This document shows positions 1 through 64,000 of a stretch of 64,000 bases of DNA, in pieces. A program made the translations under genes and the position numbers. Each line of letters begins with the position of its first letter. Position 1 is the first letter of the stretch. This DNA is from Bacteroidales bacterium (GTDB lineage Bacteria; Bacteroidota; Bacteroidia; Bacteroidales; WCHB1-69), in NCBI GenBank assembly GCA_024400755.1, contig JAKSMG010000006.1, forward strand, positions 17,361-81,360, written 5' to 3'. The notes beneath the pieces were generated by a model that worked only from the letters and a program-made list of their open reading frames with translations, ran no database searches and was not told where the DNA came from.

Positions 1-115
1 TCAAGGGAATCATAGCAAAGCCACCACCTAAAGTAAAAGAACCGATTTTGAAAAACACCCAGAAAAGTTCAAACAAACCAGCCATCAGACCTTTATCCTT
101 CTTTGAAAAATTCAT
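1..115 (-). CDS. chromate transporter (ChrA-type) family protein, N-terminal fragment; gene continues past window start
   Basis: Reverse-strand ATG at 115-113 gives MNFSKKDKGLMAGLFELFWVFFKIGSFTLGGGFAMIPL..., a ChrA-like FGGGxAMIP signature. The frame is open to the window edge. Confidence 0.55.
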   Translation of the reverse strand, partial: MNFSKKDKGLMAGLFELFWVFFKIGSFTLGGGFAMIPL

Positions 116-177
116 ATAATCAATGATGCAAAAATAAAAAAAATCATCAAAAACAGACGCATAAAAGAATTTTTATG

Positions 178-185
178 TAACTTTG
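178..185 (+). promoter_or_regulatory. Bacteroidota -7 promoter motif TAnnTTTG (TAACTTTG) upstream of pruA
   Basis: Exact match to the TAnnTTTG consensus, about 50 nt upstream of the ATG at 237. Confidence 0.45.
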
Positions 186-236
186 CAATCAGTTTTTTGA
201 AAAACATTACTATAATCATTTATAAAAAACACATTT

Positions 237-1874
237 ATGAATAACGCATCTTACATTTTCAGAGAGCCTAAAAACGAACCCGTTTTTGCTTACGCTCCTG
301 GTTCACCCGAACGCAAACTTTTAAGAGAAGAATTAGACAGACAATTCAATCAAGTGATTGAAATTCCTTTGATTATCGGAGGTAAGGAAGTCAAAACCGG
401 CAATATGGGCACTGTAGTAATGCCTACCAACCACAAACACGTGTTGGCAAAATACCACAAAGTAGGTAAAAAAGAAGTCCAGATGGCTATTGATGCCGCT
501 TTGGCAGCCAAAAAGCAATGGGAAGACACTCCTTGGATTGAAAGAGCTTCCATCATGATGCGCGTGGGCGAATTGCTGGCTAAGAAATACAGATATGTCA
601 TCAATGCCGCCACTATGCTGGGACAAGGCAAGAACCCAATGCAGGCCGAAATCGACAGCGCATGCGAAACTATCGACTTCCTGCGTTTCAACACTTATTT
701 TGCCTCTAAAATTTATACTCAACAGCCGATTTCTGACAACACCACTTTGAATCGTAACGAATTCAGAGCGATGGAAGGCTTTGTATATGCCATCACTCCG
801 TTCAACTTCACTTCTATCGCCCTCAACCTGAACATTTCCCCTGTTTTGATGGGCAATGTAACCATTTGGAAACCAGCCACTACCGCTATTTTGTCAAATT
901 ATTATTTGATGAAGATTTTCAAGGAAGCCGGTGTTCCTGACGGCGTTATCAATTTCTTGCCAGGCAGCGGCGAAACTATCAGCAGCGTGGCTTTCGCTTC
1001 TCCATATTTGGCAGGTATCCACTTCACTGGCAGTACCAGCACCTTCAAGGCATTCTGGAAGAAAATCGGTGACAATATCAATAATTACAGAACTTACCCT
1101 AAAATTGTGGGCGAAACTGGTGGAAAGGACTTCATCTTTGCTCATAAATCAGCAGATCCAAGAGAATTGGCAGTGGCTATCGTTCGTGGCGCTTTCGAGT
1201 TCCAGGGACAGAAATGTTCAGCCGCTTCCCGTGCATACATTCCTAAGTCATTATGGGATGAAACGCTGGCCCACGTGAAAGAAATGATGAAGACCGTCAA
1301 AGTGGGTGATGTGTTTGATTTCACCAACTTTGTAAATGCCGTCATCGACGAAAAGTCATTCGACAACATCGCCGGCTATATCGACAGAGCCAAAAAATCG
1401 AAAAAGGCGAAAATCGTTTTGGGTGGCAAATACGACAAGTCAGTGGGTTACTTCATCGATCCTACCATCATCGTCACCACCGATCCTCAGTACGAAGCCA
1501 TTAAAGAAGAAATGTTCGGTCCCGTTATCACTGTTTATGTTTATGATGATGAAAAATATACCGAAACACTGCACCTTTGCGACGAAACATCTCCATACGC
1601 TTTGACAGGTTCTATCTTTGCAAAATGCAGATATGCCATCCTCGAAGCTGAAGAAGTTCTTCGTCACGCGGCAGGCAACTTCTACATCAACGACAAGCCG
1701 ACAGGTGCTGTGGTTGGCAATCAGCCATTTGGTGGTGCAAGAGCTTCCGGCACCAACGACAAGGCCGGTAGCGAACTGAACCTCTACAGATGGATCAGCA
1801 CCCGTTCAATTAAGGAAACTTTCTGTCCTCCAACAGAATACGGTTATCCTTTCTTACTTCCTGACAAAAAATAA
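237..1874 (+). CDS. pruA: 1-pyrroline-5-carboxylate (L-glutamate gamma-semialdehyde) dehydrogenase
   Basis: 545-aa aldehyde dehydrogenase superfamily protein. Catalytic regions VGETGGKDF and EFQGQKCSAASR are present, and the N-terminal region is typical of the long P5CDH type. Confidence 0.9.
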   Translation: MNNASYIFREPKNEPVFAYAPGSPERKLLREELDRQFNQVIEIPLIIGGKEVKTGNMGTVVMPTNHKHVLAKYHKVGKKEVQMAIDAALAAKKQWEDTPWIERASIMMRVGELLAKKYRYVINAATMLGQGKNPMQAEIDSACETIDFLRFNTYFASKIYTQQPISDNTTLNRNEFRAMEGFVYAITPFNFTSIALNLNISPVLMGNVTIWKPATTAILSNYYLMKIFKEAGVPDGVINFLPGSGETISSVAFASPYLAGIHFTGSTSTFKAFWKKIGDNINNYRTYPKIVGETGGKDFIFAHKSADPRELAVAIVRGAFEFQGQKCSAASRAYIPKSLWDETLAHVKEMMKTVKVGDVFDFTNFVNAVIDEKSFDNIAGYIDRAKKSKKAKIVLGGKYDKSVGYFIDPTIIVTTDPQYEAIKEEMFGPVITVYVYDDEKYTETLHLCDETSPYALTGSIFAKCRYAILEAEEVLRHAAGNFYINDKPTGAVVGNQPFGGARASGTNDKAGSELNLYRWISTRSIKETFCPPTEYGYPFLLPDKK

Positions 1875-2635
1875 TGAATAAGTTATCAGCTGTCATTATC
1901 ACCTATAATGAAGAGCGAAATATCGCTCGCTGTTTAGAGAGTATCCACACCATCGCCGACGAGGTGGTGGTTGTGGATTCTTTTTCTACAGATGCCACTC
2001 CGCAGATTTGCCAGCAATATGGAGTTCGTTTCATTCAGCACGAATGGGAAGGTTATGTGAAGCAGAAAAACTATGCCAACACCCTCACATCCAACGATTT
2101 GATTCTTTCTTTGGATGCAGATGAAGCTTTGTCGGAAGAATTAAAGTCCTCCATTTTAGATTTGAAAGAACAAAATATTGAGAATCGGGTCTTTTCGATG
2201 AATCGATTGATGAATTATTGTGGAAAATGGATTCATCACGGGGGTTGGTATCCTGAAAATAAGATTCGTGTCTTTGACCGCCGCCATTCTTATTGGATTG
2301 GGCAGAAAGTTCACGAACTTTTATTTGTTCCCGATGATTTTCAAGTTATCAAGCTGAATGGTGATTTGCTTCATTATTCGTATTACACGATTGAAGAACA
2401 TCGGCGGCAATTTGACAAATTTTCCACTTTGTCATCCGAAGAAATTGTGGAAAATGGCAAAAAACCATCCCTTTTTAAAGCCTATATGCATGGATTTTGG
2501 CGTTTTGTGCGGGATTATTTCTTTAAATTAGGCTTTTTAGATGGTCGTTATGGTTGGATTATCGCCAAAATCAATGCCAATTATAACTTTATGAAATATA
2601 AAAAGGCTATCGATTTAATTAAAAATCGACATTAA
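1874..2635 (+). CDS. family 2 glycosyltransferase (LPS-core type)
   Basis: VIITYNEERNI N-terminus and an LDADE (DxD) motif. Its start overlaps the pruA stop by 1 nt (TAATG). Confidence 0.8.
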   Translation: MNKLSAVIITYNEERNIARCLESIHTIADEVVVVDSFSTDATPQICQQYGVRFIQHEWEGYVKQKNYANTLTSNDLILSLDADEALSEELKSSILDLKEQNIENRVFSMNRLMNYCGKWIHHGGWYPENKIRVFDRRHSYWIGQKVHELLFVPDDFQVIKLNGDLLHYSYYTIEEHRRQFDKFSTLSSEEIVENGKKPSLFKAYMHGFWRFVRDYFFKLGFLDGRYGWIIAKINANYNFMKYKKAIDLIKNRH

Positions 2636-2636
2636 A

Positions 2637-4523
2637 TTAGTTTAAGTCAAGATAATAATCGTAAATATTTTGGAGTTTTTCTGCTGATTCAGACAATCCT
2701 CCTTCGCGATTACGAACAATCCATAATTTTTTATGCCGTTCGATAAGGGGTTTTAATTCCGTGGCCAATTCTTGACGAATTTCCAAAGGAATATCTTTTG
2801 TGTTACGGCTTTCCACATTCAATCTTGCTATTCCAAAATGAATGCTGTGTTTGGCCAAATTTGCCGCTAAGGTCAATTCGTCGATAATAATTTTAGCGTC
2901 GCTACATTTGGGATGACCATAGCTTAGGATGGTCAGTGCGGAATCGATTGCCTTTTCGGCTTGTTGCAAAGGTTCGACTTTGAGTTCGCGAGTTTGGTAA
3001 TTTCCTTGGAAGGTCCATTGGTAACGGTGCAAAATCAAGTGAAAGGCGTTGGCGACGCCTTCGGGAATTTGGGCAACTTCGTGAGCTTGACCTAAAAGCA
3101 GGAGGGCTTTGGCGGTTTGTTCTGTTTCGTCTTTAAAAAGGTAGTGATTTAGTTGAAATTCGAGGGAATTTAGGGCTGTCGTGTCGAGGTTCCAGGCGTA
3201 ACTTGTCCCGATAAGTGTTGCGGGAAAACTAACGGACAAGGGCTGCCAATGTCCATAATCACCCCAGTCGGTTAGCAATAAACCTTTTGCCCCGTATTGT
3301 TTTCCGTAATAGGCGGCGTTGTAAATGTTGGCAAAAGCGATGCTGTTTCTGCCAATGAGGGAACGCCAGGTAGAAGTCCCCGGACAAACATAAAATTCGA
3401 GACCCGCCTTTTGAAAATTTGGAAGATTTTTGTTGAAATTGTAGGTTCGGTCATAGCCCCATACCATTGCGATCATATTTTGAGGGATTTGAGGTATCAA
3501 GTCTTTGTGATTAAGTATGATGTCACCCCAAAACATAGTGGTATGGCCTAATTCGTTGACTTCGTTATTGAGTTTGGTCAGATAGTCCAGATATACTTGA
3601 CCAATGCCGAGACTATCGCAGAGGGCCTTGGAATTTCCCAGTCCCAATTCCACCGTTTCATCGCAGCCGATATTGAAATACTGGCTGCTGAAATTGGGCA
3701 GCAGTTCGGCGTAGAGTTCCTGCATCAGTTCGAAAGACTTAGGGTTGGTAGGGTCTAAGCTGGAAAGTTTTCTTGTGCCCCAGATGGTGGCACAATCGTC
3801 GGGACATTCAGCCAAATCCTTGTAGCGGTCGTGGCGGAGCCAATTTTCCATGTGGCCGAACGAGTTCTGGTTTGGCACCAGGTCAATGAAGCGCTCTTTG
3901 CAATAATTGTCCAATTCGCGAATTTCAGCCGCAGTCATCGGGGAGCAGTTTTTCCACGCTTCGGGATGATTTTTGTAAGCGAAAGTATGTTCAGTATAGA
4001 GTTGGAACTCATTGACTTTCCAGCTGGCCAACAGGTCAACAATCTTGTATAAAGTACTCATTTTTGGCACTTTGTTTCTGCTGATGTCGAGCATATAGCC
4101 GCGGCGTTCAAAGTCGGGCGTGTCGTGAATGATAAGGCAGGGTAGGGAGGTTTTTTCGCTGAGACTATAGTCAATAATTTGCAGAAGCGTTTGTGACGCG
4201 TAGAAAAGTGCGGCTCGGTCGCCGCCGGAGATTTTGATTTTATCAGTATGGATACGCAAAATATAGGCCTGGGATTTGATGCTACTGTCAATTTCAAAGG
4301 AAAGAAATGGAAGCAGGTTTAGGTTTTCCACCTTTGAAAGTTTGTTTTTATGAAGAGACAGCAAATACTGCTGGCATCGGACCACCTGATCGTTGGAAAA
4401 AGTATTTTTTTCGCGGAGCATCGTGATGCTCTTGGGAATTGGAGTCAAATAATCCTTGAGGGGTCTGGCTTCCATTGTGACCATGGAAATCATCAAGAGG
4501 AACACGCAAAAAAATCTTTTCAT
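2637..4523 (-). CDS. GH20 beta-N-acetylhexosaminidase, secreted
   Basis: HDTPDFERRGYMLDISRN and the FNIGCDE catalytic region. A signal peptide follows the internal Met (MKRFFCVFLLMISMV), so the start is placed at 4523 rather than the ORF-track 4556. Confidence 0.85.
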   Translation of the reverse strand: MKRFFCVFLLMISMVTMEARPLKDYLTPIPKSITMLREKNTFSNDQVVRCQQYLLSLHKNKLSKVENLNLLPFLSFEIDSSIKSQAYILRIHTDKIKISGGDRAALFYASQTLLQIIDYSLSEKTSLPCLIIHDTPDFERRGYMLDISRNKVPKMSTLYKIVDLLASWKVNEFQLYTEHTFAYKNHPEAWKNCSPMTAAEIRELDNYCKERFIDLVPNQNSFGHMENWLRHDRYKDLAECPDDCATIWGTRKLSSLDPTNPKSFELMQELYAELLPNFSSQYFNIGCDETVELGLGNSKALCDSLGIGQVYLDYLTKLNNEVNELGHTTMFWGDIILNHKDLIPQIPQNMIAMVWGYDRTYNFNKNLPNFQKAGLEFYVCPGTSTWRSLIGRNSIAFANIYNAAYYGKQYGAKGLLLTDWGDYGHWQPLSVSFPATLIGTSYAWNLDTTALNSLEFQLNHYLFKDETEQTAKALLLLGQAHEVAQIPEGVANAFHLILHRYQWTFQGNYQTRELKVEPLQQAEKAIDSALTILSYGHPKCSDAKIIIDELTLAANLAKHSIHFGIARLNVESRNTKDIPLEIRQELATELKPLIERHKKLWIVRNREGGLSESAEKLQNIYDYYLDLN

Positions 4524-4891
4524 AATAATAAAGCTTAGACCTACAAAATTAGTCATTTTTTTGAAAGGGAACGGAGGTCATATCGACTTTTCACTCACTG
4601 TGCTTTGTTAATTTTTGAGGAAAGTTTACGATAGGTGTTTAATATATTGATTTATAAATAGTTGTTTTGTGTATCATAGTTGTTGGAAAAAATGTTTTGA
4701 CCATTGAAAAAACCTTGTGTGCGGATGTTAATAAGTTGTTGATATATGCCGAAAGTAGTGCCGATATTATCGGAAAAAAATTGGAATAGATAGAACAAAA
4801 TTTTTCATTAAACGGGTATGATAAAGAGAGAGAGGAAGTTAAGTGTAATTTTATTATATTAAATATTCTTTTTTCTTACGAATATTTTTTG

Positions 4892-4899
4892 TACTTTTG
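4892..4899 (+). promoter_or_regulatory. -7 promoter motif TACTTTTG for the hydrogenase operon
   Basis: TAnnTTTG match about 90 nt upstream of the ATG at 4989. Confidence 0.45.
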
Positions 4900-4988
4900 C
4901 AAAAGTTTTCAAAAAGTCATTATTGGACTTCATGTCTTTTTGAAAAAGTAGAGAAATACTGAAGTCCCACATTAACACCAAAATAAAC

Positions 4989-5330
4989 ATGGATAAAATT
5001 AAATCGTTTGCAGATTTAAAAAAGAAGAGAGAAGAACTTCAATCCAACCTGAAACTTCGCGAGAGTGGTGATAACGTTGAGAACATGATTCAGGTAAAGG
5101 TAGCCATGGGCACTTGCGGTATTGCTGCCGGCGCTAAAGCCACCATGGAAGCTATTATTAACGAATGTCAGAAGCAAAACTTGGATGTTGTAGTCACCCA
5201 AACCGGCTGTATGGGCAAATGCAATGCTGAACCCATGGTCGAGGTGAAGAAACCAGGACAAGATTCAGTGGTTTTTGAAAATCTGAAAGCAGACAAGGTT
5301 GCTGATTTTGTAGCAAAGAATCTCAAATAA
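4989..5330 (+). CDS. small thioredoxin-like [2Fe-2S] ferredoxin (HndB-like hydrogenase subunit)
   Basis: 113 aa with Cys motifs GTCGIAAGA and GCMGKCNAEP. It is the first gene of the hydrogenase operon. Confidence 0.7.
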   Translation: MDKIKSFADLKKKREELQSNLKLRESGDNVENMIQVKVAMGTCGIAAGAKATMEAIINECQKQNLDVVVTQTGCMGKCNAEPMVEVKKPGQDSVVFENLKADKVADFVAKNLK

Positions 5331-5363
5331 TCGAACAATAATCACAATTAAAAATAAAGAATA

Positions 5364-7157
5364 ATGGCTAATTACAAATACCATATCTTAATTTGCGGCG
5401 GTACGGGATGTCATGCTTCCCAAAGTGCCCAAATCAAAGAGAATTTCGTACAAATCCTCAAGGAGAAAAACTTAGAGAACGATGTTCAGATCGTAGGTAC
5501 CGGCTGCTTCGGCTTCTGCGAAAAAGGCCCTATCGTAAAAGTATTGCCAGATAATACTTTCTATGTACAGGTTAAACCAGAAGACGTAGAAGAAATCATT
5601 AACGAACATATCGTTAAAGGTAGAAAAGTAGAACGTTTGCTGTATGTTGATCCTAAAACTCAGGAACACAAGGAAGACTCCAAGCACATGGGCTTCTACA
5701 AAAAGCAAATGCGTATCGCTCTTCGTAACTGCGGTTTCATCAATCCAGAAAACATTGAAGAATACATTGCCCGTGACGGTTACAAGGCATTGGCAAGCGT
5801 ATTGGAACAAAACGATCCTGAAGCAACTATCGAATTGCTGAAGAAGTCAGGTCTTCGTGGTCGTGGTGGTGCAGGTTTCCCAACAGCTGTTAAGTGGAGC
5901 CTCTGCCGTCCAAACAAGGCTGATCAAAAATATATGATTTGTAATGCCGACGAAGGTGACCCAGGTGCATTTATGGATCGTTCAATCCTTGAAGGTGACC
6001 CACATTCAATCATTGAAGCTATGGCTATCGGTGGTTTCTGTATTGAAGCCACTAAGGGTTTGATTTATATCCGTGCTGAATATCCATTGGCTATTCATCG
6101 TTTGCAAGTGGCTATTTCACAAGCTCGTGAAATTGGTTTACTTGGTAAAAACATCCTCGGTTCGGGTTTCGACTTCGACATTGAATTGAGATACGGTGCC
6201 GGCGCATTTGTTTGCGGTGAAGAAACCGCTTTGATCCATTCTATGGAAGGCAAGCGTGGTGAACCTACATTCAAACCACCATTCCCAGCAGTTGCCGGTT
6301 ATATGAACAAACCATCTAACGTTAACAATGTTGAAACTTTGGCTAACATTCCTGTTATTATCAACAGAGGTTGGGAATGGTTCAGCTCAATTGGTACTGA
6401 AAAGTCAAAAGGTACGAAAGTATTCGCATTGGCAGGCCAAATCAACAACGTTGGTTTGATCGAAGTTCCTATGGGTATCACTCTTCGTGAAGTTATTTAC
6501 GAAATTGGTGGTGGTATTAAGGGTGGAAAGAAATTCAAAGCTGTTCAGACCGGTGGTCCTTCAGGCGGCTGCTTGACTGAAAAGTTCCTCGATACTCCTA
6601 TCGATTATGAAAACCTTGTTGCAGCCGGTTCAATGATGGGTTCTGGCGGTATGATCGTTATGGATGAAACATCATGTATGGTTTCAGTGGCTAAGTTCTA
6701 CTTGGACTTCACCGTTGAAGAATCATGCGGTAAATGTTCACCTTGCCGTATCGGTAACAAGAGATTATGCGAAATCTTGGGCAAGATCACCCAGGGTAAA
6801 GGTACAATGCAAGACCTTGAAGAACTTAAGAACTTGGCAGCAGTTATTAAAGACACTGCTCTTTGCGGCTTAGGTCAGACTTCTCCAAACCCGGTATTGT
6901 CAACTATCGACAACTTCTGGGATGAATATGTGGCACACGTTGTTGACAAGAAATGTCCTGCTGGTCAGTGCAAGGCCTTGAAACAATATGTCATCGATCC
7001 TGAAAAGTGTAAGGGTTGTACTGCTTGCGCAAGAAATTGCCCAGTCAATGCCATCCACGGCACAGTTAAGAATCCACACGAAATCGACCAGTCGGCTTGT
7101 ATCAAGTGCGGTACTTGCTATGAAAAATGTAAGTTTAACGCAATTAGTATTAAATAA
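5364..7157 (+). CDS. NuoF-like NADH-binding flavoprotein subunit of [FeFe]-hydrogenase (HydB/HndC)
   Basis: GLRGRGGAGFPT FMN/NADH site, an N-terminal 2Fe-2S domain, the ESCGKCSPCR cluster, and two C-terminal CxxCxxCxxxCP ferredoxin motifs. Confidence 0.9.
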   Translation: MANYKYHILICGGTGCHASQSAQIKENFVQILKEKNLENDVQIVGTGCFGFCEKGPIVKVLPDNTFYVQVKPEDVEEIINEHIVKGRKVERLLYVDPKTQEHKEDSKHMGFYKKQMRIALRNCGFINPENIEEYIARDGYKALASVLEQNDPEATIELLKKSGLRGRGGAGFPTAVKWSLCRPNKADQKYMICNADEGDPGAFMDRSILEGDPHSIIEAMAIGGFCIEATKGLIYIRAEYPLAIHRLQVAISQAREIGLLGKNILGSGFDFDIELRYGAGAFVCGEETALIHSMEGKRGEPTFKPPFPAVAGYMNKPSNVNNVETLANIPVIINRGWEWFSSIGTEKSKGTKVFALAGQINNVGLIEVPMGITLREVIYEIGGGIKGGKKFKAVQTGGPSGGCLTEKFLDTPIDYENLVAAGSMMGSGGMIVMDETSCMVSVAKFYLDFTVEESCGKCSPCRIGNKRLCEILGKITQGKGTMQDLEELKNLAAVIKDTALCGLGQTSPNPVLSTIDNFWDEYVAHVVDKKCPAGQCKALKQYVIDPEKCKGCTACARNCPVNAIHGTVKNPHEIDQSACIKCGTCYEKCKFNAISIK

Positions 7158-7172
7158 TAAAGCATATAATCA

Positions 7173-8963
7173 ATGGATACAGTAAAATTAACAATAGATA
7201 ATAGAGAAATTGAAGTGCCGAAAGGTACTACTATTCTTAAGGCTGCTCAAAGTATGGGTATTGATATCCCTACTCTCTGCCATTTTGAATTGAACGGATT
7301 AGGTGTTCATAACAGACCTGGTGGATGTCGTATCTGTGTTGTTGAAGTTGAAAAACGTAGAAACCTGGCACCAGCCTGTATTACAGAATGTATGGAAGGC
7401 ATGGTGGTTAGAACCAATTCTATCCGTGTTATCAACGCACGTAAAACCGTGTTGGAACTGATCCTCAGTGACCACCCGGCAGATTGTTTGCAATGTGCAA
7501 AGAGCGGCAACTGCGAATTGCAGGACCTCGCCGTTCGTTTCGGTATTCGCGAAAATCCTTATATCAGCGAATGTCACGAAATGTCACAATATCAGGTGGA
7601 AGTTTCTCCTTCTATCATTCGTGATATGAACAAGTGCGTGATGTGCCGTCGTTGCGAAACGATGTGTAACGAAATGCAAACCGTTGGTGCTTTGTCAGCT
7701 ATCGAACGTGGCTTCCCAGCTGTTGTTTCAACCGCTTTCAACCAACACCTCGAACAATCACCTTGTACTTTCTGCGGACAGTGCGTTGCAGTTTGCCCAG
7801 TTGGCGCATTGACAGAAGTTGACCATACTCCTAAGATTATCCGTGCTTTGGCCGATCCTACCAAGAAGACCGTTGTTCAGGTTGCTCCTGCCGTACGTGT
7901 TGCCCTTGGTGAAGAATTTGGTATGGAACCCGGTTCAATCGTTACCGGCAAGTTGACCGCTGCTTTGAAGGCTCTCGGTTTCGACTATGTATTTGATACT
8001 GATTGGAGTGCCGACTTAACCATTATGGAAGAAGGTACGGAATTGATTGGTCGTTTGACCAAATATCTGGGTGGCGACAAGAGCGTTCCACTTCCAATCC
8101 TGACTTCTTGCTGCCCTGCTTGGGTTAACTTCTTCGAACACCAGTTCCCAGAATTGAAGGATCTTCCTTCAACAGCAAAATCACCTCAGCAGATGTTCGG
8201 TGCCATTGCCAAGACTTATTTCGCAGATAAAATCAACTGCAAACGCGAAGATATGATCAGCGTTTCTGTAATGCCTTGCTTGGCTAAGAAATATGAATGC
8301 AGCCGCGACGAATTTAAGGTTAATGGCAACCCAGATGTTGACTATTCAATCTCTACTCGCGAATTGGCTCGCTTAATCAAGATGGCCAACATCGATTTTG
8401 CTTCTCTTCCAGAAGAAAAATTTGACAGTCCTCTTGGCGAATCAACGGGTGCCGCCGTTATCTTCGGTGCAACTGGTGGTGTTATCGAAGCTGCCGTTCG
8501 TACTGCTTACGAAGTTATCACGAAGAAACCTCTTCCAAAGATCGATTTCGAAGAACTCCGTGGTTTGGAAGGCGTTCGTTCAGCCACTATCGATGTTGAC
8601 GGCTTGAAGTTGAACATCGGTATTGCTCATGGTTTGCACAATGCCCGCAAATTGTTGGAAGACATCAAGGCTGGCAAGTGCCAATTCCACGCTATCGAAA
8701 TTATGGCTTGCCCAGGCGGTTGTATCGACGGTGCAGGACAACCATTACACCACGGCAACAGCGACGTTATCAAGGCTCGTTGGGAAGCTATTTACCGTGC
8801 AGATAGAGAAATGCCTATCCGTAAATCCCACGAAAACCCATCAATTCAGGCTATCTACAAAGAATTCTTGGGCGAACCTTGCGGTCACAAGTCTCACGAA
8901 TTACTGCATACCCATTATTTCGACAGACAGACAACCGTCGAAGTGGATTTAAACAAAAAGTAA
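7173..8963 (+). CDS. hydA: [FeFe]-hydrogenase catalytic subunit (HydA/HndD)
   Basis: H-cluster signatures TSCCPAW, MPCLAKKYE and EIMACPGGCIDGAGQP. N-terminal 2Fe-2S and 4Fe-4S ferredoxin domains are also present. Confidence 0.92.
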   Translation: MDTVKLTIDNREIEVPKGTTILKAAQSMGIDIPTLCHFELNGLGVHNRPGGCRICVVEVEKRRNLAPACITECMEGMVVRTNSIRVINARKTVLELILSDHPADCLQCAKSGNCELQDLAVRFGIRENPYISECHEMSQYQVEVSPSIIRDMNKCVMCRRCETMCNEMQTVGALSAIERGFPAVVSTAFNQHLEQSPCTFCGQCVAVCPVGALTEVDHTPKIIRALADPTKKTVVQVAPAVRVALGEEFGMEPGSIVTGKLTAALKALGFDYVFDTDWSADLTIMEEGTELIGRLTKYLGGDKSVPLPILTSCCPAWVNFFEHQFPELKDLPSTAKSPQQMFGAIAKTYFADKINCKREDMISVSVMPCLAKKYECSRDEFKVNGNPDVDYSISTRELARLIKMANIDFASLPEEKFDSPLGESTGAAVIFGATGGVIEAAVRTAYEVITKKPLPKIDFEELRGLEGVRSATIDVDGLKLNIGIAHGLHNARKLLEDIKAGKCQFHAIEIMACPGGCIDGAGQPLHHGNSDVIKARWEAIYRADREMPIRKSHENPSIQAIYKEFLGEPCGHKSHELLHTHYFDRQTTVEVDLNKK

Positions 8964-8988
8964 TTACTAATAAGAAAAAATCACTAAA

Positions 8989-9483
8989 ATGGATAAAATA
9001 ATCGTTAAATTGAAAAAAGAAGTCAGGGATAAGGTTGTTGACATTTGCAACCAATTTAATAACGAACCTGGCGAATTGATCAACGTTTTGCACCAAACGC
9101 AAGACTTTTTGGGTTATCTTCCAGCTGAAGTACAGGAACTGATTGCTGAATGTCTGCACATCCCAACCGCAAAGGTTTACGGTGTTGTTTCTTTCTACGC
9201 ATTCTTTTCTATGACTCCTAAGGGAAAATATCCAATTTCAGTATGCTTGGGAACAGCTTGCTATGTTCGTGGCGCTGAAAAAATCCTGGATGCCTTCAAG
9301 AAGGAATTGAACCTTGAAGTAGGTCAGACTTCAGAAGATGGTCTTTTCTCATTGAATTGCTTACGTTGCGTAGGTGCCTGTGGTTTGGCTCCAGTAGCAA
9401 TGGTTGGCAACAAGGTTTACGGCCGTTTGTCTCCTGCCGACGTTAAAGGTATTGTTGACGAATATCGCAATATGGAAAAATAG
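8989..9483 (+). CDS. NuoE-like [2Fe-2S] subunit of the hydrogenase (HydC/HndA)
   Basis: CLGTACYVRGA ... CLRCVGACGLAP cysteine pattern typical of the NuoE family. Confidence 0.85.
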   Translation: MDKIIVKLKKEVRDKVVDICNQFNNEPGELINVLHQTQDFLGYLPAEVQELIAECLHIPTAKVYGVVSFYAFFSMTPKGKYPISVCLGTACYVRGAEKILDAFKKELNLEVGQTSEDGLFSLNCLRCVGACGLAPVAMVGNKVYGRLSPADVKGIVDEYRNMEK

Positions 9484-9509
9484 TTTTCTAATATAGATAT
9501 CCGATGAAA

Positions 9510-9542
9510 GAGGGTGACTAAAAGTAGTCATCCTCTTTTTTT
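9510..9542 (+). terminator. intrinsic terminator of the hydrogenase operon
   Basis: Stem GAGGGTGACT / AGTCATCCTC (one G-T pair) followed by a T7 run. Confidence 0.7.
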
Positions 9543-9789
9543 ATTGTCATTAATCTGACTGTGTGGTGATGGTGCAGTTGCCAGCATATTTCCGAGATGC
9601 CACCAAAAGGAATATGCTAATGGATAGTGAACTTGCACTTGGGGTAATTGGAGCGTCCGTAGAATTTGCCGTACGTTCCGTTTCGCAGTATCAACGAGCC
9701 GCTGCATTTTTTTTACTTGAGAATGCTTTTCTTTTCAGTTACTTTCTTTATAACCCAAAGAAAGTAACCAAAGAAAGGTTTTCCGCTGA

Positions 9790-9925
9790 CTAAGCGATTG
9801 CTACAAATCGGGCAGTTGTCGGCTAAACGCTGAAACTCGCTGGCCTCGCACGCTTGGCCAGCTCAAACAGACAGCGTTCTTAACGCCGCCACCCGCCTCG
9901 ATTTGTCACGCAATCCGCTTAGAAG
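9790..9925. repeat. long imperfect inverted repeat in a GC-rich intergenic segment
   Basis: CTAAGCGATTGCTACAAATCGGGCAG... pairs with ...GCCTCGATTTGTCACGCAATCCGCTTAG across about 135 nt. Confidence 0.45.
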
Positions 9926-10049
9926 GCGGAGGATATAAAGTGCCGCGGGGAGGAACGCCGACATCCGGTGCGGCACGGGCTGTGTGGTGAGGTAAATAGT
10001 AAGCAGATATTATACCAACGAGTATAATTTGTATTATATACATCTAAAA

Positions 10050-10082
10050 AGGGGTAACTTAAAAATCGTTACCTCTTTTTTT
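10050..10082 (+). terminator. intrinsic terminator closing an unannotated roughly 0.5 kb intergenic unit
   Basis: Stem AGGGGTAAC / GTTACCTCT followed by a T7 run. Confidence 0.6.
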
Positions 10083-10135
10083 ATTATTAATATTATAGGA
10101 AATATCATTGTTTATCTCGTAATTAAATTTATTCG

Positions 10136-10143
10136 TAAATTTG
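10136..10143 (+). promoter_or_regulatory. -7 promoter motif TAAATTTG upstream of the MATE gene
   Basis: TAnnTTTG match 34 nt upstream of the ATG at 10177. Confidence 0.4.
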
Positions 10144-10176
10144 CAATTCAAATAATTGTACATAAAAAAAATTAAT

Positions 10177-11547
10177 ATGGCCTTTGATAATCGTGATAAT
10201 ATTGATTTTGGCAAGGAAAATATTCCCAAACTTTTCCGAAGTATCTTTATTCCTACTGTTTTGGGAATGCTTTTCAATGCCGTTTTTGTGTTAACCGACG
10301 GTGTCTTTATTGGGCATGGAGTTGGGGCGGCGGGCTTGGCCAGCGTCAACCTGGTGGCCCCGATTATGATGATTATCACCGGCTTGGGCATGATGTTCGG
10401 CTCGGGTTGCGCGGTGGTGGCGGCCATTCAACTGGCACAGTCGAAAGTCAAGGTGGCGAGAATCAATATCACGCAGTCGTTTATTGCCTGCCTGCTGTTG
10501 TCGTTGCTGTTGGTGCTGTTTTTCTATACTTGTCCGCAGTTGGTGTTTCGCATCTTGGGAGTCAGCGACAGTCTTCACGAATTGGCGATGGATTATTATT
10601 TATGGTTTTTACCCACTTGCGTGTTTTTGATGATACAGATTTGGGGAGAATTTGTCATTCGTTTGGACGGTTCGCCGCGTTATGTGATGTGTGCCAACAT
10701 CATTCCCGCGGTCATCAATATCATATTGGACTACACGTTTATCTTTCCTTGCAATTTAGGACTGAAGGGAGCGGCCTTGGCCACCGACATTGGTTGCGGC
10801 GTAGGTGCGGTGATGACTTTATTCTATATGTTTTTCCTGCGTAAGCAGTTGTCGTTTTATCCGCTTAAAATGACAAGGACAAGCAACCGTTTGGCGGTGC
10901 GTAACATTGGCTATATGATCAGATTAGGTTTTGCCGCCTTTTTGAGCGAATTGGCCATTTCGGTTATGATGTTGGCGGGCAATATCGCTTTTGCCAAGCA
11001 ATTGGGCGATGCCGGTGTTGCCGCGTACAGTGTGATTTGCTATCTGTTTCCGGTAGTCAATATGATATACATAGCCGTGGCACAATCTGCCCAGCCCATT
11101 ATCAGTTTCAATTACGGAGCGAAGCAGGAAAAGCGGGTGCACGACGCCTTTCGTTACAGTTTGATTGTGAGTTTGCTGATAGGTGCCTTGGCGACTTTGA
11201 TTTTCTTCCTTTTCACTTCAAGTATGGTGTCGGCATTCATAGAATCGACGGATCGGGCTCATATTTTGGCTGTGGGCGGTTTGCCGTGGTATTCCCTTAG
11301 TTTTGTGTTTATCGCGTTTAATGTCGCTGCTATCGGCTATTTTCAGTCTGTAGAAAAAATCACGATGGCCTCGTTGATGATGACCTTGCGTGGAATAGTG
11401 CTTCCGGTTGTGGCGTTTTTATTCTTGCCAATGATCATAGGTGAAATGGGATTATGGTTGGCGATACCGATGGCAGAAATGTTCACGACAATGGTAGAAC
11501 TTATATATTTTGTATTTTTGCGGCGAGAAATTGCTAAAAATGAGTGA
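10177..11547 (+). CDS. MATE family multidrug efflux transporter
   Basis: About 455-aa polytopic membrane protein with the MATE-type N-terminus (IPKLFRSIFIPTVLGMLFNAVFVLTDGVFIGHGVG). The ATG at 10177 is preferred over the TTG at 10156. Confidence 0.85.
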   Translation: MAFDNRDNIDFGKENIPKLFRSIFIPTVLGMLFNAVFVLTDGVFIGHGVGAAGLASVNLVAPIMMIITGLGMMFGSGCAVVAAIQLAQSKVKVARINITQSFIACLLLSLLLVLFFYTCPQLVFRILGVSDSLHELAMDYYLWFLPTCVFLMIQIWGEFVIRLDGSPRYVMCANIIPAVINIILDYTFIFPCNLGLKGAALATDIGCGVGAVMTLFYMFFLRKQLSFYPLKMTRTSNRLAVRNIGYMIRLGFAAFLSELAISVMMLAGNIAFAKQLGDAGVAAYSVICYLFPVVNMIYIAVAQSAQPIISFNYGAKQEKRVHDAFRYSLIVSLLIGALATLIFFLFTSSMVSAFIESTDRAHILAVGGLPWYSLSFVFIAFNVAAIGYFQSVEKITMASLMMTLRGIVLPVVAFLFLPMIIGEMGLWLAIPMAEMFTTMVELIYFVFLRREIAKNE

Positions 11548-12043
11548 CAAGATGACACTTGAGCAGCGGCGACGCTGTATGCAGGCGAATAAAAGTAAAA
11601 ACACCTCTATTGAGATATTATTGGGGCGTGCGTTGTGGGCACGTGGATTGCGATATCGCAAGCACTGTAAGGATGTGCCGGGTCGTCCCGACTTTTGTTT
11701 CAAGGGCAAAAGGCTTGCTGTCTTTTGTGACGGCGAGTTTTGGCATGGTCGCGACTGGGAGCAGAACAAGCAGCGTATTCACAGCCATCGGGAATTTTGG
11801 TACGACAAGATAGAGCGCAACCAGCGGCGGGATATGGCCGTGAACCAGCAGTTGCGGAGTGCGGGGTGGCAGGTGTTGCGTTTTTGGGAGACGGACATCC
11901 GCAAGCACTTGGATTCCTGTGTGCAGATGGTGGAGGCGGCTCTCAACGGTGCATCCGTACCCGACAGGGTGTTTTACGAGTACATCGAAACTTCCAATTT
12001 GTTGGTTGCCGAAGCCGAGATGGTGTACGGGAAAAAGGAGTAA
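11540..12043 (+). CDS. vsr: very-short-patch repair endonuclease
   Basis: TSIEILLGRALWARGLRYRK...PGRPDFCF...AVFCDGEFWHGRDW matches the Vsr catalytic core. The start overlaps the MATE stop (ATGAGTGA). Confidence 0.85.
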   Translation: MSDKMTLEQRRRCMQANKSKNTSIEILLGRALWARGLRYRKHCKDVPGRPDFCFKGKRLAVFCDGEFWHGRDWEQNKQRIHSHREFWYDKIERNQRRDMAVNQQLRSAGWQVLRFWETDIRKHLDSCVQMVEAALNGASVPDRVFYEYIETSNLLVAEAEMVYGKKE

Positions 12044-12115
12044 AGTGTCAACTACGCAAATGGTTTGCGTAGTAAAAAAACGGGGGGTGAGCCAGTCTGA
12101 TATTATATTTTTTGT

Positions 12116-12123
12116 TATTTTTG
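12116..12123 (+). promoter_or_regulatory. -7 promoter motif TATTTTTG upstream of the 115-aa ORF
   Basis: TAnnTTTG match 50 nt upstream of the ATG at 12173. Confidence 0.35.
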
Positions 12124-12172
12124 TTGATTGTTTAGAAAAATTCAGATAATTTAACAAGAAACATTATAAGAT

Positions 12173-12520
12173 ATGGAAGTGTCATTTAATGGTGACAAAG
12201 TTTTGTGCGTAAAGATAGACAACACCTTAAATAACAAAGATGTAAAGCATTTAGAAAGGCGTGAAAACATCTACGAATGTACAAGGAAATATTGGCATGT
12301 CAACAAAGAACGCGCCGAAAAAGCCGACTATGTGATGGGCATTGCCAATGGAATTGTACAAGTGGTTTACATTCCTCGAAAGTGGATACTAACAGCCAAC
12401 CCCAGATTTGCAGGACGCTATGAATTTGAAGGTGAAGAGGTGAAAGATTCTTCGTATATTGGAATGAATGTAGCGCAGCTTGTGAAAGGACAAAGCCCAA
12501 TTCGATATTTTAATATGTAA
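12173..12520 (+). CDS. hypothetical small protein (115 aa), first AT-rich gene of the island
   Basis: Intact ORF with its own promoter motif and a downstream terminator. I recognise no family for it. Confidence 0.5.
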   Translation: MEVSFNGDKVLCVKIDNTLNNKDVKHLERRENIYECTRKYWHVNKERAEKADYVMGIANGIVQVVYIPRKWILTANPRFAGRYEFEGEEVKDSSYIGMNVAQLVKGQSPIRYFNM

Positions 12521-12580
12521 ACAATTGCTGAATTGAGAAAAAGTTTTATTTTTGTACTTATTTGAATAATTGGACAAAAA

Positions 12581-12604
12581 AGCCAACAAGCTGCTGGCTT
12601 TTTA
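12581..12604 (+). terminator. intrinsic terminator after the 115-aa ORF
   Basis: AGCCA..CA / TG..TGGCT stem followed by TTTTT. Confidence 0.5.
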
Positions 12605-12740
12605 GAGATGCCTGAATCTTTTGGATTGGTGCCGTGAAAACCTCCAACTATATGTAAGCCATTTATTTAAATGGCAGTTGATGGCAAAAGTAAATATACC
12701 TGAGAACGGCACAACGGGGATGTAAAGATGGAAGAATGTA

Positions 12741-12773
12741 GTGGAGCGCATTTCTGCACTCCGCTTTTGTTTT
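12741..12773 (+). terminator. second hairpin plus T-run (possible terminator of a short untranslated unit)
   Basis: GTGGAGCGC-ATTTCT-GCACTCCGC followed by TTTTGTTTT. Confidence 0.4.
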
Positions 12774-12807
12774 ATCTTCCGTGCAATACTTTTTATGTGT
12801 GCACTAT

Positions 12808-12835
12808 AGTCCGTTGTTATTTTTTGCAACGGACT
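12808..12835 (+). promoter_or_regulatory. C-box-like palindromic operator candidate upstream of the controller gene
   Basis: Perfect 9-bp inverted repeat AGTCCGTTG-N10-CAACGGACT, 22 nt upstream of the ATG at 12858. The T-rich spacer resembles a -7 element. Confidence 0.4.
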
Positions 12836-12857
12836 GTAATTTTGTTAGTTTCCTTTT

Positions 12858-13094
12858 ATGAAGAGAAAAATGACTATGAATCTACTAAAAAATATTGGTA
12901 ATGAGATAATTAGCTTGCGAAAATCAAAAGGTCTATCGCAGGAAAAGTTGGCATTGAATGCCAACATTGACCGCCGCTATATGAGCGACATAGAAAACGG
13001 CCGCCGCAACATTTCCGTGGAGATGCTTTCCAAAATTGCGAAGGCCCTGGAAACTACTGGAAGTGAAATTTTGAAGGTGGCGGAAAAGGAATAG
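12858..13094 (+). CDS. XRE-family HTH protein, R-M controller (C-protein)-like
   Basis: 78 aa with an HTH_3 core: SLRKSKGLSQEKLALNANIDRRYMSDIENGRRNISVEMLSKIAKAL. It lies immediately upstream of an m5C methyltransferase. Confidence 0.75.
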   Translation: MKRKMTMNLLKNIGNEIISLRKSKGLSQEKLALNANIDRRYMSDIENGRRNISVEMLSKIAKALETTGSEILKVAEKE

Positions 13095-13103
13095 GAGGGG
13101 AGT

Positions 13104-14171
13104 ATGGTAAAGAGGAAATATACATCTTTAGACATTTTTGCAGGAGCTGGAGGCTTGAGCTTAGGAGCCTTACAAGCAGGCATAGATGTGTCAATCGCAG
13201 TTGAGATGGATAAATTCGCAGCTGAAACATATAAGTATAATCATCCCAATGCCCGAGTGCTATGCGATAACATTAGCAATATTTCAACAGAAACATTAAA
13301 GAAGAATTCTTTTTTCATTATTATGGGAGGACCGCCTTGCCAGGGATTTTCTTTGTCAAATACAAGAAGTCGTAATTTAGACAATCCTAAGAATTTCCTT
13401 TTTAAAGAGTTTGTTCGTTTCGTTAAAGATCTTCAGCCGAAATGGTTCCTTTTTGAGAATGTTGGCGGATTCCCTTTGTTTGAAAAAGGGCTGATTAGAG
13501 ATGAGGTTAAAAAGTCTTTTGAAGATCTCGGATATTCTGTCGCAGATTCTGTGTTATGGGCTTCTGATTATGGAGTTCCACAAAATAGAAATAGATTCTT
13601 CATGGTGGGGAACAATCAGGGAATAAATTTTGAATTCCCCCAACCATTTGATTATAAGGTTACTGTTGAAGAAGCTTTAGGAGACCTTCCTTTGCTTGAA
13701 AATGGCGATATGATAGAGCGTGCCGCCTATAGGGAAACGTTAAATCAAGCCAGCCATTATGCTAAACAAATGAGGATTGGCTCGGAAAACGCAACTCAAA
13801 ATTATGTTTCAAAAAATGCTGATTATGTGATTGAAAGGTACAAGTATATCCCTCAAGGTGGGAATTGGAGATCAATTCCGAATGAATTGATGGAAAACTA
13901 TGCAGACAAATCAAGATGCCATAGCGGAATATATCGTAGATTATGTGCTGACAAACCTTCAGTGGTAATCTCTAACTATCGAAAAAGCATGTTGATCCAT
14001 CCTTTTCAGAATAGAGGATTGTCTGTTCGAGAAGCTGCAAGACTTCAATCTTTCCCAGATACATTCATATTCAAAGGTTCGCTTATGCATATTCAACAAC
14101 AAATAGGTAATGCCGTCCCACCATTGTTGGCAAAAGCCGTCTTCGATAAAATTTTGAGCTATGAAGAATAA
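13104..14171 (+). CDS. DNA (cytosine-5)-methyltransferase (island MTase 1)
   Basis: Motifs I FAGAGG, IV GGPPCQGFS, VI ENV, VIII QNRNRFF and X GNAVPP. Confidence 0.92.
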   Translation: MVKRKYTSLDIFAGAGGLSLGALQAGIDVSIAVEMDKFAAETYKYNHPNARVLCDNISNISTETLKKNSFFIIMGGPPCQGFSLSNTRSRNLDNPKNFLFKEFVRFVKDLQPKWFLFENVGGFPLFEKGLIRDEVKKSFEDLGYSVADSVLWASDYGVPQNRNRFFMVGNNQGINFEFPQPFDYKVTVEEALGDLPLLENGDMIERAAYRETLNQASHYAKQMRIGSENATQNYVSKNADYVIERYKYIPQGGNWRSIPNELMENYADKSRCHSGIYRRLCADKPSVVISNYRKSMLIHPFQNRGLSVREAARLQSFPDTFIFKGSLMHIQQQIGNAVPPLLAKAVFDKILSYEE

Positions 14172-16308
14172 CAGTGAGAATATGCACTTCAAATTTGATG
14201 TCAGTACCTTCCGTCTTTTGGGACGGGAACTTATTACTGATAGGGTTACGGCATTATTCGAGTTGGTGAAGAACTGTTATGATGCCAATGCTGAGAATGT
14301 TGTCATCACATTTGAAAATGTCAATCCGATTTCAACAAATAGTAGAATCATCATTGAAGATGATGGAATAGGAATGTCTTACGAGGACATCCGCGACAAA
14401 TGGATGGTAATTGGGACAAGCAGCAAAAGAAGAAATAAAACTTCTCCATCGCCGTATAACAGAGCGGTTGTGGGTAAAAAAGGTGTTGGACGATTTGCTG
14501 TTGATAAATTAGGTTCCTGCTTAATTATGCGAACCAAAAAACTTGGTTCTAATGAGCTTCAATGTCTTGAAGTGGATTGGAGCAGGTATTCTGCAGAAGA
14601 AAGTAATCAGCTGAGTCTTGATTTTGAAGATTTTAATGAACAAAATCATCCTATGTTTACGGATATGGATAATCGGCATTGGATTGAGAACGGCATTGAG
14701 ACTCAGCATGGGACGATATTGGAAATATCTCAACTAAATGATATTTGGACTGAAAATGATATTCGTCGCGCTTACAAAGAATTGTCCAAATTAGTCAGAC
14801 CGACATTGGACATCAAATACCCTTTCAATATAAAAATAAGAGCATCTCAATATCAAGATTATCAAGATAAAAAAGTTGTCAGCAGTGCCCTGAATAAAGC
14901 TACATTGAACTATCATCTTTCTTTTCGGTATGATGAGATAACTAAAAAATATTTTCAAGAATACTTGAAAGAAGAGAAAGGGAACCTTGTCGTTAAAGAA
15001 AAAGAAGCAGAGATTTTCGGTCCCATAGCATTGTCTTTATATTACTATGATAAGAATGCTAAAAGAAATTTTGCAAAAGGAGATAGAATTGATGGGGTGA
15101 AAATATATCGAGATGGAATTATTGCAACCCCGTTCGCTGAATATAAAGAAGATAGAGATGAACAAAAAGATTTATTTGGGATAGATAAACGCCGTTGGTC
15201 TGGATTTTTTGAAAAACTAAGTACGAGAGATTTGCTTGGATGGATTGACATTTCTGAAGAATTGAATCCAAAAATCATAGACTCTACTAATCGGCAGGAT
15301 TTTGTTGATAATGGGGAATGGACGGCACTTAAGTCTTTTGTGATTAATCAAGTACATCAGATTGAGTTGCTATTGAAGCATCAAAAATCTCAGCAGAAAT
15401 CAGAAAATCATGAAAAACTGAAACAAGCAACAGAAGATGTTTCATCAATCAAAGCTAAAATTGAAAAGGTGAAAAAAAGTTCTGCTCTGCTCTCTCCTGA
15501 TGTTGAAAAGGATTTGGATGATATTACTTCAAAACTTGATACTATCAAATTGGCAGTTGACAGTTCTGCAGAGGATTTGACGCAAATGGAACAGAGCCAA
15601 AAGGCACAGGAAAATTTGTTTTTCAGTTTGGTGTCTCTGCAATCTTATGCAGCTCAAATGTCTCATATTTTCCGTACGTCAATTGGATACATAAAACGCT
15701 CTGCTGAATTTGTGGCCAAATGGGTGCCTATAGGAGAGAAACAGGATAAAGTGGTGAAACATGCCAAAATTGTTTTTGAAGACACCAATAATTTGTCTAA
15801 AGCAATGGACTTTATGTTGAGTTATGCTGAAGATGAATCGACTTTTGAATATTTTGACATCCGTCAGGCCGTTTACGAAATCTTTGATGAGCGTTATTCA
15901 TATTTGTTTGAAGAGGAATCCATTAAAGTTGAGCGAATTGTTGAAGATGATTTTGAATTGCTATACAATAAAAAAGCATTCCAGGATATGTTTGGAAATC
16001 TGATTGACAATTCTGCTAAAGCATTAAGAAATGTCAATGACAAAAGAATCAAGTGTAGCGCATCGCGTGAAAAAGATTCACTGGTAATAATGTTTTCAGA
16101 TAATGGCTGTGGCATTCCTAAGGAAAACTGGGATAAGATATTTGATGTGTTCTTTACAACAACCGCCGATTTTGGAGGTGCTGGGTTAGGACTATATATC
16201 ATAAAATCAAGATTGGAATCCATCAAAGGTTCTATTTCCTTGGAAGATAATGAATTCCTTCCCAACGGAGCCACATTTAAAATAACAATACCTTTAAAGC
16301 ATGAATAA
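14161..16308 (+). CDS. cytoplasmic histidine kinase with an extra N-terminal MORC/Hsp90-like GHKL ATPase domain
   Basis: N-terminal GHKL motifs are ELVKNCYDANA, IIEDDGIGMS and GKKGVGRFA. A coiled-coil-like middle region follows. The H-box is MSHIFRTSIGY (His502). The C-terminal CA domain has NLIDNSAKAL, SDNGCGI, FDVFFTT and GGAGLGLY. No TM segments are present. Confidence 0.75.
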   Translation: MKNNSENMHFKFDVSTFRLLGRELITDRVTALFELVKNCYDANAENVVITFENVNPISTNSRIIIEDDGIGMSYEDIRDKWMVIGTSSKRRNKTSPSPYNRAVVGKKGVGRFAVDKLGSCLIMRTKKLGSNELQCLEVDWSRYSAEESNQLSLDFEDFNEQNHPMFTDMDNRHWIENGIETQHGTILEISQLNDIWTENDIRRAYKELSKLVRPTLDIKYPFNIKIRASQYQDYQDKKVVSSALNKATLNYHLSFRYDEITKKYFQEYLKEEKGNLVVKEKEAEIFGPIALSLYYYDKNAKRNFAKGDRIDGVKIYRDGIIATPFAEYKEDRDEQKDLFGIDKRRWSGFFEKLSTRDLLGWIDISEELNPKIIDSTNRQDFVDNGEWTALKSFVINQVHQIELLLKHQKSQQKSENHEKLKQATEDVSSIKAKIEKVKKSSALLSPDVEKDLDDITSKLDTIKLAVDSSAEDLTQMEQSQKAQENLFFSLVSLQSYAAQMSHIFRTSIGYIKRSAEFVAKWVPIGEKQDKVVKHAKIVFEDTNNLSKAMDFMLSYAEDESTFEYFDIRQAVYEIFDERYSYLFEEESIKVERIVEDDFELLYNKKAFQDMFGNLIDNSAKALRNVNDKRIKCSASREKDSLVIMFSDNGCGIPKENWDKIFDVFFTTTADFGGAGLGLYIIKSRLESIKGSISLEDNEFLPNGATFKITIPLKHE

Positions 16309-16909
16309 TACAGAGAAAATGGATGTGGAAATCATCTATATTGATGATGTCTTAAGACCGGAAAAAAACGCCTTCCTTGACGATTTGGAAGGAACCATTA
16401 CGGATGCCAAACAGTTTGACAATCCATCGAAAGGACTTGATTACATCAAAGAAAATATCGATAAGAACATTATTGTTATTTTGGATTGGAGATTTGCTAA
16501 TTGTAGCCAGCAGGGAGCCGATATATTGAATTCAATATATGAAATGTCAGCTTTGGTCCCCGTTATTGTTTTTACAGGAGCCAATATTGATGTGACAGCT
16601 GCTTCAAATATGTTTAAAGGACATGCGTTCAGTTGTCTCTCGAAAGATGCGTCAACGCAAGAGATAACGGATGCAATTGAAGATGCATATCTGCGTATTC
16701 AAAACGACATCCGTTCTGTGATGAGCCGATGGATTCAAAACCTGCCATCTGACAAACGGGAAGCTCCGTATATGTCCTACAAGGACAAAACTTATTCCTT
16801 GAATGATCTTCTTGATTCTATTCGCAGACAGGATGAAATAGGCAAAGAATTGACACGGAATATTTTAGGCCTTGCTGCTGAAATGTTTACCAATAATTTG
16901 AAGAAATGA
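16301..16909 (+). CDS. receiver (REC) domain protein with an uncharacterised roughly 70-aa C-terminal tail
   Basis: Receiver landmarks are IYIDDV (acidic pair), VILDWRF (Asp62 acceptor), VFTGA (Thr) and LSKD (Lys). An 8-nt overlap with the kinase gene supports coupling. Confidence 0.65.
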   Translation: MNNTEKMDVEIIYIDDVLRPEKNAFLDDLEGTITDAKQFDNPSKGLDYIKENIDKNIIVILDWRFANCSQQGADILNSIYEMSALVPVIVFTGANIDVTAASNMFKGHAFSCLSKDASTQEITDAIEDAYLRIQNDIRSVMSRWIQNLPSDKREAPYMSYKDKTYSLNDLLDSIRRQDEIGKELTRNILGLAAEMFTNNLKK

Positions 16910-17553
16910 GACTGAATGCTGTGATTATTTGTGACGATTCAGAAAGCAATGATTTGAAACCTTTGTTTTCAAATCTGATGCGTGAAACATCCAATGCTCT
17001 CTGTGCATATAAAGATGCAAACAACATCGATTTGACACTTGAGAATCTTACACACGAGAGAGTTGATGTTCAGTCTCTTTCAGAGCGTCTTTCAAATGTA
17101 AATCAGAATGACTTTTTGTGCTATGTGTATTCGCATGGTGAGTGCGACAAGGTTCAGATGGATGGAGAAACCATTGTATCAACAACGACCAATCAATATT
17201 TGTTCAGCAATGCCTTGATTTATACATTTTCGTGCAGCAATGGTAGCGAGTTGGCAGATGTATTGATAGACAATGGTGCAAAATTATTTGTAGGATACAC
17301 GGATAACGCTTGGTTTACGATAGGTTGCGAAAATGAATATACCGAAAGAATTGCAATGACATTTGTAAATTCGTTTTTGAACGGTAACAATGCACAAAAA
17401 GCATTTGAAGATTTGAAAGAATCGTATAACAATGTGATATTTGACGATTCGTTGAAAGATCCGATATTGAAAGGAAATCTTCGCAAAAATCGAGACTGCT
17501 TGACACTCAAGGGTGATGGAAATTTAAGGATTTCAGATGTGAAACTGAATTAA
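16906..17553 (+). CDS. minimal caspase/gingipain-like (caspase-hemoglobinase fold) protein, putative protease effector
   Basis: Hydrophobic strand then His (LCYVYSHGE, His77) and hydrophobic strand then Cys (LIYTFSCSNG, Cys110), followed by LFVGYTD. This assignment rests on the motif pattern only. Confidence 0.45.
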   Translation: MRLNAVIICDDSESNDLKPLFSNLMRETSNALCAYKDANNIDLTLENLTHERVDVQSLSERLSNVNQNDFLCYVYSHGECDKVQMDGETIVSTTTNQYLFSNALIYTFSCSNGSELADVLIDNGAKLFVGYTDNAWFTIGCENEYTERIAMTFVNSFLNGNNAQKAFEDLKESYNNVIFDDSLKDPILKGNLRKNRDCLTLKGDGNLRISDVKLN

Positions 17554-17566
17554 TTGGAAGAATTTT

Positions 17567-18703
17567 ATGCCAAAGAAAAAACATACATTTATCGATTTGT
17601 TCGCAGGGTGCGGAGGCTTGAGTCTTGGCCTTGAGCAAGCTGGCTTTGCCCCTTGTTTTGTAAATGAAATTGTTGAAACTTTTTGTCAAACATACAAGGA
17701 AAATCATAATTTGTCAGAAGACAGGTATTACGTTGGAGACATTAATGAACTCAATCAAGAAATTGATAAATTTTCGCCATTATTTAAGGACGTCACTCTT
17801 GTATGTGGGGGGCCTCCCTGCCAAGGATTTTCAATGGCAAATCGTCAAAGAGTTATTGATGATCCAAGGAATCAACTGTATAAAGCGTTTCTTCAATTTC
17901 TTAGTAAAGTAAGACCTCAATTTTTCATCATGGAGAATGTAAAAGGCATGATGAATAAAATAGATGAAATAGAACAAAATTACAAAGATTTCTTGGGCGA
18001 TGAATATGCTTTTGCCTATGACGTGTTAAGAGCCCAAGATTTCGGCGTTCCTCAAAATAGAGAACGGTTGATTTTTATTGGGAACAGAGTTGGAGTTAAT
18101 CCAAAAATGATTTTTGAGGAAATCTACAAGCAAAAAAGAATATCCTTTGTGCTGCGCGATGCGTTGATTGGATTGCCTCATTTAGAATCAAAAACCGACA
18201 AAGGTCAGAAAGATATTGAAAATGATCTGTCTGGTTTTACAGTTCGAGATTTTGAGTATATACAAAATGATTTTTACCATTTTATTAATGGGGAAAAAGT
18301 ACTGACTAAATTGTTCAATCATAAGAATAGGTATAATAATCCGAGAGACATTGAAATATATAGGCGTTTGCCCCAAGGCGCAAATTCGCTTCATGAATCT
18401 ATCGTCGACATTATGCCGTACAAAAGCAGAAATGATATATTCAAAGATAAATATTTCAAACTTGATGAAAATCAAATTTGCAAAACTATAACTTCACACA
18501 TGAAGTACGATTGCAATATGTACATTCATCCATGGGAAGCTAGAGGATTAAGTCCTCGTGAGGCAGCTCGAATCCAGACATTTCCAGATGATTTTGTATT
18601 TACTGGAGCACAAAATCAGTGGTATGCGCAAATAGGAAATGCCGTGCCAGTAAAATTAGCAAAGGCAATAGGTGAAGGAATAATGAAATTTATAGAAAAA
18701 TGA
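17567..18703 (+). CDS. DNA (cytosine-5)-methyltransferase (island MTase 2)
   Basis: Motifs FAGCGG, GGPPCQGFS, ENV, QNRERLIF and GNAVPV. Confidence 0.92.
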   Translation: MPKKKHTFIDLFAGCGGLSLGLEQAGFAPCFVNEIVETFCQTYKENHNLSEDRYYVGDINELNQEIDKFSPLFKDVTLVCGGPPCQGFSMANRQRVIDDPRNQLYKAFLQFLSKVRPQFFIMENVKGMMNKIDEIEQNYKDFLGDEYAFAYDVLRAQDFGVPQNRERLIFIGNRVGVNPKMIFEEIYKQKRISFVLRDALIGLPHLESKTDKGQKDIENDLSGFTVRDFEYIQNDFYHFINGEKVLTKLFNHKNRYNNPRDIEIYRRLPQGANSLHESIVDIMPYKSRNDIFKDKYFKLDENQICKTITSHMKYDCNMYIHPWEARGLSPREAARIQTFPDDFVFTGAQNQWYAQIGNAVPVKLAKAIGEGIMKFIEK

Positions 18704-19779
18704 GACATTTAGAGTTATTTGCAGGTATAGGTGGTTTCAGAAGAGCAACGGATTTGCTCACTAAAGATAAAATAATGAATTTTAATTGCGTTGGATATTC
18801 GGAAATTGACAAAAATGCAATTTCTACCTATTGTGCTAATTTCAAGCCTAATAAGGATGAAATACCCATAGGAGATATTGTGACATTTACCGCACACCCG
18901 CAAAATATCCAATCGCTTCCCGATTTTGATTTGCTCACAGGAGGATTTCCGTGCCAGACATTTAGCATGATGGGGAAAATGGCTGGCTTTAATGAGGATA
19001 GAGGACAGATGTTTTTTCGAATCATGGATATTCTTAAATCGAAGCATCCACGTTATGTTTTACTTGAGAATGTCAAAAATCTTGTCAATCATGACAAAGG
19101 GAAAACTTTTTCAAGAATCAAACAAGAATTGGAAGATTTGGGTTATCATGTTTTTCCAAACATATATAATACAGCTGATTTCCATCTTCCTCAAACCCGT
19201 AATCGTCTTGTTGTGTTTGCAACAAAAGATGATTTAGATGAAAAATGGATGAAAAAAGCATTTACTCCAAGCTCTGTAAAAGAAACATTTGATAATGTTT
19301 ATAAAACATTAAGCACAAATCATTATTCTACAGTAATTGACGTTCTTTCTTCTAAGGCTGATAGTAAGTATTTCCTTTCTGAAAGGATCAAACCGACCAT
19401 ACTTGCCGATGGCTCAGCAAACTTCAAGTCAAAATCGGACATTAATATGAATATTGCTCGTCCTTTGACCGCTACAATGCACAAGATGCATCGTGCTTGC
19501 CAGGACAACTATTATAGTCAGGATTTCATTGAATCCCATGGCAAAATCAATCATGTGGAAGATTACACGAAGGAGCAATTGGCACAATTACCTATTAGAA
19601 AACTCACCCCGGAAGAAGCATTTATGTTGCAAGGTTTCCCAAAACAGTTTGCTACAAATGGTCGAAAAGCTGGAGTGTCAGATGGTGCGTTATACAAACA
19701 AGCAGGAAATGCTGTAAGCGTCAATGTTATTTATGCAATACTATATTTTTTGATTACTAATAATTTAATTGTTGAATAA
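18700..19779 (+). CDS. DNA (cytosine-5)-methyltransferase (island MTase 3)
   Basis: Motifs FAGIGG, GGFPCQTFS, ENV, QTRNRLVVF and GNAVSV. It overlaps MTase 2 by ATGA. Confidence 0.9.
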   Translation: MRHLELFAGIGGFRRATDLLTKDKIMNFNCVGYSEIDKNAISTYCANFKPNKDEIPIGDIVTFTAHPQNIQSLPDFDLLTGGFPCQTFSMMGKMAGFNEDRGQMFFRIMDILKSKHPRYVLLENVKNLVNHDKGKTFSRIKQELEDLGYHVFPNIYNTADFHLPQTRNRLVVFATKDDLDEKWMKKAFTPSSVKETFDNVYKTLSTNHYSTVIDVLSSKADSKYFLSERIKPTILADGSANFKSKSDINMNIARPLTATMHKMHRACQDNYYSQDFIESHGKINHVEDYTKEQLAQLPIRKLTPEEAFMLQGFPKQFATNGRKAGVSDGALYKQAGNAVSVNVIYAILYFLITNNLIVE

Positions 19780-19781
19780 TC

Positions 19782-20831
19782 ATGTTTTTTTTCTTCTTTA
19801 ATAACGAAAACAGGATTGGATTTAAGAAACTGACTGGAGCAGATTTGGGAATTTCTGAAACGAGCCATCAATCTCATATTGGTTTATACGAAGGTGTTCT
19901 GGAGTTTTTAGACGATTCTGATGTTGTAAGATCGGCTATGTTAATCTATGGAGACTACTGCAATGTGTTGGATTGTTCGTTCGACAGAATAAAAAATCCA
20001 GATGGTTCTTACAGAAGCCCTAAAATACGAATAGGCCAAGATTCAGACAATTCAGTTGTTTCAAAGATCAGAGGGTTTGCAAGAGAATATCCAAATGACG
20101 ATTGGTATCTGGCTTGGATGGGATTAGAGAGTAAAGAACTGGTGTTTTGGCTTGTCAAAAGTAGTACGACGGACTACGATACTGCAAGGAATTTTTTTCC
20201 GAAAGATAAAATTGTATTACAGGAAGATTCACCGACCTATAATGCTGCAAAAGATTATCTTTTGAATCGAATAAACTTTCTAAGCGTTGATGTCCAAAAG
20301 GATATTGAGGTCAAAAGTTTGATTGGTGATTCGAGGAGAAAATATAAGGTAAGAGACCTCGAAAATGCAGAACGGCAATTCAAGCTGACAGGGAAAGAAG
20401 GTGAAGAGTTGGTTGCACAATTTTTAGAACGAGAGAAATTGGCGAAACGAGTAGAGTCCTTCGTGTGGGAAAACAAATCTTATGAATCTGGATTGCCGTA
20501 TGATTTTATTGTCAATGGAAAAATTTTTGTTGATGTAAAATCTACAAGATTTGATTTTGAACAATTTTTGTTTTATAGCAATCAAGAGATAGATTTTGCC
20601 GCTGCCCAAAACAATTTGACCTACGCTGTATATAGAGTGTTTGATATGAATATGGAGCAAAGAAAATTGTCCATTTGTAATAACTGTCAGCCGTATATGA
20701 AATCTATACAACAGCCGATTGTTGATTTAAAAAATGCCGTAAGAACACAACATGCTCTTATGCAAAGCATAAAATTGGGATTAAAACCATCTATTTGTTT
20801 CAATGAAATAAGCAACCCTATTTTATTATAA
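19782..20831 (+). CDS. putative restriction endonuclease subunit with a C-terminal DUF3883-like PD-(D/E)xK domain
   Basis: The C-terminal pattern GKEGEELVAQFL...LPYDFIV...IFVDVKST...FLFYSNQEIDFA resembles the DUF3883/NO VEIN-C nuclease fold. The N-terminal FKKLTGADLG... region may bind DNA. Confidence 0.5.
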   Translation: MFFFFFNNENRIGFKKLTGADLGISETSHQSHIGLYEGVLEFLDDSDVVRSAMLIYGDYCNVLDCSFDRIKNPDGSYRSPKIRIGQDSDNSVVSKIRGFAREYPNDDWYLAWMGLESKELVFWLVKSSTTDYDTARNFFPKDKIVLQEDSPTYNAAKDYLLNRINFLSVDVQKDIEVKSLIGDSRRKYKVRDLENAERQFKLTGKEGEELVAQFLEREKLAKRVESFVWENKSYESGLPYDFIVNGKIFVDVKSTRFDFEQFLFYSNQEIDFAAAQNNLTYAVYRVFDMNMEQRKLSICNNCQPYMKSIQQPIVDLKNAVRTQHALMQSIKLGLKPSICFNEISNPILL

Positions 20832-20834
20832 ACT

Positions 20835-22820
20835 ATGGAAGAAATAGTCAAACACATAAACGATACCAATGCTAGTTTTCGCACCCCGAATGCTGGTGAT
20901 GCAAAAAATACGGATTTATTTTTGGATAACGAACAATATGACTTATTTAAAGATGAAGGGGAACAAATTACCGTCCGTTATAACAAAGAAAATCTTTCAA
21001 AAGCCATTCTTTTCATAGCGTCCATACTTCCAAGAAAATATGATAATTCTGGAATGCATAAATCTATCACTTATTCTTCGGAATTTGTATATGACCAACT
21101 GGCTTTTCTGGATTATTTCTTCAAAGAAAGTGGTGTTTCTGTAGATAAGAAAACTCAAAAATGGAATGTTCGTAAGAATGTGCCAAAGAAAAATGGAGAA
21201 ATAGATAATCGATTCTATTTTAATGGGCTTCTGGATGATGTTGAATATGTTAATGTCAAAAAAGAGAGGGTTTCCTCGAAATTCACTATACGCAATTATC
21301 TTGCTGGTGGATATTCTGACCTCCACATAAAAAGGGCTAATGATGGCATCTTTGATGTATGGGTGACAAATGTCCAACAACCATATTTTGATGATAAAGA
21401 AGAATTAGAAATTGAGGATAAGTCGTCACATAATAATCTCCCTCTCCAAACCATCTTCTACGGTGCCCCTGGCACAGGGAAATCACACAAGGTGAAGGAA
21501 GTGACAGAGACCCTGCCAAAGAGCGATGTTTTCCGCACTACGTTTCATCCGGATTCTGATTATTCAACTTTTGTGGGTTGTTACAAGCCCAAGATGGTGA
21601 AAGCGCCTATTAGAGATGGCAGCGGACACGAAATAACCTCGGCATGTGAAGATGAGAAGAAGCGCATTGCATACGAGTATGAACCGCAGGCATTCCTGAA
21701 AGCCTACGTCCGTGCCTACGAAACCAACGATCCTGTTTTCCTTGTCATCGAGGAAATCAACCGCGGTAACTGCGCCCAGATTTTCGGCGATATGTTCCAA
21801 TTGCTGGACAGAAATGAAAACGGCGAATCGGATTACGCCATCAAACCCGAAACGGCCATCCAGGAATTTCTCAACGAAAAGCTGGAAGATTGTGACATTG
21901 CGGATGAAACCATCAAATCGGGAGAAGAGATGCGTCTGCCTGCAAACCTCCATATCTGGGCTACGATGAACACCTCCGACCAAAGCCTGTTCCCGATAGA
22001 CTCCGCCTTCAAGAGAAGATGGGATTGGAAATATATGCCAATCGACACACGAAAAGAATCATGGGGCATCAAGGTAAACGGGACTGAGTACAGTTGGAGC
22101 AGTTTCTTGGAGAAAATCAACGAGGAGATAGGTTCTATTACTAATAGTGAAGACAAAAAACTCGGCTTTTATTTCTGTAAAGCAGAAAATGGCATCATCA
22201 GTGCTGAGAAGTTTGTGAGCAAAGTGCTGTTCTATATCTATAATGATGTGTTCAAGGATTACGGCTTTGAAAGCAGCAAGAACAAAGATCTTTTCAAAGA
22301 TGGTGACAACAAGCTGGCTTTCGGGACATTCTATTCTGATAATGGGAATATTCGAGAAGAAAAGGTTGATCTGTTTTTGAAGAATCTTGGAGTAGAAGAT
22401 GCCAAAAGAAACAACATGATTTCCAATGATGAAGAAGATGAGGACGGGAATAGCTCAACCACCGAAAGCTCAAGTCGTAACTACGATAAATTCTCCATCA
22501 ATGGTTCTGGTAGATATGCAAAAAATAATCTTGCAGCAGAATGTGTGAAGAAGTATATCGAACTAAACTCCGATATCACTGTTGAAGAAGTTCTTCATAA
22601 TTGGAGTGATTTCAAGAACTTAGTACCTCATTTCATGGAATCAAAAGACGAGTTTGATGCTAGGACAGATAACAGCAAACGTTCTCATGAAATTCCGTGT
22701 AATGGATCAGTATTGTACGTGGCACACAATGGCTATGGTAGCAATGGCAAGGCTCAAATATTGATGGACAGCGTGAATCAAAAAGGCTGGGGATTGACAA
22801 TCGAAAGACATAATGCATAA
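20835..22820 (+). CDS. McrB-like AAA+ (GTPase-type) restriction subunit
   Basis: Walker A FYGAPGTGKSH. The McrB signature FLVIEEINRGNCAQIFGDMFQLLDR and HIWATMNTSDQSLFPIDSAFKRRW are both present. N- and C-terminal domains are uncharacterised. Confidence 0.85.
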   Translation: MEEIVKHINDTNASFRTPNAGDAKNTDLFLDNEQYDLFKDEGEQITVRYNKENLSKAILFIASILPRKYDNSGMHKSITYSSEFVYDQLAFLDYFFKESGVSVDKKTQKWNVRKNVPKKNGEIDNRFYFNGLLDDVEYVNVKKERVSSKFTIRNYLAGGYSDLHIKRANDGIFDVWVTNVQQPYFDDKEELEIEDKSSHNNLPLQTIFYGAPGTGKSHKVKEVTETLPKSDVFRTTFHPDSDYSTFVGCYKPKMVKAPIRDGSGHEITSACEDEKKRIAYEYEPQAFLKAYVRAYETNDPVFLVIEEINRGNCAQIFGDMFQLLDRNENGESDYAIKPETAIQEFLNEKLEDCDIADETIKSGEEMRLPANLHIWATMNTSDQSLFPIDSAFKRRWDWKYMPIDTRKESWGIKVNGTEYSWSSFLEKINEEIGSITNSEDKKLGFYFCKAENGIISAEKFVSKVLFYIYNDVFKDYGFESSKNKDLFKDGDNKLAFGTFYSDNGNIREEKVDLFLKNLGVEDAKRNNMISNDEEDEDGNSSTTESSSRNYDKFSINGSGRYAKNNLAAECVKKYIELNSDITVEEVLHNWSDFKNLVPHFMESKDEFDARTDNSKRSHEIPCNGSVLYVAHNGYGSNGKAQILMDSVNQKGWGLTIERHNA

Positions 22821-22842
22821 GAATTAGCATTGAAGAATAAAT

Positions 22843-24423
22843 ATGGCATTTCACATCAACATAGAAGACCTGTTGAACGGCAAGGCGGTGGAAAACAATC
22901 GCCTTGACTATAAAGAAGGATGGAATCCCGATGCCATCTATCGTACCATCTGTGCCTTTGCCAATGATTTTGAAGATACCGGCGGTGGCTACATTGTGGT
23001 GGGCGTGAAGGAAGAAAACGGTCGTGCCGTGCGTCCGGTGATGGGTGTTAATCCGCAGCAGATTGAGACAATTGAGAAGGAAATGGTGGGTTACAACAAC
23101 CTCATACAGCCATACTATCAGCCGCGGTTGTTTATTGAGGAAGCCGACGGCAAAAACATCCTCATCATCAAGGTTATTGCTGGCGAACGCCGCCCTTACA
23201 AAGTGCCTGATTTTATTACAGCCAAGCAGAAAAACTGGAATTACTATATCCGCTATAATAGCAGCTGCATCGTTCCCAAGAACGAGTACGAGGAAGAGTT
23301 GCGAGGGCTTGCCAACCGCGTGCCGTTCGATGATCGTGGCAATGCTGACATCAAGATAACCGATATTTCAACCTCTATTTTACGTGACCATCTCGTGTCG
23401 GTGAAGAGTGCCCTTGCTAACGAGGACATGAGCGGCGAGCGTCTGTGGACAATACTTGATCAAATGGACTTAACGGAACAGACACCCGACGGACCTGTCA
23501 TCCGCAATGTGGCAGCCATGATGTTCTCTGAGCATCCCGACAAGTTCTTCAAGTACTCTCAAGTGGAGATTGTCATCTTTCCTGAAGGACGTGAGCACAA
23601 TCCAAACAACATGATTGAGTTGCCCGTCATCAAAGGACCTGTGCCCTACATGATACGCGACACAATGAATGCCCTGAAGGTGAACGTCATCCGCAAGAGC
23701 ATCCGCAAACAGAAGTTCGACGAGCATTCCATACCCACCTATAATTACCCTTATCAGGCATTAGAGGAGGCGGTGGTCAACTCGCTCTATCATCGCGATT
23801 ATCAAGATCGCGAACCCGTAGAGATAACCATGGAACCAAACAAGATCAGCATTCTTAGTTTTTCCGGCCCTAACCACACCATTAGCATGGATGCCATCCA
23901 TGAGGCCAAACTTCTCCGTTCGCGCAGATATCGTAATCGCCGCTTGGGAGAGTTCCTTAAGGAACTTGATTTGACGGAGGGTCGAAGTACGGGCATTCCT
24001 ACCATTCAAGAAGAACTTGCCAACAATGGTTCACCAGCCGCCACCATAGAAACCGATGACGCTCGCTCGTATTTCATTATTGACATCCCGTGCCATAAAG
24101 ACTTTGTGGGTGATGTTTTGGTGCTGAATGAAGGAGAAAATGCCATAAAGGATGTTGCGAAAAAATTAACTGACAGACAAATGGTTATCTATGAAATCAT
24201 AGCACATGGCACATTGGATGAAACCATAAATGTCCCTGTAAATGTCCCTGTAAATGTCCCTGTAAATGTCCCTGTAAATATTTCTATAAATGTAACAACC
24301 CTTGCATCGTGGCTTATGGTGACGGAGAAGACCATTAAACGCGACCTTTCTGCTATGCAAGCTGCGGGTGTTATCAAGCGAGTAGGTAGCGATAAGACAG
24401 GTTATTGGGAAGTAATTCAATAA
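22843..24423 (+). CDS. AlbA_2 (Schlafen-like) / HATPase_c_4 / wHTH protein (RecG-like putative DNA-binding family)
   Basis: N-terminal RLDYKEGWNP...ICAFANDFEDTGGGYIVVGV. Central VNSLYHRDYQ...RNRRLGEFLKELDLTEGRSTGIPTI. A C-terminal winged-helix domain follows. Confidence 0.75.
   Translation: MAFHINIEDLLNGKAVENNRLDYKEGWNPDAIYRTICAFANDFEDTGGGYIVVGVKEENGRAVRPVMGVNPQQIETIEKEMVGYNNLIQPYYQPRLFIEEADGKNILIIKVIAGERRPYKVPDFITAKQKNWNYYIRYNSSCIVPKNEYEEELRGLANRVPFDDRGNADIKITDISTSILRDHLVSVKSALANEDMSGERLWTILDQMDLTEQTPDGPVIRNVAAMMFSEHPDKFFKYSQVEIVIFPEGREHNPNNMIELPVIKGPVPYMIRDTMNALKVNVIRKSIRKQKFDEHSIPTYNYPYQALEEAVVNSLYHRDYQDREPVEITMEPNKISILSFSGPNHTISMDAIHEAKLLRSRRYRNRRLGEFLKELDLTEGRSTGIPTIQEELANNGSPAATIETDDARSYFIIDIPCHKDFVGDVLVLNEGENAIKDVAKKLTDRQMVIYEIIAHGTLDETINVPVNVPVNVPVNVPVNISINVTTLASWLMVTEKTIKRDLSAMQAAGVIKRVGSDKTGYWEVIQ
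24227..24295 (+). repeat. in-frame 12-bp tandem repeat (TAAATGTCCCTG x4 perfect plus 2 degenerate)
   Basis: Read directly from the sequence. It encodes (VNVP)4 followed by NISINV inside the C-terminal wHTH region of the AlbA_2 protein. Confidence 0.9.
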
Positions 24424-24433
24424 AAAGACAACT

Positions 24434-26674
24434 ATGCGCCTCATCATAGAAGAACACCGGTATCCCGTTGACAAGGTCAAAGATGTCCTTGACGGCATCT
24501 CCACATTGCGTGATGTGGATGGGCTGGTCAGCGTCAATTATGTGGGCTATTACTACAATCCCACATTGAAGGATTGTGTGTTTATTCTTCCCAAAGTGTT
24601 GCTTGATGAGAGTGAAAAGGTGTTCGGGCATTGCTCTCCGGAAGATATCATTGATCTTGAAAATCAAGATTGCCTTACACAAGAAGAACACGACTTCATA
24701 TATGAATTGTCCGTTTGGATTTATCGCGCTATCGTGGTTTATCAGGATAGCAAGCCGCAGAACAATATCGTACTGAAACAGAATGTCCAGCAAATGGCCA
24801 AAGGCCGGTTGCGTCAGTGCAATACGTTTTTGGACATCCTTTTGGCTATGCTGAAGTTCAACCGCGAGAACCAGGATTTCTTCTTCTTTATTTTGCGGAA
24901 TATCCATTCCGGATACAACAAAATCAATTGGACACGGACCATCAGCCACACATCAGCCATTGTACAGGACAACTCTCCGGTGTATCTGAATCCTGTCAAC
25001 AAGAAACGACAAATCAACTTTGATGAAGAATTGCTGATTATCTTTTTTTCCATCCTGAACTACATCAATGAACAATATGGCTTTCCTGTGCAGATTAATG
25101 TGAATTTTCCTTTGATCAAGGGTGAAATGTTTGAGCATTATCGCAAGGAAATGGGCAAGGCAAAGCTGATGCAAATCAAATACAAGTATTTCTCCGATAA
25201 AGCTCTTTATCTATGGGAACTTTGCTATGCTTTCTTTGACCAGAGCAAGAAGATCAATGTGGAGACGGACGACAAAGAATATCTGTTGGTAAAGAATTTC
25301 AACATTGTATTTGAAGCCATTATTGACGAATTGATAGGAGCGCCTGAATCCGAGACACCAAGTGGATTGAAAGACCAGGGAGATGGAAAACGCGTTGACC
25401 ACATTTACCAGTACAAAGACTTGATTCACAACGAAGAGGACAAGCCCGTTTATTATATCGGCGATTCCAAATATTATAAGCGGGGTGCTCCTATTGGAGA
25501 AAATTCCGTTTATAAACAATTCACGTACGCCCGCAATGTGATTCAGTGGAATCTGGATCTCTTCAATGATTCGCAAGTAACGGAACTCAACGGACATATC
25601 AAGTTGCGTGACGATGTTACCGAAGGTTACAATGTGATTCCTAATTTCTTTATTTCTGCCCAGCAGAATACATTGGGACGCTCTTTCGATATCCAACAGA
25701 CGACGAATGAACAGAAATACTACCAGTCCAAGCAATTCGATAACCGATTGTTTGACAGGGATACTTTCCTTATTGCGCATTACGATGTGAATTTCTTATT
25801 TGTGGTCGCTCTGTACGGACGGAACAATAAAGGTGAAAAGTCAGCTTGGAAAGAGAAAGTGCGTGGAATGTTCCGCCGCGAAATACAGGCTATGTTGGAG
25901 CAGAACTTTAACTTCTACGCCATTACCGCCAAAGAGGGTGTCAATGCGGCCGCCTATATAGATGATCATTTTCAGGAATTATTGGGAAAGATTTTCACTC
26001 CGTATCCGGACAGGGAAGGACAGAAGTATTTTTCTGTTGCATTGGATAACCGAGAAAATTTTTCTGAAGCTAACGAGACCTTATTGAATCAACTAAAGGA
26101 AAACTTTTATGTTGAGCAATGTGAACATATATCTGATGATCCTAAAGCATTGCTTCCAGAAGTCGCACCATTTGTTCAACAGATGGCCGTACCTTCCAAT
26201 TTCCTTACATATCATTATCTGGAAAAATATGCCGATAAATTGATTCTCATTGGTTGCTATCACAACCAGGCACATTTGAATTGGATTTTAGGCAACAACG
26301 ACAAAGGAACGCTTATCTATAATGTCCGCTTGGATAAGAGTCGCCCAGGTGCACAGAAAATAACACAGTTGTCAAACAATGTCGCTTGTTTTGTCATTCT
26401 TTACGAACAAGCTCATGAGCACGAAAACAAATACCGTGTATTCCACGTTCACCATCATGCCACGATGACGGAAGAAAGAATGCGCAAGGCGCGTTATCCA
26501 GAGCCACAAGGCAAGTACTTCTGTTATGTTTTCGACGAGGAGGTAACATTGGGAAATCTTGACATAGCAGCATTGATTGCCAATGAGCAAAGAACAAATA
26601 CGGATTTTATTCAGGGTTCCCCAATTTTCAAGACTGGCAAAGAATTGATTAAATATAGAAAACACAACACTTGA
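24434..26674 (+). CDS. McrC / LlaJI-R2-like restriction endonuclease subunit with a long C-terminal extension
   Basis: McrC-like N-terminus (VNYVGYYYNP...CVFILPKVLL). PD-(D/E)xK core RVDHIY ... YYIGDSKYYK. It is paired in the operon with a McrB-like gene and two m5C MTases. Confidence 0.65.
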   Translation: MRLIIEEHRYPVDKVKDVLDGISTLRDVDGLVSVNYVGYYYNPTLKDCVFILPKVLLDESEKVFGHCSPEDIIDLENQDCLTQEEHDFIYELSVWIYRAIVVYQDSKPQNNIVLKQNVQQMAKGRLRQCNTFLDILLAMLKFNRENQDFFFFILRNIHSGYNKINWTRTISHTSAIVQDNSPVYLNPVNKKRQINFDEELLIIFFSILNYINEQYGFPVQINVNFPLIKGEMFEHYRKEMGKAKLMQIKYKYFSDKALYLWELCYAFFDQSKKINVETDDKEYLLVKNFNIVFEAIIDELIGAPESETPSGLKDQGDGKRVDHIYQYKDLIHNEEDKPVYYIGDSKYYKRGAPIGENSVYKQFTYARNVIQWNLDLFNDSQVTELNGHIKLRDDVTEGYNVIPNFFISAQQNTLGRSFDIQQTTNEQKYYQSKQFDNRLFDRDTFLIAHYDVNFLFVVALYGRNNKGEKSAWKEKVRGMFRREIQAMLEQNFNFYAITAKEGVNAAAYIDDHFQELLGKIFTPYPDREGQKYFSVALDNRENFSEANETLLNQLKENFYVEQCEHISDDPKALLPEVAPFVQQMAVPSNFLTYHYLEKYADKLILIGCYHNQAHLNWILGNNDKGTLIYNVRLDKSRPGAQKITQLSNNVACFVILYEQAHEHENKYRVFHVHHHATMTEERMRKARYPEPQGKYFCYVFDEEVTLGNLDIAALIANEQRTNTDFIQGSPIFKTGKELIKYRKHNT

Positions 26675-26769
26675 TAACAAGCTTGTTGTCAAATTCAGCA
26701 GAGGATAATGTCTGTTTGGAAGCCTTATTAACACTATAAACAACTCAAAACATAATCCATACCCCTTCT

Positions 26770-26994
26770 ATGTCTCACACCCTAACCCTCACGTGCCCGC
26801 ATTGCGGACATACGTTTGAAAGAACCTACGGCGTGAATGTCGTGGGGCAGGCAACCCTCTACTGCAACAAATGCGGAAAATCCCATTTCGTTGACCTTAG
26901 TCTGGGATGGGAACCGCTGCCCGACTGCGAATGCGGCGGATCCTTCGATGCCGACGCTAAAGGCCGCTGCCCGAAATGCGATAATATTTTGTGA
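26770..26994 (+). CDS. small zinc-ribbon protein (four CxxC-type pairs)
   Basis: CPHC, CNKC, CEC and CPKC spacing in 74 aa. The gene is GC-rich relative to the island. Confidence 0.5.
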   Translation: MSHTLTLTCPHCGHTFERTYGVNVVGQATLYCNKCGKSHFVDLSLGWEPLPDCECGGSFDADAKGRCPKCDNIL

Positions 26995-27046
26995 CGATTT
27001 CTACACCGAGCGCTGGGCCACCAGCCACGCAGAACTCAAGAACTGA
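26993..27046 (+). pseudogene. 17-codon remnant or frameshifted tail homologous to the C-terminus of the 28403-28819 gene
   Basis: The shifted frame reads DDFYTERWATSHAELKN*, compared with YYDFYTERWANRHAGLK* at 28766-28819. Confidence 0.4.
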
Positions 27047-27195
27047 CATGGACTGGATATTTCAGCCGAGAGGCGCTCTTTTTTGTTGTGTTCGTAAGCA
27101 ATTTATTGCTTTTTTTGAGTAAATTTGCGACCTTGAAAATTTCGTTTCAAGATATACTTTTTACTTGAAATTAAGAAACTTATCAATTATTAACC

Positions 27196-27330
27196 ATGAC
27201 GAAAAAACAAGAAATCCAACTTTTTGAAGAGAAAAAAGTTCGCACCGTTTGGGATTCTGAGACCGAACAATGGTACTTATGTGTGGTAGATATCGTATCG
27301 GTTTTGACGAAGCAGCAAGATGTTCTATAA
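27196..27330 (+). pseudogene. truncated 44-codon ORF (N-terminal fragment of a larger conserved protein)
   Basis: MTKKQEIQLFEEKKVRTVWDSETEQWYLCVVDIVSVLTKQQDVL*. A TAAATTTG promoter motif lies at about 27122, and the ORF ends abruptly before the RhuM gene. Confidence 0.35.
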
Positions 27331-27384
27331 GACCAGTCTAGCGCATGTTTTTAGAAGAATATCAATAAAAACAAAATTGTGATT

Positions 27385-28377
27385 ATGGACAATGATATTG
27401 TAATTTATCAATCTGAGGATGGTCAAACCAAGATCGACGTAAGGTTTGAGAATGAAACCGTTTGGCTCACGCAGCAACAGATGGCCGAACTCTTTCAAAC
27501 TTCAAGAACTAATGTGGTGGAACATATCCAACATATTTATGAAGAAGGTGAGCTAGAGCAAAGTTCAACCTGTCGGAATTTCCGACAGGTTCGTCAGGAA
27601 GGGAACCGTAGAGTGGAACGTGATATGGTTGCCTATAATTTGGATATGATTATTTCTCTGGGATACCGAGTAAAATCCATTATTGCAACACATTTCAGAC
27701 GCTGGGCAACTGAGCACCTCAAAGAATATCTTGTGAAAGGTTTTACGATGGATGATGAGCGGCTGAAGAACATTGGTGGCGGCGGTTACTGGAAAGAACT
27801 GTTGGACCGTATTCGCGACATCCGCTCTTCTGAAAAAGTCCTATATCGACAAGTGCTTGATTTATATGCTACCAGTGTGGATTATAATCCCCATAGCAGT
27901 ACTTCGATAGAATTCTTCAAAATTGTACAAAATAAGTTGCATTATGCCGCACATGGACATACCGCAGCAGAAGTTATTTACAAACGTGCCGATGCCCAAA
28001 AACCATTTATGGGATTGACCTCTTTTGCTGGTGAAATACCAACTAAAAAGGATATTGGAATTGCCAAGAATTATTTGAATGAAAAAGAACTCAAAATACT
28101 GAACAATTTGGTTTCCGGTTACTTTGATTTTGCGGAAATTCAAGCTATTGAGCACAAACCAATGTATATGAGTGACTATATTCTCCAATTGGACAATATT
28201 CTTTCATCAGGAAATAGAAAGTTATTGGTTGATTCTGGATTCGTTAGTCATCAGGAAGCATTAGAAAAAGCTGAAACTGAATATCGCAAATATCAGCAAC
28301 AGACTCTATCGCCTGTTGAAAAAGCATATTTGGAAACCATTAAGCAATTGGCTGAAAAAAGTTTAGACAAAAAATAA
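27385..28377 (+). CDS. RhuM-family protein
   Basis: N-terminus IVIYQSEDGQTKIDVRFENETVWLTQQQMAELFQTSRTNVVEHIQHIYEEGEL is characteristic of the RhuM family. The ATG at 27385 is preferred over the GTG at 27379. Confidence 0.8.
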   Translation: MDNDIVIYQSEDGQTKIDVRFENETVWLTQQQMAELFQTSRTNVVEHIQHIYEEGELEQSSTCRNFRQVRQEGNRRVERDMVAYNLDMIISLGYRVKSIIATHFRRWATEHLKEYLVKGFTMDDERLKNIGGGGYWKELLDRIRDIRSSEKVLYRQVLDLYATSVDYNPHSSTSIEFFKIVQNKLHYAAHGHTAAEVIYKRADAQKPFMGLTSFAGEIPTKKDIGIAKNYLNEKELKILNNLVSGYFDFAEIQAIEHKPMYMSDYILQLDNILSSGNRKLLVDSGFVSHQEALEKAETEYRKYQQQTLSPVEKAYLETIKQLAEKSLDKK

Positions 28378-28402
28378 CCGTTATGATTCTCATCTTTGAA
28401 GA

Positions 28403-28819
28403 ATGTTATTAATGCTGAAACGAATCTCCTACCTTCTCTTCCCCCTCACTTTCCTTTGGCAGCTGCCGCAAAATCTGGTGGCGCTGGGGGTGCTGCTGTG
28501 CTCGAAGAATGTCCGCAAGATTGACTTTCGGCACGGGTGCTTCGTGCTGTCTGCTAACTTGCCTAAGGGTGCGGGTGGCCTCTCGCTCGGCAACTTCGCC
28601 TTCGTGTGTCCAGAACTTGTTCACGATGAACATACCATCCGCCACGAGGCCGACGGCCATACCGTCGATTCCCTCATCTTCGGACCGCTTTACCTGCTCG
28701 TTATCGGCTTGCCCTCCGTGCTGCACCTGCTCTGGTACAACCGCAAACGTCCCGCCGGCAAATCGTACTACGACTTCTACACCGAACGTTGGGCGAATCG
28801 ACACGCGGGCTTGAAATAA
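28403..28819 (+). CDS. hypothetical small membrane protein
   Basis: 138 aa with 2-3 hydrophobic segments. It is GC-rich, and I recognise no family for it. Confidence 0.45.
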   Translation: MLLMLKRISYLLFPLTFLWQLPQNLVALGVLLCSKNVRKIDFRHGCFVLSANLPKGAGGLSLGNFAFVCPELVHDEHTIRHEADGHTVDSLIFGPLYLLVIGLPSVLHLLWYNRKRPAGKSYYDFYTERWANRHAGLK

Positions 28820-28825
28820 TCCACG

Positions 28826-29671
28826 CTACTTTTCAGGAAATTTCCTCATCACGCCGTTGTGCGGTAAGTGCATACCCGCTACAGTGAGTTGCTGCTCTTG
28901 AATATACTGATAAACGTTTTGCCGTGTTTTAATGGCTTGATCTTTGTCTTGGTCATATCTGGCGCAAAATTCGGGGTGCGGAATCTGCAGTGCTGCGGCG
29001 TGAATCACGTCACCGATAATCAGTATTTTGCCGATTTGATACATACTGTGGCCCGGGGTGTGGCCTGGTGCCGGAATGGTCACGATGCCGTCCAAAATAA
29101 CGGCATTGTCGGCAAAGGCGTGTGTGTGATTCTGATAAGCTTCTACGATGGATTGGACATTTTCATCATCCTTAAATGCCGATAATTCCTTGGCAGAACA
29201 ATAAATTTCCGCATTTGGGAAGGTGGGCTGCCCATTCGTCAATAGACCGCCAATGTGGTCAAAATGGAAATGGGTGAGGCAGACTGCCTTGATGTCGCTT
29301 TCGTTGACGTCGATTTCGTGTAATTTTTCAATCATCGCACCTCCATTATCGGCTCCAACGCCTGCGTCAAAAAGGATGTATTGCCCGTTTTGCTTCACCA
29401 AAAAGGCATTGATGGCGGCATCGGCTTCACCCGTGGGTACCAAATCCTTGACAACAGCGGGGTCGGCATCGGCAAATAAGTCCATTGACATCGTGTTGAC
29501 TTTGTCCTGCAACGTCCAAAGTTCAACATCATCAAATTGAAAATGATATTCATCATTGACGTTTGTGCTGTCAATGGCTGCTTCTGCATTGTCGTCCTTG
29601 TTGTCAGTTTTGGGTTGGCAGGCCGTAAGACTGATGATAATCGCGAAAATAATAAGATTTAATTTTTTCAT
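28826..29671 (-). CDS. MBL-fold metallo-hydrolase lipoprotein
   Basis: HFHFDHIGG zinc motif. Lipoprotein signal (IISLTAC). Confidence 0.85.
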   Translation of the reverse strand: MKKLNLIIFAIIISLTACQPKTDNKDDNAEAAIDSTNVNDEYHFQFDDVELWTLQDKVNTMSMDLFADADPAVVKDLVPTGEADAAINAFLVKQNGQYILFDAGVGADNGGAMIEKLHEIDVNESDIKAVCLTHFHFDHIGGLLTNGQPTFPNAEIYCSAKELSAFKDDENVQSIVEAYQNHTHAFADNAVILDGIVTIPAPGHTPGHSMYQIGKILIIGDVIHAAALQIPHPEFCARYDQDKDQAIKTRQNVYQYIQEQQLTVAGMHLPHNGVMRKFPEK

Positions 29672-29708
29672 ACCTCATAAATTTGATGCAAAAATACATT
29701 TAATTTCT

Positions 29709-29928
29709 GGATTATCCCGTTTAATTTTGTTGAGATTCCGATGTTCCCTCCTTACGTCGGAAACATCGGAATGGCGACATACATTGTGGACGTGATGGCG
29801 GCGGCACAAAATAGGAAGTTAATGCACGTATGGGATGCCGCCGCCACTTCTTGCCCAACGACTCATCGCCATTCCGACGGAGCATAGCGAAGTCGGAATC
29901 TCTATACAAGACTAAAAGGGATAATTCC
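29709..29928. mobile_element. MITE-like structured intergenic repeat, copy A
   Basis: Imperfect terminal inverted repeats GGATTATCCCGTTTAATTTTGTTGAGATTCCGA / TCGGAATCTCTATACAAGACTAAAAGGGATAATTCC. There are three internal perfect hairpins of 10, 11 and 8 bp. About 80 nt are shared with 38728-38889. Confidence 0.55.
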
Positions 29929-29936
29929 GTTTAATT

Positions 29937-30368
29937 TTACAAAACAATGCAGGCAATCATCCATCTTTCCGGCAATCCGTCAAAATACCACAATTTTTCA
30001 CCCCATTGGTCTTTTTGGCGAATGTAGTTGCCGTCAATGTAAAACAAAACGGTTCCCCACTGGTCCTTTTGCCTAATTTTGTTGCCGTCGAAATACAGCA
30101 GTTTCTCGCCCCACTGGTCTTTCAATCTGACGGTGTTGCCGTCCATATACAGGAGTTTTTCGCCCCACTGGTCTTTGTGCCGGATGGTTTTCCCATCAAA
30201 ATAAACCAATTTTTGCCCCCATTGGTCTTTCTGTCTAATTATTTGATTGTCAATATAATATAATTTTGTTCCCCATTGATCTTTTTGGCGAACGGTAATT
30301 TGTGCCGTCAGAGGGAATAATGTTGTTGCGAAAATAAGCAGAATGAAAATTTGTTTGATTGTTTTCAT
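29937..30368 (-). CDS. secreted protein with six tandem 18-aa KDQWG repeats
   Basis: A signal peptide is followed by six copies of (I/V)RxKDQWGxKLxYxDGxx. Confidence 0.7.
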   Translation of the reverse strand: MKTIKQIFILLIFATTLFPLTAQITVRQKDQWGTKLYYIDNQIIRQKDQWGQKLVYFDGKTIRHKDQWGEKLLYMDGNTVRLKDQWGEKLLYFDGNKIRQKDQWGTVLFYIDGNYIRQKDQWGEKLWYFDGLPERWMIACIVL

Positions 30369-30388
30369 AGGATGAATATTTTGTTGGA

Positions 30389-31273
30389 TTATTTTCTTGG
30401 GTGAAACTCGGCAATGACGCTTTTGATGTATTCGCGGTCGAGATGGGTGTAAATTTCGGTGGTGGTGATGCTTTCGTGACCGAGCATTTCCTGTACGGCG
30501 CGCAGGTCGGCACCGCCTTCCACTAAATGCGTGGCGAACGAGTGCCTAAAGGTATGCGGACTGATGGTTTTGGTGACGCCGGCCTCTTCCGCTGCTTTTT
30601 TAATCATCATAAAGATCATTTCCCTGGTAAGTCGTGCGCCGCGGCGGTTGAGGAAAACGAAGTCCTCTTCGCCCTTTTTGATTTTCAGTTGCTGCCGCTG
30701 CCCTTCCACGTATAAAGTGATGGCATGTTGGGCGGTTTGTCCAATGGGAACCAAGCGCTCTTTGTCGCCTTTCCCAATGATGCGGATATAGTTGTCTCTA
30801 AAATAAAGATTTGATAATCTGAGATTTACCACCTCGCTGACTCGCAATCCGCAACCATACATCACTTCGATGATGGCTTTGTTGCGGTGTCCTTCCGTAG
30901 TGCTGAGGTCAATGGTGTTGATGATGGCTTCTATTTCGGGCAGCGACAATACTTCGGGCAGGTGGCGGCCTATTTTGGGAGCGTCCAACAATTCTGTCGG
31001 GTCGTGCGTGATATGATGTTCGAAAAGTAGAAAATGGTAGAATGATTTCAGTCCGGAGATGATGCGTGCCTGGCTTCGCGCCGACATCTTATCATCATAT
31101 AATGAAGCCATAAAATCTTGTAAATCTTCTAATTGTACTTCTTCAAGTTTTTTTCTTCCTGCCAAAAAATCGTTTAATTTTTCAATGTCATGCAGGTATG
31201 CCTCCACTGTTTTGGGCGACAACGACCGCTCTAACTTGATGTATTGTTTGTATAGAAGAATACAGCTTTCCAT
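30389..31273 (-). CDS. xerD: site-specific tyrosine recombinase XerD
   Basis: Phage-integrase SAM-like N domain. Catalytic region with HTFRHSFATHL and LGHESITTTEIYTH. The internal Met (MESCILLYKQY) is taken as the start. Confidence 0.85.
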   Translation of the reverse strand: MESCILLYKQYIKLERSLSPKTVEAYLHDIEKLNDFLAGRKKLEEVQLEDLQDFMASLYDDKMSARSQARIISGLKSFYHFLLFEHHITHDPTELLDAPKIGRHLPEVLSLPEIEAIINTIDLSTTEGHRNKAIIEVMYGCGLRVSEVVNLRLSNLYFRDNYIRIIGKGDKERLVPIGQTAQHAITLYVEGQRQQLKIKKGEEDFVFLNRRGARLTREMIFMMIKKAAEEAGVTKTISPHTFRHSFATHLVEGGADLRAVQEMLGHESITTTEIYTHLDREYIKSVIAEFHPRK

Positions 31274-31277
31274 AGTG

Positions 31278-31799
31278 TTACCAGATGCAGGCGTCGGCTT
31301 CAAACCAGCGGCCTTGTGCTTTCAGCGTTTGTTCAATCACGTCGCGTGCCGCTCCTTGTCCACCGTTTTGGAAAGAAATGTAGTCCACGATGTCCTTGAT
31401 TTCCTGTGATGCGTCGGCAGGGCAGCACTTGATGGCGCAGCGGCGCATGATTTCGTAGTCCGGAATATCGTCACCCATCATCAGAATTTCCTTTTCCGTG
31501 ATGCCGTGCTTGGCCATATATTCCTCAAAAACCTTCGTTTTGTCGTGCACGCTGAGGTAGATTTCCATACCAGGGAAGTTTTTGTATCGCAGCCGCATGG
31601 ATTCAGAAATTCCACCTGAAATGATGGCCACACGATAGCCTTTTTTAAGGGCGTACTGTAAGGCGTAACCATCCTTGACGCCCGTGGCCCTGATTTGTTC
31701 GCCATCAGGCAAAACCCATATTTTCCCGTCCGAAAGCACCCCGTCAAAATCAAAGATGAAGGTGGTGATATCTTTTAGTTTTTCACGAAAATTTTTCAT
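31278..31799 (-). CDS. kdsC: KDO 8-phosphate phosphatase (HAD, YrbI family)
   Basis: FDFDGVLSDG HAD motif I. Size and the GDDIPD motif also fit. Confidence 0.8.
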   Translation of the reverse strand: MKNFREKLKDITTFIFDFDGVLSDGKIWVLPDGEQIRATGVKDGYALQYALKKGYRVAIISGGISESMRLRYKNFPGMEIYLSVHDKTKVFEEYMAKHGITEKEILMMGDDIPDYEIMRRCAIKCCPADASQEIKDIVDYISFQNGGQGAARDVIEQTLKAQGRWFEADACIW

Positions 31800-31808
31800 A
31801 TTGACTGA

Positions 31809-33434
31809 TTAATTTTTCTTGTTGATGGATAATGCTTTCAAGATGGCTTTGTCATTGCTGTTGATGACGGGATAAAAGGCCTCGTCTTGATAGACATCCC
31901 TGCCGATAAGGGCTTTGAGCCATATCTTGAGTTCCTTGATGGATTCGTTGTTGAGGTTCTGCACCTTTTGGCCATTTTTTTGGGTATAGAAATTCAGCAG
32001 TTGTTTCAGCAGTTCGTTGCTGACGGTCATGCCTTTTACGTAGGCTTGGGCCGTAGGGTACTGCTTCAGCAGTTGGTCTTTGTGTTCAGTGGCGTAGTTG
32101 AAGGCAAATTGAATGATGGCGGAAGAGTTGAGCACTTGGTAGTAGGCATTGAGGGTGCTGTCTTCATCCAAAGGTATGAAATAATCTGGCATAATGCCGC
32201 CGCCGCCATAGACGATCCGGCCTTTTTTCGTTTTGAATTTCTGGTTTTCATCAAACTTGATGCTGTCGGCGTGGCTCATTTCACCACGGTAGAAGCGGTC
32301 GATGAAGTCTTCGTAATAAGCTTCGGTGCCGTTGCCGTACTGGCGTTGGATGCAGCGGCCGGAAGGAGTGTGGTAGCGGGCAACGGTCAGGCGGATGCTG
32401 GACTTGTCGGACAAGTCGATTTGGCGTTGGACAAGTCCCTTGCCGAAGGAACGGCGGCCGATGACGACACCGCGGTCGTTGTCTTGAATGGCACCTGCTA
32501 CGATTTCGCTGGCCGACGCACTGAAGTCGTCAATGAGCACGACTACTTCGCCAGTTTCAAAATTGCCATAGCGGGTAGCGTAAATTTTGTCCGTGGGAAC
32601 ACGTAAACCTTCGGTATAGACAATCATCTCGCCTTTCGGCAAAAATTCGTCGCAGACTTGGATGGCGGCGTCTAAAAAGCCTCCCGAATTGCTCCGAAGG
32701 TCCAAAATCATCTTCGTCATTCCTTTCTTTTTCAACTTGCTGATGGCTTCACTGAACTCTTTGCCCGTCGTGGCGCCAAACTGGTTGATTTTGATGTAGC
32801 CCGTGTGGTCTTCCACCATATAGGCGATGTCCAAAGTATAAGTCGGAATGACGTCGCGTGTGACGATATAATCGTAAATCTGATTAAATCCTTGTCGCAT
32901 AATGCCGATTTTGACGGTCGTTTTTTTCTTTCCGCGCAGCATTTTCATCACATCTTCGTTCTGAATGCCGATGCCTGCCACCACTTTTCCATCCACCTTG
33001 ACAATGCGGTCGCCGGCACGAATGCCCTGTTTCTCTGAAGGACCGCCGCTTACTGTGGAAACAACCATGATCGTGTCGTTCATGATGCTGAATTGAATGC
33101 CGACTCCCTCAAAGGCGCCTTCAAGCGATTCCATCATCGATTTGTTGTCAGCGGCATTGGCGTAGGTGGAGTGGGGGTCCAGCCCCGCTAACATAGAGGT
33201 GATAGCGCTTTCAAACAATTTGTCGGTATTGACCGTATCGACATAATAGGCATTGACATATTTGATGACTTCATCCAATTTATTGGTTTGCGAATGCGAT
33301 AGTCCTTTTTGCTTGGAGGGAAGAAAATATACAGCCACGGTCATTCCCACTAAAAATGAAATCAAAATAGTGAAAAAGATACGGATGTGTTCTCCGTGCG
33401 AGCTTCTCTCTTCGGTGAAATTAGGTTCACTCAT
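31809..33434 (-). CDS. S41 family carboxy-terminal processing protease
   Basis: PDZ region followed by RSNSGG...DDFSASASE and GRRSFGKG catalytic motifs. Confidence 0.9.
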   Translation of the reverse strand: MSEPNFTEERSSHGEHIRIFFTILISFLVGMTVAVYFLPSKQKGLSHSQTNKLDEVIKYVNAYYVDTVNTDKLFESAITSMLAGLDPHSTYANAADNKSMMESLEGAFEGVGIQFSIMNDTIMVVSTVSGGPSEKQGIRAGDRIVKVDGKVVAGIGIQNEDVMKMLRGKKKTTVKIGIMRQGFNQIYDYIVTRDVIPTYTLDIAYMVEDHTGYIKINQFGATTGKEFSEAISKLKKKGMTKMILDLRSNSGGFLDAAIQVCDEFLPKGEMIVYTEGLRVPTDKIYATRYGNFETGEVVVLIDDFSASASEIVAGAIQDNDRGVVIGRRSFGKGLVQRQIDLSDKSSIRLTVARYHTPSGRCIQRQYGNGTEAYYEDFIDRFYRGEMSHADSIKFDENQKFKTKKGRIVYGGGGIMPDYFIPLDEDSTLNAYYQVLNSSAIIQFAFNYATEHKDQLLKQYPTAQAYVKGMTVSNELLKQLLNFYTQKNGQKVQNLNNESIKELKIWLKALIGRDVYQDEAFYPVINSNDKAILKALSINKKN

Positions 33435-33436
33435 AA

Positions 33437-34474
33437 TTATTTTCTTTGACGTTTGATGGAAGACTGATGTAATAATTCTAAAAAGTTATTGATAAAATCT
33501 TGATAATCATTATCTTGTAATGATTCTTTGAGATAAAGGTCCACCACTTTCTTCCATTGTTCTGGTTGTACGACGGGAAGATTGTGCTCTTGCTTGATTT
33601 TGGCAATGAGATCAACAACCTCCATTCGTTTTCTTAATAAAACGCTCAATTGAGTGTCGATATTGTTGATTTGTGTTCGTTGTTTTCGTAATTCGTTTTC
33701 TGCCGGGGAGGTGACGTTGTCCTTAAAATTGAGGCTGAGCAGCAAATTGACAAAGTCGTCGGGAGTAAGTTGTTGTGCGGCATCGCTCAGGGCGTTTTCC
33801 GGTTGATGGTGCGTTTCAATCATCAAGCCGTCAAAACCGTAATCCAAAGCCAGTTGAGACAATTGTCCGATATAGTTTCTGTTTCCGGCTATATGTGATG
33901 GGTCGCAGAGTATGGGCATTTCGGGGAAATGGATTTTCAGGTCGATGGCAATTTCCCAACCGGGACGATTGCGATAGACGCTTTCGCCACTGTCGGCAAA
34001 ACCGCGATGAATGGCCATTATTTGCTTGACACCAGCCTTCCTAAAGCGTTCGATGTTGCCAATCCAGAGTTTGAGGTCGGCAATCATAGGATTTTTGACC
34101 ATCACGGTAAAGTCACGACCTTGAATCGCGGATGCAATTTCTTGAATGTCAAAAGGATTAACGCCAGTTCTCGAGCCAATCCAAATCGTTTTAATATGGT
34201 GTTTTTCGCAAAGGTCCAATTGTTCGGGTGCATTGACTTCCACGCAGACAGGAAAGCCGTATTGCTCTTGGATGTCTTGCAGCCACGGCAGTGCCTTTTC
34301 GCCGCAACCGGCAAATGCGTCTGGTTGGCTGCGGGGTTTCCACACACCTGCCCGAAAATAGTCCAGTTGCCGTTTTTGGGCAGCCAACGCGTCTGATAGT
34401 CCCTTGGCGGTAAGGGATAGCTGCTCGTAGGATTCGGCAGCGCAAGGGCCTGCGACAATGATGGTGTTGGACAT
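33437..34474 (-). CDS. bifunctional DAHP synthase / chorismate mutase
   Basis: The N-terminal domain is a KDSA/DAHP synthase-like TIM barrel (GPCAAES, CDPSH). The C-terminal domain is chorismate mutase type II (LRKQRTQINNIDTQLSVLLRKRMEVV). Confidence 0.85.
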   Translation of the reverse strand: MSNTIIVAGPCAAESYEQLSLTAKGLSDALAAQKRQLDYFRAGVWKPRSQPDAFAGCGEKALPWLQDIQEQYGFPVCVEVNAPEQLDLCEKHHIKTIWIGSRTGVNPFDIQEIASAIQGRDFTVMVKNPMIADLKLWIGNIERFRKAGVKQIMAIHRGFADSGESVYRNRPGWEIAIDLKIHFPEMPILCDPSHIAGNRNYIGQLSQLALDYGFDGLMIETHHQPENALSDAAQQLTPDDFVNLLLSLNFKDNVTSPAENELRKQRTQINNIDTQLSVLLRKRMEVVDLIAKIKQEHNLPVVQPEQWKKVVDLYLKESLQDNDYQDFINNFLELLHQSSIKRQRK

Positions 34475-34475
34475 T

Positions 34476-35432
34476 TTATTGTTGGTTGAAAGTCAAAATA
34501 TTAAGAGAATTGGGCAGCATTTCTATTTCATAACGCCCTTGAGCCAAAAGTTCGCCTTCCATTTCGCTTAAAATGTAGGGAGAAGAGTCGATGACTAATT
34601 TGTTGGTACGGAAAAATTGCACTCCTTCAATCATTTTGAGATGTTCTCCCGTGAAAATATATTTAATTTTTCTGATCACGGTCATTTTGCTGATTTTAGG
34701 AATGATAATCACGTCAAAAAGTCCGTCATCGTATTGGGCCTGAGGTGCTTGACGCATTCCACCGCCATTGTATTGGCAAACCGCCACCACCATCATAAAG
34801 GGCATTCCTTCATATTGGAATTCTTCGGATTGAATGGTAGTCTTTTTGAATTTGAACTTGAACAAAGTGGTGATAGCCCGCAAAAGATAGACGGAAATCT
34901 TTTTGAAGAGGGGCTTGTTATAGATGGTTTCGTAAATGACGTCGGCGGAGTAGCAATAACTGTTGATGTTAAGAAAATAGCGTTTTTCCAGCATATCTCC
35001 TTCTTGAAAGACCTTTGTCAAGCCGATATCGTGTGTTGTGAAATGTCCTTGAAGAAATCCATCAATGGTATCTAATTGATTTTTAGGGAAGTGGTGGGTT
35101 CGTGCCCAGTCGTTGCCGCGACCGTGGGGAATGACGGCCAAAAAAACCTCGTTGGTGTTCACGCGGGAACCGAAAATGCCGTTGACCACTTCGTTGATGG
35201 TGCCGTCGCCGCCCACGACAATAAAATACCGATAGCCGTCGCGGCACAGGTTTTTGGTAATCTTGATGCCGGCGTGGCTGCCGTCGGAATAGTGTATTTT
35301 ATATTGAATATGATGTTGCTCCAATTTGGCAATAATATCAGGCCATTCATCAAAATTCTTCCGCTCGCAGGCGTTGGGATTCATGATAATCTGCCATTCA
35401 AAATCAGCAACATTGATAGTATTTAGAGCCAT
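34476..35432 (-). CDS. diacylglycerol kinase-family lipid kinase (YegS/BmrU type)
   Basis: VVGGDGTINEVVNG motif and GRGNDWAR. Confidence 0.8.
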   Translation of the reverse strand: MALNTINVADFEWQIIMNPNACERKNFDEWPDIIAKLEQHHIQYKIHYSDGSHAGIKITKNLCRDGYRYFIVVGGDGTINEVVNGIFGSRVNTNEVFLAVIPHGRGNDWARTHHFPKNQLDTIDGFLQGHFTTHDIGLTKVFQEGDMLEKRYFLNINSYCYSADVIYETIYNKPLFKKISVYLLRAITTLFKFKFKKTTIQSEEFQYEGMPFMMVVAVCQYNGGGMRQAPQAQYDDGLFDVIIIPKISKMTVIRKIKYIFTGEHLKMIEGVQFFRTNKLVIDSSPYILSEMEGELLAQGRYEIEMLPNSLNILTFNQQ

Positions 35433-35536
35433 ACAATAAATTTTGGCAAAGATAACATTTTTATCTATACCATATTAATAAAAACCAAAAAGGCCTCCAT
35501 AAAGGAAGCCTTTTTTAGTGATTTATGGATTGATTT

Positions 35537-37177
35537 TTATTTAGCCACTCTTTCAAGCCATTTAAGCATTCCGAACATAACACCCATAGCCACAATGCAG
35601 ACGATAAAGAATATCAACCAGCAAAGCCACAAGTTGGGTAATTTGTTATAGAAGATGGGGCCGAGGAGGATTAACAAGTTACCGATAGCCGTAGCACTCA
35701 ACCACAGACCTTGGCAGATACCTTGGATATGTTTCGGAGCGATTTTAGAAACGAAACTCAATCCAAGTGGAGAGATGAATAATTCGGCAACAGTAAGGAA
35801 GAAATAAACGACCAACATAACCCAAGCACCTGCTTTCATACCGGTTTGAGTTTCGATATCGAGTGCACGATAAGCGTCACCGGAAGGATAACCGTTAACG
35901 CTGCTCAATATGGTCAAGAACAGATAAGCACAAGCCGTAATACCCATACCAAGGGCAATCTTGCGAGGTGTAGAGATTTTGCGACCCCATTTTGTGCTAA
36001 AAACTAACATAATGATAGGGGTGAGCAAAATAACCAAACATGGATTCACGCATTGCCAAATTTCAGGGGCGATAGAAGAAGTGTTGACGAAGTCGCGGGC
36101 AAAGAAAGAGAGTGATTCCCCATTTTGGTGGAAAGACATCCAGAAAAATACACAAACACCCAATACGGCATACAAACCAGCCATACGTTGTTTGATTTCT
36201 TTAGCCATAGCGGCTTTTTCTTCAGCTGTATAGACAACAGCTTCTTCTTCAGTTACATCAGCCGTTTTCTTAACAGGATCCGGCATACCTTTCTTTGTGC
36301 AGACAAAGATGATGAAGGAGATAAGCATTGCACAAACAGAGGCGATGAAGGAGAAGTGAACACCCGTGTTGAAAGTGGTCAGATAATCAGTACATGCTTG
36401 AGCGATATTGGCTACACCGTCAGGATTGCATTGAGTCATCAAAGTATTCAGGTTATCCATTGAGTTCGCATCCATTGTGCCATTGTTAAATTGGTGGCAT
36501 AAAGCGGGAAGGCTGGCGTTGTAGGTCATACCTTTGACGCCCAACCACCATTGACGCAATACAGGAGCGATAAATGGAGCTACGACACCGCCGATATTGA
36601 TAAATACGTAAAAGATTTGGAAACCTGGGTCACGTTTGGATTGAGCTTCTTTCAAAGCTTCAGGGCCTTCCTTGGCTGCTTCAGCTTCAAAATTGTCATA
36701 CATCTGGCCAACAATAGCCTGTAAGTTCCCTTTGAACAAGCCATTACCAAATGCGATAACCAGAAGAGCGAAACAAGTAAGGGCCAAAACAAGACCTTTA
36801 CTTGATGGTGTTGCCATAATTGGAATAGAAAGAATAATATAACCACAAGCCATCGTTAACAAACCGGCTTGAATGGTGCCTTTGTAATTCTGCAATTTAT
36901 CGGCAATAATACCGCCTGGCAAACTCAATACATAAATTGAAAAATAGAAAATACTGTAAATGATACCTGCAATATGATCTGGAATACCAAACTTAGAGCA
37001 GATGAACAATACTAATACGGCGTTCATAATATAATAGCCGAAACGTTCACCCATATTGCTCAATGCAGCAGCGATCAATCCCTTGGGATGTCCTTTCTTT
37101 GCCTCACGAACGTAAAGAATTACAGCAACAATTACAATAATTGCTACTGTCAGGATTACATAACCTAATGTTGACAT
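35537..37177 (-). CDS. proton-dependent oligopeptide transporter (POT/PTR2 family)
   Basis: GERFGYYIMNAVLVLF and GGIIADK motifs in a polytopic MFS fold. Confidence 0.85.
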   Translation of the reverse strand: MSTLGYVILTVAIIVIVAVILYVREAKKGHPKGLIAAALSNMGERFGYYIMNAVLVLFICSKFGIPDHIAGIIYSIFYFSIYVLSLPGGIIADKLQNYKGTIQAGLLTMACGYIILSIPIMATPSSKGLVLALTCFALLVIAFGNGLFKGNLQAIVGQMYDNFEAEAAKEGPEALKEAQSKRDPGFQIFYVFINIGGVVAPFIAPVLRQWWLGVKGMTYNASLPALCHQFNNGTMDANSMDNLNTLMTQCNPDGVANIAQACTDYLTTFNTGVHFSFIASVCAMLISFIIFVCTKKGMPDPVKKTADVTEEEAVVYTAEEKAAMAKEIKQRMAGLYAVLGVCVFFWMSFHQNGESLSFFARDFVNTSSIAPEIWQCVNPCLVILLTPIIMLVFSTKWGRKISTPRKIALGMGITACAYLFLTILSSVNGYPSGDAYRALDIETQTGMKAGAWVMLVVYFFLTVAELFISPLGLSFVSKIAPKHIQGICQGLWLSATAIGNLLILLGPIFYNKLPNLWLCWLIFFIVCIVAMGVMFGMLKWLERVAK

Positions 37178-37213
37178 AAACTGATATTTTTAGTTAATAA
37201 ATAAATTGTCTGA

Positions 37214-37528
37214 TTACAAAAGGGCGTCAATTTTAGCGGTGAGTTCGCTTTTTTTCAAAGTGCCCACATTCACATCTTTTACTTCACCGCCTTTTAGGAA
37301 GACGATCATAGGAATGTTGCGTACACCGAATTGCATGGCGATGTCGTTGTTGTCATCTACATTGCATTTTCCCACGATGGCCTTGCCTTCGTATTCGGCA
37401 GCCACTTCTTCGATGGTTGGACCCAGGGCCTTGCAAGGACCGCACCAGGGAGCCCAGAAATCGATTACTACTAACTTATCGCCATTGGCGAGAGATTCAA
37501 AATTGCTGGAATTAATTTCTAATGCCAT
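37214..37528 (-). CDS. trxA: thioredoxin
   Basis: WAPWCGPCK active site in 104 aa. Confidence 0.92.
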   Translation of the reverse strand: MALEINSSNFESLANGDKLVVIDFWAPWCGPCKALGPTIEEVAAEYEGKAIVGKCNVDDNNDIAMQFGVRNIPMIVFLKGGEVKDVNVGTLKKSELTAKIDALL

Positions 37529-37563
37529 ATCTTTGTGTTTTTAATGATTAATAATATTTCTTT

Positions 37564-38649
37564 TTATTGAACTTCAACGGCTTCTTTTAATCTTTCCGCG
37601 TTTTCCGCCACTTGCAGGGCCTCGATGGTTTCCTGAATGTCACCATCCATAAATCCGACCAAATTGTACATCGTAAGATTGATGCGGTGGTCGGTAACGC
37701 GGTTTTGAGGATAGTTGTAGGTGCGAATCTTGGCCGAGCGGTCGCCGGTAGATACCATCGTTTTACGCTTGGAGGCCACTTCGTCAAGATATTTTTTGTA
37801 TTCACGCTCGAAAAGACGAGTTCTCAACACGCTCATTGCCTTGTCGAGGTTCTTTAGCTGGGATTTTTCATCCTGAATGGCCACCACGATACCCGTTGGA
37901 ATGTGGGTCAAACGAACGGCGGAGTAAGTGGTGTTCACGGATTGGCCGCCGGGACCTGAAGAACAGTAGGTGTCCTTACGAATGTCGCTCATCTTCAGTT
38001 CAACGTCAAATTCGTCGGCTTCGGGCAGAACAACCACGGAGGCAGCCGAGGTGTGGACGCGTCCTTGCGCTTCGGTTTGCGGCACACGTTGCACGCGGTG
38101 AACGCCAGACTCATATTTCATCAGGCCGTAAACGCCGTCACCGCTGATGGTGAAGACGATTTCCTTGAAACCGCCCACGGTGCCTTCGGTCATTGAAACC
38201 ACTTCGTATTTCCAACCTCTTTTGTCGCAGTAATGCTGGTACATACGGAACAAATCTCCGGCAAAAATGCTGGCTTCGTCGCCACCGGTGCCGGCACGGA
38301 TTTCCACCTGCGCGTTTTTGCTGTCCTGAGGATCAGAAGGCAGAAGCAACAATCGGATGTCGTCTTCCATTTGGTCTTTTTCTTTTAGGAAATTGTCCAG
38401 TTCTTCTTTCGCCATTTCACGAAAATCCTCATCCTTTTCCGTGGCAATCACCTCCTTGGAATTGGCAATGTTTTCAACAATGTTTTTGTATTTCTTGTAA
38501 GCCTCCACTACGGCTTGCAGATCCTTGTAGTCCTTGCTCAACTTGATGAATTTCTTCATATCGGCAATGATTTCGGGCTTGGTGATTTCCTCCCCGATTT
38601 CAAGCCATCTTTGATGAATAATCGCAAGTTTGTCTAATAAATCATTCAT
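37564..38649 (-). CDS. prfA: peptide chain release factor 1
   Basis: GGQSVN (GGQ) motif and the RF1-type RVQRVPQTEAQGRVHTS tripeptide region. Confidence 0.95.
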   Translation of the reverse strand: MNDLLDKLAIIHQRWLEIGEEITKPEIIADMKKFIKLSKDYKDLQAVVEAYKKYKNIVENIANSKEVIATEKDEDFREMAKEELDNFLKEKDQMEDDIRLLLLPSDPQDSKNAQVEIRAGTGGDEASIFAGDLFRMYQHYCDKRGWKYEVVSMTEGTVGGFKEIVFTISGDGVYGLMKYESGVHRVQRVPQTEAQGRVHTSAASVVVLPEADEFDVELKMSDIRKDTYCSSGPGGQSVNTTYSAVRLTHIPTGIVVAIQDEKSQLKNLDKAMSVLRTRLFEREYKKYLDEVASKRKTMVSTGDRSAKIRTYNYPQNRVTDHRINLTMYNLVGFMDGDIQETIEALQVAENAERLKEAVEVQ

Positions 38650-38727
38650 TATTTCTCCAATGTATTAATGAGGGTGCAAACTTACAAAAATTTTTGGATT
38701 TTTAGCACCCTAAGTCAAATTTTAACT

Positions 38728-38889
38728 GAATTATTCCCTTTAATCTTGTTGAGATGTTTGCGGCGACACCGTGTCCGAACTATACGCAGTTATATTCCGT
38801 CGCCGCTACTTTTTGCCCAATGACTCATCGCCATTCCGACGAAGCAAAGCGAAGTCGGAATCTCTTTACAAGATAGAAAGGGATAATTT
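38728..38889. mobile_element. MITE-like structured intergenic repeat, copy B (shorter)
   Basis: It shares TTGCCCAAyGACTCATCGCCATTCCGACGrAGCAwAGCGAAGTCGGAATCTCTwTACAAGA..AAGGGATAATT with copy A. Terminal inverted repeats are GAATTATTCCCTTT / AAAGGGATAATT. Confidence 0.55.
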
Positions 38890-38983
38890 CAAATTTTAAA
38901 ACCACGATAAATATTGTCGTAAAATTAACTTATTGATGTTCAAAAATTATTGGTGACAGAAAAAATGTCGCTCTCGTTTTTAG

Positions 38984-38991
38984 TATTTTTG
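38984..38991 (+). promoter_or_regulatory. -7 promoter motif TATTTTTG upstream of ddl
   Basis: TAnnTTTG match 24 nt upstream of the ATG at 39015. Confidence 0.45.
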
Positions 38992-39014
38992 CAAGATTAC
39001 ATAATAATATAGAA

Positions 39015-39995
39015 ATGAAAAACGTAGCTATTTTGGCCGGTGGCAATTCCGGTGAATATGAAGTCTCTCTCAAAACCGGTGAGAATATAATGAATCAGAT
39101 GGATAGAAAGTTGTTCAATCCATATTTTATTCACGTTAAGGGAACAGAATGGAGTTATTGCGACGAACAAAACAATAAGTATTTTATCGATAAGAATAAT
39201 TTTTCGTTGACACTTAAAGGTCAGAAAATTATTTTTGACGTGGTGTTCATCGCCATTCACGGAAACCCGGGAGAAAACGGAAAGTTCCAGGGCTATTTCG
39301 ATATGCTCGACATTCCTTATACCGGTTGTGATTGTTTCTGCTCGGCTTTGACTTTCAACAAATATTTCTGCAATGCGGCCGTGCGTGAAATTGGCGTGCC
39401 CGTTTCACCTTCCCTTCATTTTTATCGCAATGATGTGATTGACGAGGCCGAAGTGGAAAGCGTTTGCGGTTTTCCTTGCTTTGTCAAACCCTGCAATTCG
39501 GGTTCCAGCGTCGGCGTGACCAAGGTGCATAACCTTGAGCAAATGAAGGCTGCCGTTGCCGAGGCATTTAAGTATGATGACCAACTGATGATAGAGAAAC
39601 TGATTTCAGGTCAGGAACTGGCTTGCGGCGTGGCTACCGTGGATGGTCAATTGCGTGCTTTGGCCGTGACGGAAATTACCAGTAAGAACGAATTTTACGA
39701 TTACCAGTCCAAATACACCGACGGTTTGCACGATTTGATTACTCCCGCACGCCTGTCGAAGGAAAATTACGAATTGGTGATGAAATATTCCGAAAAAGTT
39801 TATCATCATTTAAACTGTAAGGGGGTTGTGCGTGTCGATTTTATTATAACGCCGGAAGGAACGCCCTATTTCTTGGAAATCAATACGATTCCAGGACAAA
39901 CCGCTATGAGTATCATTCCTAATCAAGTGAAATACAATAAAATAGATTTAAAAGATTTTTACACAGGCGTCGTTTTAGATGCACTCAACAAATAA
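39015..39995 (+). CDS. ddl: D-alanine--D-alanine ligase
   Basis: ATP-grasp protein with an HGNPGENGKFQG motif and an EINTIPGQT C-terminal motif. Confidence 0.9.
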   Translation: MKNVAILAGGNSGEYEVSLKTGENIMNQMDRKLFNPYFIHVKGTEWSYCDEQNNKYFIDKNNFSLTLKGQKIIFDVVFIAIHGNPGENGKFQGYFDMLDIPYTGCDCFCSALTFNKYFCNAAVREIGVPVSPSLHFYRNDVIDEAEVESVCGFPCFVKPCNSGSSVGVTKVHNLEQMKAAVAEAFKYDDQLMIEKLISGQELACGVATVDGQLRALAVTEITSKNEFYDYQSKYTDGLHDLITPARLSKENYELVMKYSEKVYHHLNCKGVVRVDFIITPEGTPYFLEINTIPGQTAMSIIPNQVKYNKIDLKDFYTGVVLDALNK

Positions 39996-40000
39996 TTTGA

Positions 40001-41077
40001 ATGAAGACACGTATCACAATTTTAGTTTTATTATTCGCTTGTCTGCGATTATCGGCACAATATACGGATCAGGATATTGTAAATTACTTGGATCAGTATA
40101 AGGACTTAGCGATTCAAAAGATGTATCAATACAAAATTCCGGCCAGCATTACTTTGGCACAAGGCGTATTTGAAAGTGCTTGCGGAACCAGCCGCCTGGC
40201 TCGTGAAGGCAACAATCATTTTGGTATCAAGTGCCATAACACCTGGACCGGTGACACTTTGCGAATTGATGATGATGAGTTGCAGGAATGCTTTAGAAAG
40301 TACGCCACCCCCGAAGAATCCTATAATGACCATTCCCTGTTTTTGACTTCGCGTTCCCGTTATGCCAATTTGTTTGACTTGGACGTAATGGATTATGAAG
40401 CGTGGGCAAGGGGTTTGAAGGCCGACGGCTATGCGACGAATCCGAAATATGCCGACCGTTTGATCGATTTGATTAAGCGCTTCAATATTGCCCAATATGA
40501 TACTTTGTATCAACAGCGTCTGGCCAGTAACTGGTTTACGGACGAAAATGTGAGAAAACAAGACGAGGTGGCTCAAAAAGAAGTGAAAAACCCCCAATCC
40601 CCAAAGTTTGTTGCCATTAAGAAGGATAGTGTGTATGCACCCAAGCAAAATCTGGACAAGCTTAAGCCCGAAACTTCCAAATGTCTTGTGTTTACGGCAA
40701 CTCCCACGGATTTCCCGAAAGTGAAATATCCGTTTACCGATAGGGATGTGTTTGCCAATAATAAGACCTATTTTGTCATTGCGGTGGAAAATGATACTTA
40801 CGCCTCCATTGCCAAAGATGTTCAGGATACTGAAAAAAATCTTCGGAAATACAACGATGTTACAGATTCTAAACAACAATTGGTGCCGGGCGAAGTGGTT
40901 TATCTTGGCGTTAAAGGCAAGACCGCCACAGAAAAAAATCATTTGGTTCAAGCTGGCGAAACCTTGCGCTACATTTCCCAAAAATATGGCATAAGATTGA
41001 ATTTTATCTTTAAATACAATAATTTGAATGAAAATTCAGTTATTCATCCAAACGATATCATTATATTGAAACATTAA
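40001..41077 (+). CDS. glucosaminidase (GH73-like) plus LysM cell-wall hydrolase
   Basis: PASITLAQGVFESACGTSRLAREGNNHFGIKC and GYATNPKYADRLI. The C-terminal region has LysM-like repeats. Confidence 0.75.
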   Translation: MKTRITILVLLFACLRLSAQYTDQDIVNYLDQYKDLAIQKMYQYKIPASITLAQGVFESACGTSRLAREGNNHFGIKCHNTWTGDTLRIDDDELQECFRKYATPEESYNDHSLFLTSRSRYANLFDLDVMDYEAWARGLKADGYATNPKYADRLIDLIKRFNIAQYDTLYQQRLASNWFTDENVRKQDEVAQKEVKNPQSPKFVAIKKDSVYAPKQNLDKLKPETSKCLVFTATPTDFPKVKYPFTDRDVFANNKTYFVIAVENDTYASIAKDVQDTEKNLRKYNDVTDSKQQLVPGEVVYLGVKGKTATEKNHLVQAGETLRYISQKYGIRLNFIFKYNNLNENSVIHPNDIIILKH

Positions 41078-41081
41078 GACT

Positions 41082-42320
41082 ATGAAAAGAATATTTTTAT
41101 TAATTGCTTGTTTTTCAACTTTTTTTGCCTATTCTCAATATGCGGAAGAAGATGTTTTATCCTATATTGACAAATATTCTTCCCTGGCGGTGCAGTCAAT
41201 GAAGACGTATCATATTCCCGCCAGCGTGAAGTTGGCTCAGGCCATCTATTCTTCCAATGCGGGACAAAGTAAGGTGGCAAAGGAGGCTTTTAATCATTTT
41301 GGCCTTTTGTGCAATAATGAATACAAGGGCGAAACTTATTATGAAACTTCCGATAGAAGTGGAAATTGCTACCGCTTATATAATAATGCGGAAGAATCAT
41401 TTCAAGATCATAATTTGTTCTTGACGACGCGCCCACGCTATGCGGCTTTGTTTGAGCTTCCTATCGATGATTACAGATCTTGGGCCAATGGCTTGCAGAC
41501 CTGCGGCTATTCAATTAACCCAGAGTATGCGCAGCGTTTAATCAATCTTATTGAAAAATACAATTTGACTCGTTTTGATAGAACTTCCGAAAAGCCAGTT
41601 CAGCCGGTAGAAGTAGAAAAAACAGCAGAGCCCGAAGTGGCTGAACAAGTGACTGTTCCTGCTACCGTTTCCGTGACTTCAGCAACCGTGGCTGAACCAC
41701 AGCAAGCTCCGGCCGAACCTAAAACCGTAGTTCAGCCGGTGGCAGACAGAATTGAAAGTCCAGCTTCTCTTCCCGAAAAGAAAGAAAATACCAAAATTGA
41801 AGATCATCAGACGGTAAAGCCGGATACGGTGATTGAGGGAATTGAAATCTATATTAATCGTGCCAAAGCGAAAAAGCCGGCCAAAGTTTCCAATAGTAAT
41901 GCGGCGGAATCGAAACCCATTATTAATATGAATGTTTTCACGGCTAAGGATAATGAATATAGGGTGAGTTATTTTCCATATACGCAGCGTGACGTATATG
42001 AAAACAACAAAATTAAGTTCGTTATTGCACGCAAGGGCGACACTTACGCAAAATTGGCATACGAAACCCAGTTGATGGAATCGGATTTGCGTACGTACAA
42101 TGATGTAACCGGTGATTATGAACCTGTTGAAGGCGAAGTCGTATATTTGCAATTGAAAAACACTAAGTCTGATGTGAGCTACCATAAGTTGGATTATGGT
42201 GATTCGTTCAGATATTTATCACAAAAATATGCTATTCAATTAAAATTGTTACTGAAACGCAACAAGCAACCGGATAACGGATTTGTCGCGGGTTCGTTAA
42301 TTTGTATTGATTGCAAGTAA
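41082..42320 (+). CDS. paralogous glucosaminidase plus LysM cell-wall hydrolase
   Basis: Same motif set as the upstream gene (PASVKLAQAIYSSNAGQSKVAKEAFNHFGL, GYSINPEYAQRLI). An extra Pro/Ala/Glu-rich linker is present. Confidence 0.75.
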   Translation: MKRIFLLIACFSTFFAYSQYAEEDVLSYIDKYSSLAVQSMKTYHIPASVKLAQAIYSSNAGQSKVAKEAFNHFGLLCNNEYKGETYYETSDRSGNCYRLYNNAEESFQDHNLFLTTRPRYAALFELPIDDYRSWANGLQTCGYSINPEYAQRLINLIEKYNLTRFDRTSEKPVQPVEVEKTAEPEVAEQVTVPATVSVTSATVAEPQQAPAEPKTVVQPVADRIESPASLPEKKENTKIEDHQTVKPDTVIEGIEIYINRAKAKKPAKVSNSNAAESKPIINMNVFTAKDNEYRVSYFPYTQRDVYENNKIKFVIARKGDTYAKLAYETQLMESDLRTYNDVTGDYEPVEGEVVYLQLKNTKSDVSYHKLDYGDSFRYLSQKYAIQLKLLLKRNKQPDNGFVAGSLICIDCK

Positions 42321-42329
42321 GCGGAAAAA

Positions 42330-43289
42330 ATGGCCAAAACCTTTTATCATTTTAATACGAAAACCCTTTCGTTTGAAAAGGTTAAGTTGAGCGTAAAAGA
42401 CATCGTCAAGCGTGTGCTGTGGATCTTTGCCAGTGCCTTGACTTTTGCGGCCATTTTTATTTGGATTGCATTTTATTTGATTGATTCTCCAAAGGAAAAG
42501 ATGCTTCAACAGGAGAACGAAAAACTGAAAGCTCAAATCAAAAGTCTGGACAAACGCCTGGATGTGATGTCGGACGCCTTGGCGGATATTGAAAATCGTG
42601 ATGACAATATTTATCGTGTCATTTTTGAAACCAATCCGCTGCCGGCCGAGCAGCGTTATCCCCAACTGTATGCGCAAAAAAACGCTCATTTGGACAACGG
42701 AGACGCTTTTGAATTGATGAAGGGCGTTTCTGATAAGGCTGATCGACTTATTGTGCAGTTGTCGGCCCAATCGCGTTCTTTCGATACGATTGCTTACGTG
42801 GCCCAGCGAAAATCCGATATGCTGATGTCCATTCCGGCTATTCGTCCTATGAAGAACATCCATTCTGTCACTTCCGGTTTTGGTCGCCGTTATCATCCTA
42901 TTTTGAAAACGATGAGAATGCACACGGGCGTAGATATTGCCGCACCTAAGGGTACGCCTATCTATGCGACTGCCGACGGCCGTGTCAGCAGTCAAACGGG
43001 TGGCAGCGGATATGGTATTACGGTGGTTATCAATCACGGTTATTCCTACCAGTCGTTGTATGCGCATTTGTCTAAAAAGACGGTAAAACCTGGAGAAAAG
43101 GTTAAACGTGGACAATTGATTGGCTATGTGGGAAATACGGGCTTGTCATTTGGTCCCCATCTTCATTATGAAGTCATCAAGGGCGGCGTGAAAGTAAACC
43201 CCGTTCACTATTTCTTTGACGATATCACTCCTCAGGAATACGATGCCATTCTTGAATCTTCTAAAATTGTTAACCAAGCGTTGTCTTAA
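42330..43289 (+). CDS. M23 family metallopeptidase
   Basis: HTGVDIAA ... GNTGLSFGPHLHYEV zinc-binding motifs. An N-terminal TM anchor is present. Confidence 0.85.
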   Translation: MAKTFYHFNTKTLSFEKVKLSVKDIVKRVLWIFASALTFAAIFIWIAFYLIDSPKEKMLQQENEKLKAQIKSLDKRLDVMSDALADIENRDDNIYRVIFETNPLPAEQRYPQLYAQKNAHLDNGDAFELMKGVSDKADRLIVQLSAQSRSFDTIAYVAQRKSDMLMSIPAIRPMKNIHSVTSGFGRRYHPILKTMRMHTGVDIAAPKGTPIYATADGRVSSQTGGSGYGITVVINHGYSYQSLYAHLSKKTVKPGEKVKRGQLIGYVGNTGLSFGPHLHYEVIKGGVKVNPVHYFFDDITPQEYDAILESSKIVNQALS

Positions 43290-43301
43290 AAATCTGCGGA
43301 T

Positions 43302-44225
43302 ATGGAATTCAAAAGTTTTTATAGAAAAATCAAGCAGCTTTTTAAGGATATTTCTGCCAATTGGAAAACGCATTATCGTTTGACGATTAAGACGGAGGAA
43401 AATCATGCGGAGAAGTTTTCGCTGATCTTGACCCCGCAACGAATTTTTGTCATCGTGGGTTCTGCGGCGGTTTTCCTCATTGCACTTACCGCTTTGATTA
43501 TCAGCGTTACGCCTTTGAAATACTACATTCCGGGCTATACGACCTTGGAAGAACACAAGTTATACTTGAATGTATCGGCTCAGGTGGATTCTATGTCTCT
43601 TTTGGCACAACAAAATCAGCAGTATTTAGACAACTTGTATAATATCTTGAATGATCAAATTGAGGAAGATGAAAATAGTATGGACGGTGAGGGTTCTCAA
43701 ACTGCCAGCCACGATTTGACAGAGCGGGACAATGCACAGAAAGAGGCGATGGAAGAAGTCGATAATCAGGCCAATATGCTGTTGTCAAATAATGTGAGGA
43801 CGGAAGAGGACAATAGCAAAATTCCTGTAACACATCGGGCGAATATCAGTAATATTACGCTTTATACTCCTACAACCGGAATGATTGTGAAGAATTTTGA
43901 TATGGCCAGCAATCATTATGGCATTGATATTCAGAATAAAAAGCATACGATCATTACTTGTGTGGCCGACGGCATTGTTATTTATTCAGGATTTGATCCT
44001 ATTAGTGGAAATACCTTGGTCGTGCAGCATCCCGGCAATATCATTTCCATTTATATGCATGCGGATGTGTTGCTTAAGTCGGTGGGTACGAAGGTAACTA
44101 TGGGTGAAGCCATTGCCAAGATGGGAATGAGTGGCAATGATGATATAAAAGGTCCTCATTTGCATTTTGAATTATGGTACAACGGATTTCCTGTTAATCC
44201 GTTGGATTATATCGTTATTAAATAA
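43302..44225 (+). CDS. M23 family metallopeptidase (paralog)
   Basis: HYGIDIQ ... GMSGNDDIKGPHLHFELW motifs. Confidence 0.8.
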   Translation: MEFKSFYRKIKQLFKDISANWKTHYRLTIKTEENHAEKFSLILTPQRIFVIVGSAAVFLIALTALIISVTPLKYYIPGYTTLEEHKLYLNVSAQVDSMSLLAQQNQQYLDNLYNILNDQIEEDENSMDGEGSQTASHDLTERDNAQKEAMEEVDNQANMLLSNNVRTEEDNSKIPVTHRANISNITLYTPTTGMIVKNFDMASNHYGIDIQNKKHTIITCVADGIVIYSGFDPISGNTLVVQHPGNIISIYMHADVLLKSVGTKVTMGEAIAKMGMSGNDDIKGPHLHFELWYNGFPVNPLDYIVIK

Positions 44226-44235
44226 ATTATCCATT

Positions 44236-45222
44236 ATGGAAAATAATATTACGCTTGATCCGGCCAATGTGATAGGCATATACGGACAAAACAATTCCAA
44301 TATAGATTTGCTTCGCAATATTTATCCTAAAATAAAAATCACCGCACGGGGAAATGAGGTAAAGGTGACGGGAGAAGATAGTGAAGTGGAGCTTTTTGTC
44401 ACTCGTTTTGAATTGTTGCTAAAACATTATGAACAATTTGGCAAAATTGATGAAAATGACATTTTGAACATTACCGCTTCCGAAGATGATAGTTTTTATA
44501 GGATGGACAGTAGCGGCATTGTAGATAATATTATTTTGCACGGACGCGAAGGTCGTGTTATCAAGGCCATTACGCCAAATCAGCGGAAAATGGTGGAAAG
44601 TGCAGCAAAAAATGATATGGTATTTGCCATTGGACCCGCGGGAACCGGAAAAACCTATACGGCGGTGGCTTTGGCGGTGCGTGCCTTGAAAAACAAACAG
44701 ATACGTCGTGTCATCTTAACTCGTCCCGCTGTGGAAGCAGGCGAGAATTTAGGTTTCCTGCCCGGCGATTTGCGTGATAAATTAGATCCGTATTTGCAAC
44801 CACTTTATGATGCCTTATGGGATATGATGCCGATGCAGAAGCTGATTTCATATATGGATGACAAAACCATTGAAATTGCTCCTTTGGCTTTTATGCGTGG
44901 GCGTACCTTGGACAATGCCTACGTGATTTTGGACGAGGCACAAAATGCTACCGAAAGCCAAATCAAGATGTTCTTGACCCGTATGGGACGTAATGCCAAA
45001 TTCTTTATCACTGGTGATATTACCCAAATTGATTTGCCTAAGCATCAAAAATCGGGTTTGGTGAACGCCGGCCGCGTGTTGAAAGGGGTGAAGGGCATCG
45101 ATTTTATTTATATGGATAATGGGGATGTCGTTAGACATCAATTGGTTACGAAGATTATCCAAAGGTATGAGCAGTGGGAGGAAGCAAAAAGCAAGGAGGT
45201 GGATGCCGGTGAAGACAAGTAG
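44236..45222 (+). CDS. phoH: PhoH-like ATPase
   Basis: GPAGTGKTY Walker A and ILDEAQN Walker B. The start is moved to MENNITLD at 44236. Confidence 0.9.
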   Translation: MENNITLDPANVIGIYGQNNSNIDLLRNIYPKIKITARGNEVKVTGEDSEVELFVTRFELLLKHYEQFGKIDENDILNITASEDDSFYRMDSSGIVDNIILHGREGRVIKAITPNQRKMVESAAKNDMVFAIGPAGTGKTYTAVALAVRALKNKQIRRVILTRPAVEAGENLGFLPGDLRDKLDPYLQPLYDALWDMMPMQKLISYMDDKTIEIAPLAFMRGRTLDNAYVILDEAQNATESQIKMFLTRMGRNAKFFITGDITQIDLPKHQKSGLVNAGRVLKGVKGIDFIYMDNGDVVRHQLVTKIIQRYEQWEEAKSKEVDAGEDK

Positions 45223-46264
45223 GTATTTGCTTTTTCCAATTGCCTGGATTTATGGGGCGGTGGCGGCATTGCGGCGCTGGTCCTATCGTCGCGGATTGCT
45301 CATATCGTTTGTTTCTCCCGTGACGACCATTGCGGTGGGCAATTTGTCCGTGGGCGGAACCGGAAAAACCCCTCATGTGGAATACCTGATTAGACTTTTG
45401 TCTGATAAATTTGACATTGCAACCTTGAGTCGAGGGTACAAGCGCAAAACCAAGGGCTTTGTCTTGGCAAATGACATTGACGATGCTGCCCTGTCGGTCG
45501 AAACTATTGGTGATGAGCCGTTGCAGTTTTATACGAAGTTTCCAAGGATTAAAGTGTCTGTGGCGGAACAGCGAAAAGTAGGACTGCAACAATTGCATTC
45601 GAGATTTCCCCAACTGCAATGCGTCATTTTGGATGACTGTTACCAACATTTGCAGGTGGAGCCAAAATGTAGAATTTTGCTCACGGAATTTCATCAACCA
45701 TATTGCGATGATTTTCCCGTGCCGATGGGAAGACTTCGTGAATTTAAGTCCGCAGCTCGTTGGGCAGATATGGTCATCGTGACCAAGTCACCGACAGAAT
45801 TGCCGCTTGATCAAAAGGAAGTTTGGCGAAAACGATTGGACTTGAAAAAAAATCAACAGTTGTTTTTTACTACGATGAAATATGGCGAATGGCATCCATT
45901 AACCGACATTGCTCATAAAAAGCAAGTCGATTCCACAACGGAAGTGGTTTTGTTGACCGCCATTGCCCATCCGGAACCTTTATTGGATTTCTTGAAACCA
46001 AAATATAGGATTATCAAGCATTTTCAATTTTCTGATCATCATTATTTTTCAAAAAATGAAATAGAAAATATTTATAATCAATATTTTGCAAATCATTCTG
46101 AAAATCGAATTTTGTTAACGACCGAAAAAGACAGTATGCGTTTGCTATATCAAGAATTAGGAGAATTTGTTGGTCGGATGCCTTTGTTTTCCATTCCCAT
46201 CGAAGTAGAATTTTTATTTGCTGAAAAGGATAAGTTTGATCAAATAATTATAAGTAATTTGTAA
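45203..46264 (+). CDS. lpxK: tetraacyldisaccharide 4'-kinase
   Basis: GNLSVGGTGKTP P-loop typical of LpxK. The start is set at the internal Met (MPVKTSRYLLFP). Confidence 0.85.
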   Translation: MPVKTSRYLLFPIAWIYGAVAALRRWSYRRGLLISFVSPVTTIAVGNLSVGGTGKTPHVEYLIRLLSDKFDIATLSRGYKRKTKGFVLANDIDDAALSVETIGDEPLQFYTKFPRIKVSVAEQRKVGLQQLHSRFPQLQCVILDDCYQHLQVEPKCRILLTEFHQPYCDDFPVPMGRLREFKSAARWADMVIVTKSPTELPLDQKEVWRKRLDLKKNQQLFFTTMKYGEWHPLTDIAHKKQVDSTTEVVLLTAIAHPEPLLDFLKPKYRIIKHFQFSDHHYFSKNEIENIYNQYFANHSENRILLTTEKDSMRLLYQELGEFVGRMPLFSIPIEVEFLFAEKDKFDQIIISNL

Positions 46265-46362
46265 TCAACATTTTAAGCATATTTTGTTTATTTGTTGTTT
46301 TAATATTTAGGTTGATTGCATAGAAATTAGTTGAAATAGAAATTTATATTGAACTTTTTATT

Positions 46363-46370
46363 AATTTTGC
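46363..46370 (+). promoter_or_regulatory. -7 promoter motif TAATTTTG upstream of the PNP gene
   Basis: TAnnTTTG match 19 nt upstream of the ATG at 46389. Confidence 0.4.
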
Positions 46371-46388
46371 GAAATAAATAGAATTGTC

Positions 46389-47201
46389 ATGATAGATAAA
46401 ATCAAAGAAACAGTAGCTTTTTTGAAAAATAGTTTTTCAGGTTATCCTCGTATTGCCATCGTTTTGGGTTCGGGTTTAGGCGGCTTGGTGGATTGTTTGA
46501 AGATAGAGAAGGAGATCCCTTATTCGGAAATCCCCAATTTTCCTATTTCCACGGTGCGTGGCCATAAGGGTTCTTTGATTTATGGAACCTTGAATGGAGT
46601 TGAGGTGATGGTCCAAAACGGACGTTTTCATCATTATGAAGGTTATGATCTGAAAACGGTGACTTTCCCTATTCGCGTGTTTAAGGAACTTGGTGTTAGC
46701 ATTGTCATTTTGTCCAATGCGGCGGGAGGAATGAATCCGTCATTTAAGATTGGGGAAATGATGCTGATTCGTGACCATATCAATTTATTTGGCGACAATC
46801 CTTTGATTGGCAAGAATTACGATGAGTGGGGACCACGTTTTTTGGATATGAGCGAAGCTTATTCCAAAAGAATTCGAAATATTGCTTTTGAAACGGCTAA
46901 GAAGTTGAATATTCATATGCAGGAAGGCGTATATGTCGGCGTGACTGGTCCGTGTTTTGAAACGCCATCCGAATACCGAATGTACCACGCTATGGGTGGC
47001 GACGCGGTGGGAATGTCAACCGTTCCCGAAACCATCGTGGCTCGTCATTGTGGAATGGAAGTCTTTGCTTTGTCCATCATCACCGACTTGGGCATTGTGG
47101 GAGTGGTAGAGCGTGCTTCACACGATGAGGTTTTGAAAGCCGCCGCCGCTGCCGGACCTCACATGGTGCAGTTGGTTTACGAGATGATGCCTCAATTGTA
47201 A
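46389..47201 (+). CDS. purine nucleoside phosphorylase (PNP/MTAP trimeric family)
   Basis: GSGLGG, GRFHHYEG and SNAAGG motifs. Confidence 0.9.
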   Translation: MIDKIKETVAFLKNSFSGYPRIAIVLGSGLGGLVDCLKIEKEIPYSEIPNFPISTVRGHKGSLIYGTLNGVEVMVQNGRFHHYEGYDLKTVTFPIRVFKELGVSIVILSNAAGGMNPSFKIGEMMLIRDHINLFGDNPLIGKNYDEWGPRFLDMSEAYSKRIRNIAFETAKKLNIHMQEGVYVGVTGPCFETPSEYRMYHAMGGDAVGMSTVPETIVARHCGMEVFALSIITDLGIVGVVERASHDEVLKAAAAAGPHMVQLVYEMMPQL

Positions 47202-47611
47202 ACCAATAGGGCAACGCCGTCGTAACGACATTTGTAGTGTTTTAAGGATAAAGAGGTGGGGCCATCAACGGGACTGCCATCCAAAATGCTGAATTTTGCG
47301 CCGCAATGGTCGTCAACGATGAGCAATCCGCCTGGATCAACCCAAAGCCAGGAATCTTTGTCTTCCCAATCGTAGGGACAGGCACGGTCGTAGGCAAAAA
47401 ATGTTGATTCATCCAAACGGTACACAATGACACCGGCAACACCACCGGTAAAATATTGATATCCTCCGTAATGATTTAGTTCAGAATAAGTTACACTATT
47501 TGGATAAATGGTGAATCGTAAATCCACGTTGGGAATGGTACTATGCTCATATCTTCCGTTACACGAAGCAAGTAGTAATCCGATAAATAATAATCCTAAT
47601 ATTTTTTTCAT
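47192..47611 (-). CDS. hypothetical lipoprotein
   Basis: Lipobox LLASCNG. No confident family assignment. Confidence 0.5.
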   Translation of the reverse strand: MKKILGLLFIGLLLASCNGRYEHSTIPNVDLRFTIYPNSVTYSELNHYGGYQYFTGGVAGVIVYRLDESTFFAYDRACPYDWEDKDSWLWVDPGGLLIVDDHCGAKFSILDGSPVDGPTSLSLKHYKCRYDGVALLVYN

Positions 47612-47717
47612 TTTAGTATAAATCTAAATGCAAAAGTACAATTTTTTTCGCAATCCAAAAAAATTTGTATTTTTGCAAATTATATACATTGGAATAAAAT
47701 TTAAAATATTTTCAATC

Positions 47718-49541
47718 ATGGAACAAGAAAATGTTATTAAACCTAAGAAAAAAGAGACGAATGCACGAAAATTCTGGCGTATTGTTTTTGGAACAATGGT
47801 CGGTTTTATTTTTATGTCCATTATTACTTCATTTTTGTCTTTGTTGATGTTTGTCGCGATGATTGCGTCAATGGGCAAGACCGAAACGGTAGTGCTTCAG
47901 GACAATTCTATTTTGAAGTTGGATTTGCAGAAGCCGATTGTGGAACAGGCCGAGGACAATCCTTTCGATATGTTTGGCGATGAATTTTCTAAATATTATC
48001 AGTCAACGATAGGTTTGGATGATGTGTTGGCCTGTATTCATTCGGCAGCCATCGATCCAAAAATCAAAGGTATCTACATTAGTTCTCCGGGAGTGGGAGC
48101 TTCTCCAGCCACGTTGAAGGAAATTCGTGATGCTTTGGTGGCATTCAAGAAATCGGGTAAATTTATTTACGCCTACGCCGATAATTATACACAAGGCGGA
48201 TATTATTTGTCTTCAGTGGCCGACAAGGTGACAATGAGCACTACGGGCATTATGCAATTCAAGGGAATGGCTATGCAGGTGATGTTTTACAAGGGACTTC
48301 TGGATAAATTGGATATTGAGGTTCAAGTTATTCGTCACGGAAAATTCAAGAGTGCCGTCGAACCTTATTTGATGGATAAGATGAGTGAAGCCAATCGTGA
48401 ACAAATGACTCTGTTAGCCAATACGTTGTGGGAAACGATGGTCAATGATGTGGCCGCTTCAAGAAAAATTTCCAAAGAAGATTTGAATTTAGCGGCAGAT
48501 GAACTGTTTTTTGGAACAGCCAGCAAGGCATTGGATAAAAAATTGATTGACAAAACCTGCTATAAATCAGATGTTACAACAGATTTGATGAAGTTGGTTA
48601 GCGCTGCCGATGCTAAAGATTTGCGTTTAGTCAATATTCCAGAATATACCAAGTGTCTGAAAAAAGAATCTTCTTCTTCAAATAATGAGATTGCCTTGAT
48701 TTATGCCGCCGGACAAATTATGGATGGTGAATCTGGCAAGGATATTATGGGCTCCGAAACGATGGTGGAATTGATTCGTGAAGCTTACCAAAATGAAAAC
48801 GTGAAAGCGATTGTTTTGCGTGTCAATTCTCCTGGTGGTGATGGAACCGCTTCCGACATCATCTGGCATGAAATCGAATTGGCCAAGGCAGCCGGAAAGG
48901 TGGTTGTGACATCAATGGGCGATTATGCCGCTTCTGGTGGTTATTATATTTCCTGTAATTCTGATTTTATTGTGGCTCAACCCAATACGCTGACCGGTTC
49001 CATTGGCGTTTTCGGTATGGCACCTTCTTTTGAAAAAGCTCTGAAAAACAAATTGGGAGTTACCATCGATGTGGTAAAAACCAATAAACACGCCGACGGG
49101 GCTTCCGGTTTCCGTGCGTTGGACGAGGAAGAGTTGGCTATTTGGCAAGGTTTTGTTGATGAGTTCTACGGCATTTTCACCAAGCGTGTGGCAGATGGTC
49201 GTGGAATGACACAAAGTGCGGTGGATTCAATTGGTCAAGGTCGTGTTTGGGCTGGTGCCGATGCCTTGAAAATTGGTTTGGTTGACCAATTGGGCAACAT
49301 TAACGATGCTATTGCCAAGGCTGCGGAATTGGCTAAAATCAAAGATTATAAGGTTATCTATTATCCTGAAAAGAAAGATTTTTGGGCTAAATTGCTGGAA
49401 AAGGGTAGTGATGACAATAAGGTTCAGGCAGCCATAAGAAGCGAATTGGGAGACCAATACTATATTTATGAAGGTCTTAATCAGATCAAGAGAGCCAAGG
49501 GTATTCAGGCCTTGATGCCTATGCAAATACAGTTTGAATAA
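47718..49541 (+). CDS. sppA: signal peptide peptidase SppA, 67K type
   Basis: Two ClpP/crotonase-like halves, with MGDYAASGGYYIS and GSIGV motifs. The start is set at MEQENV, with a TATTTTTG promoter motif at 47668-47675. Confidence 0.85.
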   Translation: MEQENVIKPKKKETNARKFWRIVFGTMVGFIFMSIITSFLSLLMFVAMIASMGKTETVVLQDNSILKLDLQKPIVEQAEDNPFDMFGDEFSKYYQSTIGLDDVLACIHSAAIDPKIKGIYISSPGVGASPATLKEIRDALVAFKKSGKFIYAYADNYTQGGYYLSSVADKVTMSTTGIMQFKGMAMQVMFYKGLLDKLDIEVQVIRHGKFKSAVEPYLMDKMSEANREQMTLLANTLWETMVNDVAASRKISKEDLNLAADELFFGTASKALDKKLIDKTCYKSDVTTDLMKLVSAADAKDLRLVNIPEYTKCLKKESSSSNNEIALIYAAGQIMDGESGKDIMGSETMVELIREAYQNENVKAIVLRVNSPGGDGTASDIIWHEIELAKAAGKVVVTSMGDYAASGGYYISCNSDFIVAQPNTLTGSIGVFGMAPSFEKALKNKLGVTIDVVKTNKHADGASGFRALDEEELAIWQGFVDEFYGIFTKRVADGRGMTQSAVDSIGQGRVWAGADALKIGLVDQLGNINDAIAKAAELAKIKDYKVIYYPEKKDFWAKLLEKGSDDNKVQAAIRSELGDQYYIYEGLNQIKRAKGIQALMPMQIQFE

Positions 49542-50365
49542 TGAATGCAGAGTTTTTGTCCAATGCCTTTCATATTTACCTTTGGGTAATGATAGGTATG
49601 GCGGTGATCGTTTTTGTGGCATTGCAGTTTTTCAATGCCGGTTATGGTATGATGTATGCTAAAAACACCAAAAATACCGTAAAACTAGGACCGCCAATCA
49701 ATAATAAAGTCGCTTGGTTCTTTATGGAAGTGCCCGTTTTTTTGGTGATGATAGTCCTTTGGCTTTGTTCACCCCACAAATTTGAAACGGTTCCTTTTAT
49801 ATTTTTCCTGATTTTTGAACTGCATTATTTTCAGCGTTCACTCATCTTTCCCTGGTTGATGAAAGGCAAGAGCAAAATGCCTATCAGCATTATGATTATG
49901 GGAATCTGCTTTAATATTCTCAATGCGTTGATGCAGGGCTATTGGATTTTCTACGAATCTTTTTACGAAAACTATGCTGTGGGAGGTTTGCATTATACCG
50001 ATTTGGCTTGGTTGTATTCTCCCCAATTCATCATTGGAACGTTCATTTTTTTCATTGGATTTGTCATCAATCTTCATTCTGATTATATCATTCGTCATTT
50101 GAGGAAGGATGATAATGACACCAAGCATTATCTTCCGAAGGGTGGAATGTTTAAATACGTCACTTCTGCCAATTATTTGGGCGAGTTGACCGAATGGCTG
50201 GGCTTTGCCATTCTGACCTGGTCGATGGCGGGTTTGGTGTTCTTTATTTGGACATTTGCCAATTTGGTACCCCGTACGAGAAGCATTTATCAACATTACC
50301 AGGAAGAATTCGCAGAAGAAATGAAAGAAAGGAAGCTGAAAAAGGTATTTCCGTTTGTGTATTAG
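49541..50365 (+). CDS. steroid 5-alpha-reductase-like membrane oxidoreductase
   Basis: C-terminal PKGGMFKYVTSANYLGELTEWLGFA motif. Confidence 0.7.
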   Translation: MNAEFLSNAFHIYLWVMIGMAVIVFVALQFFNAGYGMMYAKNTKNTVKLGPPINNKVAWFFMEVPVFLVMIVLWLCSPHKFETVPFIFFLIFELHYFQRSLIFPWLMKGKSKMPISIMIMGICFNILNALMQGYWIFYESFYENYAVGGLHYTDLAWLYSPQFIIGTFIFFIGFVINLHSDYIIRHLRKDDNDTKHYLPKGGMFKYVTSANYLGELTEWLGFAILTWSMAGLVFFIWTFANLVPRTRSIYQHYQEEFAEEMKERKLKKVFPFVY

Positions 50366-50401
50366 TATAATCTACCAGAATTTCTAAACCTACTCGTTAT
50401 A

Positions 50402-51430
50402 ATGGATGATATTCGATATGTTTCTTTTGAGGAATTGCAGCAATTTGTCGTGTTGGCGGGCGAAAAGCCATTCCGTGCCAAGCAAATTAACGAATGGCTC
50501 TGGAAGAAAGGGGTGGGATCGTTTGAGGAAATGACCAATGTTTCCCAAATCCTTAGAGAAAAGTTGTCTAATTCCTTTTCTTTTCGGCGTGCGGTCATCG
50601 AAGTAGAAGCCAAAAGCAGCGATACCACCGTCAAGTTTGGTTTTCGTCTGTTTGATGGAAAAATGATAGAAGGGGTGCTGATTCCTGCTGGTGATCGTGT
50701 TACTGCCTGTGTCTCTACCCAGGTGGGCTGTGCTATGCACTGCGCGTTTTGTGCCACGGGGCAGATGGGATTTATCCGAAATCTTCATTTTTCTGAAATC
50801 TTCGACCAGTTTATCTTAATGAATGCCAAGGCATTGGAGTATTATGGACATCCCATTTCCAATATCGTCTATATGGGAATGGGCGAGCCGCTGCTTAATT
50901 TTATGAATGTGATGAAGTCTATTGATTTGCTGACTTCCAAGGAGGGTCAAGGTTTGTCGCCGCAGCGGATTACCTTATCTACAGCGGGAATAACGGAAGG
51001 CATTCGCAAGTTGGCGGATATGGATTTCAAGCCCGGTTTGGCGGTGTCGCTGCACAGTGCCGATCCCAAAAAACGTATCCACCTGATGCCTGTCACGGAG
51101 CATAATCCTTTGGATGAGCTTCAGGACGCATTGAAATACTATCATCAAAAAACTGGTGAGCGGGTCACATTTGAATATCTCCTCTTGAATGGAATCAACG
51201 ACAGTCAGCGTGATGCGGAGGTGCTGGCGGCATATTGTAGGGCTTTCCCCGTGAAAATCAATTTGATAGAGTTTAATGCGACGGATTCACCGTTCCAAAA
51301 AAGTGAGCCGGAAAACGTTCGACGTTTTATTCAGTTCCTGGAATCAAGAAATATGGTGGTCAATCTTCGCCACAGCCGGGGCAAGGATATTGATGCGGCT
51401 TGTGGTCAGTTGATTAAAAAAAATATGTAA
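50402..51430 (+). CDS. rlmN: 23S rRNA/tRNA (adenine-C2)-methyltransferase, radical SAM
   Basis: FRAKQINEWLW N-terminus and the CAMHCAFCATG radical-SAM cluster. Confidence 0.9.
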   Translation: MDDIRYVSFEELQQFVVLAGEKPFRAKQINEWLWKKGVGSFEEMTNVSQILREKLSNSFSFRRAVIEVEAKSSDTTVKFGFRLFDGKMIEGVLIPAGDRVTACVSTQVGCAMHCAFCATGQMGFIRNLHFSEIFDQFILMNAKALEYYGHPISNIVYMGMGEPLLNFMNVMKSIDLLTSKEGQGLSPQRITLSTAGITEGIRKLADMDFKPGLAVSLHSADPKKRIHLMPVTEHNPLDELQDALKYYHQKTGERVTFEYLLLNGINDSQRDAEVLAAYCRAFPVKINLIEFNATDSPFQKSEPENVRRFIQFLESRNMVVNLRHSRGKDIDAACGQLIKKNM

Positions 51431-51462
51431 TTTTGCATTTTAAATCTTTAAAATAAATAGAA

Positions 51463-53514
51463 ATGGATTCAAATAAGAAAAGATACACGATTACTTCCGC
51501 ACTTCCCTATACCAACGGACCTGTTCACATTGGACATTTGGCAGGCGTTTATGTCCCTGCCGATATTTATGCTCGCTATTTGCGTTCAAATGGAAAGGAA
51601 GTGTTGTTTATTGGCGGTTCTGATGAACACGGTGTGCCTATTACCCTGAAGGCGAAGAAGGAAAACACCACCCCTCAGGCTATCGTGGATCGTTATCATA
51701 ATATCATCAAAAAGTCTTTTGAAGAATTAGGTATTTCTTTTGATATTTATTCCAGAACTTCCGGAGCTGAACACCACAAGACCGCTTCAGAATATTTTAC
51801 CAAATTATATAATGAAGGAAAACTGATAGAGCAGACCTCTCAACAATATTACGATGAAGTGGCGCAACAGTTTTTGGCCGATAGGTATATTACGGGAACT
51901 TGCCCCCACTGCGGTAACGAAAAGGCCTACGGTGACCAGTGCGAGGCGTGCGGTACCAGCTTGAATGCCACGGACTTGATTAACCCGAAATCTGTATTGA
52001 GTGGTAAAGCCCCGGTGATGAAGGAAACCAAGCATTGGTATCTGCCGTTGAACGAATACGAACCTTGGCTGAAAGAATGGATTCTTCAAGGCCATAAGGA
52101 AGACTGGAGAAGCAATGTTTATGGACAGTGCAAATCCTGGATTGAAGCCGGTTTGCAGCCGCGTGCCGTTACTCGCGACTTGGACTGGGGCGTGAAAGTG
52201 CCATTGACCGAAGCCGAAGGAAAGGTGCTTTATGTTTGGTTTGATGCTCCCATCGGTTATATTTCATTCACGAAAGAATGGGCGGCTGCTCACAATGACG
52301 ATTGGGAAAAATGGTGGAAAGACAAGGATACGCAATTGGTGCATTTTATCGGCAAGGACAATATCGTTTTCCATTGCATTATCTTCCCTTGTATGTTGAA
52401 AGCCGACGGAAGTTACATCCTTCCGGATAATGTTCCCGCCAATGAATTTTTGAATCTCGAAGGAGATAAAATCTCAACTTCCAAAAACTGGGCAGTATGG
52501 TTGCACGAGTATCTTGAAGATTTTCCGGGAAAGCAGGATGTGTTGCGTTATACGCTGACTTCCATTGCTCCTGAAACGAAAGATGCCGATTTCACCTGGG
52601 CTGATTTTCAGGCCAAGAACAACAATGAATTATTGGCTATTTTTGGAAATCTGGTCAATAGAACCGTCGTTTTGACGCATAAGTATTATGGTGGTGTGAT
52701 TCCGGAAATGGGCACGTTAACCGATTATGAGAAGGAAGTGATTGAAAAGATGAAGGAATTTCCAGCATTGATTGGAAATTCTATTGAAAAATATCGTTTC
52801 CGTGAAGCTCAGGCCGAATTGATGAACTTGGCACGTTTGGGAAATAAGTATTTGACGGATATGGAACCCTGGAAGAAGCAAAAGGAAGATCCGGAAAGCG
52901 TAAAGACGGTGATGCATCTGTCATTGCAGATTTGTGCCAACTTGTCGGTTTTGTGCGAACCTTTCCTGCCTTTCACAGCTAAAAAATTGCAGCAAATGCT
53001 GAATATCGATGTTCACGAGTGGAATAAGGGTGGTGCTTGCGATTTGTTAAAAGCTGGCGACAAAATCAATCCTGCGGAATATCTGTTTGTTAAGATTGAA
53101 GATGACGCCGTTGCTGCACAAGTGAAGAAGTTGGAGGATGCGAAAAAGGCCAATATGATGAATAACGCACCCGCCAAAGAAGCCAAAGCAGACATTACTT
53201 ATGATGATTTTCAGAAGATGGATTTGAGAATATGCACGGTATTGGCAGCCGAAAAGGTGGCAAAGACCAAGAAATTGTTGAAACTCAAGGTGAACACGGG
53301 TGTTGATGAACGAGAAATAGTTTCTGGCATTGCAGAATATTACGAGCCGGAATCGTTGGTGGGCAAGCAGGTTCTGATGTTGATAAACTTGGCGCCGAAG
53401 GAAATCAAGGGCGTTGCTTCGCACGGAATGGTCTTGATGGCAGAGAATGCCAATGGCGAATTGTCCCTGATACAGCCAGCCAAAGATTTAAAAGCCGGAA
53501 GTACGGTGCAGTAG
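51463..53514 (+). CDS. metG: methionine--tRNA ligase
   Basis: HIGH-type PVHIGHLAG, a zinc knuckle CPHCG...CEACG, a KISTSK (KMSKS) motif, and a C-terminal tRNA-binding domain. Confidence 0.95.
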
Positions 53515-53529
53515 AATCAAAATTTTTTG

Positions 53530-53537
53530 TATTTTTG
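53530..53537 (+). promoter_or_regulatory. -7 promoter motif TATTTTTG for tRNA-Leu
   Basis: TAnnTTTG match 18 nt upstream of the tRNA 5' end. Confidence 0.5.
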
Positions 53538-53554
53538 CACTCTCAAAAATGAAA

Positions 53555-53636
53555 GCGGATGTGGCGTAATTGGTAGCCGCGCTAGACTTAGGATCTAGTG
53601 GTGTAAGCCGTGGGGGTTCGAGTCCCCCCATCCGCA
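53555..53636 (+). tRNA. tRNA-Leu (anticodon TAG), class II long variable arm
   Basis: Hand fold: acceptor GCGGATG/CATCCGC, anticodon stem CTAGA/TCTAG with loop CTTAGGA, T arm GGGGG-TTCGAGT-CCCCC. CCA is not encoded. Confidence 0.9.
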
Positions 53637-53701
53637 CGAGGGGACTAACGAGGGTTTTGGGCTCTCGTTTTTTGTTTGATATCTGACAAAAACCATTTTT
53701 A

Positions 53702-54394
53702 ATGAACATCGCAGTGATTTTGGCAGCCGGTAGCGGAAAACGACTTGGAGGAGATACCCCCAAGCAGTTTGTTACCGTTGGTCCTAAAATGGTAATCGAA
53801 TACTCTATTGAGCAGTTTCAACAGCATCCTGATATTGATGAAATTGCCGTGGTGACTTCCGCCGATTTTATGGATATTGTTAATGGCATTAAAGCCAATC
53901 CCGCCTATTCCAAATTGAAGACCGTGTTGTTGGGCGGAGCTGAACGCTATCAGTCTTCCTTGGCGGCTATTCGTCATTATGCCTGCCAACCTGAAGCGGT
54001 CTTGCTGATTCACGATGCGGCGCGGCCTTTGGTTTCCCGTCAAATTATCAATGATGTCTTGGCGATGATGAAAACGCATAATGCGGCGGTCGTGGCGATT
54101 CCAGCCACCGATACCGTTTTGTGTTCGCAAGACCATCGCTGCGTAACGGAAATCCCGCTTCGCTCCCAAATGTATTATGCTCAAACGCCTCAGGCTTTTC
54201 GCCAGAAAACGATACAGCAGGCTTTTGAAATTGGTTTGAAAGACGATCAGTTTAATCCCACGGATGATGGCGGCGTGGTGCTTCGATATTTGCCTAACGA
54301 GCCCATTGCCATCGTCAAAGGTGAATCGGTCAATAAAAAAATCACCTATCAGGACGATTTGTCGTGGTTTTCTTCACAAATTAAAAATGATTGA
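53702..54394 (+). CDS. ispD: 2-C-methyl-D-erythritol 4-phosphate cytidylyltransferase family protein
   Basis: N-terminal VILAAGSGKRLGGDTPKQF and a central IHDAARP motif. Confidence 0.75.
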   Translation: MNIAVILAAGSGKRLGGDTPKQFVTVGPKMVIEYSIEQFQQHPDIDEIAVVTSADFMDIVNGIKANPAYSKLKTVLLGGAERYQSSLAAIRHYACQPEAVLLIHDAARPLVSRQIINDVLAMMKTHNAAVVAIPATDTVLCSQDHRCVTEIPLRSQMYYAQTPQAFRQKTIQQAFEIGLKDDQFNPTDDGGVVLRYLPNEPIAIVKGESVNKKITYQDDLSWFSSQIKND

Positions 54395-55467
54395 TGATGA
54401 AAGTGGTCTCTATTGTGGGTGCGCGTCCGCAGTTCGTGAAAGCTGCCGTCATTAGTCGCCAGTGGAAAAATTGTCCTGGAGTGGAGGAGGTGTTGATTCA
54501 TACGGGACAGCATTTCGATGACAATATGTCTGAATTGTTTTTCAGGGAGATGTCCATTCCTCAGCCCAAATACAATCTTGGAATTCACACGATGGCGAAT
54601 CAGGATATGGTCAACTTGATGATGGAGCGATTGGAGCCGGTGCTGCGTGCGGAAGCTCCCGATTGGGTGGTCGTCTTCGGAGATACGAATTCTACTTTGG
54701 CAGGTGCGAAAACGGCGAAAAAGTTGGGAATTAAGTTGGCTCACGTGGAAGCGGGATTGCGTTCCTTCAACCATTTAATGCCAGAAGAATACAATAGAAT
54801 CCATACCGATCGGCTTAGCGACGTGTTGTTTTGTCCTACGCAAACCGCTGTGGATAATTTGAAAAGGGAACATCTTGATACTTCAAAGCAGAAAATAATC
54901 CTTTGCGGCGATGTGATGTACGATGCCGCTTTGTTTTACGCTTCCTCGGCACGAAAACCGCAAGTTAATTTGACTTCCGATTTTGTATTGGCAACCATCC
55001 ATCGGGGTGAAAGTGTTGATAATCCAAATATTTTACAATCTATTTTTGATGCTTTGGAGCAAATTGCGCTCCATCGGCAAGTAATTATTCCGCTTCATCC
55101 TCGCACCAAGGCAAAATTGTTGGAGATGAACTATCCATTTCAGACTTCCAAAATCACGTTTGTCAATCCTGTCGGCTATTTTGAAATGTTGTATTTGCTG
55201 CAACATTGTTCGTTGGTATTGACGGACAGTGGCGGTTTGCAAAAAGAGGCCTATTTCTTTGAAAAGAAGTGCGTGACTTTGCGCAACGAGACCGAATGGG
55301 TTGAATTGGTGGAGAATAAAGTAAACTTGCTGGCAGGAACCGAGACGGAGCAGATTTTGCGTTGTGTGCGGGAAATGTCCTCGTTGACTACAACTTTTCC
55401 AAAATCATTGTATGGAGATGGGCGTACGGCTTGTCGAATTACGGCCGCGTTACAAGAGATGATTTAG
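54391..55467 (+). CDS. wecB: UDP-N-acetylglucosamine 2-epimerase (non-hydrolysing)
   Basis: VGARPQFVK, GDTNSTLAGA, HVEAGLRS and TDSGGLQKEA motifs. Confidence 0.85.
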   Translation: MMMKVVSIVGARPQFVKAAVISRQWKNCPGVEEVLIHTGQHFDDNMSELFFREMSIPQPKYNLGIHTMANQDMVNLMMERLEPVLRAEAPDWVVVFGDTNSTLAGAKTAKKLGIKLAHVEAGLRSFNHLMPEEYNRIHTDRLSDVLFCPTQTAVDNLKREHLDTSKQKIILCGDVMYDAALFYASSARKPQVNLTSDFVLATIHRGESVDNPNILQSIFDALEQIALHRQVIIPLHPRTKAKLLEMNYPFQTSKITFVNPVGYFEMLYLLQHCSLVLTDSGGLQKEAYFFEKKCVTLRNETEWVELVENKVNLLAGTETEQILRCVREMSSLTTTFPKSLYGDGRTACRITAALQEMI

Positions 55468-55469
55468 TT

Positions 55470-56057
55470 TTATTTCCATTGTAAGGTGTTGACCAATTTT
55501 AAAAGGTCGTTGTGTAGAAAGTCAATCACCGGTTGGATGGAATCGTTGTTGGGTGGAAAGTTGAAATACAACGATCCTCTCAAAAAATGATGCGTGCTAT
55601 CGCTAACCCAAAACTGGAACGGCGTGGCCACGTCGGCACCTTTGATGTCGTAAATTTGGCCGAACATCCTGCTGTCGGGGTCGCTGATAATGGAATATTC
55701 CACGTCATCGGCCTTGACATAGTGAAATTCCACCATTTCTCGTTCTTGAATCATCCTTTCTCGAAGATTTTGATGAATCGGGAAATAGGTCATCTTCAGT
55801 TCCGCGGCAAATTTGGGATAATTAAGGTCAATCCATATTTTTCCTGAATCCTTGGGGGTAATGATTGCTTCCGCATATTGTGAAATGGCCATAGTGAATG
55901 GCAATGTGGTGTCCAAAGTGCGGTAGGTTTGTTCAGGAAGGTCAATTCGAAAATAACCCTTTGGCTTAGGGGCAATGTTTTTATTTTTCTTTTCGCAAGC
56001 TCCTAATACAAAGATTCCGATTAATAAAAAGTATAAGAAGATATTTCGATTCATCAT
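55470..56057 (-). CDS. GldD-like lipoprotein
   Basis: Lipobox VLGAC, KPKGYFRIDLP near the N-terminus, and DSTHHFLRGSLYF...TLQWK at the C-terminus. These resemble gliding-motility GldD as I recall it. Confidence 0.5.
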   Translation of the reverse strand: MMNRNIFLYFLLIGIFVLGACEKKNKNIAPKPKGYFRIDLPEQTYRTLDTTLPFTMAISQYAEAIITPKDSGKIWIDLNYPKFAAELKMTYFPIHQNLRERMIQEREMVEFHYVKADDVEYSIISDPDSRMFGQIYDIKGADVATPFQFWVSDSTHHFLRGSLYFNFPPNNDSIQPVIDFLHNDLLKLVNTLQWK

Positions 56058-56069
56058 AAATGATTTTAA

Positions 56070-58523
56070 TTATAAAGATACGACGGTGATGCCGCTGCCT
56101 CCAAGTTCCAGGGCTTCGTCGTTAAATGATTTTACTTCTTTTCGCTTAGCCAAATATTGACGAATGACGTGTCGTAAAATGCCGTTGCCTTTGCCGTGTA
56201 ATAATTTAACCTGATGAATACTCAATAATACGGCTTCGTCCAAATAGGGTTCGAGGGCTTGAATGGCCTCGTCGGCACGCATACCGCGCATATCCATCGT
56301 GCTGTCAAACTGGGCAACTTTCTTGTTCATTGCGTCGGCTAACGAACCGCCGTCTAATTTGATGCCGTTGCGTTGAACCGTGCGGGCTTCGCGTTTGCTT
56401 ATCTTGGTAACTTTACTCTTAGTTGTTCTGAAAGATACGGAATTAAAGGAAATGGTAATGTCGTCGCCGTTGAGTTGCGTAACCTCGCCCACGATTTGCG
56501 TTTCAGCCATAAAAACGGAATCTCCCACGTGCAAAGTGTTGTCTTCTTGAGTTTCCTGTTTCTTGGCTTGTGGCTTGGGTTTATGAATGGGAACTATCGG
56601 TTTGAGTGCCGGTTCATTTTCAATGGATTCTATTTCCTTGGAAAATTCTTCTTTTAGTTTAGAAATATTTTGGCGTGCTTGCTTGGTCTTATTGGGATCG
56701 GCTTTGTGTTCCTTGATTTCGCGAATGGTTTTTTCGATAACCTTGTTGGCACTTTCAATAATGCTGTTGGCTTGGTTTTTGGCTTTCTGAATGATGTCTG
56801 TGCGGTGTTTTTCCAATTCGGAAAATTTTTCGCCGTATTCGGTAATCATCTGGGCCAGTTGGTCGTCTGCGGAATTGACCAGTCGCAGCATTTTGTCGAT
56901 TTCCATTTTCTCGTTGTCGATTTGCTCCAACTTTTTCTCGTAATCGATTTGTGCCGTGCCGGTTTTGTTGACAGCTTGGTCAATGATTTCTTGTGGCAGG
57001 CCGATGGCTCTGGCAATTTCGTAGGTGAAGGAACTGCCGGGTTTCCCCATTTTTAATTTGAACAGGGGTTTCATCGCCGTCATATCAAACATCATTGCGC
57101 CGTTGACCGCCTGCTTGTGCGTGTCGGGAAAGAGTTTCAGATTGCCGTAGTGCGTGGTGATGACGCCGAAAGCACCTTTGTCGTACATAGCTTCCAAAAG
57201 GGCCTCGGCCATCGCTCCGCCGGGAAGCGGGTCGGTGCCGGAACCAAATTCATCGATTAAAAACAGCGACTTTTCGTCTAAATTTTCTACCATCGCTTTG
57301 GCATTGGTCAGGTGCGAACTATAGGTGCTCAGGTCGTTTTCTATGGATTGTTCATCGCCCATATCGATGAAAAAATGTTGAAAAATACCCATATCAGAGG
57401 TGTCTGCCATAGAGACCAACAATCCGCATTGCAGCATATATTGCAGTAAACCAATGCTTTTCAAACATACGGATTTGCCACCGGCATTGGGACCAGAGAT
57501 GATTAAAATACGTTCATCGTCCGATAATTTGATGTCTAATGCCTGTACTTTTTTCCCGCTTCCCTTGAAATTTAAAAATAAAAGCGGATGAATGGCGTTG
57601 TGCCAGTTGATTGTGCAATGGTCGAAAATGTGCGGTAAGTTGGCGTCGATGTCAATGGCAAACAGTGCCTTGGCACGAATGAAGTCGATATGGCCGATAA
57701 ATTGATGTCCCCATAAAAGATTGTCGATAGAAGGTCTGATGAAATTGGTGATTTCTGTCAGGATTCGGATGATTTCCCTGTGTTGGGCGTTGAGCAAGTC
57801 CTTGATTTCATTGTTGGCGTCAAAAACTTCCGCGGGTTCAATAAATACCGTTTGTCCCGTGGCCGATTCATCGTGGACAAATCCCTTGAGTCGGCGTTTG
57901 AATTGGGCGGAAACCGGAATGCAGAGGCGGCCGTTTCGGACGGTCATTTCCGCGTCTTCCTTGGCAATGCCGTCCTGTTTTGCGGCATTGAGCAGTTTGC
58001 GAATGCGCCGGTCCGCTTCCCCTGAAATGCGGTTGATTTCGCTTTTGATGCGCCGAAGTTCGTCTGAAGCATTGTCGCGCAGCTGCCCTTTGGGGTCAAG
58101 AATTTTATTGATGGCCTCCACGATGCCTTTCTCGGGCATAATGTCTTGGCAGATGGTCCAAAGTCTCGGAAATTTGTTGTCTTCCTTTCTGATTTTAAAA
58201 TAAACAAAAATCTGAATGATCGCATTGATGAAAGCTCGTAATGCGGCCAATTCATCCAACTCAATAAAGGTGCCTTCAATCCGGATGCGTGACAAAACTT
58301 CACGAAGATCGTAATAGTCTTGTGCGGGAAATGGGTCTTCAAATGATAATACCTGCTTGAATTCATTGGTTTCTTGGAGCCATCGTTCAATTTCGTCAAA
58401 AGAGGATGAATAGGAAAGCTCATCTACCATTTCTTTTCCCATATCGCTGATACAATGAGATTTAATGTATTGCCGAATATGGTCGAAGCCGATTTTTTCT
58501 TCAAATGTCGCAGGATAAATCAT
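56070..58523 (-). CDS. mutS2: endonuclease MutS2 (MutS domain V plus Smr)
   Basis: GPNAGGKS Walker A and DEFGSGTDP. The C-terminal Smr domain has LHGKGNGILR. The start is set at the internal Met (MIYPATFEEK). Confidence 0.9.
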   Translation of the reverse strand: MIYPATFEEKIGFDHIRQYIKSHCISDMGKEMVDELSYSSSFDEIERWLQETNEFKQVLSFEDPFPAQDYYDLREVLSRIRIEGTFIELDELAALRAFINAIIQIFVYFKIRKEDNKFPRLWTICQDIMPEKGIVEAINKILDPKGQLRDNASDELRRIKSEINRISGEADRRIRKLLNAAKQDGIAKEDAEMTVRNGRLCIPVSAQFKRRLKGFVHDESATGQTVFIEPAEVFDANNEIKDLLNAQHREIIRILTEITNFIRPSIDNLLWGHQFIGHIDFIRAKALFAIDIDANLPHIFDHCTINWHNAIHPLLFLNFKGSGKKVQALDIKLSDDERILIISGPNAGGKSVCLKSIGLLQYMLQCGLLVSMADTSDMGIFQHFFIDMGDEQSIENDLSTYSSHLTNAKAMVENLDEKSLFLIDEFGSGTDPLPGGAMAEALLEAMYDKGAFGVITTHYGNLKLFPDTHKQAVNGAMMFDMTAMKPLFKLKMGKPGSSFTYEIARAIGLPQEIIDQAVNKTGTAQIDYEKKLEQIDNEKMEIDKMLRLVNSADDQLAQMITEYGEKFSELEKHRTDIIQKAKNQANSIIESANKVIEKTIREIKEHKADPNKTKQARQNISKLKEEFSKEIESIENEPALKPIVPIHKPKPQAKKQETQEDNTLHVGDSVFMAETQIVGEVTQLNGDDITISFNSVSFRTTKSKVTKISKREARTVQRNGIKLDGGSLADAMNKKVAQFDSTMDMRGMRADEAIQALEPYLDEAVLLSIHQVKLLHGKGNGILRHVIRQYLAKRKEVKSFNDEALELGGSGITVVSL

Positions 58524-58597
58524 TAATTGAAAATTAGAATGCAAAATTACAAATAAAAGTGTAACAACAGCGATTTGTCACGTTATAGTGACTTTTC

Positions 58598-59551
58598 CTA
58601 TTGCCGCTGTTTGACCCATTCAAAAATACTACTACTCAAATGGCAATAGCCATTGGGGTTTTTGTCCAAATAGTCCTGATGGTATTCTTCAGCAGTATAA
58701 AAACATTGAAGTGGAAGGAGTTCGACCAACAATTTTGTCCCTAATGAGCGTTCTTCTTGTTCAAAAATAGTTTTAATGATGGACAGATCCTTGTCGTTTT
58801 TATAGTAAACGCCTGTTCTATAGCGAGTTCCTTTGTCTTCGCCTTGCTGGTTTAAACTCAATGGGTCGATAATCTTAAAGTATAGTTGGGTGAGTTCTGC
58901 CAACGAAACCACTTTTGGCAGGTAGCGTACGTGCACACATTCGGCATGACCTGTGGTGTCGGTATAGACTTCTTTGTAAGTGGGATTTTCGGTGTTTCCA
59001 TTGACAAATCCGACTTCTGTAAAAATGACGCCTTTTACCAATTTGAAAAATTTCTGCGCTCCCCAAAAGCAGCCAGCGGCAAACCAAATGTCTTGTTCTT
59101 CAGGGTACAAAAAGCTGACGATTTGCTCTAGGTATTTTTCGTCGATGGCGTCGAAGGTGTTGAGTTCGCGGCTGTCGATGTCCAAAACGGCGACAATTTC
59201 ATTATTTCTCCATACGGGAACCACGATTTCGCTACGTGATTCGGAAGAGCATGCAATGTGGCCGGGAAATTGTTCGACATCAGGCACGATGATGGTGTGT
59301 GCCGCTGCCCAAGCCGTGCCGCAAACGCCTTTGCCGTGGGCAATGCGCGTGCAGGCAATGGGTCCCTGAAACGGTCCTAATACCAACTGCCTATCCATCA
59401 CACGATAAAACCCCGTCCACCAAAAGCCAAATTCCTGTTGCAGAATGGCTGACAGGTTGGCCATTTGGGCGATTTCGTCAGTTTCGTCTTCCAATAACGA
59501 TTGAATGATCGGAAGTAAGGCTTTGTATTTTTCTTCTTTGCTGATAGACAT
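58598..59551 (-). CDS. msrA: fusion of a GAF-domain free-Met-R-sulfoxide reductase-like domain with peptide methionine-S-sulfoxide reductase MsrA
   Basis: N-terminal GAF (YebR-like) domain. The C-terminal MsrA domain has the GCFWG active site. Confidence 0.85.
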   Translation of the reverse strand: MSISKEEKYKALLPIIQSLLEDETDEIAQMANLSAILQQEFGFWWTGFYRVMDRQLVLGPFQGPIACTRIAHGKGVCGTAWAAAHTIIVPDVEQFPGHIACSSESRSEIVVPVWRNNEIVAVLDIDSRELNTFDAIDEKYLEQIVSFLYPEEQDIWFAAGCFWGAQKFFKLVKGVIFTEVGFVNGNTENPTYKEVYTDTTGHAECVHVRYLPKVVSLAELTQLYFKIIDPLSLNQQGEDKGTRYRTGVYYKNDKDLSIIKTIFEQEERSLGTKLLVELLPLQCFYTAEEYHQDYLDKNPNGYCHLSSSIFEWVKQRQ

Positions 59552-59577
59552 AAAATTAGATCTTTGAATTTTTGAAA

Positions 59578-61305
59578 TTATTTTACCAAAGTGTAGTCAA
59601 TAAACCAATTTTCGATGTGAATCTGGTCGTCTTCTACATTAAGATACCAAGAAGAAAAGACAATGCAGGTGCTGTCTGTTGTGTAAATGAGCAATTCTTC
59701 GGCATGACAATCGCACCAGGCTTCGGTAATGGGAGTCCCCGGTACGTATCCGCATTTCTTTAATTGGGTTTCCAAGATTTGATCCAGAATCTGATTAGTT
59801 TTCATATCCTTGAATTGCTCAATGTGAGCAAAACTCGGTCCATAATCATTACTTGTGATAAGGTACTGATAATCTTCGATGGGTAATTTATAGTCTTTGG
59901 AGGGCAAATGTACCCAAAATTTTGTCTGGTCTTCTTCTTCATTGATGGCAGGTTCGGAATATTGGGTTGCATAGGCCACGGTCTTTGGACTGAGATTCTT
60001 CAAATAATCATCAGCGGACCGAATATTGAAGAATTTACCCAGGGATTTTTCACTTTCAAAGTCCGCTTCATCTTCAATATACCTTAATGATTGATAGATA
60101 GTTCGATGTTCTTTGAGATGCAGTGTGTCGTCAGCTGTTTTCAGGTCTGTTCGCAGCATTTTGTGGTCATCCAACATGCCAATCTGTTTGGCGGTATTTC
60201 GAACGCGTTCCACTTGCGAGTAAAGGGCAATTTGTTTGGCGGAAATAGGAGGAATGCAGATGCTGAGCAAAAAGAGGATGGCAGCGCTCAGGGTGAGGAT
60301 AAAATATCCTTTTTTATTCTTAAATAAGAATAGAATAAAGTATAATGTCATGAGTAAACCACAGACTATGAGATAAAAACGCCATGTGGTGAGTCCGTAA
60401 TCGGAAATTCGCCTGGCAGTGCCTATCCAGAACATTACCAGAAGTGGCAGTGCAAACCAGCTGAAATTCCGGTAGAACCAATGAAATGGCTTTTTGTCGC
60501 AGAAATGCTGCATCATCTGGCCAAACATTGCCACCAGGCCGAAGATGAATATCATAATGGATATCATTCCTTTGGGTAAAGTCCATGTTACCAATATCTT
60601 GACGGCGTAAACGTATAAAATGATAGTATAGATAAGCAGGGCAGGGGTGAGCACCCAATTCAGGATGGCTTTCAGAAACCTGCTCATTTGAAATGTTTTG
60701 GCGCTATCTTCCATAGTGAAAAACAGCATCGGCATAATCAATACAAAGACAATATAGGCCATGTTGATTGACATGGTATATTCTTTATTTCCGGGTAAAT
60801 CAAAAATAAAAATGAAAGAATTAATGATTAAGAAGTAGAGCAGATAAATGACCCCTGCGCAAAAAGCAGCCAAAACGGCGGAACGTGCCATGACGGCATT
60901 GCGCTCGATAAAGTCCTCATTGTGAGACAAAAAAGCTCGAATAAACATCCAAAGAAAGAAGACAATCAGCAGAATGTAGTAGGTATAACTATCGACAAAC
61001 TCAGGAAGTTGGGGAAATAGTAGGCAAAGAGTGCAAAGAGGGATCGGCAAGAGGTAAAGCAGAAAAAAAAGTCGATTTCTTTTCTGATAAAAGCTGAGCG
61101 AGTAGGCGGTGATGACTAAAAATGGAATGAGGGGCATTGGATAGTAAAAGCATCCTCCCTCGTGATCAATTGTCACGCCCAAAATGAATACGATGGTTGC
61201 ATAGAGCAGTAAAACAAATTCAACCGGATGTTTGGTGACGGACAGCAGCAGATTTTTGCCTATTTCTTTGATTTTACCGATAAAAATGGAAGCTTTATTG
61301 TTCAT
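59578..61305 (-). CDS. large polytopic membrane protein (DUF4153-like)
   Basis: About 10 TM helices followed by a soluble C-terminal domain. The family assignment is tentative. Confidence 0.55.
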   Translation of the reverse strand: MNNKASIFIGKIKEIGKNLLLSVTKHPVEFVLLLYATIVFILGVTIDHEGGCFYYPMPLIPFLVITAYSLSFYQKRNRLFFLLYLLPIPLCTLCLLFPQLPEFVDSYTYYILLIVFFLWMFIRAFLSHNEDFIERNAVMARSAVLAAFCAGVIYLLYFLIINSFIFIFDLPGNKEYTMSINMAYIVFVLIMPMLFFTMEDSAKTFQMSRFLKAILNWVLTPALLIYTIILYVYAVKILVTWTLPKGMISIMIFIFGLVAMFGQMMQHFCDKKPFHWFYRNFSWFALPLLVMFWIGTARRISDYGLTTWRFYLIVCGLLMTLYFILFLFKNKKGYFILTLSAAILFLLSICIPPISAKQIALYSQVERVRNTAKQIGMLDDHKMLRTDLKTADDTLHLKEHRTIYQSLRYIEDEADFESEKSLGKFFNIRSADDYLKNLSPKTVAYATQYSEPAINEEEDQTKFWVHLPSKDYKLPIEDYQYLITSNDYGPSFAHIEQFKDMKTNQILDQILETQLKKCGYVPGTPITEAWCDCHAEELLIYTTDSTCIVFSSWYLNVEDDQIHIENWFIDYTLVK

Positions 61306-61454
61306 TTCTAATTATTTTTTGATTGAAAACGCAAAGATAACATAAAAATTGTATGGTGAGGTGTTTTGAATCTAAAATTTCGTTAGTTCTTTTGAAAAGA
61401 AAATCTTGAAAATGGAGAAATGGTGATTCTGTTTTTTTATACAAACAAAAGATG

Positions 61455-61462
61455 TATTTTTG
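61455..61462 (+). promoter_or_regulatory. -7 promoter motif TATTTTTG upstream of the 61518 gene
   Basis: TAnnTTTG match 56 nt upstream of the start codon. Confidence 0.4.
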
Positions 61463-61517
61463 CAAAAGCTTAAATTTTCACATTGACTCATTGTCGTAAA
61501 CAAAACGAGGCGTTTTT

Positions 61518-62969
61518 ATGGAGCAATTTTTTCAACGACATCGCAAAATCATTTTTATCACTGTCTTAGTGGTTTTTGCCGTGTTGTTTTCATTGCTTTC
61601 CATTACGAATTATTTTACTTTTCGAACATACGGACTGGATCTCGGCATTTATACAAAAGCCCTGTACGACTATGCGCATTTTAGAATGTGCGACAGCAGC
61701 TTTTTCCAAGAGGTGCCTATGGTTTTGTTAGGAGATCATTTTGATTTGTATTTACTGATTTTTTCCCCCTTGGTGTGGTTGTTTGGTCCGTTGACGCTAC
61801 TCATCGTGCAAATTTTGGCGGTTCTGTTTGGAGCCGTGGGCATTTATAAATTGATTCATCTTTATAGCGATACCGAAAGCATACCATTTGCCGCGATGCT
61901 CTCGTTTCTGTCCTTTTTTGGAATTTGGCACGCCTTGTCTTTCGACTACCATTCCAATGTTGTGGCGACTATGTTTTTGCCGTGGTTGTTGTATTTTTTC
62001 AAATCTCGTTGCTACGGGAAATCATCACTTATGCTGCTATTGATGGTTATTGCCAAAGAAACCATACCATTGTGGCTTTGCTTCGTCTTTATCGCCTTAC
62101 TTTGGGATTACCGCAATGACAAAAAGGCAATGGCGTGGTTGGGGGCATACACTGTTTTCTGTTTCATCTATTTGTCGGTTGTGACTTTGTGGGTGATGCC
62201 TCATTTTAATCAAGGAAGTAGTCCTGGTTTTTGGCGTTACGAGTATATGGGTTCTAATTTTAAGGAAATTGCCCTATGGATTTTATCTCATCCGATAGAA
62301 ACAATGCAAAATTTGTTCGGAATTGGCAATAATGGAAGTCTTAAAGTTGAATTTTACATTTGTGCATTGGCTTCTGGTTTGCTGCTCACCTGTTTCAAGC
62401 CAAACTACCTGATTATGCTGGTGCCCTTGATGGCGCAGAAAATGTTGTCCAGCGACCTGTTGTTTTGGGGTGTTGTACTTCAATATGGAGTGGAATTTGC
62501 CCCTGTTTTGGTTATTGCCAGTTTTATTGTCATTGCACGCATCCATCAAGAAAAGTGGCAAACCGCCCTTGTCGTTGCGACGGTACTGCTGAGTATAGGT
62601 ACGACTATATATACTGTCGATACGCCCGTTGCTCCAATTTTTCGGGAGCGATTAAGAATATATTCGGCTTCCCATTACCAACAGAATGAATTTGATATGA
62701 AGGTGGCTCGCAGAATGCTGCAACAAATTCCGAATGGTGCTTCGGTATGTGCCACGACATTCTTCACTCCCCATTTGGCCTTGCGTGACAGTATTTATAT
62801 GTTTCCGTATGGTCTTCATCATAATGCCGAATATTTCTTGGTGAAAAAAGAACATTGGTGTTATACTGAAGGCGATATGGAAATAATAGCGATGATGATT
62901 AGCGACACTTCGCGGTATGAAATTCTGGATACGGACGGGGATTTATACTTGTTGCGAAAAAAAAGATAA
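61518..62969 (+). CDS. polytopic membrane protein (DUF2079-like, glycosyltransferase-C-like topology)
   Basis: Multiple TM helices. The family assignment is tentative. Confidence 0.55.
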   Translation: MEQFFQRHRKIIFITVLVVFAVLFSLLSITNYFTFRTYGLDLGIYTKALYDYAHFRMCDSSFFQEVPMVLLGDHFDLYLLIFSPLVWLFGPLTLLIVQILAVLFGAVGIYKLIHLYSDTESIPFAAMLSFLSFFGIWHALSFDYHSNVVATMFLPWLLYFFKSRCYGKSSLMLLLMVIAKETIPLWLCFVFIALLWDYRNDKKAMAWLGAYTVFCFIYLSVVTLWVMPHFNQGSSPGFWRYEYMGSNFKEIALWILSHPIETMQNLFGIGNNGSLKVEFYICALASGLLLTCFKPNYLIMLVPLMAQKMLSSDLLFWGVVLQYGVEFAPVLVIASFIVIARIHQEKWQTALVVATVLLSIGTTIYTVDTPVAPIFRERLRIYSASHYQQNEFDMKVARRMLQQIPNGASVCATTFFTPHLALRDSIYMFPYGLHHNAEYFLVKKEHWCYTEGDMEIIAMMISDTSRYEILDTDGDLYLLRKKR

Positions 62970-63039
62970 GAAAACAAGCCGCATTTTTCTGTGGCTCGTT
63001 GGAAAAAATTTATCATTGATTGTTTTTGGAATTGATTAA

Positions 63040-63489
63040 TTACAGGAAAAAACAAGAAATGATAAGGGGAATGAAGTACATTGACGTATTGATAATTTCA
63101 CTTCGTTCTTTCTTACAAAGAACTAAGATAAAATAGGTCAATAAGGATACCGTTGCCCATATTAATGTCATTGGCAATATTATTGATGAAAATTGAATTT
63201 TGTTAAAAGCAAAAAGCCATGATAGCATTAGTGCACCAGCGTATGTTTTGACATACACGGAAAAGATGAACATTCCAATGGAAATTTTACCTTTCTTATT
63301 CAAAATGGGGTATTCCCAAAAATGTTTAATGAGGTGAATAATCAGAAATATGTAATAAATGTAGAAGATAGCAGCTGCCACAGGCCACATTATAATCATA
63401 TCAGCGATGACAACGAGAACGATGGTCGCAATTAATGCTATAAATTCAACTATGTCCTTTTTTTGAATGTATTGACGTAAATTATTCAT
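63040..63489 (-). CDS. hypothetical small membrane protein
   Basis: Four hydrophobic segments. The start is placed at the internal Met (MNNLRQY). Confidence 0.45.
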   Translation of the reverse strand: MNNLRQYIQKKDIVEFIALIATIVLVVIADMIIMWPVAAAIFYIYYIFLIIHLIKHFWEYPILNKKGKISIGMFIFSVYVKTYAGALMLSWLFAFNKIQFSSIILPMTLIWATVSLLTYFILVLCKKERSEIINTSMYFIPLIISCFFL

Positions 63490-63648
63490 AATGATTTGGA
63501 TATTAAAATGATGAGGCAAAGTTACAAAGATATTTTTTAAAAGTCAAGAAAAAAAGAAGATTTTTTTGCGAAAAAATAGCTATGATGATCAGCGAGTTTC
63601 AGCGTTTAGCCGGCAACGGAAAAGAGATACATTCCTTCGGCAAACAAT

Positions 63649-63681
63649 AAAAAAAGGACTTGCCAAAATATAACAAATCCT
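63649..63681 (-). terminator. hairpin terminator downstream of the minus-strand tRNA (T-runs on both strands)
   Basis: AGGACTTG / CAAATCCT stem (one mismatch), flanked by an A7 run upstream and a T5 run downstream on the plus strand. Confidence 0.4.
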
Positions 63682-63706
63682 TTTTCCCCACAAAAATATG
63701 AAAAGT

Positions 63707-63784
63707 TGGTGGGACGTATAGGATTTGAACCTATGACCTCTGCCGTGTGGAGGCAGCGCTCTAAACCAACTGGGCTAACGTCCC
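63707..63784 (-). tRNA. tRNA, most likely tRNA-Val (anticodon CAC); CCA encoded
   Basis: Hand fold of the reverse complement: acceptor GGGACGT/ACGTCCC, anticodon stem CTGCC/GGCAG with loop TCCACAC, T arm ATAGG-TTCAAAT-CCTAT, then A-CCA. A TATTTTTG promoter motif lies on the minus strand at 63796-63803. Confidence 0.75.
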
Positions 63785-63845
63785 ATTTGCGGCTGCAAAA
63801 ATACGAAAAAATTTTGTACTTTTGCAAGTTATTTTGAAAAAATAG

Positions 63846-64000
63846 ATGAAAGAAAAAAATCAACCACAGGAAAAACTTTGGAATTCCAACTATCTCAAGG
63901 TGTGGGTTGCCAATTTTATGATTTTTTTTTCCTTTATGCTGTTGACACCTTTACTGCCACTTTATTTGAAGGAAACTTTTGATGCCAACAAGCAAATGAT
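63846..64000 (+). CDS. MFS transporter, N-terminal fragment (runs off the window end)
   Basis: MKEKNQPQEKLWNSNYLKVWVANFMIFFSFMLLTPLLPLYLKETF.... A TACTTTTG promoter motif lies at 63817-63824. Confidence 0.5.
   Translation, partial: MKEKNQPQEKLWNSNYLKVWVANFMIFFSFMLLTPLLPLYLKETFDANKQM

Follow-up and report, generated by a model that had tools for sequence, protein, structure and literature searches.

A stand-alone caspase-fold protease candidate encoded in a conserved methylase, kinase and response regulator cassette of Bacteroidota

Results

A small protein with a predicted caspase-type fold is part of a conserved gene cassette

A 215-residue protein encoded by a Bacteroidales operon very probably adopts, as judged from its structural model, the fold of caspase and gingipain-type proteases. 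In 57 further Bacteroidota loci, drawn from genomes and metagenomes, a gene of this family follows genes for a C5-methylase, a sensor kinase and a response regulator in a fixed order, wherever the contig reaches. This cassette suggests an undescribed bacterial conflict system in which a protease occupies the usual place of the restriction enzyme. We lean towards the view that the protein is an active, cytoplasmic and minimal protease of clan CD, an obligate fourth gene of the cassette, and that it is activated by phosphorelay in response to a DNA or methylation signal. The cassette lies in the window (the whole stretch of 64,000 nucleotides that was analyzed) within the following operon:

12858..13094, plus strand: small regulator of the HTH_3 (Cro/C1) type, first gene of the operon (Pfam HTH_3, E 2.3e-15)
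13104..14171, plus strand: Dcm1, C5 cytosine DNA methyltransferase, first core gene of the cassette (Pfam DNA_methylase, E 1e-69)
14161..16308, plus strand: soluble sensor kinase (HK), 715 aa (Pfam HATPase_c_3, E 8e-25; HATPase_c, E 1e-25)
16301..16909, plus strand: response regulator (REC), 202 aa, receiver with a small C-terminal module (Pfam Response_reg, E 3.4e-7)
16906..17553, plus strand: candidate cysteine protease of clan CD (CASP; caspase-hemoglobinase fold), stand-alone, 215 aa, ATG start (supported by model and homologues)
17567-18703 and 18700-19779, plus strand: two more C5 cytosine methyltransferases (Pfam DNA_methylase, E 1.6e-70 and 1.5e-77)
19782..20831, plus strand: 349-aa protein with a C-terminal NOV_C domain, restriction-endonuclease-like (Pfam NOV_C, E 4.8e-9; PADLOC PDC-S36, E 2.7e-6)
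20835..22820, plus strand: AAA+ GTPase resembling McrB and LlaJI-R1 (AAA_5, E 1.6e-9; NCBIfam McrB, E 1.2e-6; PADLOC REase_II, E 4e-46)
22843..24423, plus strand: protein with SLFN/AlbA_2, HATPase_c_4 and HTH parts (Pfam SLFN_AlbA_2, E 4.7e-16; HATPase_c_4, E 2e-7)
24434..26674, plus strand: 746-aa putative nuclease subunit resembling McrC and LlaJI-R2, last gene of the operon (Pfam RE_LlaJI, E 2.4e-4, below the cut-off)

The structural model places the putative catalytic dyad as in clan CD

Re-reading of the sequence bore out the open reading frame 16906-17553 and the motifs on which the original prediction was built, namely AVIICDD (from residue 5), LCYVYSHGE (71), LIYTFSCSNG (104) and LFVGYTD (127). 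The putative dyad consists of His77 (CAT, 17134-17136) and Cys110 (TGC, 17233-17235). The clan CD fold is an alpha/beta/alpha sandwich around a six-stranded sheet with five parallel strands and one antiparallel strand; its catalytic His, usually in a His-Gly pair, ends one core strand and the Cys ends the next. The AlphaFold2 model of the window protein (pLDDT 93.2, pTM 0.91) has a six-strand caspase-hemoglobinase topology, with core strands at residues 2-9, 42-49, 70-75, 103-108, 127-131 and 199-203 and flanking helices. The parallel and antiparallel pattern of these strands is one that we infer from the Foldseek matches of the model. His77-Gly78 comes directly after strand 70-75 and Cys110 after strand 103-108, which is the clan CD order of His then Cys.

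Foldseek comparison of the model with the PDB gave 62 matches at E<=1e-3. The best was SAVED-CHAT (8tl0; E 1.5e-6, TM 0.63), followed by caspase-7, caspase-8, gingipain R (1cvr, TM 0.61) and caspase-3; the Foldseek probability was 1.0 to SAVED-CHAT, the caspases and gingipain R, with query-normalised TM scores of 0.5-0.63. A library of viral structures returned metacaspase, caspase and clostripain-like proteins. The caspase-like fold that had been proposed from the motifs was thus recovered by structure prediction, with clan CD proteins as the top matches.

Sequence profiles gave fainter signals. The window protein matched no Pfam, NCBIfam or PADLOC model, and Peptidase_C25 (PF01364) gave no match at E<=1. 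Among its homologues (70 at E<=0.01, of which 69 were aligned, nearly all 209-217 aa long), 19 of the 69 matched Peptidase_C25 at E<=1, with a best E of 7.6e-7; one of them, P0045, was the sole sequence to pass the cut-off (29.1 bits against 23). The C25 matches run colinear to the catalytic C-terminal half of the profile, and hhalign weakly aligned the SHG motif of the family onto the SHG of caspase-3. Peptidase_C14 was matched by one of the 69 members (E 0.15) and the CHAT model by none. Searches of PDB sequences with profiles of the close and the broad family returned no clan CD chain; their matches to alpha-galactosidase, DOA1 and a lectin were judged spurious. DUF6446, matched by 29 of the 69 members with a best E of 0.014, was treated as noise. 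Because the window protein has no direct match, the fold assignment rests on the predicted structure and on the weak profile matches of its homologues. By these profile matches the candidate protease is a remote relative of Peptidase_C25 and not a member of it, and the likeness of its model to the C14 and CHAT families is structural only.

His77, Gly78 and Cys110 are invariant throughout the family

The three residues His77, Gly78 and Cys110 do not vary among the 69 aligned homologues. An exhaustive profile search extended the family to 492 cluster representatives at E<=1e-3, from which 130 full-length representatives were aligned with the query (131 sequences, median identity to the query 25%). 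His77, Gly78 and Cys110 are the only columns that are 100% invariant in this alignment, and the same three are the sole invariant columns of a separate alignment of 124 sequences. The predicted dyad therefore passed the conservation check down to about 20% identity. In the broad alignment 89% of the sequences keep Asp10, which closes the first strand and is a candidate residue of the S1 pocket; it hints at a basic P1 residue in the substrate.

The protein could have a caspase fold and still not hydrolyze proteins, acting instead as a transpeptidase or ligase like legumain, GPI8 and PorU-type enzymes, or as a catalytically silent scaffold that links the regulator to other components. Clan CD does include transamidases, C25 also includes the sortase-like PorU lineage of the T9SS, and no substrate can be named for the protein considered here. 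The invariance of His-Gly and Cys over about 130 sequences at 20-45% identity speaks against a pseudo-enzyme; the transpeptidase version differs only in the outcome of the reaction, because the same dyad would serve. We consider such a non-hydrolytic role very unlikely.

The distance of 33 residues between His and Cys, previously likened to that of gingipain R (His211/Cys244), is correct for the window protein but is not a feature of the family: it ranges from 31 to 36 and equals 33 in 49 of the 131 sequences. Because of this variation, the match to gingipain R carries no weight. The statement that the protein has no signal peptide and no further domain holds, as in the model residues 2-9 form the first core strand, and the Pfam, NCBIfam and PADLOC libraries gave no additional domain. 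No fusion to another domain was present among the 150 best of the 492 representatives. The window protein thus shares the predicted fold and the order of His then Cys with clan CD relatives (C14, C25, C11, CHAT and the SAVED-CHAT 8tl0), whereas its family measures only about 200-215 aa, without pro-domain, sensor, adaptor, Ig-like or secretion domain. Unlike gingipains of C25, with their signal peptide, pro-domain, Ig-like domain and C-terminal sorting domain, its 215 residues would correspond to the catalytic fold alone. If the model is right, a free-standing enzyme of the caspase fold could hardly be smaller.

The order methylase, kinase, regulator and protease is conserved

Look-ups and a scan of GTDB gave 30 loci in which Dcm, HK, REC and CASP have identical order and strand (30/30); two of these loci stop at a contig end inside HK, hence Dcm is visible in 28 of 28. 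An independent metagenome sample was obtained with a degenerate DNA pattern that covers the two catalytic motifs of the protease. Where the contig allows, REC lies upstream of the protease gene in 24/24 cases, HK in 20/20 and Dcm in 10/10. Counting both sets, a Dcm1 orthologue is directly upstream of HK wherever the contig reaches that far (28/28 and 10/10). In the window, Dcm1 and HK overlap (14161-14171), and the stop codon of the regulator overlaps the start of the protease gene in an ATGA at 16906-16909. The latter overlap, as ATGA or ATGAnTAA (4 or 8 nt), recurs in about 40 of 44 non-redundant loci. These contexts are a biased sample, covering two clades and three distant members out of 492 representatives.

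Relatives of the protease at 23-26% identity retain the core cassette, while the downstream genes differ. Eight of the ten ORFs tested downstream of the protease encode Vsr; in most of the divergent loci Vsr is the last gene, with no nuclease and no other candidate effector within the cassette. Other genes that follow the core in divergent loci encode SIR2-nSTAND, Fic, GmrSD_N and HD-CE proteins. The earlier placement of the protease inside a restriction operon is accordingly valid for the Bacteroidales clade of the window and not in general, the conserved unit being Dcm-HK-REC-protease, usually followed by Vsr.

That the protein might be an unrelated passenger beside two-component genes, with a coincidental caspase-like pattern, is effectively refuted. 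The absence of a direct match of the window protein in any family library would fit such a passenger. Opposed to this are the order and adjacency, which hold at 100% in the 57 additional loci where the contig reaches and at identities down to about 23%, as well as the stop/start overlap, the high-confidence fold and the clan CD matches in two structure libraries.

The cassette loci lie in low-GC islands with restriction-modification (R-M) and defense genes, and it is only from these R-M-type and defense-type neighbors that a defense role can be proposed. PADLOC models of known and candidate defense systems did not recognize the trio of kinase, regulator and protease. Copies of the protease were found neither in plasmid and phage collections (tblastn) nor in two scans of viral contigs, which suggests that the cassette is a host-side element. 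Mirror-tree partial correlations over the full set gave the pattern of a Dcm-HK-REC-CASP chain, which we take as a hint; rate covariation between REC and CASP was only moderate, and it did not hold up when the Bacteroidales clade was taken by itself or distances were corrected.

The kinase and the regulator retain their phosphorelay residues

The kinase begins with a GHKL ATPase of MORC/paraMORC type (residues ~10-210, HATPase_c_3), followed by a conserved middle domain (~300-400), a coiled-coil linker and a C-terminal core (~475-713) made of a canonical DHp, with His502 in the H-box, and CA. Its N-terminus matches the N-terminal domain of the BbrUII/HgiDII restriction enzymes (NF050001, E 1.3e-20; PADLOC REase_II), and a PDB profile search aligned residues 475-713 with ZraS, HK853, SrrB and WalK. 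HATPase_c_3 and HATPase_c are both present in 20/20 kinases. Residues E34, N38, D67xGxG, G105-G110, H502, N613, D647xGxG and G673xGxG are invariant in 24 sequences.

Pfam Response_reg is matched by 21 of 24 regulator orthologues. The receiver residues of the window regulator are D15/D16, D62, T92 and K115; D15, D16, D62 and K115 are invariant in the 24 sequences, and D16 and D62 also in a wider set. The residues of a phosphorelay (H-box His, N, G1 and G2 boxes, acidic pair, Asp and Lys) are thus intact in 24 sequences. Together with the obligate synteny and the overlapping stop and start codons, this intact HK/REC pair supports the earlier proposal that the protease may lie under phosphorelay control.

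The C-terminal module of the regulator (~140-201) comprises a helix, a beta-hairpin and two helices. It is better conserved than any other part of the protein and is modeled with a pLDDT above 90, against 79.6 for the whole AlphaFold2 model. This confident and conserved module could be DNA-binding, in which case the pathway would act through transcription. The regulator would then be a transcription factor that does not target the protease directly, and the protease would work elsewhere in the circuit, for instance by breaking down the methylase, Vsr or the regulator, to adjust the levels of methylation and repair or to reset signaling; the cassette would be epigenetic or housekeeping and not immune. 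The partners Dcm and Vsr are of a housekeeping-like kind, the best full-length Foldseek matches of the regulator are DNA-binding regulators of NarL/StyR type, and the label "DNA-binding NtrC family response regulator" is attached to its homologues in some sources. Those alignments, however, have an RMSD of 8-13 Å, and the fold search leaves the C-terminal module unplaced because the matches are driven by the receiver domain. No HTH family of Pfam or NCBIfam was detected in the 24 orthologues, and the module contains a beta-hairpin that is absent from LuxR-type HTH domains. The overlap of 4 or 8 nt between regulator and protease genes better fits stoichiometric partners, and the low-GC islands with R-M and defense genes also argue against a housekeeping cassette. 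We therefore regard this explanation as unlikely and retain direct activation of the protease by the regulator as the preferred one.

The McrBC/LlaJI-like genes of the operon are specific to one clade

The first gene of the operon, preceded by a strong hairpin (12805-12838), looks like the controller ("C") protein of an R-M system and is outside the conserved core in other loci. The two extra methyltransferases are clade-specific, other loci carrying 0-2 at that place, and the NOV_C gene is an accessory specific to the window. The McrB-like GTPase has the signature MNTSDQ, of the NxxD type, and its gene is found downstream of the cassette in most loci of the Bacteroidales clade. Between it and the McrC-like gene sits the SLFN/AlbA_2 gene, as also in locus L018. 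In a module of the McrBC/LlaJI type such a GTPase is paired with a McrC-like partner that has DUF2357 and PD-(D/E)xK; the window's candidate for this partner gave the RE_LlaJI match below the cut-off. Homologues of the McrC-like protein found elsewhere with phmmer bear DUF2357+PDDEXK_7, RE_LlaJI or McrBC domains. A scan for sigma-70 promoters returned 55 sites against 46 expected and is uninformative, since the promoters of Bacteroidota are of a different type.

The McrBC/LlaJI-like restriction genes are specific to the Bacteroidales clade, and this distribution bears on whether the protease could be a maturation or licensing factor for the adjacent McrBC/LlaJI-like complex, cleaving an inhibitory segment of the McrB-like or McrC-like subunit upon a signal from the kinase and thereby making restriction conditional. 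McrB-like and McrC-like genes follow in the same operon in the window and in most loci of that clade, and two-component genes have been noted in methyltransferase-associated McrBC operons (PMC11090510). In the divergent clade, however, the core cassette exists without McrBC and is followed by Vsr or unrelated genes. Because of these loci McrBC cannot be the general substrate, and licensing of McrBC would at best be a clade-specific elaboration. We regard this reading as unlikely.

Discussion

Comparison with known systems

The association of a kinase, a regulator and a methylase has been published for a sister family, HEF_HK / Response_reg_2 (Bellieny-Rabelo, Pretorius & Moleleki 2021, PMC8011034), in which the pair is linked to C5-methylases and paraMORC ATPases and was proposed only to regulate R-M systems. 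Common to both are a soluble kinase with an N-terminal HATPase_c_3 and a C-terminal HATPase_c, an adjacent receiver, a C5-methyltransferase immediately upstream, often Vsr downstream, and the link to paraMORC and R-M functions. In contrast to HEF_HK systems, the DHp here is canonical and HisKA-like, and the receiver is a canonical Response_reg: HEF_HK (PF19191) was matched by 0/20 kinases and HisKA by 3/20, and Response_reg_2 (PF19192) by 0/24 regulators. A gene for a caspase, peptidase or protease is nowhere mentioned in that paper (PMC8011034). A census of CoCoNuT and McrBC systems (Bell et al. 2024, PMC11090510) remarks in passing on two-component genes in methyltransferase-associated McrBC operons and reports no caspase component. 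We found no report of the cassette protease in the literature, and the caspase-fold candidate is an addition to the published kinase, regulator and methylase association.

A two-component phosphorelay is known to drive a cell-killing defense effector in Detocs (Rousset et al. 2023, bioRxiv 10.1101/2023.01.24.525353). Both systems have a phosphorelay core from kinase to receiver, three proteins and one receiver without a canonical output domain. The Detocs effector, in most cases a PNP acting as ATP nucleosidase, sits C-terminal to a receiver domain in the fusion protein DtcC, DtcB is a receiver-only buffer and there is no methyltransferase; the cassette has instead one receiver protein, a separate caspase-fold effector candidate and an obligatory Dcm methylase. 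The sensor of the Detocs kinase is reportedly a TPR, unlike that of the cassette kinase, and PADLOC gave no Detocs-type match for kinase, regulator or protease.

With HgiDII and BbrUII the cassette shares the homologous N-terminal GHKL domain of the kinase and a C5-methylase partner as in an R-M unit. It differs from an HgiDII-type enzyme in that a histidine-kinase core replaces the nuclease part, and from HgiDII, LlaJI and McrBC in that most cassette loci have no nuclease except the repair nickase Vsr. The window operon itself resembles LlaJI in its McrB-like and putative McrC/LlaJI-R2-like genes and its extra methylases. Identity of the cassette with MADS was rejected, since that system has an N6-methyltransferase and eight different genes, without the logic of kinase, receiver and caspase.

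A possible mechanism

In the inferred mechanism, from the sensed signal through activation of the protease by the regulator to its activity, its substrates and a role in defense, the methylase would mark self DNA. The GHKL-kinase, standing where an HgiDII-type enzyme has its nuclease half, would report an abnormal state of DNA or of its methylation by autophosphorylation at His502, from which the phosphate would move to Asp62 in the regulator. Co-translated with the protease, the regulator would bind and activate it through the C-terminal module. The protease would then cleave proteins of the host or of the system, leading to growth arrest or death by abortive infection or post-segregational killing; alternatively, it might license neighboring effectors such as the McrBC/LlaJI-like module of the window. 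Taken as a whole, the cassette may, more tentatively, be an R-M-like system of self/non-self recognition with a non-nuclease arm, in which a kinase carrying a MORC-type clamp would read the methylation or foreign state of DNA and, by phosphorylating its dedicated regulator, trigger a minimal caspase-fold protease that kills or arrests the cell, in methylation-gated abortive infection or post-segregational killing.

Caspase-fold proteases are emerging as executioners of prokaryotic immunity, as in CHAT/Craspase, SAVED-CHAT and gasdermin-activating proteases, and those known are triggered by CRISPR complexes, cyclic nucleotides or STAND NTPases. Like SAVED-CHAT and Craspase, the window protease would belong to a (putative) prokaryotic conflict system and presumably be activated by an upstream sensor; here a phosphorylated regulator is presumed to take the activating part that falls elsewhere to a cyclic oligonucleotide, CRISPR complex or NTPase. 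If this is true, it would be the first protease of the caspase family under the control of His-Asp phosphotransfer. The input would differ as well: a MORC-type GHKL module, with homology to a section of a restriction enzyme, would read a methylation mark on DNA. For the methylase-linked "two-component-like" loci, to which the literature assigns no output (PMC8011034), at least for the sister family described here, the protease would be the missing candidate effector. With about 200-215 aa and no accessory domains, it lends itself well to structural and mechanistic studies of how the fold is activated in trans. Every member of the family seen is annotated as "hypothetical protein", and a family definition would therefore improve the annotation of Bacteroidota genomes from gut and rumen.

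A small protein family with a predicted caspase fold

The gene at 16906-17553 (+) of the window was confirmed to start with ATG and to encode 215 residues, hereafter named the protease. The motifs AVIICDD, LCYVYSHGE, LIYTFSCSNG and LFVGYTD, quoted in the original prediction, begin at residues 5, 71, 104 and 127, with His77 encoded by CAT (17134-17136) and Cys110 by TGC (17233-17235). None of Pfam, NCBIfam and PADLOC contained a match to the protein. Searching 5.8 billion proteins through a word index revealed 70 homologues, nearly all of 209-217 aa, among them the identical protein from a Bacteroidales MAG ("hypothetical protein MJZ52_03955"). When 1.84 billion cluster representatives were searched exhaustively with HMMER, 492 family members were detected at E<=1e-3 and 191 at E<=1e-10, nearly all 196-219 aa long; none of the best 150 of these 492 representatives was fused to another domain. 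Divergent members are found in other Bacteroidota (Draconibacterium, Chitinophagales, Paludibacteraceae), every one annotated as "hypothetical protein".

The proposed catalytic residues His77 and Cys110 proved invariant among homologues. Together with Gly78, they are unchanged in an alignment of 69 sequences (41-90% identity), and these are just the three columns that are 100% invariant in a deep alignment of the query and 130 full-length representatives (median identity 25%, minimum 19%), where Gly130 is 99% and Asp10, at the end of beta1, 89% conserved. A second alignment of 124 sequences again gave only His77, Gly78 and Cys110 as invariant columns. The His-Cys spacing of 33 residues, originally noted as equal to that of gingipain R, is correct for this member; however, since the spacing ranges from 31 to 36 in the family, the match is a coincidence of this member and the argument from spacing is void.

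Sequence-only PDB searches with the family returned nothing relevant. A per-member Pfam scan matched Peptidase_C25 (gingipain) in 19 of the 69 homologues, colinearly with profile positions ~160-374, the catalytic half (best E 7.6e-7, 29.1 bits against a curated cut-off of 23). Peptidase_C14 gave a single match among the 69 (E 0.15). An AlphaFold2 model built from the 69-sequence alignment (mean pLDDT 93.2, pTM 0.91) has core strands at residues 2-9, 42-49, 70-75, 103-108, 127-131 and 199-203. In this model, His77 comes directly after core strand three and Cys110 directly after core strand four, as in clan CD. Foldseek comparison with the PDB gave 62 matches at E<=1e-3, led by the activated SAVED-CHAT filament 8tl0 (E 1.5e-6, TM 0.63), with caspase-7, caspase-8, gingipain R 1cvr (E 1.6e-4, TM 0.61) and caspase-3 among the other leading matches, so the caspase-like fold originally proposed held up. 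Metacaspase-like, caspase-domain and clostripain-like proteins were matched in a viral structure library. The family motif FxFxaYSHG also aligned on FVCVLLSHG of human caspase-3, weakly (pairwise E 0.0016) but in agreement with these results. The protease thus almost certainly has a caspase-type fold with a His/Cys dyad, and with its relatives it makes up a new clan-CD family of small proteins. At the end of beta1, Asp10 may take the topological place of the S1-pocket residues of other clan-CD enzymes, so a basic P1 residue would be a reasonable guess. Residues ~107-146, from Cys110 to beta5, gave sub-threshold DUF6446 matches in 29 of the 69 homologues (best E 0.014); these could be mere noise or could reflect a distant relationship with a further uncharacterised family.

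The protease belongs to a conserved four-gene cassette

In the window, the protease gene lies in a tightly packed operon of co-directional genes (12858-26674):

12858-13094, +, HTH_3 regulator
13104-14171, +, C5-methylase
14161-16308, +, 715-aa kinase
16301-16909, +, 202-aa response regulator
16906-17553, +, protease
17567-19779, +, two additional C5-methylases
19782-20831, +, NOV_C protein
20835-22820, +, McrB-like AAA+ protein (motif MNTSDQ)
22843-24423, +, SLFN/AlbA_2 protein
24434-26674, +, 746-aa protein with a sub-threshold RE_LlaJI match

Stop and start codons overlap at the methylase/kinase, kinase/regulator and regulator/protease junctions, the last as ATGA at 16906-16909.

We then compared this organization with that of other loci, annotated by profile HMMs made from the cassette proteins. 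Twenty-five loci (L001-L025) came from the contigs of six close homologues and from scanning 185,579 species-representative genomes, all from rumen or gut MAGs of Bacteroidales, Prevotellaceae, Phocaeicola or Salinivirgaceae; three relatives with only 23-26% identity provided L026-L030. A degenerate DNA pattern covering both catalytic motifs gave 27 more metagenome loci, all 27 genuine family members. The order and strand of methylase, kinase, regulator and protease were constant in 30/30 loci of the first set, with the methylase visible in 28 (two loci end at a contig edge within the kinase). Where contigs of the independent metagenome set were long enough, the regulator was directly upstream of the protease in 24/24, the kinase next in 20/20 and the methylase next in 10/10. 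Plasmid, phage and viral-contig collections yielded no copy.

Downstream genes differ. Most loci of the Bacteroidales clade, to which the window belongs, carry McrB/McrC-like genes with 0-2 extra methylases, while distant loci carry Fic and a 1419-aa protein, a SIR2-nSTAND NTPase, GmrSD_N or HD-CE. In the divergent clade, the first ORF after the protease was Vsr in 8 of 10 tested (E 1e-30 to 1e-35), and in several of these loci the ORFs past Vsr are on the opposite strand. Given constant upstream and differing downstream genes, the conserved unit is methylase-kinase-regulator-protease(-Vsr), and the restriction genes noticed originally are an add-on of one clade. The protease had been placed inside a restriction operon, which describes the window's own operon but not the conserved setting of the family. 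In most loci, no candidate effector other than the protease was found. The varied defence-type genes directly 3' of the protease (L026 11265-16658, L028 9051-11309, L029 4806-5876, L036 2027-2736, L043 2089-2847) could be swappable secondary effectors or mere defence-island neighbours.

Kinase and response regulator

Over their full length, the C-terminal ~240 residues of the kinase match canonical DHp+CA cores from the PDB (ZraS, E 4e-20; also HK853, SrrB and WalK-type kinases), and H502 (H-box SHIFRTSI), N613, D647xGxG and G673xGxG are invariant in 24 sequences. The N-terminal ~200 residues form a HATPase_c_3 (MORC/paraMORC-type) GHKL ATPase with invariant catalytic motifs (E34, N38, D67xGxG, G105KKGVG). 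For this domain (residues ~10-210, window 14161-14790), matches were obtained to NF050001 (E 1.3e-20), which describes the N-terminal domain of BbrUII/HgiDII restriction enzymes, and to REase_II of PADLOC (E 5.8e-14), and the kinase looks like an HgiDII-type enzyme with its nuclease half swapped for a histidine-kinase core. The middle domain (about 300-400) is also conserved. Segment 21-40 (GRELITDRVTALFELVKNCY, 20 residues) has a mean pairwise identity of 95% over 30 loci.

In the regulator, D15, D16, D62 and K115 are invariant in 24 sequences, D16 and D62 also in a wider set. In its AF2 model (pLDDT 79.6), the receiver is of the (beta-alpha)5 type and is accompanied by a small C-terminal module of a long helix, a beta-hairpin and two helices (pLDDT above 90), the most conserved portion of the protein. 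Foldseek did not assign this module, full-length matches to NarL and StyR having RMSD of 8-13 Å, and no HTH family was detected in the regulator.

Of 44 non-redundant loci, about 40 have the protease ATG overlapping the stop codon of the regulator; the overlap reads ATGA in Bacteroidales-clade loci and ATGAnTAA in those of the divergent clade. This argues that the two genes are translationally coupled and their products made in stoichiometric amounts. Identity between distant loci is about 49% for the kinase, 28-30% for the regulator and 23-26% for the protease. For pairwise distances, the partial correlation was strong between kinase and regulator (0.34-0.84) and lowest between kinase and protease (0.01-0.27), with regulator and protease in between (0.17-0.56; partial-Mantel p about 5e-4 for the full set). 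The regulator-protease correlation is not robust inside the Bacteroidales clade and is therefore a hint only. Outside its catalytic motifs, the protease is the fastest-evolving component, as might be expected at a host-parasite interface. Rates vary widely among the components of a single cassette: mean pairwise distances over L001-L057 were 0.41 for the kinase, 0.45 for the methylase, 0.52 for the regulator and 0.63 for the protease.

Comparison with known systems and proposed mechanism

Bellieny-Rabelo et al. 2021 (PMC8011034) described soluble HATPase_c_3 kinase-like proteins with a new DHp (HEF_HK) and paired with Response_reg_2. Linkage within these pairs, which are akin to paraMORCs, was 91.6% in 644 regions; C5-methylases lay upstream, and Vsr was a frequent downstream neighbour. 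A role in regulating R-M systems was proposed, several neighbouring orthologous groups were left uncharacterised, and the words caspase, peptidase and protease are absent from that paper. In contrast, the cassette's kinases and regulators match canonical HisKA and Response_reg and neither of those Pfam models, and the cassette is therefore a sister architecture rather than the same family. Bell et al. 2024 (PMC11090510) remarked, without further analysis, that operons of the McrB branches associated with methyltransferases often include two-component genes. Detocs demonstrates that genuine anti-phage defence can be built on a two-component phosphorelay (bioRxiv 10.1101/2023.01.24.525353), but its effector is fused to a receiver domain and it has no methylase, whereas here the candidate effector is separate and a methylase is present. 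MADS, with an N6-methylase and other genes, is unrelated. Histidine kinases are absent among the effectors described in a survey of caspase-containing conflict systems (PMC7159879), and none of the papers searched used both "paraMORC" and "caspase". Viewed as a system, the cassette is a variant of two types already known, namely two-component defence and paraMORC-linked R-M-like loci. To a specialist, a minimal caspase tied to both a phosphorelay and a methylase would be surprising, and the idea is directly testable.

The protease is conserved and apparently catalytically competent; its co-occurrence with a C5-methylase and an intact His-Asp pair is obligate, and the genes overlap. We modestly favour a model, each functional step of which we infer, in which methylase, kinase and regulator act with the protease as effector. 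The methylase would mark self DNA. MORC ATPases are ATP-dependent DNA clamps, and the MORC-type GHKL module, in the place of the nuclease-bearing half of an HgiDII-type enzyme, would sense DNA or its methylation state and control kinase autophosphorylation. Phosphorylation of Asp62 would alter the regulator's C-terminal module, which would then engage the co-translated protease. Cleavage of cellular or system proteins could result in abortive infection or post-segregational killing, or alternatively in licensing of neighbouring effectors such as the window's McrBC/LlaJI-like module.

Genomic island and accessory genes

GC content is 35-39% over 12-21 kb of the window against 42-48% in the flanks, which hold housekeeping genes ([FeFe] hydrogenase, MatE) and a RhuM-family gene; the region looks like an acquired island. 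The low-GC block has the MatE transporter gene (10156-11547) on one side and the RhuM-family gene (27379-28377) on the other, with no adjoining tRNA or integrase in the window (nearest tRNA at 53555). The 349-aa protein at 19782-20831, between the third methylase and the McrB-like gene, carries a restriction-endonuclease-like domain (NOV_C) at its C-terminus and also matches PDC-S36 of PADLOC; no counterpart was seen in the other loci examined. The SLFN/AlbA_2 gene, with HATPase_c_4 and HTH (22843-24423), lies between the McrB-like and McrC-like genes. It encodes a short peptide repeat (NVPVNVPVNVPVNVPVNISINV), and GC is locally raised there (49% at 23-24 kb). Locus L018 has an SLFN-like ORF at the equivalent position, so such a gene may recur as an accessory to the McrBC-like module. 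A hairpin with a 13-bp stem (TATAGTCCGTTGT...GCAACGGACTGTA) at 12805-12838, 20 nt 5' of the HTH_3 gene, could either terminate the preceding gene or serve the controller-like HTH protein as a palindromic operator. Upstream of the island, 7173-9483 encodes a thioredoxin-like 2Fe-2S ferredoxin and the large subunit of an [FeFe]-hydrogenase (Fe_hyd_lg_C, E 2e-95), ordinary genes of anaerobe metabolism that fit a gut or rumen Bacteroidales host.
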